Of a DNA stretch of 64,000 nucleotides, positions 1-64,000 are shown one piece after another. The DNA is from Lingula anatina (taxonomy: Eukaryota; Animalia; Brachiopoda). The stretch lies in contig CM120645.1 in assembly GCA_051362555.1 (NCBI GenBank), positions 4,650,001 through 4,714,000 on the forward strand. The letters are read 5' to 3'. Within the stretch, counting starts at the first letter, position 1. The number at the start of each line of letters is the position of its first letter. The position numbers and the translations under genes were made by a program. The notes beneath the pieces are model-generated. The model did not search any database and was not told where the DNA came from. It saw only the letters and a program-made list of their open reading frames with translations.

Positions 1-410
1 GGGTCCAACTTGCCCCGAGTCAAAGGGGCCGACTAGCCCCGGGTGCACATTTTTAATTCTAAAGGGTTGCAGCCATTTTGTTGCTAGAATGAACTACGAT
101 GATGCTTTTCTGTGAAACTTGAAACAGTGAGCTTCAGTTTGATGCCCTATACATATGCTATATTCGATCAAAAGCCTATGAAAATAGATTTTAAAATCTC
201 TTTAATAAAGTTAATTTAAGATGTAGAATTCTTTCATTTGGACTCGCCGCCTAAATAAAACTTTCTTACAGCCGATGCTTTCTTGGCATTATTGGATAAG
301 GTCACTTTAAAATTTATGTGATCGATTTTTTTTACCCCGTAGTTACTTTTTCATAAATTGACGGGGGGGGGGGGGGGGGGGGGGGGGGTCCAACTTACCC
401 CGGTCTCCCC
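1..410. mobile_element. Right end of a probable Tc1/mariner (pogo-like) DNA transposon or MITE, truncated by the window edge
   Basis: Ends in ...GGTCCAACTTACCCCGGTCTCCCC followed by TA (411-412). The motif GGTCCAACTT(G/A)CCCC is repeated at 2-16 as a subterminal repeat. The left end is not in the window. Confidence 0.45.
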
Positions 411-484
411 TATTGCCTGATGGATTATTGTGTCTTTAGGGGACGATCTGCAAAGTGTTACAAAGGCATGCCCAAACTGGCTTA

Positions 485-1004
485 AGCCCCTATTTCACAC
501 AGACCACGAATCCCACGAATGGCCATGAATTGACAAATTTCACGATTTGTGGTTGAATCGTAATCAGTTCGTGAAGTTCTTAGCAGATTCGTATATAATC
601 GTAGTCAGTAATTGCAATTCTTGATCAATCGGGAATTCGTGGCACAAATTTTGAGCTGTTCAAAGTTTTGGCCACGAACTCCCGATTCCAAAACATCGTA
701 GTGAATTTCTGGACAATATTCGTGCGATTCCAACCGAATCCCACGAATATTCGTAACACTATCGCACCTGTATCGTAACTGAATCGTAGAGCGTGTCGAA
801 TTAGACCAGAAAATTGGCAAAATCTCACGATTCCAGCCGAATCCCACGAATATTCGTAACACTATCGTACCTGTATCGTAACTGAATCGTGAGCGTGTCG
901 AATTAGACCAGAAAATTGGCAAAATCTCACGAATCCTCACGAATCCTGAAATTTGTCAATTCCTGGCGATTCGTGGGATTCGTGGTCTGTGTGAAATAGG
1001 GGCC
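485..1004. mobile_element. PIF/Harbinger-like (Tourist-type) MITE
   Basis: About 60-bp imperfect TIRs ((A/G)GCCCCTATTTCACACAGACCACGAATCCCACGAAT...), 3-bp TTA target duplication (482-484 / 1005-1007), and an internal tandem duplication of about 103 bp (approx. 726-930). Confidence 0.85.
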
Positions 1005-1401
1005 TTACCTGGTCATAGCTCACGCTCAATGTATCTACAACTCACCACCAGGAAACAGGACCCATTGTTTTTATGGTTTTGCTGCTACAACTAAACAAAG
1101 GCAACCGGTTCCCTTCAGAGTGGTGGAAAGCTACCAGAAAGCGTTTTTCAAGACCCTTTGCAAATGCCAGGCCAGGCTGGTTTTAGCAGGTTACGGTCCC
1201 AGACGACGTCTGAGGAAGATACTGTGATTAGCACAACATCGTCTTCTATTTCTGAACAGAGTTGGGAACCATCAGTGGTTCTGGGCACAACATTGGTATC
1301 TCTGAATTCGATTATAGAGCAGAGGGTGCAATGCCTAATGCACTTGAACGACAATTAATCTCCAATGATTGGTTAGGTTCTTTGATGTACCAAGTGCTTA
1401 A

Positions 1402-2390
1402 AGGACAACTCAGTGGGTTAGATTAATGTATAGAAGCAGGTTCTATGTAAAACTTTGATCAGATTTGTGTTTTGGGAGATTGTTTATTATTATATGAATA
1501 AGTCTGGGTCACAAAAGTCCTGTTAAGACAACTAGAATAAAGAATTAGAAAACGAAAACTATTTATCACGATTTCGGAGCACAGCCAGAAGTACTTCCGG
1601 CTGAAGGTCACGACCTCGATTTTCCCACGCTTACGACCAATCACAGCAGGCTTCAGTCAGAATTAGATAGACGTCACGACTACACAGCGAAACTTGTCAG
1701 ACATGTAAGTGCCGCCTGTCCATCTTTTCGGTACATGTACCGATCAAAAACAGAAAACGTAAAGCCCAAAACGCTCTTATACACGTAACCAACTTTGTAT
1801 GAGCACAAATATTGTCATTTATTGTGAACAGGATAATATGATAATCAGACACACTTGAGACCTGTGAAGCGCATACTCACGTTTCGGAGTAGTTTCGCCA
1901 TTGCCTCGTATGTGAGTCCTAACTCAGCTTTAAGTGTCCTCCACCGCCCCACCTCCCTCCCAACATACACAGTCTGAGTGCTTCTTCGTCTGTCTCTAAT
2001 TTTCTTTCGTATCTTTCGAACTTGAGTGGCTATTTTCTTTCGCCCCCTTTTGTCGCTCTCCTCTTCAGACTTGACGGGCGTCTGAGCCATGTTTGCTGTT
2101 TTGGCGCCAAATAGTAACATCCGGGTCTCAGCCGTAGTACTTCATTCATAGTAAACCGCGAGACTTAGCGAGAAATTGCGCGTTCTGAAGCCGTACTGTG
2201 AGGTGGTAGCTGAGTATTTAAGACGAGTCGTCTTTTATTATTTAATGGAACTTAAAAACGGTATTAGGTAGCTTCATTTTCTGAACGGTTTTGGATAGGA
2301 TATACCTTGGTCATTATGGGGAAATTGGTAAGTTTTCCAGGAAAATTCATTTTCGTGCTATTTTAAGGGTTTAACGCGCTGAGACTGTCT
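1402..2390. mobile_element. Kolobok-like non-autonomous DNA transposon carrying a first-exon remnant
   Basis: TTAA on both sides (1398-1401, 2391-2394), AG...CT termini and imperfect TIRs (AGGACAACTCAGTGGGTTA vs AGACAGTCTCAGCGCGTTA). The CpG-rich interior has ETS, CCAAT and YY1-like motifs and a minus-strand exon. Confidence 0.65.
1881..2090 (-). pseudogene. Orphan first coding exon of a Kolobok-type transposon protein (basic NLS-like stretch plus a 'VYVGREVGRWRTLKAELGL..EAMAKLL' motif)
   Basis: ATG at 2090 (AAACATGGC), open frame MAQTPVKSEEESDKRGRKK..., then a GTGAGT donor at 1880-1875. No downstream exon remains inside the element. It resembles the 'RVNIG..F.RWR.L......SDAE.A..LL' N-terminus of animal transposon proteins, recognised from memory only. 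Confidence 0.45.
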
Positions 2391-3694
2391 TTAAAAGATT
2401 TGATTTTTTTTCTGAAGCACAAAAACACTCATTATATACATTTTACGTGTTACTCACATCTCGTTTCTGGTATTTAGTAGGCGTAGAAACTCGTACAATC
2501 CGGATATTTTTCTCTGATAATGCTATATTGATGATTCAATTTCAGGAACAATCCGGACTGATTTCATACACATATAAAACCCCATTGCCAGCCACATTTC
2601 TCGAATGGGGTCTGTATGTGTACAAGACTATCATATCCGAAGCTTTTTTGGGAGAGGGGCAGTCGTACGGTATTTTTACCATAGATACCGCAACAGGGAA
2701 TTTTTTCGGGGCAGAGACATTTATTTATTTCTAATCTCTTGGATTTATGTGTACATTTGAAAGATGCAAATAATGCACATTCGATTTATAATATGTAGTT
2801 GTCAACTTTACTACGAGGGAGCAAATGAATTTACATAACAAACTTTTCGTTAATATTCAATATCTTGAATTTTGTCAATTGGAGAAGAAATAAGGTTTAT
2901 GCAAGGAAGAAAAAGGACGCAATGCACAGTTATCGTAACAATGGTAAGAGGACAATTGTATGAATCGCGTTTACCAGCAGAATTAATATTGTCATCCCTT
3001 CCTTTCAATTTGATAATTTTTTGTCGATGGTTTGCCCTTCAGACACCTCATTGGAAGATTTGTTTATTTAAAGCATATCATTTAACTTACAAAACTTACG
3101 GTGTTTAGTTTTCCCTAAGACTATTAGATAGCTCAAGCATATTAGCTTTTCCGTGTTTATCAGAAGTATGGAATTCAAGCAGTAGTATATTTAACGTAAA
3201 TGAATAAATTAACAAATCTTTTCTTGCTTTAATGATCGTGACATTCAAAAGTTTCTGTTACTCCGGCGCTGCTCAGGCACAATGCAGTGAGTCCAACTTA
3301 CACTATAAAAGAGTGCTCAGCTATAAACTCTGCGTGTGCGCCGATCGGTTGAACCAGTTAATTAGATTTTGATTTTTTTACTGCAGATACCACAACTGGA
3401 GTCCAACAACGTGAACACTTACGGTGCTCATAAATATTAGAGAAGTGCATGCATTTTAAAAAAGTTCATTTCTCATTATGCAGACTGAAAAAAATTAAAA
3501 CGTTGTACATTCATAATAACGCTCTTGCCACTGGCCATTGACAGGAAACGTTCTAAGGAAGAAAAAGTTATGGAGAAGAAGTAATTTAAAATGGTCCCTT
3601 AAAAATCCCAGCTTTTTACATGTTGAGATCTAACGGTAGTTAGTGTCAGGTAGTTGAATATAAAAACATAAAATAGGCAGAAAAATATACTTCC

Positions 3695-3700
3695 TTTATT

Positions 3701-3735
<35 letters not shown>

Positions 3736-3740
3736 TTATT
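3695..3740. repeat. (TTTA)n microsatellite
   Basis: Directly visible tetranucleotide run. Confidence 0.85.
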
Positions 3741-5600
3741 ATTGATGGCTCTGTTTGGCAAACAAAAATTTAATATTTCAACCGGGTGAACTGAATAGTA
3801 TTGTACTATAAATTTATGCCTGATAGAAGGCTTATAGAAGGGATCTAACCTCCAAAGGGATCTCTACTGTTTTTTGCAAAAGTCATTACATCATTTGCTC
3901 CCTAAATACCGAAAATCGTTTTCACAATTACTTTATCTTTACTTTTTTTTTTTTTTTTTTTTTTGTCAATGAATTAAAGTTTGTCTCCTTTGTCAAACAA
4001 TAATTGTTGCATCCTAACAATGTCTCATTGCATTTCTCTGGTATTTTTCGCATATTTTATACAGGTATTGCTTTCGCCAAATTTCCCAACAGTATTTTCA
4101 AAATTTAACTGTCTCATAGTTTTGCAAAATATCAGTAGGCCCCTACTGCTTCTGTTTATTTGTGTTGGTGGAATGACGTAAAGGATTTTAAAAAATTGAT
4201 TGTTGTATAAATTTTCTGCAACTTCAGTGATTCAAACTTGTATCCAATAATGCAAATTGTGAATTGAACAGATAAAATGCTTATTAATTAAGAAGTATAT
4301 TTTTAGCTCATTTTAAAGTCGGGATTTAATCTTTTGATGTAAATTTTCCATGAAAGTTATTAATTACTCGTGTATATCACTGAAAAATGTAAAAATAAGT
4401 CATTTCTATTTTGATTAATATTGATATGAAAATGTCGTTCAGTTTCAAAAAAATATTATGGTAATTTTTCTGCTTATAATTCGTGCAAACACTTCCTCGG
4501 TATAGACAATTTATTTTGATAATTTAAGAATGTTTTTTTTTATTTTTCAATTATCTGTTGTTTTTAACAGATTTATTAAGAAATCAATATTTCGTTTTAA
4601 TATCTTATTTTTATTATGGTAAACGTAATAGATTTTTAGACACGATTAATTATAGCTGAAATATTGCTGCTACATTTTTTAAAACAAAGGTTTATAGCTG
4701 TTATAGGGAGCTAGATAATATTCAACGCTGAATGCCAATATGTTTACAAATACAGTGGAGTCTTTATTTTAAAAACACATAAATAGATTATGTACAAATT
4801 TATGTACAATTTATGTATCAATATATGCACAAATAATATACGACAATATATCAATTACTGGACATACCTATGGACATACACATTTTTAATTTATTTTTCT
4901 AAATGGATACTTATAGAGCGATGCTCACCAGTTTGCACAGGGAGTGATCGCACTAATTAATGGGAACGAAAGGTAGATTTTAAATGGTCGTGTTCTATGA
5001 TGAATCACCTTTAGCAACGTGGAAAAACAACTTTAACTTATTTCCAAGGGAACTGCTAGGTGAAGAACTGACCAAAAATAATGAACTTTAGAAAAGTGTC
5101 TTGACTGATTGTGTTTCAACTGTTCAGACCACAAACTATATACATTTATGTTGGAGATGACTAGTCCTGAGAAAGAGGGCAAGGTTGTGTTGAGCAGGTG
5201 GAAGTAGTCATCGAATCACCGTCCTTCAGAACAGAAAAGTCAGAAAAAATGCCGCCCACGCCAGCTGACACCTCGTGGACCTGAGGGACAAGAGCTTGAG
5301 AGGTGCATTGGGTGTCTTCTTGAAGCTGCGTGCCATCTGGCGTCAGTTTTTATAATGAAAACCAATCGACTAACTTGGAATGTCGAAACGGATTCCTTAA
5401 CCTTTGGTAAGAGTGGGAAAATTGTTGCTTTCCCCAGGAAAATCAGTTTTCTGGCACAGTTTCTGCCAAAATGAAGAGTTGTTATCTTTTAACTTCACAA
5501 CACGATGAATATGGGATAGGCCTATTACATATTGGAAGCTATGGACCTAAGTCTAAAACATTGGTAATTTTCTTTGTCACTTCATCAAGCGCAATACTTA

Positions 5601-8600
5601 ATTGTACCACCAGCGTTAGCGCTGGCGGTACACATGGTTTCGGTTCCGTCCGGATCGTTCCGCCGGCTCCGCCGGCTCCGCCGGATGGCTACCGTTACCG
5701 CTTCTCCTCCTAGACGGTAAGGGCCCCCGTACCCATCTCATGGATTTAGGTCACCTATAATCTCAACTCGTTCCACGTAAAATTTGGGCTTTGTCGGTAT
5801 TGGGGTCTGGGTGTGGCACTCATTGCAATGCACCCTTGTCTAAAAATGGCAAAATTAAATGCTAATTATCTACCCTACGGAAGGAGTTATGGGAAAATTT
5901 TCTATAGACGGCTTTCCAAAAGTCATATGTGTAGATTTCAAATATACCCTTGGATTTGACCTTTGACCTCTACTTCAAGGTCAAATGGGCCAAAATTTTC
6001 AAAAAAATGAAATTTTTTACGAAAAAAATATTTTTTGCCCTGTTATTCAGACACCACACAGACTTAACCAATAATATTATTGGGAAGTGTTACCCTTCAG
6101 GTCATCTTTCATCTCCATGAATTTGGGGTCAATCGGTGCATTTTCACGGGAGTAGCGGCCATAAGATACCGAAACTGAAAACTGTCTCTAATTCGGGAAC
6201 CGTTAATGCTAGAGACCTATTCTTTTTTGCATTTTGTAGAGCATGTAAAGCCCAACACTGCAGGTGGTCTCGGTTTTTTTGTATTCCATACGGTTTTCGA
6301 GTTAAGCTGTATCAAAAAGTACATATTGGTGGTAAAAGCAAAATGTGCAGTACGGTAATGGATAATAAATTTTGAACTCTGGAAAAATAAAATATAAGGC
6401 TTGGCAAAGCAGACAACTTGTGTTCAAAAATGACATTATTTCATCAAATTTGAACTTCTGAAACTTCAGAGCACCTCCTATTTCAAGAATTTTGACCAAA
6501 ATGACATTTTCTTTATTTTAATTAATTTTTTCTGTACGAAATTTAAGGCACATTATGGTAACTCCAAAATTATAACATCTAGTCCCTTATATCTCCAAAA
6601 CTGGCAGAGATAGGTCCATAGTTACTATTGAAGTTGAATAGGAAGTCATATACTGGCAATCTTACTATGACCTTGAAATTGACCTTTGACCTACTTTTCA
6701 CCATGAACTGAACTTTGCAAATTTTTCTTCCCTTTTATCTCCAAAACTGGCAGAGATAGGTCCATAGTTACTATTGAACTTGAATAGGAAGTCATATACT
6801 GGCAATCTAAATGTGACCTTAAAATTGACCTTTGACCTACTTTACACCATGAACTGAATTTTGCAAATTTTGCTTTCCTTTTATCTCCAAAACTGGCAGA
6901 GATAGGTCCGTAGTTACTATTGAACTTGAATAGGAAGTCATATACTGGCAATCTATATGTGACATTAAAATTGACCTTTGACCTACTTTTCACCATGAAC
7001 TGAATTTTGCAAATTTTGCTTTCCTTTTATCTCCAAAACTGGCTGAGATAGGTCCGTAGTTACTATTGAACTTGAATAGGAAGTCATATACTGGCAATCT
7101 AAATGTGACCTTAAAATTGACCTTTGACCTACTTTTCACCATAAACTGAACTTTGCAAAATTTGCTTCCCTTTTATCTCCAAAACTGGCAGAGATAGGTC
7201 CGTAGTTACTATTGAACTTGAATAGGAAGTCATATACTGGCAATCTAAATGTGACCTTAAAATTGACCTTTGACCTACTTTTCACCATAAACTGAACTTT
7301 GCAAATTTTGCTTCCCTTTTATCTCCAAAACTGGCAGAGATAGGTCCATAGTTACTATTGAACTTGAATAGGAAGTCATATACTGGCAATCTAAATGTGA
7401 CCTTGAAATTGACCTTTGACCTACTTTTCATCATGAACTGAACTTTGGTAACTTTTCTGCCCTTTTATCTCCAAAACTGGCAGAGATAGGTCCATAGTTA
7501 CTATTGAACTTGAAAAGGAAGTCATATACTGGCAATCTAAATGTGACCTTAAAATTGACCTTTGACCTACTTTACACCATGAACTGAATTTTGCAAATTT
7601 TGCTTTCCTTTTATCTCCAAATCTGGCAGAGATAGGTCCGTAGTTACTATTGAACTTGAATAGGAAGTCATATACTGGCAATCTATATGTGACATTAAAA
7701 TTGACCTTTGACCTACTTTTCACCATAAACTGAACTTTGCAAATTTTGCTTCCCTTTTATCTCCAAAACTGGCAGAGATAGGTCCATAGTTACTATTGAA
7801 CTTGAATAGGAAGTCATATACTGGCAATCTAAATGTGACCTTGAAATTGACCTTTGACCTACTTTTCATCATGAACTGAACTTTGGTAACTTTTCTGCCC
7901 TTTTATCTCCAAAACTGGCAGAGATAGGTCCATAGTTACTATTGAACTTGAAAAGGAAGTCATATACTGGCAATCTAAATGTGACCTTAAAATTGACCTT
8001 TGACCTACTTTACACCATGAACTGAATTTTGCAAATTTTGCTTTCCTTTTATCTCCAAATCTGGCAGAGATAGGTCCGTAGTTACTATTGAACTTGAATA
8101 GGAAGTCATATACTGGCAATCTATATGTGACATTAAAATTGACCTTTGACCTACTTTTCACCATGAACTGAATTTTGCAAATTTTGCTTTCCTTTTATCT
8201 CCAAAACTGGCTGAGATAGGTCCATAGTTACTATTGAACTTGAATAGGAAGTCATATACTGGCAATCTAAATGTGACCTTAAAATTGACCTTTGACCTAC
8301 TTTTCACCATAAACTGAACTTTGCAAACTTTTCTTCCCTTTTATCTCCAAAACTGGCTGAGATAGGTCCATAGTTACTATTGAACTTGAAAAGGAAGTCA
8401 TATACTGGCATTATAAATGTGACATTAAAATTGACCTTTGTCCTACTTTTCACCATAAACTGAAGTTTGCAAATTTTGCTTCCCTTTTATCTCCAAAACT
8501 GGCAGAGATAGGTCCATAGTTACTATTGAACTTGAATAGAAAGTCATATACTGGCAATCTAAATGTGACCTTGAAATTGACCTTTGACCTACTTTTCACC

Positions 8601-9087
8601 ATGAACTGAATTTTGCAAATTTTGCTTCCCTTTTATCTCCAAAACTGGCTGAGATAGGTCCATAGTTACTATTGAAGTTGAATAGGAAGTCCTATACTGG
8701 CAATCTAAGTGTGACCTTGAAATTGACCTTTGACCTACTTTTTATCATGAACTGAACTCTGCTAATTTCTTTCTCTTTTAACTTCAAACTTGACAGAGAT
8801 AGGTCCATAGTTACTCTTGAACTTGAATAGGAAGTCATATACTGGCAATTTACTGTGACCTTGAAATTGACCCTTGACCTACCTTACGAAGAACTTAAAT
8901 TTGATAATACCATATATTTTTTTTGCAATAGTTAAAAAATTCTTGTTGATTGCATTTTTACAGCTTGTCAAGCACAAAACTGGTGGCTGTGTCCCTTATT
9001 TTGTGTATGTGGGGGTCTATATGAATGCGTTTGCTCCAGCTGGTGGTACAATATTTGGAGGCGGTATCGCCTCTCTGATCCTCTAGT
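5601..9087 (+). mobile_element. Non-autonomous Helentron-like element (HINE / DINE-1 / pearl type) with central satellite array, copy 1
   Basis: The 5' subTIR ATTGTACCACCAGC (5601-5614) forms a hairpin with GCTGGCGGTAC (5621-5631) and is followed by a GC-rich (CCGG/TCCG) microsatellite-like tract. The 3' subTIR is GCTGGTGGTACAAT (9039-9052), followed by a GAGGCGGTATCGCCTC stem-loop and terminal CTAG then a T-run. No TSD and no coding capacity. Confidence 0.85.
6583..8885. repeat. 146-bp tandem satellite array, 16 monomers, inside HINE copy 1
   Basis: CTCCAAA anchor recurs at 6593, 6739, 6885 ... 8637, 8783 with an exact 146-bp period. Monomers are highly similar and the terminal ones are the most diverged. 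Confidence 0.97.
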
Positions 9088-9704
9088 TTTAACTTATCTT
9101 TGATCAAAGCAGACTGAAAGTTATTGCTCTAATTTTTAGATAAATTTTCACAAGGGTGAAATTAGTAAGAAAATAGAAACGCACAGACATGCCGGCTGGA
9201 AGGCATAGTTAAGATTCGCCACATTTGATTCAGGTCGGAGCTAATTTCACAAATAAATAAATAAAGTCAAAACTACTTTAGGATAGCCAGCTACGTTAAA
9301 TCGACCTTGCACAATTTGGCGCCGCTTAGATGAAATAAATTTTTCAGTGCAATGTCACTTTTGCTCAAGAAGCATATATCTTTAGTGAAAAAAATCACAG
9401 TGTAAAAAATAAAATAAATTAAAATGAAATGAAATAAAAACTAGCCAAGAACGATTTTCCACTTGTTGCTTTGTGAAAAAACCGACCAAGGACAGATAGA
9501 GTAAGTTATAACAAGCAGGTGGATCTTACGTTACTCATGGCTCTGTCGACGGTGAACCGTGGAACAAAGGTTGGTTTTACAGGAGAGGGCGAGTTGAGGA
9601 GAGGAGAGGTAAGATAAAAATTTGAGAGCTCTCGTGGCACGGTGGTTGCGCAAACTGGTCGTCAATTTACTATTTTGAGGCCTTGTTTTCATGCGTTAGC
9701 ACAT

Positions 9705-10030
9705 CATTGGCGGATTTGGGGGGGGGTATAAGGGGGTTGTGACCCCCCCCCCTTCTTTTTTTTTTTATATATATATTTTTTAATCACACGTACGTACGTA
9801 CCTAATGGTCTCCTCTTGAAATTATGATTTTGACTAGTTGGATCATAGTTCTAAACTGTACCAAATGGCACCGTTCGCCCTCTAAAATACTAACTTTTTT
9901 CAGGGCCCTTGCAGCGGTTCGTTACTACATGTATGTCCAAAGTCCAAGCCTACCGTACGCCAAGGGAGAGGGGTGAGGGTCGGCTTTGCAGTCTTGGATC
10001 CCCATTCAAATAATCGTGGATCCGCCCCTG
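9705..10030. mobile_element. Unclassified MITE with CA(G/T)(G/T)GGCGGAT termini
   Basis: CATTGGCGGATT at 9705 and GGATCCGCCCCTG ending at 10030. Internal G-run/C-run hairpin. Near-identical 5-bp flanks CACAT/CACAG. Confidence 0.55.
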
Positions 10031-10564
10031 CACAGCGTTTATATTAACAATCGTTACTACGAGTGCTAATGCATGAATTTCGTGCTCTACAATAACCTTA
10101 CCTTACGCTCAAAAATTATTATTATTATTATTTAGTAGGCCTACACGCGCCGCCATCGCCTTGATTGGATAACGAACCTAAAATTAATACAAAAAAAGAG
10201 TCAAACACACATGGCCCATATTTTTTCTTCATTTTTCTTTTCTTGCTTTCCTTTTTTACATAAAAATTGGTTTATTATCTTTTATTCATATAATATAAAT
10301 GTTTTAGTATGTCATTCTTGTTTTATTATTTTTTACGGTCATATTACAAAAACTGGCCACTAGATGTCCTCGTTTCCGACTGAGTAGCAGTAACTTCGTG
10401 TTGAAATTGAAATAAATGTCAGCAAACATATGTTTATGGAAGCAATATAGTCCTATTTGGTCAGCCTTTTGGTCACACATTTAATCAAATCCATTGCAAA
10501 TTTAGCAGAAAGTGCTGCAAAATGAAATAAAATAATAATCTATTGGGGTTGGGGCTATCTTGAA

Positions 10565-10595
10565 CTTGTCCCACAATACCCGTTCCACCGGAAGT
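10565..10595 (+). promoter_or_regulatory. Candidate CEP83 promoter elements (ETS CCGGAAGT; ZNF143/Staf-like TCCCACAATAC)
   Basis: CCGGAAGT at 10588-10595, about 0.86 kb upstream of the first coding exon. That exon starts at a splice acceptor (11450-11451), so a non-coding 5' exon is expected upstream. Confidence 0.35.
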
Positions 10596-11453
10596 TTACT
10601 GATGTTATGGTTTGAATCCAGTGGGTTTGAATCGGGAGCGGGTCTCAATATTAAATGCATTAATTTAGACCCTTTTACTTAACCATGGATTGATTTCCTG
10701 AAAATATAAAGGTGTGTATTATGAGAACATAAGTATATCTAGGCAATGTACAGATATTACTTCCCTATAAATTCTGGTTTGCATACTGTAGTATTTTCAC
10801 TGTTGTAAACTTGTGCCAGCCAGAAAGCTAAGTAAATAACAAAAAGTCTATAGTAGGAGTGTGTTTGACACGCTTTAGGCCTAAGCAGTGCAGTCAAACT
10901 TTGTCTGTTTTTTCTCACATGCTAGGTGCTCACCACAGTAGCCGAAAATCGTTCCTCAGTTTTAACTAAAATAAATAGCGAAAAACGTAGGCAACAAAAA
11001 CAGAGGCAGACTGAAACTGTGACTCGAAGAAGGATACAGATATTTTGTTGTCTAAAATTTATACATATAAAGCTAAAATCGCTTTTTAATAGCAATAGTA
11101 GAAATTCTAGGATTATATAAAAGCGCTCAATACTGCACAATATATTGAGAAAACTACTGACCGAACACTCTGGACACAAGTAAATACAGAATACAGTCTT
11201 TTGCAAGAAATTAGGTTGATATAAAAGGGAAATATATTGCTAGTTGATTGATATCCTTGATCCAACTGTACAAATTGTTGTAAGTTGTTTAAATATGAAT
11301 TCAGTATATAAACAAATATGTCAAAATTAAGAACCTTTCCTAAATGTGCTTTGAATTTGAAAGGCAGAACAGTAATTTACTACAAATAAAAATATATTCA
11401 TTGGACTGACCGCTGATGTTACTAGTTTATATCATAATTGTTTGATTTAAGTG

Positions 11454-14400
11454 ATGGCTAGCAGTGGGTCCGGTATGGTTTCCAGCCTGTCTCCAGGGTT
11501 CACTTCTTCTCCTCTGCCAAAACTGATGCAGGAGACAGAGCTGCAAAAGATGTTGGCAGATGAGAAAATCCGCAGTGAGCAGCACAGGACCAACTATCAA
11601 ATGCTGAAAGCAGAACACACAAGGTTTGTTTGTATGGTCTGTCGTGTTCCCAGTAGTAATTTTGTTAAAATCTGTGACAAGACCATTCAACTGTTCATTT
11701 CCATATTATGATTTCCACCTTTTATTAGTGAGTAGCAGAGGTTTAAGAAATTTTTTAGTTGCTGACAGCAGAGCCCACCAGTTTTGGTGGCATTTGGCCT
11801 TCTATATATAAGTAAAATTCAATCAGATATATTTTGTTAAATGAGGCAGTTCTATGCAGTGAATTTTTTTTCTCATAAGTGACCATTATTATATGATGTA
11901 CATAGGAAGAGTGTACCTGATCATAAGCATTTGAAAGCTTCAATTTTTCATAACTGGAATCTTTTGAAAGCTTCAGATATTCATAAATTGAATCCTTTCT
12001 AATTGTACCCATTTTTGAAGTAAACACATTAAAATGCCAACTGCAGCAGAACAAAGTAAGAGAGAGAAAGGGGAAATAGAATGGGGGAGGGGCGTTAATG
12101 GGTCATCAGGATAATTTTATGGGGTAGACTTCATTGTAAACAACTGTTGGGTGATTTGGCACAATGTACAAATACCAGCTAAATTTTTAAGGCTCTAGAG
12201 TTGGCCAGGGTCATTTGGTACATTGTATAAATATGACCTAAAACTAAGGCTATATTATTATATATATATATTAATAGTAATAACATCATGTAACCATTTT
12301 ATTATTTATTTAATAATCCCAGGCTCCAGGATGAACACATGCAGCTGCAGCATGAGATGAGGAGAACGATAGAGGAGGCCAAGATGATGCAGGACAGGTA
12401 CAAAACACAGATAGAGATGGCACAGAGAGAGACCTTGGCAAAAGTGGCAGAAATAGAGGAGCTTAAAACACAGGTATGATCAGAGGATGGTTAGGTATTT
12501 GAAAATAGTGTTATTTAGGGAAATGTGTTGGGTTTTATTATAATATAAATCCTGAATTAAGCACAGTAAGACAGAAATCAGTTTTGTAATAACAAATCTT
12601 CGTAAATATGATATGAGACATTCATGTGAAAACACTGAATTATGTTAAAATACACATTGTTTTTTCACAATTCAAGTGGTGTTAGAATCATATTGCCAGT
12701 CTGTACGCAAAACAAAAGAACCCCGTAGTTTACAAGCCATTTGAGACACAATGGACTAAGAATCCAATGTGTACAGCAAAAAAAAAAAAAATTAAAAAAA
12801 AAGCCAGTAATAGAACAGATTGTTAAAATAAAATGAAAAAGGGTTATTGCCCTTGCTCCAATTTGACTGGCATATGATGTAAGGTCAGTGCTTATATTGC
12901 AGAAGTAATTAAGCTGTTAAAATTATTATATAGGTTGTGACCCCACAAAGGCTAGAGGTGATCCGTATGCAGATTGCTGAAGAGGTAGAGGGACCCTACA
13001 GGGAGAAATTCACCACTCTAGACAGCGAGGTAGAGGGCTACAGGAACCAGTACAACAAGCTCAGGTATGAGTTCTCCTTTCTCAAATCAGAGATGGAGCA
13101 TGAGAGGGAGGAACAGAAGAAACTGGTGGAGGACATGAAGTTGCAGCATGAGGCAGAGGTGAGTTTTTTTTTCCCCCATCAGTGTACTTTTAGTTTATGG
13201 TCATGTATGGGTGTGTGTAGGTGTCAGTGCATGTGCACTTGCTTCTGCCTTTGATATAAAAAACATTTTAATTAGTTGCCATATGTTCTTAACTATTTGT
13301 TTTTGTATTTTGTATCTGTTTTGTCAATAATTGTAGAATATGATATCATTACTTTCATTTTTATTATTCAGGTTGCTAACTTAAGAAAAGAGCGCGAAGT
13401 GATCCTCGCACGCCAGACCACTGACACTGCCGGAGATGCACAGCGCGTTCGCGTCATACAGCGTGAGAACTCTCAACTTCAGCTGAAGATCAAAGGGCTG
13501 CTTACAGAGCTGGAGGAGATCAGGGCACAGAGGGAACACATGGGAATGCAGTCTGACCATGTCTCCAGGCTGCAGGGAAAACAACTGGCAGAACACTCGG
13601 CTAACATCAAGGCATTAGAGGTGGGTAGATACAGTTACATGTGCTACTCGTTAATTATTATTATATTGATTATTTTTGACATAGTGAAAATTCATGCTGT
13701 CATACTAACACCCATGTATAACTAAATAAAAAAAAATAGTAAATAAATATATATGCTCATGTAAAGTTTTGGGTTATTTGAAGCAGAGCTGTATGTTTAC
13801 AGCTGTATCAGAATATGAGAGATAAATTAACTTTATTGGTAAATGAATATATGAAAGAATATATAGATAAAGAGATTTTCTTTTTAAAAAAAAACAAATA
13901 TATCAAATGAAGGAGTGTGCCTTAATATAAAATGTTTTGTTTATTGATATTCTAAAAAAAAATTGGAAAATGTCATTTTTCCAGTGAATATTAAGTGTTT
14001 TCCCTTAATAATCATAGACAGAGAAACAAGCCCTCAGGTTGCAGTGCGAGAACCTCCAGAAGGAGCTGACGTCCACCTCGGACCTGTACACCCAGATGAC
14101 CAGCAAGATCCACCAGCTGGAGCGTGACAACACCGTGCTGAAGAACAAGATGGAGGAGGTCAGTCACAAGGCCAAGGTGGACCTCAGCAACATGAGGATG
14201 GAGCTGGTCCGGGAAAGGGGGGACTTGGAGAGGGAGAGAGATGGTTTACTCACTAAGGTAGAAGGTAAGCTTGATTATGATGTTGTTAATCCCCTAAGAT
14301 GTTGTCAACAAATCATTTTGACATGGTGTATGTTGCATATATCAAAGGGGGTTGAACTCCCAATGAAAGAACCTTGAATTCATTGATAGCCCTGACATTT

Positions 14401-16523
14401 TGTTACATTTAAAATAATATGGGAATTAAGTAACTATATACCTTGCCTCTCTTTGTATGCTTTTAGGCATTGCCTCTGTCTACTAAAGAATAAAGAATGA
14501 AATCACAGTTTTACTGAATTTTATCATATGGCAGACCCAGATATTTTCTCAGTCTGATCCTTCCTGCTGTGTTTTAGACCTGCAGGCCCAGATCGATGTC
14601 ACAAAACATTCCATGGAGCAACAGGCAGCAGCCATTTTGGAAAAGGAGCGCGAGTGTGCCAAGAAAGTGCAATCTGCTAGAGAGGAGGAGTGGGAGAGAA
14701 CAAACAAACTAGAGACCGAGAGGTAGAGTAATTGGAAGTATTCTATAATTATAATTGATTGCAGTTCCGAGTTGAAGATATTTCACTTTTCAGATGTTTC
14801 TATGGAAGGTCAGGCAGTATTGTGTCTTGACATACAGCAATCACCTGCATTTGTCATTGCATCTGTGTTTAACTTGCCATTGCCATGCACTTTCCTTGTT
14901 TACTTTTCAAGCTGAAGCTTATTTGTTCAATGCTTTTTGTGATACTTTACTTTTAAAGAGTCAGCTCCTCTCAGACAAAGAAAAAAGACAATTTTTTTTA
15001 AGTACCAGATATGAGTATAAAAGCATAGAATATATCATTATATTCAAACATGCCTTTCTGCTCACAATATGGCAGACTCAATCATATCATGCTCTTTATC
15101 AATTTTGAATGTTTTCAATTGTTTGAATTGCCAGGTTAGAATTGGAGGCCAAACTCCAAGAGATTGAAAGGAGAAAAATCGATGAAGAGGCGCGGCGACA
15201 TGCTGACAAGGAGAGGGCAGAGGAACAAATCAAGGCAGCACATGGGTCACAGGAAGCTGCTGAGAAAGAATGTGCAGTGCTCAGGTAAAATAACTTCCTT
15301 TTGGGGGGGGGGGGGGACAATTGGACAATTTGTCTTTTTTTCATCTTTTTTTAAAAGGATACTACTGTCAGTTTATCAAAAGACATTTAGTGAAAGGACT
15401 ACAATAATTTCTCTAGTTAGAGATGAGTGAATGTATGCTTGTTACTACAGCAGAGAAACCTGCTTTAATGTGATATTTTCTGGGTTATTAATTGAATAAA
15501 AAAAAACATTTCAGTAGATGTGTGTGTTCTTTAGTACCAAAATTACAACCCAACCAGAATGTGTTTTTTTGTTCTCTCCTCTCTGTAGAACCAAACTGCA
15601 GCAATACCAGTCCATGGAAATGCAACTGGAGCAGGAACGCTCCCAAAACTCCGAACTCAAAACAAAAATCCACCAACTGGACACAGATTACAACAGTCTG
15701 TTGAACAGCGAGCAGGAACTCAGTGAACTTGTCAACAAGCTTCAGACACAGCTGTCTGCGACAGCCTCTGACCTCTCCAAGGCACGGGAGCAGGTGAAGA
15801 GGACAGAGCGAGAAGGAGATAAAGTTTTAGCGCAGCACAGAGGTGCCTGGGCCGATGAGAAGGGAGAGTTACAGAAGAGGGTTGAAGAATTGACAAGGGA
15901 GCTGGAAGACACACATACTAAACTTACTCAGGCAACAGCAGTACAGAAAAAGGTATAACTGTGCCCCATATAAAAATTTTATTATATCACATGATCTCAG
16001 TGATCTCAGCCTATTTCAGTTTTGGCTGCTATTTATTTTTTTCTTCACTGTTTCTTGTAAAAAGCTGGTGAAAACACGTAATGTCACACAAATAGAAACA
16101 TGTTTAGTGTCTTTAGGAACATTGCTTACTTTTTTACCCACTTTTTATTAATTTGATACAGTATTCAGCCATGCTGCCAAGTCTCAGAATGTTAAAATTT
16201 GAACAATTAACCAACCATCATTTTTTTAATCTTTTTTTTTTTCAGATTATTAAGAATATTTCGAAATTCCTCAAAAGAAGTGTGGGAGCCTGTGTGGACC
16301 TGGGAATGTCTCTTGAAAGCCCTAAAGTCTGTAAATTTAAGTGGGCTGCAATTTGGCTCTTATTTCAATGAAAATGTGTATATTCTCTCATTTTATTTTC
16401 TTTTCTCAGAGGAAGGCACAGTACAGCAAACTACACACCAAACTAAAGAACAGGCTTCAGCTGCTGGAGGCCTCTCTGCAAGAAGTTCAGATGGAAAGAG
16501 ATGTGCTGAAGTAAGAACTGAGG

Positions 16524-16575
<52 letters not shown>

Positions 16576-17607
16576 TGAAGGGAAGAGTTTAAGTTGGTCC
16601 TTTTGGGTCCTGTGACCATTTTATTGGACCATGGGAAATATATATATATATTTTAAGAAACAGTCGTGTGAAAGATAAAGTTGAAGATGAATAGTTTTCT
16701 TTTTTTGAGTTTGTAAGCTCATTCAACAAATAGGCACTCTGCTGTTTTTAGCAATCAAGTCATATGCCTAAAAGTAAAATGAGAAGATACAGAAGACAAC
16801 AACAATCTTGTCTGCTCTCCTTGAATGATTATGAAAAATGCCTCTTTTAAGAATCCCAATCAAAATTTCAGTAAAAATGTGCCACAAGAAATCCACAATC
16901 GCCTTAAGAAGCAACTCAAAGACCTCCAGCGACGACACAATGAGTTCCGCCAGGTTCTGATCTCAGGTACAACCACCAATGTCCCCATAGGAAACTACAC
17001 TTTTGCTTCCATGTCTGTGCCTATGGACCTCAGTGCACCTGCCTTGAGCTTTGTAGAACAGGTAAATATATTATATTTTAATTTAAAACTCATCTCTGGG
17101 CTCACTGTGGGATGATAGTTTGAGTTCATTAAGAAGTGTGAACTAAATCAAAAATGAATTTGACCAACAATGGTAGATGCAAAGGTTTCATGTTTTTTTA
17201 GCCTGATTTGAGTATATTTTATTGGCAATTTCATTTGAGGTAAAATTCACTCAGCCTGAGTTTGTCCAGAATCATCTCTTTATTTATTTTTCAAAAACTG
17301 AAGCAAACTTGCACACATTTTTGCTCCAAATCCTGTCAACCGTTTTTTGTTATTCCTATTTCCCGATAAGTCCTTCTGTGTTACATTAAAAAAAAAAAAA
17401 ATTTCCTCCCTTCATTTCAAGGAGAAAACCCACCAGCGAGACCTGCGCCTTTTAAAGGAGCGACTGGAACAGCTGGAGGAGGAACAGGTGCACCAAGCCC
17501 AGGCCCTGGCAGAGAGAGTCTCCGTACACAAGGGGCCCATCTTCTCTTCCACGCTTCGGGAGGTGGAGTCCGAGAACAGTGACAAAGAAAACGTGGATGA
17601 CACGTGA
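11454..17607 (+). CDS. CEP83: Centrosomal protein of 83 kDa (CCDC41), centriole distal-appendage coiled-coil protein; 11 coding exons, about 725 aa
   Basis: Exons: 11454-11623, 12323-12473, 12934-13158, 13372-13620, 14018-14264, 14578-14722, 15135-15284, 15589-15952, 16410-16510, 16872-17061, 17422-17607. All introns are GT-AG with consistent phases (2178 nt). Motifs [60 protein letters not shown] and HQRDLRLLKERLEQLE match vertebrate CEP83. Confidence 0.95.
16526..16571. repeat. (TA)n microsatellite in CEP83 intron
   Basis: Directly visible. Confidence 0.95.
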
Positions 17608-20167
17608 TGAAGACTTCTTTTTAAATTTTTTTAAATATTGTCTAGTGTTGTACAAGGATTTTTCATGCAAAGTAAATGGTGTCAGGCGTAAAATATTTCA
17701 GTAGACAGTTATCTACCCATTACGCTTTTGAAAACAAATAATTTAGTTAAGGAAAGACCTGTTTGACGAGGCAATATGGATGGTTTAAGTTACCATATGT
17801 AGTGCACGGGAGTGAAGGGGCTTCCATTTCCATTATGATGCCATAAGAACCTATTGGTATGATACATAAATCCAGATTTTTTGAAATTTTCTTCATTTTT
17901 GAATAAAAGTGGCACATGTAAATATTGATGATGAAAATCACATTTTAAAAAAATCAACATTATATATAAAGAGGCATTTCAACATGCTTTTGTAATAAAA
18001 TTGCTGCTCAGCTGAGACAGAGTGCAAAAATATATGGTTACTGTGAAGGGCTGGACATCTGTTTTAATGCTCAAATTGACATTTGGTTGCAATAAATGCA
18101 CATGATGGAAAATGCAGGCCTTTTGAAAGGTACAAAAATCACAGGGATTTTCAAATATCAGTCAATATTTGTATGGTTTGACATGAGAATTAAATTCTCA
18201 ATTTAGCATTTATATGTGGAAGCAAACTTAACTGCACATTATTCATCATGAAAAATTATACCATATATTTGGCAATAATAACAATTACTATAACACTGAT
18301 ATATCTTCAATTTTTTTATTTGATATCCTTAAGCATAAATGTATATCTTTGTATAATTTACAAACTCCTTTTTGAAAAAAATCATAATAATAATATTGGG
18401 AGATATCTCTGTACAAATCAACTGTACCATGTGCACCAGTCGAGAAATGGGATACTAGGTACCACCAAAAATTAATATAATAATAATTACTCATTAACTT
18501 AGCCAAGCTTAAGAATACATAACATTTTTTGCCCAGTGCTGTGCAGCGTGCTTGGTTTTTTTTTCCCATCAGCTTTATGTACAAGTAATAGCATCAAACA
18601 TCAGTGCTTCTGAAACTAAACCAACCTTAATTATAATAACTAACAATAGAGGGAGTTCAATGCAAGAACAACCCCTCTCTGGTCTTTGATTGGCCAGGCT
18701 GTTCAGACTATAACTAAACTATAGGTGTCAGTCCTATTCAAGATAGGACTTAGTATATACAACAGATCTATCTACAGCATAAGATTGCACAATGGCCAGG
18801 CTACTGCAAACAAGATGCAAAATGAAAGAAAGACAACTTAGTGTTGCTTGGACTATTTACATTAATAAAGAAAAATAAACTGTAACAGACTACAACAAAG
18901 TTGGAGTACTCCAATTTAACAATCAGTTCTTTTTCTAGTTAAAAACAAAAGAAATTAACTATAACAAAATTGCTATCCTTAATTGCTTATAATTTTGGTT
19001 GAACAAACTACTGATCTCAGCAATTTTTCACTTTAATTAATCACCACTGCCATTATCATATCTAACTTTGCTGTACACATGCAATTTACAAAGCATATTC
19101 TTGCATATGTATACCCTTTTTGATTGCTTGCATAACATATGAAACTATCTAATATATGTTACAGATCTCACACAAAATAATCATATTTAAGGTCTTGCCC
19201 TGCAAGCCTTCTTGTCAAGTAACAGATAACATGTAAACAGTTCATGATTATAATAATGACATGGACAGTACATCTTTGTTCGACATATTCTTGGCTCCTC
19301 GTTTACCTGGTTTGTACTTCATTTTCACCAAATTGCCAAAGTAATGATCTGATAATTGTACGTTTGTCATTTTAAATTTCCAGTATGAACTCCTGGAATC
19401 TTTTTTTTATATTTTTTGGCTAGGAAAGTAACACCTTGTAAAACATAAACCTCATGGTTGTGATTTTTTAAAAATAAGTAACTTTTTTTTACCAGCCTTG
19501 ACTTAGAGAACATACTGTTTCCAAACTTGCTTCCAATTTCAATCTCAGATTGAAATGGAAATCATAGTCAAAGAGGAATGACTTCTCAACCTTATATATA
19601 CCTGTTTTACCCCACCTTTGGCATTTTCCTCTATCTTAGATGGCACTGAATGAGATAAGAAGAAAGACGCCCATCCTCAAAGGTTATCACATTTATATTA
19701 TAGAATTGCGTGTGAACCTTGTACATTTTTACATACAGAATTTGAGTAATTGGAAATTTTTGTACTCATGTAAGGAATTTTGTCATGCTCACATTTTCAG
19801 TAACATACAGCTACTTGATGATGGATATTGGCAAAAGCATGAGTGGAAACCTCCTTCGTGTGGAGTTCTATCTTTGCTTTTGACTATGACTTCACTATTT
19901 TGGTACTTCATAGGTTAAAAGTCCATTATGTAGACAGATACTATTGCAGAGGCTCAGCTAACCACCTAAATAATCAGTTACTTTTAAAATTTTAGCAAAC
20001 CGATATGGACCATCATTAACCTTGAGAAGTTGACTACAACAGAAACAACATGTTTGAAACAAACCGTTTGGAACTGTTTCTCCAGTTTTAGAGCAGTGTG
20101 TGACTGATTGTATACCAAAACCATCTAACAACCATGTGAAACCACCCAAAAAATAAATCTTTCATAA

Positions 20168-23100
20168 TTAACCCATATAGTCATGACTGTCCTGTTCATC
20201 GAGACTGAAACTGCTTCGTCTGCTTCCTGTTGGAGAGGACGAGAGCATTGGGTCTCCACTGACAGGCGAAACATCGTCCATGTCTTCAATTCCCATCATG
20301 GGTGCAGCACCATTCATGGACATACAGCCGCCTTGTTCCACAGGTTCCTGTTTGATCTGTAGGGGGAGCTGTGACTGCTTGATGACATCACCAAGTAACT
20401 GTGCATTTGATTGGCTGAGAGCTGGGTTTGAAATACCATGTGACTTCATCATCAGTTCCAGTTGCTAGAAAAGAAACAGAAACTTAAGTTTAAGAGTAAT
20501 GTTTAATGCCATGGAGGCATTTAATTTAAGAAAAAACAACAAGGTTGGGTCTTTAAAATGTCTATAAAGAAAAACAATAAATAATGATTTAAATGACATG
20601 TTCTTCATGATTAGCAACATAAACATCCTCATAACCAAGTATATTTTACAAAATCTATCATCATACTATGACAAACAAACAAAGGGCATGGGTTCCTTTC
20701 ATAATAGGTGCAGAGTATCTCGCAAAAATCTCTCTTTAAGTCTCTAACAAAGTGGCAAGGGATGTCAGACCTGTCAGCTGACATCATCCTTGTCAAGCCC
20801 TATATGTACAAACTCCCAAGGGCAATTTGCCCAAGAGGTAAAGAAAATATGGCAGTGCATTGGAAACTCGAATGTCATTGCCCCTCAAGAACAAATATAT
20901 ATTTTGCTGACACTTCACTGCCCTGGTATACTTAATACCCAGAACCTCCCCCCTCCCTTTCTCCAAGGTTGGACATTAAGATAACAGCCTCGGGAGATAA
21001 CCAAATTTACCCAGAAGTTATAAGTCAGCCAAACTGTTGGTATTATTTCAAAGTAAATCTGTCCGTGTTTAGATTATAATTACACAAATATGTTAATAAA
21101 CATAAATTATCACCTTTTTTAACAGAAAAGGAGAAATAAGGTTACTATAATAAGTCTAGAATCCAAGATACTTTGCATCCTAGAATAAGTATTAATAAGG
21201 TCTGGTCTGTGGTCTCTATTAGTCTATTCAACCACAAAGATGATAAGAGAAAATGTCGCATTGTTCAAAATTTGCAAGTCACCATCACTGGCACAAAAAA
21301 AGAAAAAGCTTGTTTTTCTGATAAGTAGAAAAAAGTCAACAAAACTTTCCCCTGCCAAATTTATCAAGGTCAACACACTTTTGGAATTAATTGATTTTTT
21401 TTTTTTTTTTTTTTTTTTTGGGGGGGGGGGGGCATGTTTAAGCTAATCAAATTAGTTATTAATGCAAGATTAATTCACCATGACTTTCTATCTAAACAAC
21501 TACAAGTTCAAGGATCAAGTGCAAACAATGGATGACTGGCCATGAGTGAAATTGCATCAAACTGAAACAAGAATTATTTGCCAAGAAAGTGGAGTCCTGT
21601 TTCACTTCAGAGTTACTGTCTTTTTTTTTTCCAAATCGTATTTGTACTTTAATGCCAATTACAAACATCCTATTTATACACCCCCTAGCATAGTATCACA
21701 TTCCAGGATTTATACTTATGTCCTTGTATTACTTGCTTACTTGTATCCCTTGCTCATTTAAGTGATAACTATTAAGTCTAAGTAAGCACTTGTCACAAAT
21801 AGTTAACTTCATACATTTTTGTTTTAGTTATTTTTCAAAACAGACAAAAACACCTATTCAAATTACTTCAAAGTCCCAGAGAAGCAATGAATGCATGTTT
21901 AAGTTATTCATGCAAATAATACTTTTGAATATCAGACATCCCCCTACAAAAAACTCTAGTGAGAAAAGATGTAAGCAAATTCCCACAATCCCTCAAAAAC
22001 AAGACCAGGGTTTGATGATTACGATGAAAATGCTTTATCTTACAGAGAAATCTAGTAATTTGTTTCGAAGTGTCAACAAGACAGAGAGAAATGCCCCTGC
22101 CACTGGTGATAACTGAGTAAAGAATGGCCATGTCTAGCTCCCATATCTCATTTGTAACTAACTTATCAATCATTAAGATGTACTTGATAATAATCTTTCT
22201 TGCCAATGTCTACTTGGGGGTCAAGTAATGGACAACCATGAACTTAGATTTATTGACTCCAAAATGGACAATATGGAACTTAGATTTATTGGCTCCACAC
22301 ACAGAAACATGACAAGGTTCCTCTTCCTAACACCTTTTAACTGTCTAAAAAAATTCTTTAACTCTGTATATTATATCATATTTATGAAGTTTTATACCCT
22401 GCTCTGCGAAAAAGAATATTAACATGATAACAATAGATATGTCCCCATCCCTGTATCTTGTGGCATAAGTATATCACCAATATTTCTATTTAACCATATT
22501 ATTTTATCACAACATCTTCAACATTTGAAGCCCAGATACACACGGACCATTGAGAGAGGGTAACTTGCTATATGTGTACAAGTACATGCCAAATATTATC
22601 CAATGTTGAAGGCCATTCAGTTGTTCAACATATAATTTAAAACAGCTGTTGGCAATGTAGCACAAAAGTGAAAAAAACATCTGGTTCTTATCTAGCAAAT
22701 TTAAAAATGTATCAGACAGCCTACATATCTTCTGTTATATATGGTTTCTTGTTGCTATATCTTTACTCGTATCTTTACACTACCTCTCATATACAGATTT
22801 TTTTCTTTTGTATGTACAAATTTATCACGTTGGAGAAAAAACAAAAAAGGGAAAAGAAAAACAAGAACTGACAAAGTCAGCCAAGCTCAAAAGAGAAATT
22901 GACTTTTGGAAACCTATTCTCAATGAAAATGAATAGAAAATCTCAACCCAAAACACTGTCCTATAAATTTCCAAGCAAAACAAGAAAACTACTCACCTGT
23001 ATTCTGAGCATCATTTTTCTGTTTGTGGATTCTAAACTCCGATGTCGCTCCTCCATCATTTTCAACTTCTCATGATCTTTCCGCAACTTGCGAATGTAGT

Positions 23101-26100
23101 CCACCGAGGCCTTGAGGATGGTTCCTTTGTTCTGTCTCATGTCCTTTTCCCTGTAATGAAAATCACTATGAAAGATAAGGTAAAAGTTTTGGGTGGGAAG
23201 AAAGCCCTTTAAATGTTTAAATTTATTCAGAAACTTCTTGATGCAAAGGAACTGCTGGGACAAAAAGTAGGCTAGGATAGGCAGAAACAATTAAAACACT
23301 GAGTTATATTTCGTAAAATGCTTCCTGAACAAATTTTGAAGTTAGAAAAACTCTGGACTTTCTAGAAAACTAGGAAACATTTAAAAAGTCACTGCCCAAG
23401 TGCTTGATACTTACGGGTCACATCCCTTGGGTAGCAGAGTTCCTAGCTCCTTGATTCTATCATTAATGTTGAAGCGCCTCCTTCTTTCAACTGCAACAAG
23501 ACAATATGATAATTAATAACCTCTAAGAAACAATATTTTTAAGTAGAATTTTCTTTATTTCTTTTTCTAAAGTTATGTTGACCCACCTTCCTCTTTATAA
23601 AATATTCATGACATCAATGAGAATTTAAAAAGTATCCATAAGTCCTGTATCTTCTTTTCTAATCTTATCAGATTAATAATTGTCAAATCTGACCCAACTA
23701 AAAACACAGAGTACAACGTAGGTCAGTTTACTTACTGAGATTATGATTGTCTTTCTTCTGTCTTTCTTTGGCCCACATTCTGGCCTCATCCTCATTCAGA
23801 TAGCCTGGCGTCTCCTTCTTCACCAAGATGTCTGCCGGACAAGAGCTGGACGATTTTCCACGAGCTGTTGTGCCCGTGGCTCCATAATATTCATGTGTAT
23901 AGTTAAAGTGAGGTACCTGAAGAGAGTTGCATTTGTGATCAAAAAAATTTTTTTGTATATATTTAATTTTTAATTTATTCATTTTATTTATTTCTTCTGT
24001 GTAACTGGAAAGATCATTTCTATTTTGGTTAGAAAGGTCTGCTTGCTTGCTCTCTCTCTCTCTCTCAAAATTTTACCTAGGGGTTAGATTTCTATGACAT
24101 TTCTCATGTTCGGTCTTTGGGAAGAAAAAGGTCCACTGTTTCAGAAAAAGACCCACCTCCTCCTTGAAATTACTGGCAAGAGGCCAAGCATTATAACTGT
24201 TTACTCATAAAGGACAACTTACTGTTGAGGACATCTGAGTCAGTGTTGGCTCTATGAAGTTCAGGTCACTGTCCATGGAGGGGTCCACTGCCTCAAGGTT
24301 GAGAAAGTCACCCAAAATATCATCTGCCTGAAACACGAAAAATATAAAAATGTCTCAATATTTAGTATGGACTCCTATTTCTGCTCTCTTGTAAAAATAT
24401 AACCAAAGGCTGAAAACGTCATTTAAACAAAAATATATTTTTTACTATCTGTCATTTGTTTTACCATTAAGTGTGAAACTCAATTAAAAAAATCTAGCAA
24501 ATTTGGTTAAAACAAAAATATCTTTTGCCTGAGAGAGATCTGGTCCTTCTACGCATCATTTGTTCTATTCTAATCCTGTTTTGCAGTGCTCTGTTGTTAT
24601 TTGCCCTTTGATCAGTGCCTAATCAGTGTTCATATCTCACCTGTTATTATACAGGACACAGTAAGCACCCTGTTAACCCAGGTAAGTCCACCGTGTTATT
24701 TGTGTACTATATGGCTACTCCATTAGTAGAGAGGTCCACCCCAACGCTCCACCCCCCTCCTAGCTAAGGAAGCTCCACTGCTAATGGACCCTTCATTACA
24801 GACTATCAAAGCAAATTGACTTGCATCTCTTGTCATTAATTACAGTATACCTGACCATTTCAGGAAGCATGTATTGTGTACAGGAATCCTTTAAGTAGAG
24901 GTTTAAATGCTTAACGTCTGGGTGCACAGGCGCCCCTCCCTCCCCCTCTTCCTAAAGGCCCTCCTGCCTGGCTACTCCCTAGATAAGATCTGCTTAATGA
25001 ACCCACTATTGTCCAGACGGTATCTGAGTGGTTCATCTGGACATTGATAAGGTTAACTGTGCCCCATATTTCACTGGGCAGTTAACAATGGAAGACAACA
25101 GACTAGCCCCGAGGGGGGACCAATCAAGTTCACTTTTCAGAAGTCTTTGATTTTTTCTCACAGACTTATCACTTTTGTGCTACCTTGACAATTACAGGTA
25201 TTGTTTTCATCCTATATGTGTCTTCAATGCCAAGATCAAAGAAGTTGAAGGGAATTTCGAAAGAATAATTAATTCAACTTACTGGCTAGAACTGCCAATT
25301 AAAGATAGTTTGTGCTGTTATTTATTTACAATAGCAACTTTTGAGTGCTGCAAGCTCTTAAATGCCTTAATTGACAATAAAGATAAATATCTCAATCTCA
25401 TCTTTATGTTTCTCATCACTCTCCTTGTGAGCAAAGTGACATCAAATCAGATATCTTATGATAATCAGCGTTCAAATCTCTTGGATTAACACCAGTTATA
25501 TATGGCAACTACTCTACCTCAAATATAATACAATATCTATTTATTTGATGAATGCTTTTTCTTTTTCATACTGAACTGACCATTTTACAGACTTTCATTT
25601 TCTTTTGAGTACTTGCACAGCTTTCAAAGATTGACAAATAACTCAATAATATTATGACAACTGTCTCAACTTTTAAATGAGTACAACTAAGAACAAATGA
25701 TGCAAAAAGAGAAGAGTTTCTTCTGAAATAATTTCTCACCTCTGAGACACTGGTACAAGTGCTGCTGACACCTACTGACAAGGGGCTGTCAGGAGCCACT
25801 GGCATGCTGCTACTGTGGAGTTGGTGCCCCGTGTCGTAATGGTGGGTCATCGCAGGCATGGAGTGCGTGCCCAGGTCGTCCTTGGAGTGTGTGATGTAGC
25901 TCTGAATTTGGCGCTTTTGCGTCTGCTGCACATAGTATCTTGTGGGGTTCTCTAGTCTGGTTTTGACCTGCAATTAAAACAGAAATGGTTCATTTCATTT
26001 CCTCAAATTTCTTGTGAAGAATCAGCTTGGTATCTCTGAGACAATGATCCCAAACGCTGCTCCATTCTGCTGAAATAGAAAGACTCTAGTGAAAATAATA

Positions 26101-29100
26101 CTGATAAAAACTTCATGTAAGTCACATGAATGATTTTTCTCCCAAAAACCAATTAAGGTGAAACAGCAATGAAAACATCACAATATAACTGTGAAGTTTT
26201 TTGTCAAAAAGCTCTCAAGGGAAAAAAGTCCACAACTAGTTCAACTTATTTGTGAAGTACTTTGATAAAAGGAAAGCAACAAGAAACCATCATTGTGGGT
26301 CTTGCTGTTATCTATGTCCAGCTTTGAATGACCGTTGAGTTGATATTGACCGAAGAGTATATTTGGGCTATGGGAAAGGAAGTGGGGGTCATCTCTGTCC
26401 TCACATGCCAGCCTTTCAAGCTCAAACAAGGACACTTAAATTATAAATTTTAAAAAAATCCAATCAGTTACAATTATTTTCAGTGACAATCTGAACTCAA
26501 ATTTCTGCAAAAAAAAATCAATTTCACTTCAACAAAAACTTTTGAAGGGCATTCTCATTAATTTTTGAAAAAAAAAAGAGCGCTTAATTTTAAACACTAA
26601 CCTTTTAACAATGGCTAGTCAACCTTATTACCCTATATTAAAGTCCTTGCTCTGGTTCAATCCAACTGACAAATTGCTCCTAATAAGGGTCTTTCACCCA
26701 ACCTAGCATGTCATGACGGGTAAACAAAAATAACATTTGCCGAATCCCAAATTTACTTTAATCAAACCTGATGTGGATTTCTTCATAAAGAAAGTTCAGC
26801 ATGGATTGCGATGTTATGCTGTCAACAAGTTTTCATTTGTTTTTTACCCAGAAATGATTGGCATCTTTGCATGACAATGAACAGCCTAGCTTTGCACAAA
26901 CACGACCTACTCATACGTACAGATTGTTTTTGTTATGTTCATACATTCACCGATAATATATACTTATCAATGAATATATCTAATTATGGGAAAATTTATC
27001 TGATAACTATTGTTTCTGGTCCTAATGTTTCGTGTTGGATTTGAAAAACTGATGATAAAACTTTCCTGATTGGAAGATCAGACCTTTTACACAGGATCAT
27101 GAATCTGATGAGAAAACTGATCTGATTGGACAACAGTGAATGTTTAGAGTTCTATCATATCTACTGGTATCTAGGATATTAATATCAACAAATTTTACAG
27201 TAAATGGCCACTTTAAAAATATTTTGGAAAATATCACATGGCATGACCTTAAAAGTATTTAAAATTAATGGACCATTGAAATACTTTAATATGAATACAA
27301 TACACACTTAAAGACAAACCTACACATATTTTTGAAACTCTAGAATTTAATTCTAGAAAAGTTTTACACGATAAAAAGCTATGGTTTCTGCTGGAAATAA
27401 CTATATGGGATATACAAAAAAGAAAATTCATTTTTGTAACATTTTGTGACAAAGGGTTGCCTTTTTTCTGTCTTCCTATTGTGTTTCCGGGCAAATATGA
27501 CTTGATACCACAAATATAGCAGTCAGCATTAGATTCTGCATGAACAGTGGGAGAGTGCAAAGTCGAACTCTCTCTCAAGGTGAAAGCTCCTACAGAAGGG
27601 AAAACAATATGAACGCCTGTGAGGCCCTGGGATTTCATTAATATTGGTTACAAATACCAGGACACTTCAAAATATATATATCACTACTGCCATCTTGATT
27701 TTAATTCTTTGTAAGTGGGAATTTTTGAAGATCATTTTTCTCTTTTTTTCTCTCTCTTTTTTTCCTTTTTTTCTACAAAATTTACTTTGTAAATCACTTT
27801 TTGAAGCCAAGCCAAAAGACAAAGTTTTATCCTCTTTTTCAGGACGCAGAGAGTTTAATTTCAGTATTACATCTTTACTTCAACAATATTAAACAGAAAA
27901 TCCATTTCCAATCATTTTTTCCTGAAATCATTTTTTTCATCACCTAATTGGTTTACTTTTACTTAAAATAATAAAATAAAATCATCTTCTCTAACCTTGA
28001 GGAAATATTCTACAACCTCATTCCACACTTATTGAAACAAATACAACATCCTTCATAACTGGACACCCGTTCATATGAAACCTGTTCAAACATAACTTTT
28101 TTCTTACCTCATAATTATAACCATAGTACAAATAATCTCTGGGGTCTGCATACGGCGTGCAATATGTCTGCCTACAACTGTAATACTCAGCTCCGTATTC
28201 TGCACTCACAGGCATGCTGTTGTTGTGTTGGATGTTATTGACAGAAAGTTACAAACAAATATCACAAAATCTTGTACCACTTCAAAGGGGCCCGAATGAT
28301 AAATACACCATGGGAAGTCTGTAACCAATGTCACAAGGCCAGCTGCTCTGCTTTCTCTGAACAAGACCTGATATAGTGTCCACTTCCCTCTCTCACTAAG
28401 CCCTGACTGCCTGACTTCTAAAAGTGTGGCCAGCCTCACTTCTTATATCTCAGTATGCCCATTCAACCATTTTATGCAAATTTTGAGGCAGGCTAACAAT
28501 ATGTTTCTGCGCCATGGATGGTTGCTCACGGTTCAAGAATAGAGCTAGTTGGAGTAGTCAGTCCAGCAAATGGTTGTGGTCAGGGAGAGACTTCCATAAT
28601 TATGTCAAAGTTGTGTAACAGGAACCATTCATTAAGGACCTGAGGCCAGGAAGAGTTTATTGTATACCTGGTCACTTAATTCTGGGGATGAACTGCCGTT
28701 CAGAGTTCATTAAAGTTATTTAGTCCCTTTTCTCACCTACTCCTTCTTCCTCTGTGTGTCCTTTCCTTGTCATTTTGTTTTCCCCCCTTTTATTTTACTT
28801 TAGAGACATTCTTGTATTAACAATGACTTAATGAAATTCCACAAAGTCTAAAATCAATTTATTATCCAGCATGTAAAATACATTTATCTTATTTACTGAT
28901 TTAAAGATTTTTTGCCTGATCATTATCAAATATCTGCTAACCATCTTTTTGTCTCTGTAACAATATAATTCATCAAATTAAACAATTTTGTACTAAAAAA
29001 AGGACCCAATCGCGAAATAAATTTCTTCCCATCACTTTCAACAAATAAATCTTTTTCATTGAATAACACTTTTGCTGCCAATTTCCAGTTACACGGTGCA

Positions 29101-32100
29101 ACAAGCTGGCTTCGACTCAGAGGGTGGGAAAGTCTGTCAGCCAGAAGATGGGGACCCAGATAACTAATATCCACCATGTTATTTTACAAGACAGGCTTAT
29201 TGAAGGTTTCCTGTGATGTATGGTAGGCTCACTGCTGCAAGCAATGTTATGCAAGTTCTCAAGGTTTGCTTGCGTTGATTTATTTGGTTTCAGGTTTGAT
29301 AAGTCCAGTTGCAGGGGTTACTAATGGGAAGTGGACATGACATGGTTTTGAACTGTGGAATTTCATGTGTCATAACTTTCTGTCTTTTTTACTCATGTAT
29401 TTATTTTTTTTTAATTTCAAATTAAATTTTAATTGTAAAATTACTTATTTCAAATATAATATATGTCATTAAGCACCCCATAATTCTTATCCCCCAAATT
29501 CTTCTTTATTATTTCTGATCCAAGTATTTTTTCCTAGCCCCCTTCCCCTCACCATCTCTCCCCACCCAATATTAGTAAAAATACTTAAGTACCAGTATCA
29601 GTGAGCAACAAACTATCAGAAAATTCTGAAAATATGCAAGTTCTAATACTGTAAACCCACAATCCACTGATTTTGGTCCAACAGAAAAAGATTTTATCTG
29701 TAAACAGTTTGCAATATCAAACTGATAATCTTTTTTATCTAAATTGTTCAAATTTGTAGAACCAGACCAAAATTATAATCTTTAAAAGGCCTGCTTACAC
29801 CTTTCGTGCCATTATCAAGAGTTATCATGCATCTTCTTTATGTCTTAATTTAATCAATCCCGGCCTGCCTCACTTCTGACTTAGATACTCTAAAGCCCTA
29901 GTTAAACAAAGGTTTGAAATATGATAAATGTTTTTTTTTTCTATTTTCTCTATTTCCTTTTCTTTTTGTCCAAATATTTTATCACAATTATTATGAAAGA
30001 TTATCACTCTCAATTTTAAATTGGCAAGCCATATTTTTGTTTTTGTTTTTTCAAAACAATTACATCAAGTCTAAACCTGCTTTAACATCATCTGTAAACA
30101 ATTTTTTTTCTCTCCCTACTGATCTTTTGCCATTTTTTTCTGATCAACTGCCAAAGCTAACTTAGCAGGGGAAACTGGTGCAACAACGCACTACGACTGC
30201 GACAAAGAGGATGTTTTCTTTTTCTGTCCCTTGTACGATTGTGACACCAGCATCGCTGTGCCTTGAGCGCCAAAATAAGATATAATTTACATTTGACAGA
30301 ATCAGACAGCAAACTTTTATCAGATTAACGAGCAAACAATGCAAAACTGAAAAATATGTTGAAAACCCAGACTGTAAACAATGCATAACCTCCAGCAAAA
30401 CAAAAGTAAAAGTTTAAAATTAAAAGATACACAATCCTATGTATCATTTTCTTTTACTAAGAATTACTTTCCCTTTCCTTTTTCCTTTTTCTAAAATATA
30501 TCCAAAAGAGAAAGGTTCATTTGGCTCCAAATATCTTTACGTCAAAGCCGACAACAATAGTGGAAAAGCCTAACCACTATGATTACTTTTGCTGCCCAAG
30601 GGTTTGGTTTGGGGGCAAAAACTATAGCTGTAATCAAGACTGTTACTTCCTTAATGTCTGTTAACTGGGATACCAATATTTCAACATACTGCTATTATCA
30701 ATATTTTTATTTATATCTATTTATCTTATAATACTGTTTTCCAATCTACTATTTATTTATTTACATATTTCATTTTTGTCAAAGCTCTTGGGTACACTGA
30801 TTGTTAAAGGAACAGTGGCCAACATTTTGGCCTAAAATATCCCATGGATTTGACATTTAGATTGTGTGCTGGATGTTTTTTCCTTGATGCCCAAAGGACA
30901 CTTTACATTTTCCTTTACTAGAAGTCAAAGCAACATACCATAATACATTTCACTTAAAATTTTTAGAATTTCGATTGGTTCCAGTTAATTTTATTGCCAC
31001 AATGAGCCTATGAGCATTACTCTGATTTTATGAAGTTATTATTATTATTATTTTTTATCCCAACTAGGACATTTTCTGAAGAAGATATAGCCTATACTAT
31101 TGCTTGTGAAAACAATGAACAAATTTTAATAACCAATTTTTAAATGTTATTCAACCATTTTCAAGTAAAAGAAAGGAGCAGGCAAAAAAAAAAAAAAATT
31201 ACTAATTTTTTTTCAAAAAATAAAGAACCACAAAATACAATACCTGAACCTAAATATAACCATGCTCTTAATGTCTACACTCCTCATCATTAAACCCATC
31301 ACCCCCTAATCTTCATCCTTAAGGCTGTGCTAGTAATGAGCCCTTTAAGTTAACCGAGGAAGTAGCACACGGCTGTTGTTTTAACTCTCTAGGCAAGTTG
31401 CACTTGGACACTTCATATATTGTATAACACTAACTGTCAAACAACATTTCTACACACCATATCTATGGGAAATCTTTAAAGGTAATAAGTGTGAATTAAT
31501 TACTCCAAAAATTCTTAATTTTTATTACTTATTTAAAGATATTCCTAGGTCCATAAATCCGATTCTGAAAACATGTTAAGGGTTTAAAGTTTAAACCTTC
31601 TGAGAAAATGTGTTATGTGCAAAAGAAAAGTGCATAAGTTGTATAAGAGATAGTGGACAGTAACACAAATCTTAAGCTTTCATCATTTGGTTTTTTGCCT
31701 GTTCAAATATGTACAAACTGATGTGCTGGACATGCTTGTGCATTTTCAGATGGAATCTAATTTGTATGCAAGCTAGTACACATGTACTTCACACGTTTGT
31801 GCATATGCAGAGCAGAATTCCACATTTATGCTTGTTCAAATCTTTCCTTTTATGGATTTTGATAATATTTATATCCATGGATCATTCATCAATAAGCCGA
31901 AATTGCTTTTCACATTAAAACTGTTTGCCAGGTACCAAAACTTTCCACATTAGCACAATAATGCATTGGACTTCACACATCCAATCCATAAAACAAGTTT
32001 TATTTATCATTACAAAACAATAACGAATCACTTCATAACATACTTCGCACTACTTATCAATTCTGAAAAATTTACTAAAAACCGATGTTTTTTTTTTTCA

Positions 32101-35100
32101 AGGTACCACCTGTTTGATTTTTACCTGCAAAACCTGTGGAGGGACCTCTGTGGTTGTGCTACCAGAGTCAGGCATGTTAATGGCGGACGACTGCTCGGAC
32201 CTTGACGGCAACGACTGTGAATATTGCAGCTCCTTGCGATCGAGATCTTGAAGTTGTTGCTTCATGATTAGCTGCTTCATGTTGGCTCGTGTGCTGACGT
32301 GGGCATTTTTAACCTCTGTCGGTGGACTGAAATGAGAAAGAAAGTGAACATCACTAGAAAAGTGCATCTTTCAGAAAAGTGTTAAGAACTTGAAGTACAT
32401 TCATTAAGGCAATAAGGGGTAGTCTGAACAGCCTAAGTTCTTTTTGTTTGTTTTTCCTTGCTTTTTTCCCTTTTTTTCTTTTTTTTTTTTTTTTTTTTTT
32501 GGGGGGGGGGGGGTTAGAAAAACCTGTAAATAGCCATTTTCCTGAAGTCTTATGAATGTTTAACAACCTTTCTTTATCTCACTGCCTACATTTGCCTTTG
32601 TTTCAATCAAGCATTGTTATTAAAATATCCCAAATTTTTTATTTCAGGTTTTTGACTTACATTTTGAGCAAACTCTGGTTTTTGTGGGGTTGGGTGGGTG
32701 AGTGGGTACTAGAGGAGAAATGATGTACCTTGCTTTCCTCATGAATATCCCAAACTGTGATTTAACACTATTCAATTAAATCATCTGTGCAAAATGTGGT
32801 GCAGGTGGTAAAAGGGGCAGAAAGAACAAATCTACCAACTGTTGATTCCTAATTCCCCGATTCCTGCCTGTTGCTACCTGAATGAACCAAAACAGGTGGG
32901 AATACTTGGTCACAGTCTGCTGCCATCAGCTGGCATTTCATACAACAAACACCAAACTTTTATCTCTTTTCCTTCTTGTTCCTATATTTCCATATCAGCA
33001 CCATATTGTCACACTAACACATAATGTTCCACTCTGTCTCTACAGACTTGTTTACTATTTATTTTTCTGTTGGTTTCAAAATTAACAAATACACCTCATT
33101 GACCGACAATTATTACCTAGCTGTATTTTCACCTTCTTTCTGTGCTACCAAACCAAAAGCAAAGATAAATAATAAGAAGATCCTGTGTCAAATGAAACTG
33201 TGCTATTGCTATTGCTATGTACTATTGTTTAAGTTCGTCTTTGTTAATAATGGATAAAACAGAAACCCTCTACTTTTCTTCTTATTTTAAGTTTTATTGG
33301 AAAGCAAACAAAGGTTTCTTTTTCATTCAGTATCATCAAAAACAATGAATAGCATGATAATACTGAGTTGCACCAAATTGAGAATGGTAGTGTTTACAGG
33401 CTTAATTTGGACTAATCTTTGTCTCTTTAAGAGATATGACTACATTTCGAACAGACAAACACTCTGAGCTTGAAGTACTTTCCACATCACACACCAAACT
33501 TTCTTCAGGGGTTTAAACCCAACATGTTATAAATGTACAGTAAAATGTACTAAAAAATAGTCAAGTTTTTGTCCCTGTTATTAAACCTTCTATCATGCGC
33601 TGATGAGTAAATCTTGTTTTTTACAAAACACTCCTTTTTGGAGGCCTACCTGTATTTTATGCAAATTGATATCAAAATTGACCTGTGCAATGCTACATGG
33701 GGAGCAAAGTCCACATTGTGAAAGGGGATGTGAAGAAAAAAGTTGGTCACAATGAGAAGAAATTATAGTTGTAGGTATGACACATCAGATATGTAAACAG
33801 CTGTACCAGATCAGAAAAAAATCGACACTTAATGTTAAATTAAAATATTCTTTTGCAATAAAATATGAAAAGGCAACACACATTCCATATGCTCTCTCCA
33901 AATAGGGCATTTCAAGCATGTATTTCAAATATAGTTCTTGTAAATATATCTTATTGTCCTTTATACCTTTATCAGGATTCTAACAATTTTAAGCATTACA
34001 ACAGTAACATTCAACTTTTAGGACATATAAATGCCACTACTACTGTTGTTAACAAACTCAGCAAGTTTGTAATTTTTTTAAATTGATACACAGCAAGACA
34101 TTTCAGATGAGAACAGTGTCCAATAAGAGTATTCAATGAAAAATAATTTAAAATTTATCACTTTTACTCCATATTAAGTCAATTCAAGTAAAACCTGATA
34201 TCTGCAGGGAGGAAATTAAGTTGCAGATTAAATGCATGAAAAGGAAGCAGATATTGCATTAAACTTCCTTCACAGGTTTAAACAATGACACTACAAAATT
34301 ACTATCACAAATCCCAGACACTTCCTCCAAGTGGACGGTGTTAGTTTCTGGGATTGTTGAGCCATTCAATATCCTTTTTGGTATTCCAATTTCAACCACT
34401 TCAACAGTGATCCGTGATGGGGACAAAAAAAAAAAAAAAAAAAAGATGACACAAACCAAGTTACATATAACTTGCTCTTCATCATATCCTCATCAGAAGC
34501 ATGATCATTAAAACAATTCGGTCCAATTATAAACTGGTTCAGATAAAGCAACTCACAACCCTTTATAAAAATTCAGCCAAAACCCTAACCACAAAGCAAA
34601 CCACACAGAGAAACCATGTTTCTTTTACTAACAAACAGCTGATAAAAGTCTAATCTAATCAAGAAAAGAATTAAATTAATTAATCTTTTGGCCTTAGTAC
34701 TATATACGTTTGCGGTTTTGTGCACTACCTGTATCCTTCTTGCAACAAATACTGTCTCCCACATTCAGCATAGCACCTGGCATTGTAATAACGACTGTAA
34801 TATTCACTGTAACTATAGCCGTAATGTTCACACGGCCCCTGCTGATAGTGACAGTAGTCAATCATTCTCACTGAGTTGGGCTGCCTGCAGCTTTCAAAAA
34901 TTGTTGCAAATGCCTTGATTTTAGTTTGTTAAGCTGCAGAATAATGTTTCTGTCCTGATAACTTTTTGTAAGTTATTTCCACAACTATTTTCACTCAAGA
35001 GATACTTCTCAACTATTCTTCTGTCTTGTGTTTGTTAGTTACTGGCACCAGTGCTCTCTCTCCACCATGAAATCACCAAATTTTTTCCTTATGATTTGTT

Positions 35101-38100
35101 GCATTTCTAAGATCCAAGTAAAATGCCTTTGTTCTCCAGAAAACTTGCAGTCAATATGACAAAAATGCAAGGACAATACTAAAGCTCTTTCTCTTTGAGT
35201 ATTGTGACCATGCCGTAGGAGGAAGTGTGTTTTATTGGAAGCAGAGTTTATATTGTAATTTTGACCCCTGGAAGGACGCCCACTTCTTGCCGAAAGAGGT
35301 GATGTCATCGTTGTACCTTCACTTTTGCCAAGCACCTAAATCACCTCCATCCGTTAAAAATGCAGTTGAAAGTTATACCACATGTTAGAATGAAAACATT
35401 TAGGCACACTTAAAGCCATACTAATTTGTTTTTCATTTTAAGACATATTTTTGATCATTTTTAAAGGACTTTATCAAGTTTCTCTTTTAGAACATTATTT
35501 TCATTTGATTGACACATCCTGTTGACCTAGTTTTCCATATATGTCAACCCCCATTTAACAACCAATAAGGCAGCCCAATCAAAACATATGAACCTCCCCT
35601 ACATCACCATATTTGGGTCATTGATACCATATTTGGAATCCAGCGTGCTGATGGATAAAAGATCAAATCAAGCAATTCTTTGGAGTTGTATGAACTTTTT
35701 GCACATGTATTTTTCTTAAATAGTATTCTCTAAGAGTCAGTGCACAATGCAAGGCTGAATCAATAAAGATAAGGGTAAGTTTTGCTCTCTGACAGAGATG
35801 TATAAATTTAGATGTTCACGACAGCGACAGTTGCTCCGCTGACTAACACTGACCCAGTGTAACTGAGCAGTTTGCTAGAAAGAAAAGTGAGAACTCCAAG
35901 CGATTGCCTGCTAAGCACTAAGAACTATGAACCTGCTTTCCCTTTCTTTTCTTTTCAAATACACTTATTAAAAACCTTCATACAAGGCCTAGAAAAAACT
36001 CTATTGTGCAAACACTATGAACCTGTTTTTGTTTTTTTTTTTCTTTCAGTTTAGCTTATTAAAAAGTTTCATAGCAGCATTAATAAAAAAACCCAAAAAT
36101 TAAAAAAAAAAAAGCAAAAAAGAGAAAAATTGTTCCATTTATCATCTGAGCAATTTTACAGGGGCACCTGCAATATCCAAGGTCATTAGTACTTTTAATT
36201 GGCAAACAATGCTTTTGTGGCCAAAATTTCACTGAACCCTTCCAGGGAGCTTCTGAACCTGGGCATTACAATATCAAATGAGCATGCCTACATGACTTTC
36301 TGTTGAATTCAATGTTCCACTCTGGCAAACAATTCTGCCCATGCAAACTCACTGCTATGGCTGCACAGCCCTCACCTTGCGGCAACGTTGCGAAAACGTG
36401 CAGCTGCCACAAAGGCCAGACTGCGAGATTGAACGACAATGCAATCAAATGTACTGAAGTTGTTTCATGCAATTTGCAAATGGTCCACTGCACAATTTAA
36501 GGACAAATATGTCGATTCATGAAAAGAAATTACCCAGAAAAATACGTATTGCCAGTGCTTGATTCCGATAAAAATGCAGTCACTTATTCATAAACAAAGT
36601 TCTTTTCATATCTCAAAACCCAGTAAGCCCACCCACCCCTAAAATTTTTGTAACAAAAAAAATTTAAAGACTTTAAGGGTTTAAATTACATTAACTTCTA
36701 TCAAAACGAAACCAAATATGAAAATAGCAGAGTCATCACTTTCGTAGCAAAAACCCCCTCCCACACAAGTTTTTTATGCCTACTGACACATTCTGAGTTC
36801 ACTTAGGCAAAACCACAGTAATGTTTAAAACAACAGACACGGGCTACCACCAATTTGACCAAAGTCTTCTTGATTACACTTCTGATAAGTCATGCTTAGG
36901 AGCATAACTTGAAACATCCCTTAGATGTAGCCATGTCAGGCTCCATTTACGTAACAAGATTAGAAATTACCAGAGGTAGAAGAGGTTGGCAGATGCCACT
37001 GGGCTTTAGACGAAATTCTGTGTTGGTTAAGCACACAATTAGGACCTGCAGCTAGTTTTCTTTGTTGTTCATCATTTCATCCATTTTTTTTCACAATTGT
37101 AATTGCAATATTCAGCAGACAGAAATAATTAAGGGATTGGACTCTCATGAGTTTTTTCAAGATGAATGTGTCAAAATGGTAGTAAAAGTCAGAATACGAT
37201 TGACTCTAATTAAAAACAAGGACAAGCGAAGCAGTTCAGTGATGGACTACTTCAAACAAAAGCAAATGATGCCACAAAAAAGAACTACATCTTAACCAAA
37301 TAGCCATACGGTAATAAAATGATAAAAGAAAGAGAGGCATTACCCTTTCCCCCCCAAGGCTAACACAATAAATGCTAAATTTCAAAGAACTTTTTTTACA
37401 ATTAATAGAAGGTGATTTTGTCTGTAATCCTTCAAGTCCCGACAAACTTTTTTTATCAAAGGTTGTATTTTTCTAACCTTTCATGGCCATATAACTGTAC
37501 CGAATGCTTATATATCATAAATTTGTCCTTATCATCAGATTTACAAATTGCTTTACAAATACAATGGTAATCCTTCTCTGACTGACAAGTATTGCCATTT
37601 TTTTCTTTTTAGATGCAATTGAAGTTCTACAAATTATGTGGTTGACATTATAAAAGGCAAGCTACTCAAAAGGAAATTGCTAGGAAAAGAAATCTCCCAA
37701 AGAAATATCAAGTTAAAAATGAATTTTTGTTGTTGTTGTTTTAGAAAAAAACTAAACTTGATAAACTAAGAGTGATCTATTCTTTGTGTTTAATCTGTAC
37801 TTTTCTATTGAAGAAAAAAAATTCATTTTTATATACTTACTTCATTCCGTACTTTTGAACCATTTTCCGGAAATTAAGATCTCACAGGCAAATACATAAA
37901 TATCTATACTGCGAAAATGCGTCCCCTACGTGAACTTTTCTGCTACAGCTATATTCTGAATCATCACATCAAATTCTCCAGATTTGTAATTTCCAATGTC
38001 AATCCTTTCAGCATGTTATTAATTCTAGATTAAATATTTCGGCACAGTCATGGAGAATAGCATCCAGGGCCTCCAAAGTATGCTATTATTTTCCCAGCAA

Positions 38101-41100
38101 AGTTTATATATATATTGCATGGCTCAAAAATCTGCAATGAGTAATTATGCTGGTAGATGAATTAGTCATCTATAAATTCAGAAAAAAATTGACCTGTTGA
38201 AAAAAAATACACTTTGTAGAGAGATGGGACTCCAATCAGGGCATAAATTCAATTCAAACTATTTCACAGACAGACTCGTGCTTATTTGGATGTGGTATTT
38301 TCAGGGCAAGTGACAGGGAGTGGGGCACACAGATTGTGTTCCTGTCTCAACTGGCACAATCTGGGGCTTAAGAGCTCCACACTACTGCAGTCTTGATTTC
38401 TTAAGCTCCTGTGCAATAGATGTTATCCAACCTTGCTTCAATTTAAAAAATAACCATATACTCCTTACTGCGTCAGGCATGCACACATACTTTTCAACAG
38501 ATTTTGTTTTCTTTTTAAAAAGAAATAAAAATTCTCTCTTGCTAAAAGTTTTAGTTTATAATATAAACAAGTAGACAAGTTTCTTACAACTATATGGGTG
38601 GCGAGGCCATACTAGTAGCACTGATGAAAATATTCAACAGTAAATTATCAGTACATGCCTTTTATCTTCTATAAATAACTATGCACGATGCAGTTAATTG
38701 ACTGATATGGTACAGATGGTTTATAATAATATATAACTTATGTGAATTCATTCTCACATGATGATCCCATGTGTCCCCATCTGTCATGGGACACACTACA
38801 CCAACACCCATTGATCATCTACTATAAAACCAATCAAAATTCTGAACCTTTAATTAATAAAATCTATAAACAGATTACCTGTCATTATAAGAAGAAGAAG
38901 ACAGTAATGTGCTCTTGCACTGCATGCACCCTTGGTGTACGTGCTTCCGCTCGTGCCCTTGCGATGTACAAGCAGGGCAATCATTATGCACATGCACCAA
39001 GCGCCTTGTGCTCAGATCGTAATACGTGAGTATCATACTAGGATAAGAGTCTGCACCCGTCCCTACACTCCCCTGGTCTGGTCCGTCCAGCTGTTGGAGA
39101 GATGGGTAATAAGTGTACCCTCCGCCTGGACTTTGTCGGCACAAATACGTCTGACAATACAAACATTGGCACCCACTCACAGAAGAAGCCTCCATTGATA
39201 TATTAGCTAATGAAATCTTTTATCACTTGGGATCAAACCCATACGCCACTATTCTGTCTCCTTATCTTCATCCAATATTGTGCTTGTAAGCTGCCATTGT
39301 GCCATCCAACTGTTATCCTTGTATTGAATGATAAGCAATGACACACAACACTCTATATATATGTAACTGTTTTGTCAATTAAGGCCAGCTTCATTAAAAA
39401 TGAATGTGTTCATTTAGCAGGTTTCATGACATATATTTGTTGGAAAAGCTCTCCATGATTTTCTATGCATAGATTAGGTGAAATAAACTATCTACTTTGT
39501 ACTGTTCTTTCTTAAAATTTAATTCATTATCCTATTCATCATCATTATAATTTCAATATACAATGAGAAACCTTGTTCTTAGGTTCCATTTGTTGAAACA
39601 AAAACAATCTTTCACTATTTTATCTTCAACTTACCACTTAACATTATTAATTTTCATACAGTTTTTGAGTTTCACAAGTATGACATAAAATGTAATTTAG
39701 GCTTCAGAACTTCTGTGCCTATATATCATTAGTTCAGTCTCAATTTGTGATACAACTGTCTCATTATCTCCTCTAACCCAAGGGAGACAAGCGCACGTGT
39801 GAGTGCAGATTAACGGAGGGGTACAGCTTTTGTGAGTGATGGGGACGTCTCCGTTTCACTCTTCATATAGTAAAAGTGCAAAATTCATATTAATCAAAGG
39901 CTACTGCCAAAATTTCATTGCCATGGGAAATTGTCTGGTTGTATTTATCACCTCATGACGAGATCTAGTAAAGATTGGCCACAAGGTATCTTGTGAAGGG
40001 GGTAATGTCAGGCAAAAGATGACAAGAAAAGGCTGAAATCTGTGATTGATCATGTTGCCAAAACCCTCAAAATTATTCTCTGCAAGCCCAAAACACCCCC
40101 CTCTTACCAAAAAAGATTATGTTCTGAATATTGTTAAAATATCATCAAAATGCAAATGACTAACTAAAACACAATCAAGCTAATTGCTTTTTCCATACAC
40201 ATAAATTACCATCTCATTATAACATAGGAAATGTGTTTGGGTGTACGTATCTCACTCCCCCCCCCCCCCAAAAAAAAAAAATCTTGATTCTGAAAAATGC
40301 CCTCTTTTATCAGTTCTCTAAACTAATCACTAATCATTATTCTAGACCATTGCCATCAGATAGTATTTTACCTAATATCAAAAATATAAATCTTTGTCTT
40401 AATGCCAACTAAAATATTTGATTATTCTGAGCCAATTAATTTGATGAAAAGGAGATGTTTGGCTTCTTACAATAAAAAACTGTTCTACAGCCTTGACCCT
40501 GAATGTACAAATTGTTAAAATGTTAGTTTGATTAAATGGAGATTTCAACATTACTGAGTCATAAGATTTACTGGTACTAATTTTCCAAATATAGAGCCCA
40601 TTTTAAAGATACAGAGCAAGTGTTCTATAGAATGACTCAAGGAGCGATACAGCAAATTTTTTCATGTAAAATATCTAAAAATTTTCTCATATGAGTAAAT
40701 GTTAAGAAGTTCTTTGATTAAACTTTTCACTTCTGTTTACCATACTCCTACAGTATGCTTTCTTCAAAATTTCCTGCAACATTTTGGTCAACATTTTGCT
40801 TCCCGTTTAATCTATAGAGAGTCTGTTTTTTTTTCTTTTGTTTGCTTTATAACTACTGTGACATACTTTCCTCCATTCCAAAATTGTGTTAATAGGTAAT
40901 TTTAACTATTTGTTCCAAATATATTTTAGTCAGTCAAACAAGTACCATTCATGTGAACAGTTACATACTGTAGATTATCTATGCACCCACAAACAAACAC
41001 TGCGACAATGACATGCCTGAAGATCACGAATGGCAAGTACAAAATGCTACTTTCTTTTTCAAGCTTTCAAAACAACCTTTTACCACTTTCGTGGAAAACA

Positions 41101-42610
41101 TTTATACTTGAATTACTTTTTTAAATCACCTTTTTGAATTACAACAACTCATGCTATGCATGTGAAAGAACCCATCCCAGTCTAATAGGTGGAGCATTTT
41201 GAACGTGAAAGTAGGTAAATTACATCATTTGAAAAGGTTCACAGTAACTCTCTCCCCCACCCCCCCACCCCACCCCCACCCCCCCCACCCCCCCCCCCCA
41301 AAAAAAATCTCAGAAGTGAAGTCAGGCTTTGGTAATTTTTCTTCACCTGTATCACTGTGCTGCAAGTGTAATTGCCCATGTAGGAGTTTCTTTCATTTTC
41401 AGCCTTGGCTGCCCTGGCATTCCAGAGAAATGAGTCATATGTGACCTACATTTAACCAATAACCAACAGGATGTTCCAAATTTGGTTCACATTAAATTTT
41501 TTTAGCTCTTCAGATTTGTTTAAAATAAAGTTTGGGTCAGTATTCCAAAGCAGGAGGAAAAGAAGGATTTTTACAAGAGTTTCATAGAATAGTAATTAAC
41601 TCTATTTGGTTGAAATGAATTCATAATTTCAGTGCAGTGGTGACAATTAAAGTGCACTTTCTATGTTCTAACAGGCCATGGCATGATTACTACTACAATT
41701 TCTAATCAAAAGAAGTCCATGTAATGAACATGCAACCAACACCTTAATTATAATCTATATAGTAATAAGCAGAGCAACATATGGAATTAATAGGTCCCCT
41801 ATGGGTAGAAATCTAAATCACATATAGTATGCAAATATATCAGTACATAAGCTACTGCAGCCTGGCTTTAAATGTATTTTAGGATGCTTAAAAATTAAAG
41901 GACACTTTCAAAACTTGAGTCTCATATTATTTAAAATCCCATAACTGGAGTGATTGAGCTCATTCCTTAATTACTGCCTCAACAGACAATAAAAAATCTT
42001 ATAAGATTCATAGGTTAAGTAAATATTTACCAGAGGGATAAATTTAACTTTTTTCTTTTTGCGTATCCTGTATGTAACATAACTGGGGTGATTTAGTGCA
42101 CTGGGGTTTTTCTCTTGTCACCATGACTGGTAGCATTTTACTAACTTAGACCTTATAAAAAACATTGTGGTGTCCCAAGTTTGAATTCATTGTGGTGACT
42201 GCATGTATGAGGTTTCTGGTTTATCATCACTCCTGTTTGTTTGTTTGTTTTTTTTTGTGTTTGTTTTCCAGATTGTGCACAAACATAATGGTTTGTTAAT
42301 GGTTCATCATTTGGTTGATTTACCGTGATTTAACACTTGAAATGTCATTGTTAGGATAAAAACTCTATAATCTACTATCTGACCATTACTATGAGATCAT
42401 ATATGCAAGGACCTAATACCCTAGCTGAAGGGACAGTCTTGGAAATGTAAGATATGCAACATAAAATAAGGTTCAGGCTGAGGTTAATAAAAATTAACCC
42501 CTGAAAGCAATCTAGATACAAATCAAGTTTTTGACCCTTATAGACATTCAAAATGCATAATTCATACACATAAAACATCAAATACTAGGTATCACTAATT
42601 AAACATACTG

Positions 42611-42649
<39 letters not shown>

Positions 42650-44590
42650 TATGAAATCCTAACATATAAACAAAAATTCAACAAGAGGCATAACTGTCTC
42701 CCTCTCTCTTCCCTTTCATTGGAGATTAAAGCAATAATAACTCTTTGTTTCGGCCAAAAAATTAATTTTCCTGGAGTAAACAACAATTTTCCCATACTTA
42801 CCAATGGTTAATGAATCCATTTTTACATTCAAAGTTAGTCCCTGGTTTTTTTCTAAAAAGTTTGGTTTTTTGTTAAAATCTCTTAAGAGATTTTAACAGA
42901 GTATAGACATCAATGGAGGTCACGTGGTCTAAAGACAAGTTCAGATATCAGAATAAAAGCTATAACTGCTGTTTTTGTGGTAAAACAGAATATATTATAT
43001 TTCTATGAGTTATTCACAAGGATTTTATTGTGAAATATAGATCTCATACGAAGAGTTATTATCCCTTTAACCACTTGACTGTACAATTTAAATTACCCTT
43101 TTTTGGCAATTGTCTCCCAATTTTTACTTAATAATAAACAATATGGTGTATTCCTACTTACTCCACAATGGTCATTTTTCAATACACTTCCTCTGTTCCA
43201 TATGGAACATCCCAGGTTTAAAACCCATTGAATCTCCCTTTTCTACCTGTAATTCTATTTCAGATTTGCCTGTTCTCAGATATATGTACAGAAACTATAC
43301 ATTCTGCCTGGTGCACCTACCTTTAGCTACTGGTTCTTTTCAAATACCTATATTCTCACCTGTGTCCACACTACTGAGTGATTTTCTATAGTAACAGCAC
43401 ACGACAGGACAGGACAGCTGGTACACACATATAATAACAAGTCTGGGTTCAAATAAGTAAACAGTGACAAAATATAATTATTGTTGTGACACCTGCACAT
43501 CTTCAGTCACTCTATTGTATTCTATTGTTATTACTGTATTTAATTATTGTTATTATTATTTGTTTAAATAGATGGTGTCAGTTGTGTTTTCTCGGCATGT
43601 ATTCAAATTGACAACTTTCTTTCAACAGTATTGTTTTTTCTTTGTGACTAGTGGCTCATATTATAAGGGTTATTTCATCAATATTTCTACCTATTCATTG
43701 CTTTTATCAATTTTCCCTATATAAATTTCTATATACTTACATTATTTTCTATTACAATTTTGCATTACAAGACTTTTTGGAACATATAGTTATTATTTTA
43801 TCACATGCAATATATTAACTTATCACCAATGCCTATTAAAAAAGCAAATAACGCAAACAACAATAAGTTTTATCTTGCTTCAGTTCAAAAGTTTACACCC
43901 AGACAAACAAACACATCCATTATCAGCCTCGCTGTATGGGTATATGTTATAAGGGTGATGAACCCTCACAGGAGATTACAGGACAGTAGTCTGTACCATT
44001 TATTATCTTATCTAATCCAAGTTATCTGGATTCAAGCCAATGATGCCCATGTCAACAAAGAGCAAATCAAATGCCCTGGATAACTCTGATAAAGAGAGGC
44101 TCCAACATACTTAATAATACAATTTATTGCTTGTTATTTCATTTCAATATCTAGGACAATAACAAGTAGAAGGGTTCAACTGAAGTGTTAGATTTATTGT
44201 TTGTTACATAAGTATTTGTATTTAATAACATATATCTCAGATAAGAACATTGCAGCTTGAATGTTTTTAATTCACTAATCCGTTATCATATTTAATGCTC
44301 CTACAATGAAATGCTAACGTTTTCAACTAGACTGCTATAAGAATATTTTAACTTTAAGAATACATTTGTCTAATTGTCAAAAGTGTATATTCAGTGTACA
44401 ACTGAAAGTATTCCACGATTCGTCATTTGTTGGTTATGTACCTTTTTATTTGACTTCTGAATTTCTCTTTTTCTAATATGGCTCCTTTGTAGTATCACAG
44501 CAGAATGAAATTTTACTCATGGCCATATTTTCCCCCTTTGTTATAAATCTCCAGTTAATGCCAAATGTTGGACATATATACCTACACCTG

Positions 44591-44668
<78 letters not shown>

Positions 44669-46388
44669 GGGGCATTTTAGGCTATTGGCCAGGCATGATG
44701 AGAAAAAAACTTGATTTTCTAGTTTTGTTATGTTCTGTTTTTGTTCCAACTTGCTACGCCAATTTTCTGGAAGGCAGCCAGCATTTTACAGTTGGAGAAT
44801 GCATAATTTCTATTAGAATTTCCGAATTTAGAGATAATTTTGCACCGGAGCTAGAAAATCTGGGGTATTATCTCAGACATGTACGCAGCAGTGGAAAAGA
44901 CAGTTATTTATTTCCCCAATATCACACCCCTTCACCTTCATGGCACAGAGCTTAGACCAAAACTTGACTCAGAATGGACTCCAGCCAAATGGACAGTTCA
45001 TTCACCCACTGCCCCCTCCCTCCCCCCCTCCACCTAATACCCTGTATCTATGTCTAGACTCTGGAATTACTTTGTGGACAGTGGAGGTAATATTTCATGA
45101 TCTCTCACATGCTGTACCCCCTAGAGGAGGATACATTGCTTAGCCATACTTTGACATTTTGACACCCTCAGTTTTCTTATATATAATCCCTTAGTGAACT
45201 ACTGCAATGCAGGCTACAAGCTATTATTCAATTTCTACAAATCACGGACCAGATCATGATACAGAAACATCCTGTAACTTATAAACTGCCTCTTTGACAA
45301 TAAGTCTTTCGTCACTTTATCAGTAGTTATATTACAACAGAATGCAAAAAATCCAAACCAGAAATGTATTTCTTATCAACTGTCCTGCATTAAACATTAT
45401 AAACAACTCACCATCTATTACTCTTCACATGCATCTTAGAATGAACCATCCTCTTCAGACCCCAGTATATATTTGCTTTTACTGTCTTAAATTAACCTAG
45501 ACCAGAAACATATAGGCACCAGTGCCATGTAGAGCTGCTAAATGTATAGTTAGAGCATTGGTTTAACAGTAACCAAAGATAGAAGTGGAAGGGGGGAGTT
45601 TCCCCCTGATAACGATGTTATTAATTAGGTTAGGGGGAGGGGCAACGCATTCGTGTTGCACCGTGGTACCATAACCTTAGCACACATTAACGAGCTGACT
45701 TTAAACAAGCAAGATAAAGGTGTAGTTACAGCTACTGTATTAACAAATAACCGGCCAGTGTTTTTCCATTATTTACAAAGTATGAGATAACGATACATGG
45801 TCCAGCGTGAGCGTCCACATGGGTCCAGTTGGCCACACGTGCGCCTGAACGAGACCTGGAGGTCTTTGAACTAGGTGCGCCTAACGCAAATACACCAGGT
45901 CAACGTTTACCCATGTTGTCAGTAACTGTTAACTGTATTAAGGTTCACTATAATATCAATGTTATCACCTTATTACGACAACCACGGCTTTGACGCCCCC
46001 CTTCAAGGACTGTTGACGCTGGCTCCGTCTCAGCCTCTGCGTAAAAACTTTTCCAACCATTTTCACAGAACTTGTCACCACAAACTGGAAAAGGTGCTTC
46101 TCCTAGACTCGCTTTTCTTTATAAAGCCTTAGATAAGTTGACCCAAAGACTTAGCCATCTTACCTAACACGACCCATTGGGTCGAAAACGACACCATTTT
46201 GTAAGAACTCGGAAGTAGGTCAGAGCTCTCGATACGAAATCAACAAAAATCTTGTCGACATACCTGGATACGACGGGGACAGAACTTTTCAGCTCATAGA
46301 AACTACCGGTAAGGAAATCGTCTTTCTCTTGATCCATCAGGCTGCTGAAGTCAATACCAGAATCGTACTCAAGACTGGGCTCATTCAT
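20168..46388 (-). CDS. MITF: MiT/TFE-family bHLH-leucine zipper transcription factor (MITF/TFE3/TFEB orthologue); 8 coding exons, about 455 aa
   Basis: Exons (minus): 46388-46264, 32326-32125, 25967-25740, 24327-24223, 23916-23736, 23490-23415, 23150-22997, 20464-20168. All introns are GT-AG with consistent phases (1368 nt). Diagnostic motifs: [97 protein letters not shown]. Confidence 0.96.
28108..28215 (-). CDS. MITF: Candidate alternative first coding exon of MITF (36 aa, phase 0, MITF-M-like position)
   Basis: ATG at 28215, [36 protein letters not shown], then strong donor GAG|GTAAGA. In frame with the VKTRLENPT exon (acceptor 25967). Confidence 0.55.
38879..39195 (-). CDS. MITF: Candidate alternative first coding exon of MITF (105 aa, Cys/His-rich, phase 2)
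   Basis: 317-nt open frame from ATG, GC-richer than the surrounding intron. It ends at donor CAG|GTAATC in phase 2, the phase needed by the exon-2 acceptor at 32326. TATATATA lies about 160 nt upstream. Confidence 0.55.
42612..42646. repeat. (CA)n microsatellite
   Basis: Directly visible. Confidence 0.95.
42730..43066. mobile_element. Kolobok-like MITE (about 337 bp), copy 1, in MITF intron 1
   Basis: TTAA flanks (42726-42729, 43067-43070), TIR AG(C/G)(A/G)ATAATAACTCTT...AAGAGTTATTATCCCT, and a near-identical second copy at 62181-62516. Confidence 0.88.
44597..44662. repeat. (TA)n microsatellite
   Basis: Directly visible. Confidence 0.95.
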
Positions 46389-46459
46389 TTTGAGGGTTTT
46401 CGGTCGTCAAAATCGCACCACTTTTCAGTGCAATATGGCTGGTAAATCGAATGAGTTTT

Positions 46460-46552
46460 GGGGACTCCCCCATTCAATGACGTCATTATACAGGTGTCTT
46501 TATTTCTATTGGTTGATCTTGTCACGTGATACCCATTCACAGTTTTCATTGG
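46460..46552 (-). promoter_or_regulatory. MITF main promoter: kB-like site, CRE, two CCAAT boxes flanking a CLEAR/E-box
   Basis: GGGGACTCCCC 46460-46470; TGACGTCA 46478-46485; CCAAT (minus) 46508-46512 and 46548-46552; GTCACGTGAT 46521-46530. All lie 70-165 nt upstream of the ATG. Confidence 0.7.
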
Positions 46553-48283
46553 TTATTTATTGATGATACCATCGCTAAAAATAGAAATCTTACACGCAGA
46601 GGGATATCCACTTCTACTTGAAATAATACACACACGTACGTATGTAAACAACTCATATTTTCACGATGTCAACTTCAAAAGATTGTTCTAACTAATTTGA
46701 TATTATGTGTAGATCTATAACCAAAAGATAAAACCTTGATCATACTCGCAAAGTACCAGTAAGATGTTGGAAAAAAACCCGGTGATATATAAGAAGTGAA
46801 TGACTCACAATCTAAAAAAAAGCCCTTTCTTACATAGGTCAGGTGATGTAGTCCGCGCGTAAGTCACGAAATACAGGTAACAATTTTCGATATTGATCTG
46901 TGTGTACAGGGCGACCCAAATGTACAGGTGGCGTGAGAAAAAATTACGACTAGAGCCACTCTTGTGTTTTGTTCATAAACTTTTTACCGAATAAGATTTT
47001 TGAACACAGTCTTTAATAAGGTCTTTTAAAAAATCATGAAAAATAATATAGTGAGGGCCACTGTATTTTGCTGATGCACCTAATATAAATTTTTAAAAAA
47101 TTCGCCTAGACAAGCTTTGATAAACTACAAACCCCGCCTAAAATCTCGTTCGAACGAAAAAAAAATCACGATGCAACTCCACAAAAGTATGTGATAAAGA
47201 AATGCCTTTAATATAGTATCTAGCTGAAGAAACGTTCCACAGGGCGCACGCTGTTCGGTCTGTTGAGTACATATAAATGATTGTTTCTTTTATTACGTTG
47301 ACTGTAACAGTACCCCCAAGGTTAAGCTATTTTCACAAAAACATGTTTTCTCACATTATATTGCACACAGCGTTGTGTAATGATACGGGATGCTCTGTTT
47401 AGCTTGGAACCCGCGTTACCCGACTGATACACATAGGCTATATATCTATAATGTATTGGTAACAAGGACGACAGAGCCAAGGGCCCAACAGATTATACTT
47501 ATACTGCAGAGAACATGTACCTGTAGAGGGTAAAGGCTTGTCCTACGGGACGTAATGAGGTGTGAAAACACTGCAAGAAAATTGTGAGGAAACTGAGGGC
47601 TTCGGAAATTTGTACATTTCCACTTCATCTATTTATTTATCTATTTATTTATTTATTTATTCACCATGCAAACATGTTTCTGTAATCCCGTTATTTCTTT
47701 GTGAAATCACATTCCTAAGAGGCGTGTGGATATTCTTTTGAGACACAAACTAGCCCTTTTCCACTTCCAGCAGCGTGCAATAACGGACGAAACAATCACT
47801 TTTGGTGATAAAAATGGATGTTCTTCCCCCTAATGATGTACCACCTGAACTCGACACAATAATTATTACAATCGATCTTATCAATGATATGATGGATTTA
47901 GATTAAAAAAAAAACCTGAATGTAAAATTTCAGGAAACATAATAAAATGCAGTGCGCTTTTTATACCTGCGTTGGGAATCAAAAGGCAATGAAAAACATG
48001 TTTGGGACAGAGAGCAGGATGCGGGCTGGAGAGAAGCGGACAATCTTGGCCAGGCTGGACGCACTTCCCCAAAATTGGTCTTAAGAATCCCCCCCCCCCC
48101 CCCCCCCCAAGAAAAAACATATTACCGGGTATATCCATATCTCAATTCGGACGTCATATTCGGTTAATCCAACGTTTGGATCAAATAAAAATAGTATTCT
48201 CAAGTTTCTTTCTTCACGAAAACACCTAATTGGCCTTCGGCAATCATAGTGCTGTACATCTCCTTAAACGTGCCCATTTGCAA

Positions 48284-48319
<36 letters not shown>

Positions 48320-51073
48320 CAACAAAAGGCACACAGATCCTCCCCCCTCCTCCAAGTGTTGCATGTACATTTTTCTCGCTTTTTGCAAACCTTGACTTTT
48401 GTCCATTATGCAACAAGAATGGGGCAGGGCAGTCAGATGCGCAACAGATGCCCCCTATTAAAAGTGGGCCATCCTCCTTTCATACATAGAAATAAATACA
48501 GAAATGTCGGAGTGATAGTAGACACAGGAAGAGTGTCAGAAAAAATAAGTGATTGGTGCAGTCTTGTAATCGGTATGTGTACGTAAACTGCTACAGACAA
48601 GGTCAAAATATGGGGCTCGAAATCTAGATATGATTACGTCTATCAATATCGCAGAAAGGATGCTGTCATGGTTATATGTGTGTAATAATTATATAATAAG
48701 TGTCCACTGTGTATTAATCTCCACTTCCATCAGTCCTCCTTATATAAATTAATGTATACTTATTTCATAATTGTTATTCCAGTCTTGATAATGTTATTTT
48801 TAAATATTCTGTAAGGTCATGGTAATTGTCATTTCTTTAGAAAAAAAAACATTTGTATCGAAAATAAATAAATAAATAAGGAAGGCGCCATCATAGATAC
48901 ATCATAGTATATTTATTCGATTGTTTTAATCCACTGCAACAGAATATTTGGGTACCGTATTCTGCATTTCCTGGCATGAAGGAGCGTTTAACTAAGTAAA
49001 AAGTTTTTTTATACCAGTATATGAAATTGTATAGGGTCTACTATTGCCTTTTCGTAGTAGAAAACCAGTAATGTAGAAACATTTTGTGCTCCATCATTTA
49101 TCATCGTTTTTTATGGATCGTCTTCGACGAATCAGTAAATTCTGCTGTGAGCAATCTAAATATAGTAATGTTGATGGCGCAACATGAACAACACACGACT
49201 CCGTACTTTCCTTCTAAAATCTCTAGATCAGTTATTATGAAACAAGTTGCGTCACCATACTAGCAAGAGGAATGACCTACAGAAAAATCAATGTTTGTTT
49301 ATGTTGTGTCTGTGTGTTTCATGTTAATAAAGCTTATAACTTAATTGCTTTGACAGACTCATACACTTCTTTGACCAACTGCTAATGATTTGGGAGTTGC
49401 GCAACGGCAAGTATCTGTAGTTGTTGCAATAACAAAGGTTAACGAGGAGAGAACGAAAGGTTTCCGAAAAAGATATTCAGAGCCGAAGATTAGATACAGA
49501 AAGTGTTATTCGACAATATTTCTTAAGTGTTAGGGGTCTGTATCGAGAAATAAAAACTTAGGTTGGCGTTGAAAGTGAGAGAAGCAAGAGAGAGGAGGCG
49601 GGGGAGGGAAGGGATAAAGAAAGGATGAATGAGCCAAGAGGAAAGGATGGAAGCGCCGTGCGCAAGTCAGTTTTAGAATACACGGTTTATATTGTTGTAT
49701 TAACTGTACGCGTTATTGCGCATTCTAAGAATTTATTTATTTATTTGTTTATTTATTTATTTTTGATGATCGATTCTTGTTCCTTTCAGGTGTTAATCTA
49801 ATTGTTTGCTAATGTGCAAAACAACTGATGTGTTTTCTTATAACGTGTCTTACAAAGTATATAACAACATACCTTTCCGTAATACACAACAACCATTTGT
49901 TTTTGTATATGAAACACTGCTCAAGTGGATGCAGAGAAAACATGTTTGCACGCGCGTTTAAGAGATAATCAGATGTTTGATATAAGGGATAGATGTACGC
50001 GTATTTGCCATTAATTCAATTATACCTCATTGTTAGGCGTAACGCACTGCAACGCGGCTGATGTTTGTCAGCTCGTCGCTGTGGTTTTATTCCCGTCAGC
50101 ATATAGTACGGAATGTCATTATACGATGGCAAACGTTTCAATATCCTGAATCTGCTGCACACCTGAAGCTGAAAGTAAAACACTGATGTCTATTTTGGGA
50201 CCAGGAGCCTAATCCATAGGACCTCAATGCTCTTATCAGAACAGCAGAACACTCTTTCCAAGCCTCTCCTCCTCCCCCCCAAACACACACGTGCGCGCGC
50301 GCGCGCTCTCGCAAACACAACCCAATCTTTTATGAAAAATGTATCTCATTGAATCATATATTGAACCTAGGGCTAAGAGTCGAGATAATTATCCCTGCTG
50401 CTCCTCCAGGGGCGGATGCTACTCTCACCTCGGATGAAATATGAAATATGACGGTTATACCCATTCAGACTCACTATTTGAGATGGGAGCACGTGTCATA
50501 AATTCAATGCAGAGAATATTACCATGGAGGTATAACTGGGATACACTTCCATGGTTTGACTCAAATATAAATGAATCGAAACTGCAGTAAAAAGAATCAA
50601 CACGGAATTGTCGCTTCCAAGAAGTACACAAACTCTTCCGTTTTAACTTGTAGTAGCCTATATATAGGTTATAATGGGTCTGCTATCAGTTGTGTAATAA
50701 TTTAGTCTACTTTCAGCAATGTCATCATGGGGGGGGGGGGGGGGGGGAAGATTGGGTTATTATTTGCATATCCTGTCCTCGCTGCCTTCCAACTATCTAT
50801 ATTTTCTATATAGGCCACTATGGTCTGGTCGCTATGACCAAGCGTTAATTGCGAGTCAAAAAGCTCACATTCTCGATATGTGACCTGAAGCTCTTTCAGT
50901 TCACGTGCCTCCATCCCCCCCCCCCCACCTCCCTCAAGGGTCACCTTCTAATCCAGTGACAGGCAGTGGTAGTCTACTAGGAACCGTAGTCCGGTCCCCA
51001 TTACTTTGTCAAGTTGACATTCCATTCGTCCCATATACTAACCCCAATACTCCAACTAATCCTAACCTGTACT

Positions 51074-51076
<3 letters not shown>

Positions 51077-51150
<74 letters not shown>
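51077..51150. repeat. (AG)n microsatellite
   Basis: Directly visible. Confidence 0.95.
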
Positions 51151-51155
<5 letters not shown>

Positions 51156-54100
51156 CCGGGACTTCCATTCCTAGGACTACCATTCCTGTCACACCTACCC
51201 TACTATCTGAATATGATCGAGTTTGTTCCTTCATTGGTCATATTCGAGTGCTATCACTACGGTTACTATCACAACCTGGAGAAATACATGCATCACGGTG
51301 CAAGCACGGCTGTGGCAGTTCAAGGGCATTCCATATTGTTCTCCTCTCTAAAATACACTTTCCTCCATTTCATGCCTTTTGCTACTTCTTTCCTTACCAC
51401 TTCAGCTGATGAGGGGCAATAAAATGCGCAATTGCTTATTTTCGTTTACTTTTGAATTGGTAATTACGAGGTGAAAGAGGTTCGCAAAGTGGAAAAGAGG
51501 TTTTGAGTGGGCAGAAGTGTAAAATGTCAATAACCAATTTTTTTCTTAAACAAATTACAAGTTATGTGATCCTCTACATAGGATCCTATATCTTACCTGT
51601 AAAGATCCAAGAAAAAAGTCAACAATTTACCCAATATTGGAGTGGAGGAACAAGTCATATTTTATTAAAAGAAAAGTCGGTTGTAAGACATAGTGTCTGC
51701 AGTGCCTTTTTGGTGCAATTTAACAATTACTCACCTTTTTTCGCTCTCCGAGTCGTCTCGGTCGCTGTCACTACTACTTGGCATGCTGTCATTCTCTTTT
51801 TCTGAGGGTGTCTTCTCTTGAGGTTTGAGGAGACTCCTCAATAATACATGATTTCCTTTGGTCACAACTATAACAGTTTTCGAACGCGACGAAGGCCCTC
51901 GGTGACTCTTCGGACTCTTATCGATTCCGGGCATTTTTGAGGTAATATAATTATTATTCTCCCTGCAAGTCTGCAGCAGTTTTCTAGTCCTGTCTGATAT
52001 GATACTCCGAGAGGGTCGGAGATACTGTTCCAATAGGGATCTGGGCGCCTGCCCCGTAGTTTTCATTGAGAGACAGTTTGCGGTGCCCTAACAGGACTTG
52101 AGAGTAACGGTGGTGGATGGGAAACGGAAGACCGGTGCTCACAACCTAGGCAGCTAGTGTTCATCCAACGTTGTCCTACACGGGCGAGAATCCCTTCATC
52201 ATTCTCGTAACTGAGATAAATGATAGCGCGACGTTTGCCTCGGTACGTCACGGTTGACAGTCCGCTGTCGTCGCATGCAGTCCCACAAATCGTAGCAGAC
52301 CAAATCAACTGTGTAGCCCTCACCTGAGCACTACTATCTCGATTTACTACTCGAATGACCTATCTTGAAGCAGTCTGGGTTGCTAGCATAGGCTGATATT
52401 ATAGATACACCAGTCACCGTATAAATAATAAGCGGAGTCTGTATTAATAAATGAGAAAAAATTCCCTCAAGTATATATTGCACTGGAAGACACTGCAACC
52501 CGGAGAAAACCGGCAGCGCCACGCCAGTTGCACTGAAATTGAATGGGTCGGTCCTGAGGGTCGAGGTTCTGGGCTTATCAGATAGGGATATCCGAGAGCA
52601 GATTGATTATTAACAATAATATCAGTATGCGTGCAAGCACAGCACGCTTCGGTACCGCTATGAAGAGTTTATTACGAGCAAGAACAAGAATACTGGAAAC
52701 TCTACCTGTAATTATGGCACCTTTATTGTGTAGTTTGCATAACACAGTTGTACTGTACCTCATTGTGCAATGGCATAAAGCACCTGCTGCTGTCCGAAAT
52801 ATATTGGGATTTTCACTCTTTGCCCTGTCAAAATTCTTTCACCTCGTCAAGGTTTTAATTTGAGACTCACTCGCAGAAAGGCAGTTACATAATATACCAG
52901 CTGAGAGGCGCAGTTGTCTTTCCTTTTTTCTTCTGGACAAACGTTGAAAAAAAGCCGTGTGTGTAAGAAAAACATTTATGTCAATAACTGTTGGTCTGAC
53001 ACTTATGATGAAAAAAAGTTTTGAAACCCTCTATGAGTCAAAATGGATAAGGCTTGCGGTTCTAACTGAAATTGTTATCGACTATTGGTGATTATTGGTT
53101 CATTGTTTTTAAGCAGTCTCGTTCCCTATAAATATCTTATTGCAGACGAGTTTATTTTACAAATTGTACGTATTATATACCTCAGCTAATCGCATTGAAC
53201 AGTGCAGGAACTAAAATCGTGATTTGTTTGGCATTGTATTTTATTGATAAACACTACTGTCACCCAACTATTATTATAAACCTTGGGTCTATGCAAGATT
53301 ATTGGCATGCTTGCTTAGGGGAAAATACGCACACACAAGAAAAAAAAACGTGACTGTATGATTTTAACTGGGCGACTGTTTTAACGACCCTTGCGTGACT
53401 CTTGGGACATTACTTTCAAGGTCACGTTAACAATTTTAAACAGCATGATTTACAGAGGAACAAGCCGCTTTTACAGTTAATCTGGAGAGTCATGCTCGTG
53501 ATGGATTTTGTAACATTTTTCGTTGAGGACGAAACTGGTCAGGAATGTATTGAAGGAGGGTTGAGGAGATGGTACCACTTCTTGAGAGCGGTCGTTGAGC
53601 TCTTTGAGGACATGTTCTTAAAGTTACCATGAACTTCGAATTCATTATTGACATTTTATGTAATCCAAAAATTAGGGAACATTTGTAAATTATTGCTTAG
53701 TAAATTAAAAATGGACAACTTTGTGCCATCCCAGAAAAGATCTTGTGATAGTGGCCTCTGTTCTCAAGGTATGAGTCCAGGGTTTTTGACTTAAAACTAC
53801 AACTCCTTCTTTTATCTGTTTTAAAAAGTTAAAGAAATGGAAACTAGACTTTGGTCTTCGAGGGAATCCGAATGCGATCAAAATGTGTTGCTAATCAATA
53901 TTCCCCAACATCATTTAACCTACGTTTCCTTTGTTAGCAATGCGTCGTGGCATTTCATCACAGCAGTTTTATTACCTTACTTTGAGCGAGGAGTGAATGA
54001 CCGGGTACGTTCAGTAATGTTATATCACAAAATAGAAAACCCATCGGGTCACCGACACTCATTCCCCTTTTGAAGAAGGGCGGTGGGACTATAGATTGTA

Positions 54101-54887
54101 AAGTTAGGTTGTGGTGTATTTTATTTTCCCTTTTCTCTCCTGCGATAACCATCCATTCTTTAACATATTGAAGCGTCTTCAGACATCTAGTAGAGACAAA
54201 AGTTTGCGTTTAAATTGCTCAACACCTCGTCATATAATTTACTCCTTATCAGTCAATTAAACAATGGGAATGATGAAAAATATTCCATCTGTATCCTTAT
54301 AAATGAAATTGCGCTTTTTCTGACTAGATGTTCTTCATTCACATAACCAATTCCTTTCACTGACTGCAAAAAATTTTCCCACATTATTGTTCATTAAGAG
54401 GCCCTTCATTATCTACCCTTATCTTTTCTCTATGAAGATAAATGACAAAATAATTTTGTAAAGAGAAACCTTACATCACATTCACCTTCAATTGTCAAAT
54501 CCAATTACTATATGCAGTATCTATTTCTTAATATTGCTCTTCAAACTCCAAACGTTTAGCGCTGGACAAAGTGTTGGGTAACACCCTTCAACACGAACAG
54601 TTTGAACCGCTTGTCAAGACGACGCGAAGGAGTGCATTCGCAAGAACGCTTTCAAAGTTGCATTCGCGTCCATTTAACGTTACGCAAACGGCGACGTTAA
54701 TCGCAGCAGGCGTCATTTGACAGGATAATGACCGTTACGTCTCAACGCGGAAAACAAGCATGATATGACGTAAACAAGCCATTCAGTAATCAGTATTGTT
54801 GGACATTAGTGAGGGCGTCTGGTCATGTCCACCAGCTTGCGAACCGTTGAGGTGTGATACGCAAGTGGTCATTTTCATCTCATCTCA

Positions 54888-55029
54888 CAGGCCCGTGTCC
54901 GGGGAGGGGGGGGGGGTGATCAAAAGGACCCCCTTTTTGTCGGGAAAAGGTCTCCTTGGGTAAAATTTTATCTAGGTCCACTTTTTCAGAAAGAGTATCC
55001 CCCTTTTGACATTGCTGGCTACGGGCCTG
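54888..55029. mobile_element. Small MITE (142 bp) with CAGGCCCGT termini
   Basis: CAGGCCCGT...ACGGGCCTG inverted termini with TCA duplicated on both flanks. A degraded related fragment lies at about 24126-24185. Confidence 0.7.
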
Positions 55030-56388
55030 TCACAGCACTCCGTTTGCTTCCAATAAATTAAGAAATTTTAAGAAAGGGTTAGATCCGACAATTTGTTTGA
55101 GAAAAGAGAAGTTTCTTAAAAGTTGGTCAGTTAGATGGTTTACTGTATGATTTAAGATAATGTGTCATTTTATAGCCGCTTCTATTTGCTTGCTGTCAAA
55201 CATGCTGTATAGGTTTCTACAGTTGCGCATGAAATGTGTACAGAACCTTAAAATGTTATATCAATGTTTTATTGGTCCTTTATCAAATTTGTAGAACGAA
55301 TGCAATAAATGATCATCTATGCACTGTCCCTGACCACGTGTACAGTTTGTTTTCAAATTATGCATCAGAAATGAATACAAAATGCACTGTTACGGTACTA
55401 TGCAAAGTACGTAGTAAGACTTTCCTGTATCAAATTATATGACAAAATCTTGGTTAAGTCACAACAATGGTATTTATTCTCTTGAATACAATAAATTACT
55501 GGTGGGAATTAATTCTCTGTAACAAAAATTCTTAGTTTTTCTATTCATAATTCAAAAGCCATTATCAGTTTCAAAATTTTCATACATCGGAAAATATCAC
55601 AGCTGTAAGAAACTCAAGAGAATACATATTCAGGTCTTCATTAAATAACATGTTTCCGGGAAATTCTTTGCTACTCTTTTTACAAAAAAAAAAAAATCCT
55701 GCTAAAGTGTTACCAAAGTGACATATCAATGTTTTACATAAACAAAACTTATCAATTACACAACATATTTGATTTGAACAGAAAAAATTCCATCTACTTT
55801 ATCTTGCATTATGTAGCATATAATTATCTTGGTGTGTTAAGAAGTACTGAGGGAGTACTTCTGGACAGTTAATATTTATATATAGTGTAGTCCTCAAAGC
55901 TATAATTCATAATTATGTTATCATACTCAAAACCATAATTCATTATAATGTAATGATAGTCGAAACCATAATCAATAACTATGTAAGATAACATTATTTA
56001 CTGTTAGTTGGCATACATCTTCTGCCAGGCTTTCTTGATGTTTATCACAAGTTATGATAGATGAATATAATATATGCTCATTTCTCCTTGCACTGTATTT
56101 ACAAAATGAAAACTACCAGTAGAATGTTCACATTCCATCCAATAAGTAAAATAAAAATACATGTATTCAACTTTCAACTCTTTTATCATGATTTTTAAAT
56201 GCGGCTTCTCCTCCCGCCCCCCCCAAAAAAAAAAATAATAATAAGTTCACGAAACTGGTGTTCATACAGACATTACACAAAAAGTGTCAGTATGAAAAGA
56301 ACTATTTGTTTCTGAATTATACAATTAATGAAATTCTCTGAAGATTCTTTATTCCTATCAACCAGCAAATTTTTTATATACAAATGTT

Positions 56389-63695
<7,307 letters not shown>

Positions 63696-63853
63696 CTAGA
63701 GTTGATAATTATTCAAAATAACAATTTTAAGTTAAATGTTAGTTATGGGACCCATCGTGTTTAATTTTGTTTCAACTTTATACCATAGAGTTAGTTCATC
63801 AAGAAACTAAGCAGATCTTATCTACTGTATGCAAGTCTCCAGTATGAGATTTA

Positions 63854-63986
63854 GGCCACTTTCACATCAATGGTAATGTTCTAATTTGAGAGAGAATTTA
63901 ACAGCCTGATTTCTACGTAAGTCAGCTGCTTCACTTGTCAAACTGGTGAAGAACAGAAAACTGTCCACCTCGATGTGAAAAGGCCC
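63854..63986. mobile_element. 133-bp Harbinger-like MITE
   Basis: TIRs GGCCACTTTCACATC / GGGCCTTTTCACATC with TTA on both flanks (63851-63853, 63987-63989). Confidence 0.65.
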
Positions 63987-64000
63987 TTAATTTCCCTTCT

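What the first reader, a model, noticed from the sequence alone, without database searches (positions are those of the whole stretch)
28108..28450. Candidate invertebrate 'MITF-M-like' isoform from an internal first exon
Seen: inside MITF intron 2 there is an ATG-initiated 36-codon Tyr-rich frame ending ...YYGYNYE at a strong phase-0 donor (GAG|GTAAGA), with TATAAGA about 230 nt upstream. It would join directly to the VKTRLENPT exon. Established: vertebrate melanocyte MITF-M uses a short exon 1M (ending ..EYNHYQ) spliced to the homologous VQTHLENPT exon. It lacks the Rag-GTPase-binding N-terminus and is largely constitutively nuclear. Inference: this animal may make an mTORC1-uncoupled, possibly pigment-cell, isoform by the same architecture, which is usually regarded as a vertebrate feature.
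Basis: partly seen in the sequence, partly recalled or inferred. Interest (0 to 1): 0.8.

Follow-up and report, generated by a model that had tools for sequence, protein, structure and literature searches.

The report
Brachiopod MITF-M-like short isoform
A lamp shell (brachiopod) splices an extra tyrosine-rich first exon inside its MITF/TFEB gene, giving an mRNA for a short form cut at the same point as vertebrate pigment-cell MITF-M; this form would likely escape nutrient (Rag/mTORC1) control and likely evolved independently, and the cell type that uses it is unknown.

Summary
The window is the MiT/TFE gene of Lingula anatina. ATG 28215 opens 36 codons (10 Tyr) that end at GAG|GTAAGA (28108), in phase with the VKTRLENPT exon. 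The joint 28108->25967 is read in 1 of 4 RNA runs laid: 4 reads against 9 canonical there, 0 against 75 in the other three. The isoform already exists as an automatic RefSeq model, XP_023933076.1 (X7). It drops the exon carrying the Rag-binding segment and starts at Pfam PF15951 position 60, exactly as vertebrate MITF-M does. Its peptide does not resemble exon 1M. None of 147 other stored invertebrate MiT proteins has this layout, so convergence is most likely. Tyr-rich first exons do recur in lophotrochozoans, but upstream of exon 2. Lingula has one there too (X3), and its first 8 residues match exon 1M: a weak, post-hoc lead. Nuclear location, mTORC1 escape, the start site and a pigment-cell role are untested.

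The parts
28108..28215 (-). Coding part of the internal alternative first exon (36 codons, 28% Tyr); N-terminus of RefSeq isoform X7
   Evidence: RNA joint
28102..28107 (-). Phase-0 splice donor GTAAGA
   Evidence: used in 4 reads of run X1
25968..28107 (-). 2140-nt intron removed in the short isoform (CT..AC on +, i.e. GT..AG)
   Evidence: table 5
28441..28447 (-). TATAAGA, candidate core promoter element, function untested
28282..28311 (-). 9-codon upstream ORF in the same frame; it would lie in the 5' UTR if transcription starts near the TATAAGA
   Evidence: role inferred
32125..32326 (-). Exon 2, homologue of vertebrate exon 1B1b; carries the segment that aligns with the Rag-binding residues; absent from the short isoform
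25740..25967 (-). Exon 3 (VKTRLENPT...), common acceptor of exon 2 and of the internal exon; holds the S73-equivalent serine
20168..24327 (-). Common exons 4-8 (24327-24223, 23916-23736, 23490-23415, 23165 or 23150-22997, 20464-20168): SCPA site, bHLH-zipper, C-terminus
34729..34865 (-). Second Tyr/Cys-rich alternative first exon (RefSeq X3), phase 2, upstream of exon 2; its first 8 residues resemble vertebrate exon 1M
   Evidence: (joint in X4 1 read, X7 6 reads)
46264..46388 (-). Main first exon, MITF-A-like (RefSeq X4)
   Evidence: loose ends at 32329 in all 4 runs match its end
38879..39195 (-). Unannotated 105-codon Cys/Tyr-containing ATG frame ending at a phase-2 donor; possible further first exon, no joint seen
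   Evidence: 5 of 100 shuffles give such a frame; no joint; no Pfam match

Best explanation
Lingula's MiT/TFE gene splices a Tyr-rich exon inside intron 2 directly to exon 3; this exon is likely a first exon with its own regulated promoter, its product lacks the Rag-binding exon and would likely stay mostly nuclear regardless of nutrients, as MITF-M does, and it likely arose independently of vertebrate exon 1M. Shown: the splice, the frame, the loss of exon 2, and the retention of the bHLH-zipper, the S73-equivalent and the SCPA serine. Inferred from vertebrate work: without the exon-2 segment the protein is not brought to lysosomal mTORC1, so it is not phosphorylated for 14-3-3 retention. Inferred: use is restricted to some samples or cell types. 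Weakly inferred: the exon is a copy of an older lophotrochozoan Tyr-rich first exon that normally sits upstream of exon 2, moved one intron down. Speculative: the Tyr-rich peptide adds a low-complexity activation or phosphorylation surface. The cell type is unknown; pigment cells are one possibility only.
For: Joint 28108->25967 in 4 reads with 4 starts, correct strand, run X1; there it is 4 of 13 joints into exon 3 (95% interval 9-61%), against 0 of 8, 0 of 27 and 0 of 40 in X2, X4, X7 (Fisher p 3e-4 pooled). RefSeq X7 is the same model. No joint into the exon from upstream was listed, and an in-frame stop lies 12 codons before the ATG. PF15951 matches from profile position 60 in both X7 and porpoise MITF-M, and from position 1 in Lingula X3 and X4 and frog MITF-A. 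Tyr 28% against at most 14% in 178 chance frames. Exon 1M alone skips 1B1b, 1B1b mediates Rag binding, and MITF-M is predominantly nuclear (PMC6672050, passages; PMC3575543, passages). Invertebrate Mitf/HLH-30 are regulated like TFEB (PMC7815692, passages). For independence: no similarity to exon 1M; 0 of 147 other stored invertebrate proteins with the exon-3 start have this layout, amphioxus and hemichordates included. Tyr-rich first exons upstream of exon 2 occur in Lineus, oysters, Capitella and locus L075; X7 against the Lineus exon is reached by 24 and 18 of 3000 shuffles.
Against: Only 4 reads in 1 run. Only 4 of 9 listed runs were laid, at about 6% or 25% of each. X1 against X2, the same study, is not significant (p 0.13). 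Run X7 is a diverged population (most reads 90-99% alike), so its reads on this exon may have been lost. The 5' end is unmapped: X1 depth is 2.46 over 27968-28631 but still 0.96 over 28632-29295, similar to its other introns. In Lingula exon 2 the S3-R4 and Q10-L11 positions read T-R and L-I, so Rag binding by the long forms is itself unproven. The S69-equivalent is Val. No homologue of the exon peptide was found. Absence in other species rests on gene models and transcript contigs, not on intron scans. X7-X3 similarity is not significant (protein 373-1531 of 3000; DNA 33 of 500), and the Lineus match is the best of many pairs (summed test 245 of 3000).
Confidence: 0.62

Rival explanations
1. 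The isoform is real, but the point is the extra promoter: it only adds MiT protein in some cells, and the short and long forms behave alike because Lingula's long forms are not Rag-controlled or nuclear entry is set by other sites.
For: Lingula reads L-I at the Q10-L11 positions, where 8 of 10 other proteins printed read Q-L. The gene has at least six first exons. [quoted passage not shown]
Against: R4 and the surrounding helix are kept (PF15951 1-149). This is the only Lingula first exon that skips exon 2. Its unusual Tyr content suggests the peptide matters.
Confidence: 0.15
2. A minor or leaky intronic start with an opportunistic donor, of no selected function.
For: The frame and donor arise in 58 of 300 shuffles. 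0 joints in 3 of 4 runs. No CpG-rich promoter signature (observed/expected 0.26 and 0.20 there, against 0.7-1.1 around exon 1A). No homologue found.
Against: 4 of 13 joints in X1 is not a trace level. RefSeq built the same model. Tyr 28% is outside all 178 chance frames. The X3 exon, which is spliced in 2 runs, also lacks a CpG signature (0.39 and 0.32).
Confidence: 0.13
3. Deep homology: vertebrate exon 1M and the Lingula exons descend from one Tyr-rich alternative first exon of the bilaterian MiT gene, which moved or was copied across exon 2.
For: The first 8 residues of Lingula X3 match exon 1M at 5 or 6 positions, Met on Met (5, 2 and 0 of 3000 shuffles for mammal, fish and frog), the best of 104 distinct invertebrate N-termini. 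The Tyr-rich frame of L075 shares 4 residues with 1M (40 of 3000).
Against: Found post hoc; p about 0.002 over 104 peptides is about 0.2. X3 lies in another intron and another phase (2 against 0). One matching residue is changed (His to Gln) in 20 of 20 reads of run X7. The exon at the 1M position (X7) does not resemble 1M. The summed score of 1M against the seven other Tyr-rich exons is ordinary (904 of 3000). No such exon appears in the stored amphioxus or hemichordate isoforms.
Confidence: 0.07

Closest known systems
Vertebrate MITF-M (exon 1M)
   Same: Own short exon in the intron after the Rag-binding exon, phase-0 join to the V.T.LENPT exon, identical truncation point (PF15951 position 60), bHLH-zipper and S73-equivalent kept.
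   Different: 36 residues against 11; no significant similarity; S69-equivalent is Val; no neural crest in brachiopods (own knowledge); promoter, tissue and localisation unknown.
RefSeq XP_023933076.1, MITF isoform X7, Lingula anatina
   Same: The very same protein.
   Different: An automatic model; no functional or evolutionary reading of it was found in the paper searches.
Tyr-rich alternative first exons of lophotrochozoan MiT genes (Lingula X3, Lineus X3, oyster X2/X3, Capitella, locus L075)
   Same: Short ATG exon with 14-28% Tyr; one nominal match of X7 to the Lineus exon.
   Different: In the protein models these precede exon 2 and keep the Rag-binding segment; only Lingula X7 lies after exon 2.
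TFEC and MITF isoforms 5 and 6
   Same: MiT proteins without homology to the Rag-binding N-terminus of TFEB (PMC3575543, passage).
   Different: Vertebrate paralogue or isoforms; their exon layout was not compared here.

Membership tests
MiT/TFE transcription factors | PF15951 N-terminal region plus bHLH-zipper | tested here: met
   (PF15951 E 5e-08, PF00010 E 8e-14 for X7); alignment
MITF-M isoform | Separate exon spliced directly to the V.T.LENPT exon, skipping the 1B1b-type exon | tested here: met
   joint; RefSeq X7
MITF-M isoform | Lacks the segment holding the Rag-binding residues | tested here: met
MITF-M isoform | Conserved 11-residue exon-1M peptide | tested here: not met
   514, 1770 and 1481 of 3000 shuffles reach the score
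MITF-M isoform | Own transcription start (true first exon) | tested here: inconclusive
   no upstream joint listed and an in-frame stop before the ATG, but no 5' ends mapped
MITF-M isoform | Melanocyte-type promoter inputs (SOX, TCF/LEF, CRE; factor list recalled) | tested here: inconclusive
   1 TCF-like, 3 SOX-like and 0 CRE matches in 685 nt, against 0.8, 1.7 and 0.05 expected
MITF-M isoform | Pigment-cell-restricted expression | not testable with these tools
   tissues of the runs are not given
MITF-M isoform | Predominantly nuclear, mTORC1-independent localisation | not testable with these tools
   needs a cell assay
MITF-M isoform | S69/S73 export switch | tested here: not met
   S73-equivalent kept, S69-equivalent is Val
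Lophotrochozoan Tyr-rich first exons | Sequence homology beyond composition | tested here: inconclusive
   X7-Lineus 24 and 18 of 3000; the other six pairs not significant; summed 245 of 3000

The most novel reading that the evidence does not exclude
The Rag-free MITF-M design is older than vertebrates: a Tyr-rich alternative first exon existed in the bilaterian MiT gene, vertebrate exon 1M descends from it, and Lingula keeps both the ancestral copy (X3, with a 1M-like start) and a copy moved behind the Rag exon (X7) that serves pigment cells.
Probability: 0.07. Interest if true: 0.8.

Novelty: new variant of a known kind. Interest (0 to 1): 0.42.

Why it matters
MITF-M frees a lysosome and nutrient sensor from mTORC1 control and turns it into a lineage factor. 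An invertebrate that reached the same cut point independently would show this is a repeatable route opened by the ancient phase-0 intron after the Rag exon. It also gives a direct test (X4 against X7 localisation, and where X7 is expressed) of whether nutrient-uncoupled MiT forms go with pigment cells outside vertebrates. Mitf does drive tyrosinase genes in abalone (PMC13544226, passages), so the pigment idea is plausible but untouched here. The limits: the transcript is already an automatic database model, it is seen in one species, and no function is shown.

Tried and rejected
No whole genome is held for this window, so no paralogue search. No RNA holder was listed by the index; nine raw-read RNA runs came by species label; four were laid and five were not seen. 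The exon-3 search found only the Lingula protein, 1 of 18 candidates. The 65-residue read-through frame of the exon shares three 5-residue words with no protein of 35-114 residues. Among 150 best representatives no alignment begins before query residue 18. Of 137 new ones, 98 hold the exon-3 start; three unnamed ones (P0291, P0283, P0297) have an unrelated peptide before it and could not be judged; two carry the vertebrate 1M peptide. In three unnamed genomic loci with both exon 2 and exon 3 (L075, L056, L046), no phase-0 frame in intron 2 stood out as Tyr-rich, apart from a (GT)n repeat. Cassette-exon reading rejected: in-frame stop 12 codons upstream, and the only AG noted between it and the ATG lacks a pyrimidine tract and shifts the frame. 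X7-X3 duplication not shown. CpG content does not mark this promoter. The synonymous table had a wrong exon-4 boundary and was redone. The protein atlas gave no answer. The scan's earlier findings held nothing. No fold or complex was run: a 36-residue low-complexity peptide would not give a usable model.

Full report
Identity. Exon 3 (25967-25740, - strand) is 100% identical to a protein named 'transcription factor EC isoform X2 [Lingula anatina]'. Its cluster has 8 members, of which 7 were read, all RefSeq isoforms X1-X7. All seven map onto the window, with first coding exons at 52066 (X1/X2), 46388 (X4, MITF-A-like), 45449 (X5), 37863 (X6), 34865 (X3) and 28215 (X7). All but X7 run through exon 2 (32326-32125).

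Observation. ATG 28215 has A at -3, opens 36 codons with 10 Tyr and 2 Cys, and ends at GAG|GTAAGA in phase 0. Joined to exons 3-8 it gives RefSeq X7, XP_023933076.1, exactly. TATAAGA lies at 28447-28441, 232 nt upstream; a 9-codon upstream ORF lies between. The frame and donor alone occur in 58 of 300 shuffles of the intron. Tyr at 28% occurs in 0 of 178 chance frames (mean 3%, maximum 14%).

RNA. Nine RNA runs were listed and four were laid on 20000-39900, at about 6% (X1, X2, X4) or 25% (X7) of each run. The joint 28108->25967 (2140 nt, GT..AG) appears in X1: 4 reads, 4 starts, up to 58 letters on the short side, on the gene's strand. The canonical joint 32125->25967 has 9, 8, 27 and 40 reads in X1, X2, X4 and X7. 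So the internal exon feeds 4 of 13 joints in X1 (9-61%) and 0 of 75 elsewhere (p 3e-4 pooled; p 0.13 for X1 against X2 alone). X7 is a diverged population, which may hide its reads. No joint into the exon from upstream was listed (threshold 3 reads). The start site is not mapped: X1 depth is 2.46 at 27968-28631, 0 just downstream and 0.96 at 28632-29295, the last like its other introns. Tissues are not given.

Domain logic. PF15951 matches from profile position 60 in X7 and in porpoise MITF-M, and from position 1 in X3, X4 and frog MITF-A. In vertebrates exon 1M alone is spliced past exon 1B1b, 1B1b mediates Rag binding and mTORC1 phosphorylation with 14-3-3 retention, and MITF-M is predominantly nuclear (PMC6672050, passages). 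The Rag-binding residues are S3-R4 and Q10-L11 of TFEB, also present in long MITF isoforms (PMC3575543, passages). Lingula exon 2 reads T-R and L-I there, so Rag control of the long forms is likely but unproven. X7 keeps the S73-equivalent and the SCPA serine (recalled as the 14-3-3 site) and has Val at the S69-equivalent. Escape from mTORC1 is therefore an inference from loss of the docking exon.

Homology or convergence. The X7 peptide does not resemble exon 1M (514, 1770 and 1481 of 3000 shuffles). Of 244 proteins stored, 209 hold the exon-3 start, and only X7 and 12 vertebrate M forms lack exon 2. Of 182 non-Lingula proteins that I classed as invertebrate, 147 hold the exon-3 start and none has a new exon joined to it; two flagged by the pattern still contain exon 2. 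These come from the best 120 of 3029 hits and 20 clusters (up to 15 members listed each), include redundant isoforms, and are gene models, so absence is soft. The representatives search added three unnamed oddities that could not be judged. No homologue of the exon peptide was found.

A wider pattern. Tyr-rich first exons (12% Tyr or more) upstream of exon 2 occur in Lingula X3, Lineus, four oysters and Capitella, and as a frame in the unnamed locus L075, which shares a short C-terminal motif with the Capitella exon (45 of 3000). Lingula X3 is spliced to exon 2 in X4 (1 read) and X7 (6 reads), and 4 of its 7 listed coding differences in run X7 are synonymous, against 16 of 21 in the common exons (only 40 of 152 differences were shown). 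X7 resembles the Lineus exon nominally (24 and 18 of 3000) and X3 only weakly (DNA 33 of 500, protein not significant). A copy of this exon class moved behind exon 2 is the simplest origin for X7, but it is not shown.

The odd match. The first 8 residues of X3, not X7, match exon 1M at 5 or 6 positions (5, 2 and 0 of 3000), the best of 104 invertebrate N-termini. It was noticed post hoc, weakens to about p 0.2 over 104 peptides, lies in another intron and phase, and one matching residue differs in all 20 reads of run X7. It is kept as a lead for deep homology at about 7%.

Literature. Ten searches (listings and abstract starts) and passages of six papers (PMC6672050, PMC3575543, PMC7815692, PMC13544226, PMC9363479, PMC3677685) showed no description of an invertebrate MITF-M-type isoform. 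Searches returned no papers. Most subscription journals are not held, one targeted paper was not held, and no supplements were read. I found no passage stating that the M layout is vertebrate-only; that is my own knowledge and agrees with the sequence survey.

Verdict. A real spliced isoform with the MITF-M layout, already an automatic RefSeq model, not a member of the exon-1M family by sequence, most likely convergent, likely uncoupled from Rag/mTORC1, with cell type and function untested. Novelty: new variant of a known kind. Interest 0.42.

Noticed in passing
window 34729-34865 (-): Second Tyr/Cys-rich first exon (RefSeq X3), spliced to exon 2 in two runs; its first 8 residues resemble vertebrate exon 1M.
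   Followed up: yes
window 38879-39195 (-): Unannotated 105-codon Cys/Tyr-containing ATG frame with a phase-2 donor in frame with exon 2; 5 of 100 shuffles give one; no RNA joint seen.
   Followed up: partly
window 23150/23165 (-): Two acceptors of exon 7 add or omit 5 residues in the HLH loop; both are used in X1, X4 and X7. A centipede and a fish TFE3 protein have insertions at the same loop.
   Followed up: partly
window 51737-52066 (-): X1/X2 first exon carries a 'TVIVV..LLRSLLK' motif also seen in long first exons of several molluscs, suggesting another conserved first-exon class.
   Followed up: no
window 24126-24165: Loose read ends in X1 and X2 point to an insertion or replacement allele in intron 4.
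   Followed up: no
window about 12900-17600 (+): Coiled-coil gene convergent with the MiT gene (CEP83-like by recall; Pfam gives only weak coiled-coil hits).
   Followed up: partly
window 56392-56994 and 63385-63708 (-): Frames with weak matches to PF16769 (MCM3AP/GANP), E 0.008 and 0.012, in the right order for an upstream GANP gene.
   Followed up: partly
window about 6700-8900: Head-to-tail repeat with a unit of about 438 nt, seen as recurring frames; similar sequence near 59700-60200.
   Followed up: no
L075 3906-4103: Tyr-rich ATG frame upstream of exon 2 in an unnamed MiT locus, sharing a short motif with the Capitella N-terminus.
   Followed up: partly
P0291: Unnamed MiT protein with a 20-residue unrelated peptide joined to exon 3; either another M-type form or a gene-model error.
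   Followed up: no

What the first reader, a model, noticed from the sequence alone, without database searches (positions are those of the whole stretch)
38879..39362. Second hidden MITF first exon encoding a Cys/His-rich N-terminal domain
Seen: a 105-codon frame in an otherwise AT-rich 14-kb intron ends exactly at a CAG|GTAAT donor in phase 2, the same phase as the canonical exon 1. It has 8 Cys (CxCxxC, CPAC, CMQC) and 5 His (two HVH), with a TATATATA box about 160 nt upstream. Established: canonical exon 1 carries a DSGIDFS/FYELKS segment like the beta-TrCP phosphodegron region of MITF-A/TFE3. Inference: this isoform would keep the Rag-binding exon 2 but replace the degron with a possible metal- or redox-sensitive module that I do not recognise in MiT/TFE proteins.
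Basis: partly seen in the sequence, partly recalled or inferred. Interest (0 to 1): 0.75.

Follow-up and report, generated by a model that had tools for sequence, protein, structure and literature searches.

The report
Rare extra first exon, brachiopod MITF
The MITF gene of the lamp shell Lingula, already annotated with six alternative first exons, carries a likely seventh, rarely used one that would make a protein lacking the degradation tag; its cysteine-rich tip has no relative found and metal binding is untested.

Summary
The sequence claims hold: ATG 39195 to a phase-2 CAG|GTAATC donor at 38879 (105 codons, 8 Cys, 5 His), TATATATA 159 nt upstream. The gene is Lingula anatina MITF/TFEC. 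Its seven RefSeq isoforms use six first exons; this one is not among them. For a real exon: such a frame arose in 1-4 of 400 intron shuffles, it is the intron's GC peak, and about four RNA fragments from 8 runs all lie between the TATA and the donor. Against: none of 241 listed exon-2 junction reads comes from it, though only about one was expected at this depth. Four upstream ATGs and a weak start context precede it, and no relative turned up among 189 MiT proteins, Pfam or PDB. Cys and His counts are unremarkable for this DNA; only the CxxC-x13-CxxC spacing is unusual (0.5-1.6%). Losing the degron is not special: five annotated first exons also lack it, as does human TFE3-S. Verdict: probably a real, minor (under about 1-2%) promoter isoform of a known kind. 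The metal-sensor idea is possible but unsupported (about 13%).

The parts
38879..39195 (-). Candidate first-exon coding frame: 105 codons + 2 nt, ATG 39195 (weak context, T at -3), phase-2 donor after 38879
39196..39330 (-). Inferred 5' leader (start about 30 nt after the TATA, not mapped) with four upstream ATGs at 39305, 39297 (in frame, strong context, stops after 9 codons), 39271 and 39242
   Evidence: inferred fragment ends reach at most 39323
39354..39361 (-). TATATATA, possible TATA box; the motif is common in this intron
39139..39171 (-). Codons for CxCxxCxxxxC (residues 9-19)
38917..38979 (-). Codons for CxxC-x13-CxxC with three His inside (residues 73-93)
32125..32326 (-). Shared MITF exon 2 (acceptor 32326, phase 2), TFEB-N-terminus-like helix (Pfam PF15951 start); also encodes DSGSTTT
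46264..46388 (-). Degron-type first exon (RefSeq isoform X4), DSGIDFS...FYELKS; dominant in the runs laid
51735..52066 (-). First exon of RefSeq isoforms X1/X2 (110 codons)
45412..45449 (-). First coding exon of RefSeq isoform X5 (12 codons; one residue differs from the record)
37841..37863 (-). First coding exon of RefSeq isoform X6 (7 codons); junction to 32326 seen in 7 reads
34729..34865 (-). Tyr/Cys-rich first exon of RefSeq isoform X3 (45 codons); junction seen in 35 reads; 8 of 11 listed differences synonymous
28108..28215 (-). Tyr/Cys-rich first exon of RefSeq isoform X7 (36 codons, phase 0), joins exon 3 and skips exon 2, MITF-M-like architecture

Best explanation
This is likely a seventh, rarely used alternative first exon of the Lingula MITF gene, which would splice to the shared exon 2 and give a transcription factor lacking the N-terminal degradation motif. 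Shown: the open frame, the in-phase donor, six other annotated first exons, and sparse RNA confined to the exon. Inferred steps: (1) a weak promoter near the TATA at 39361 starts a transcript at about 39330 in a few cells or stages; (2) the 38879 donor joins the 32326 acceptor; (3) the product keeps the exon-2 helix, the S211/C212-equivalent site and the bHLH-zipper, so it would still be held by Rag/mTORC1/14-3-3 but escape exon-encoded beta-TrCP turnover, like TFE3-S; (4) four upstream ATGs and a weak start make its output low. The Cys-rich 105 residues are read as a lineage-specific, probably poorly folded tail akin to the Tyr/Cys-rich tails of isoforms X3 and X7, not as a dedicated metal sensor.
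For: Frame length at an in-phase donor in 1-4 of 400 shuffles. GC and CpG peak matching the frame (GC 0.50 vs 0.35; CpG O/E 0.61 vs 0.30). The locus already uses six first exons, five in the same phase. About four fragments, inferred from binned depth in runs X2, X7 and X8 (two), all lie within 38891-39323 with nearly empty flanks; the one from a stranded library (run X2) is sense. P of 4 or more wholly inside from intron background is 0.0003-0.013. One fragment in run X8 has 246 of 300 nt laid and ends 12 nt from the donor, compatible with a clipped junction read. DSGxx(x)S occurs only in the isoform-X4 exon. Degron-less promoter isoforms are established for TFE3 (PMC12852735, passages), and alternative N-termini for MITF (PMC3575543, passages).
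Against: 0 of 241 listed exon-2 junction reads come from 38879 (199 degron exon, 35 isoform X3, 7 isoform X6); the tool lists a joint only at 3 or more reads in a run. The fragment count alone is not above background (P 0.16-0.47 for 4 or more overlapping). If spliced, most fragments touching the exon should cross the junction; 3 or more of 4 inside has P 0.04-0.24, and 4 of 4 has P 0.003-0.04. The short X8 fragment also fits a 123-nt insert. Not among RefSeq X1-X7 (7 of 8 cluster members read), and the unspliced 106-aa product is not in the protein collection. In-frame codon usage is not coding-like (score -5.5; isoforms X3 and X7 also score negative, so the test is weak). Divergent reads may map better on a GC-rich patch than on AT-rich flanks, which could mimic confinement.
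Confidence: 0.5

Rival explanations
1. Chance intronic frame: a GC-rich patch of intron 1 happens to be open and to end at a GT, and the few reads are unspliced pre-mRNA.
For: No listed junction in 8 runs; depth per bin within the range of other intron bins (2.77 vs up to 3.13); not annotated; no relative; TATAWAW common; a genome-wide scan picks rare frames, so a 1% event per intron is not remarkable.
Against: All four inferred fragments respect both predicted exon ends; GC peak, frame and donor coincide; only about 1 junction read was expected, so the blank has little power.
Confidence: 0.25
2. One reading: the exon is translated from ATG 39195 and selected because CxxC-x13-CxxC (plus CxCxxC and His) binds Zn or Cu or forms disulfides, making this MITF isoform metal- or redox-responsive.
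For: Two CxxC 8-22 residues apart arose in about 0.5% of 3000 null frames, 322 of 20000 residue shuffles and 0 of 76 real non-coding frames; three CxxC in 174 of 20000 shuffles. No CxxC in the first 200 residues of 189 relatives. The sibling Tyr/Cys-rich exon of isoform X3 shows purifying selection (8 of 11 listed differences synonymous vs 16% of possible changes).
Against: The pattern was chosen after seeing it. Cys and His counts are ordinary. No Pfam, NCBIfam or PDB match. pLDDT 44, no residue at 70 or above, from a single sequence. Weak start behind four upstream ATGs. About 0.5% of exon-2 transcripts at most as estimated. The core already has the C212-equivalent redox cysteine.
Confidence: 0.13
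3. The patch is a decayed fragment of a transposon or of another gene, with or without weak promoter activity; its GC content and Cys spacing are inherited from that source.
For: Sharp GC/CpG island in AT-rich intron; absent from all 189 relatives; genome-wide copy number could not be tested.
Against: No second copy in the window; no read pile with loose ends on both sides, unlike the repeat-like spot at 34063-34098; no Pfam or protein hit.
Confidence: 0.12

Closest known systems
Human TFE3-S (alternative start, no phosphodegron; PMC12852735, passages read)
   Same: A downstream promoter removes the N-terminal beta-TrCP degron while the Rag-binding and 14-3-3 regions are kept.
   Different: TFE3-S simply lacks 105 residues and is abundant; this exon would add 105 new residues and is very rare.
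Vertebrate MITF promoter isoforms A, H, B, C etc. versus MITF-M (PMC3575543, PMC9363479, passages read)
   Same: Many first exons splice to a common exon carrying the TFEB-like Rag helix; one isoform skips it (Lingula X7 does likewise).
   Different: No Cys-rich N-terminus among the vertebrate or invertebrate proteins retrieved (0 of 189 with CxxC in the first 200 residues).
Lingula RefSeq isoforms X3 and X7 (XP_023933072.1, XP_023933076.1)
   Same: Same gene; lineage-specific Tyr/Cys-rich first exons without relatives elsewhere; no DSGxx(x)S motif.
   Different: They are annotated, and X3 is spliced in reads and constrained. The candidate is longer, His-containing, about 3% of X3's depth, and not significantly similar to either (p 0.98 and 0.11).
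C4 zinc sites with C-x2-C-x13-C-x2-C spacing, e.g. first nuclear-receptor finger (spacing recalled, from no call)
   Same: Identical cysteine spacing at residues 73-93.
   Different: No Pfam family matched at E up to 1, no PDB match, no second finger, no confident fold.

Membership tests
MiT/TFE (MITF/TFEB/TFE3/TFEC) host gene | bHLH-zipper plus MITF_TFEB_C_3_N region | tested here: met
   PF15951 on exons 2 and 3, PF00010; last exon 99% identical to Lingula XP_023933071.1; TFEB chain at E 5.8e-55
MiT/TFE alternative first exon | Open frame from ATG to a donor in phase with the common exon | tested here: met
MiT/TFE alternative first exon | Spliced to the common exon in RNA | tested here: inconclusive
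   0 of 241 listed junction reads in 8 runs; about 1.1 expected
MiT/TFE alternative first exon | Own transcription start | tested here: inconclusive
   Inferred fragment ends at or below 39323 fit a start near 39330; no cap data
MiT/TFE alternative first exon | Frame conserved under purifying selection | not testable with these tools
   Too few reads for variants on this exon; no named brachiopod other than Lingula among the 19 clusters looked up
Degron-less, Rag-regulated isoform (TFE3-S type) | No DSGxx(x)S-type degron in the first exon | tested here: met
   No [DE]SG-x2-3-[ST] in the candidate; present in the isoform-X4 exon; exon 2 carries DSGSTTT of unknown role (consensus from PMC13201563)
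Degron-less, Rag-regulated isoform (TFE3-S type) | Rag-binding residues S3/R4 and Q10/L11 of TFEB kept | tested here: inconclusive
   Exon 2 aligns with T-R and L-I at these places: only R is identical (residues from PMC3575543)
Known zinc-finger or metallothionein families | Profile match to a curated family | tested here: not met
   0 Pfam families at E up to 1, 0 NCBIfam, best PDB E 0.55 to an unrelated chemoreceptor
Known zinc-finger or metallothionein families | Metal binding or a folded C4 site | not testable with these tools
   Single-sequence model uninformative, pLDDT 44
Dispersed repeat or transposon | Multiple genomic copies | tested here: inconclusive
   Single in the 64-kb window; no whole genome held

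The most novel reading that the evidence does not exclude
Lingulid brachiopods evolved a translated MITF isoform whose first exon swaps the mTORC1/beta-TrCP degron for a zinc- or copper-binding CxxC-x13-CxxC module, coupling lysosome/pigment gene control directly to metal or thiol state, a module seen in none of 189 other MiT/TFE proteins compared.
Probability: 0.13. Interest if true: 0.65.

Novelty: new member of a known kind. Interest (0 to 1): 0.3.

Why it matters
If real, it adds a seventh first exon to an invertebrate MITF that already mirrors the vertebrate many-promoter design: a degron exon, degron-less exons, and an exon that skips the Rag helix. That fits isoform-level control of MiT/TFE stability being old, but this exon is a minor, probably lineage-specific addition. 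It would matter to specialists only if the cysteine cluster proved conserved and metal-binding, giving a direct metal input to the TFEB/MITF family. The better supported by-product is that the neighbouring Tyr/Cys-rich exon of isoform X3 is spliced and looks constrained at protein level, with no relative found.

Tried and rejected
No whole genome held, so no genome-wide repeat test. No RNA holder listed in the run index; nine raw-read runs were offered by species label and 8 of 9 were laid, reading about 6% (five runs) or 25-30% (three runs) of each. Word-index protein search with the 105-mer: 0 of 21 candidates scored. This is weak, because the same search missed the real isoform-X4 exon (0 of 4 candidates) as only cluster representatives are searched. 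The Atlas gave no answer for the candidate and no usable hit for the X3 N-terminus. Rfam: one sub-threshold snoRNA match (20.6 bits vs 55), rejected. Codon-usage test uninformative: real exons X3 and X7 also score negative. Duplication from the X7 or X3 exon is not supported (p 0.11 and 0.98), although the candidate and X7 align from their first Met. Fold search and complex prediction were not run because the model is low-confidence. Earlier scan notes: nothing in three look-ups. Literature listings showed no title or abstract on Lingula MITF isoforms or a metal-binding MiT N-terminus; this covers the open-access library only. Nardone et al. 2023 was not held and is cited only through PMC12852735. 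No supplements were read.

Full report
Observation. On the minus strand an ATG at 39195 opens 105 codons plus 2 nt that end at 38879, before GTAATC. The donor is phase 2 and fits the exon-2 acceptor at 32326. The peptide has 8 Cys and 5 His, and TATATATA lies at 39361-39354. Among ATG-to-donor phase-2 frames of 8 codons or more in the 13,937-nt intron (8 found at donor score 5 or more) it is by far the longest. Dinucleotide shuffles, global or local, gave an equally long frame in 1-4 of 400 trials in each of six settings. The frame coincides with the GC maximum of the intron (0.50 vs 0.35) and has CpG O/E 0.61 vs 0.30. The TATA is weak evidence: 43 TATAWAW in the intron.

The gene. The last exon is 99% identical to Lingula anatina 'transcription factor EC isoform X2'; Lingula has one MITF gene (PMC5381572, table passage). 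Seven of eight cluster members were read; they are RefSeq isoforms X1-X7. They map to six first exons: 52066 (X1/X2), 46388 (X4, degron type), 45449 (X5), 37863 (X6), 34865 (X3) and 28215 (X7, which joins exon 3). The candidate is not among them; the eighth member was not read.

RNA. Eight of nine offered runs were laid on 32000-40000. Reads joining exon 2 upstream: 199 loose ends whose consensus is the degron exon (matched; a few may come from other upstream exons), 35 joints from 34729 and 7 from 37841; none from 38879. Joints are listed only at 3 or more reads in a run, and the tool dropped one joint row at skipped repeats. The exon itself has depth in 3 of 8 runs. From bin depths I infer four fragments (run X7 one, run X8 two, run X2 one), bounded by 38891 and 39323, that is between the donor and a start about 30 nt after the TATA, with almost nothing in the flanking bins. 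The run-X2 fragment is sense. Against intron background, four fragments wholly inside have P 0.0003-0.013 (three: 0.004-0.062), but four merely overlapping have P 0.16-0.47. Summed depth is 3.1% of the isoform-X3 exon, predicting about 1.1 junction reads in total and a share near 0.45%; the 95% upper bound from 0-1 of 241 is 1.2-2.0%. Against the spliced model, most exon-touching fragments should cross the junction; 3 or more of 4 inside has P 0.04-0.24. One X8 fragment has only 246 of 300 nt laid and stops 12 nt short of the donor. It may be a clipped junction read or a 123-nt insert. The RNA therefore leans towards a rare exon but does not show splicing.

Translation. Four ATGs precede 39195, one in frame with a strong context that stops after 9 codons. 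The main ATG has T at -3, whereas five of six annotated starts have A; Met54 has A. Output of the full 105-mer would likely be low (inference).

The peptide. No match in Pfam, NCBIfam or PDB (best E 0.55); word-index search negative but weak. Against 189 non-Lingula MiT proteins (149 representatives plus 40 cluster members, including named mollusc, annelid, priapulid, hemichordate and echinoderm records) the best E was 1.7. The degron exon hit 13 of 189 at E up to 0.01, and the X1 exon's best hit was a Patella isoform at 0.017. None of the 189 has CxxC in its first 200 residues; 64 have [DE]SG[IVA]. Cys and His counts are ordinary for stop-free frames of this composition (P 0.07-0.11 and 0.22-0.63; 7 of 76 real non-coding frames are as Cys-rich). 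The arrangement is less ordinary: CxxC-x8-22-CxxC in about 0.5% of 3000 null frames and 322 of 20000 residue shuffles, a pattern chosen after the fact. AlphaFold2 without an alignment gave mean pLDDT 44, which says nothing either way.

Mechanism. DSGIDFS in the isoform-X4 exon fits the canonical DpSGxx(x)pS beta-TrCP degron (PMC13201563, passage) and aligns with the ESGI...YELKS segment of MITF-A-like and TFE3-like proteins. TFE3 S47 phosphorylation drives CUL1-beta-TrCP turnover, and the alternative-start TFE3-S lacks it while keeping Rag and 14-3-3 control (PMC12852735, passages). The candidate lacks the motif, but so do isoforms X1, X2, X3, X5, X6 and X7 in their first exons. Exon 2 aligns with the TFEB first 30 residues that bind Rags (PMC3575543, passages), keeping R4 but reading T, L, I at S3, Q10, L11, so Rag binding is likely, not shown. 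The core has SSSSCPAD, matching TFEB S211/C212; C212 is the known redox switch (PMC9562866, passage), so redox sensing needs no new exon. Best reading: a weak extra promoter giving a degron-less, Rag-regulated MITF with a lineage-specific tail (0.5). Rivals: chance intronic frame (0.25), selected metal-binding module (0.13), relic of a repeat or another gene (0.12).

Context for the tail. Isoforms X3 and X7 also have Tyr/Cys-rich first exons with no relatives. For X3, 8 of the 11 read differences shown in the coding part are synonymous, against 65 of 405 possible changes; the tool withheld 32 and 28 less-supported rows, so this count is partial. Such tails can therefore be real and constrained in this gene, which raises the odds for the candidate, but similarity between them is not significant.

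Novelty. Unannotated in the RefSeq isoforms read and not seen in the paper listings (open-access library; listings only). As a kind, alternative first exons of MiT/TFE genes are well known (PMC9363479, passages). Interest 0.3.

Noticed in passing
window 34729-34865 (-): Tyr/Cys-rich first exon of isoform X3 (12 Tyr, 4 Cys in 45 aa): spliced in 35 reads, about 15% of listed exon-2 junctions, 8 of 11 listed differences synonymous, no relative in 189 MiT proteins.
   Followed up: partly
window 28108-28215 (-): Isoform X7 first exon (10 Tyr, 2 Cys in 36 aa) joins exon 3 and skips the Rag helix, the same architecture as vertebrate MITF-M; outside the stretch laid with reads.
   Followed up: no
window 51735-52066 (-): Isoform X1/X2 N-terminus shares a 'TVIVV..K...H.LL.SLLK' segment by eye with long isoforms of Patella, Mya, Pomacea, Potamilus and Bradybaena (best phmmer E 0.017): a possibly conserved lophotrochozoan first exon.
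   Followed up: partly
window 46519-46532 (-): TCACGTGA palindrome (CLEAR-like; consensus recalled) about 140 nt upstream of the degron exon's ATG, suggesting autoregulation.
   Followed up: no
window 32125-32326 (-): Exon 2 encodes DSGSTTT, a second DSG-type motif present in all exon-2 isoforms; not conserved in the nine aligned relatives.
   Followed up: partly
window 32000-40000, runs X7-X9: These runs differ from the window at many sites (about a third of reads only 90-95% alike), with length differences near 34901 and 35036: a divergent population or cryptic lineage under the same species label.
   Followed up: no
window 34063-34098: Short spot with 7-11 reads and loose ends on both sides in run X6: likely a fragment of an expressed repeat.
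   Followed up: no
window 6583-8882 and 59133-59975: Two arrays of a related 141-146-nt satellite.
   Followed up: no
window 42714-43070 and 62165-62520: Two 90%-identical copies of a roughly 360-nt dispersed repeat.
   Followed up: no
window 12934-17607 (+) and 56389-63708 (-): Neighbouring genes: a long coiled-coil gene converging on MITF (recalled as CEP83-like, untested) and MCM3AP/GANP exons upstream (weak PF16769 hits).
   Followed up: no
window 23149-23164 (-): Alternative acceptor adds five residues (DFHYR) in the bHLH loop in all read isoforms except X2.
   Followed up: no
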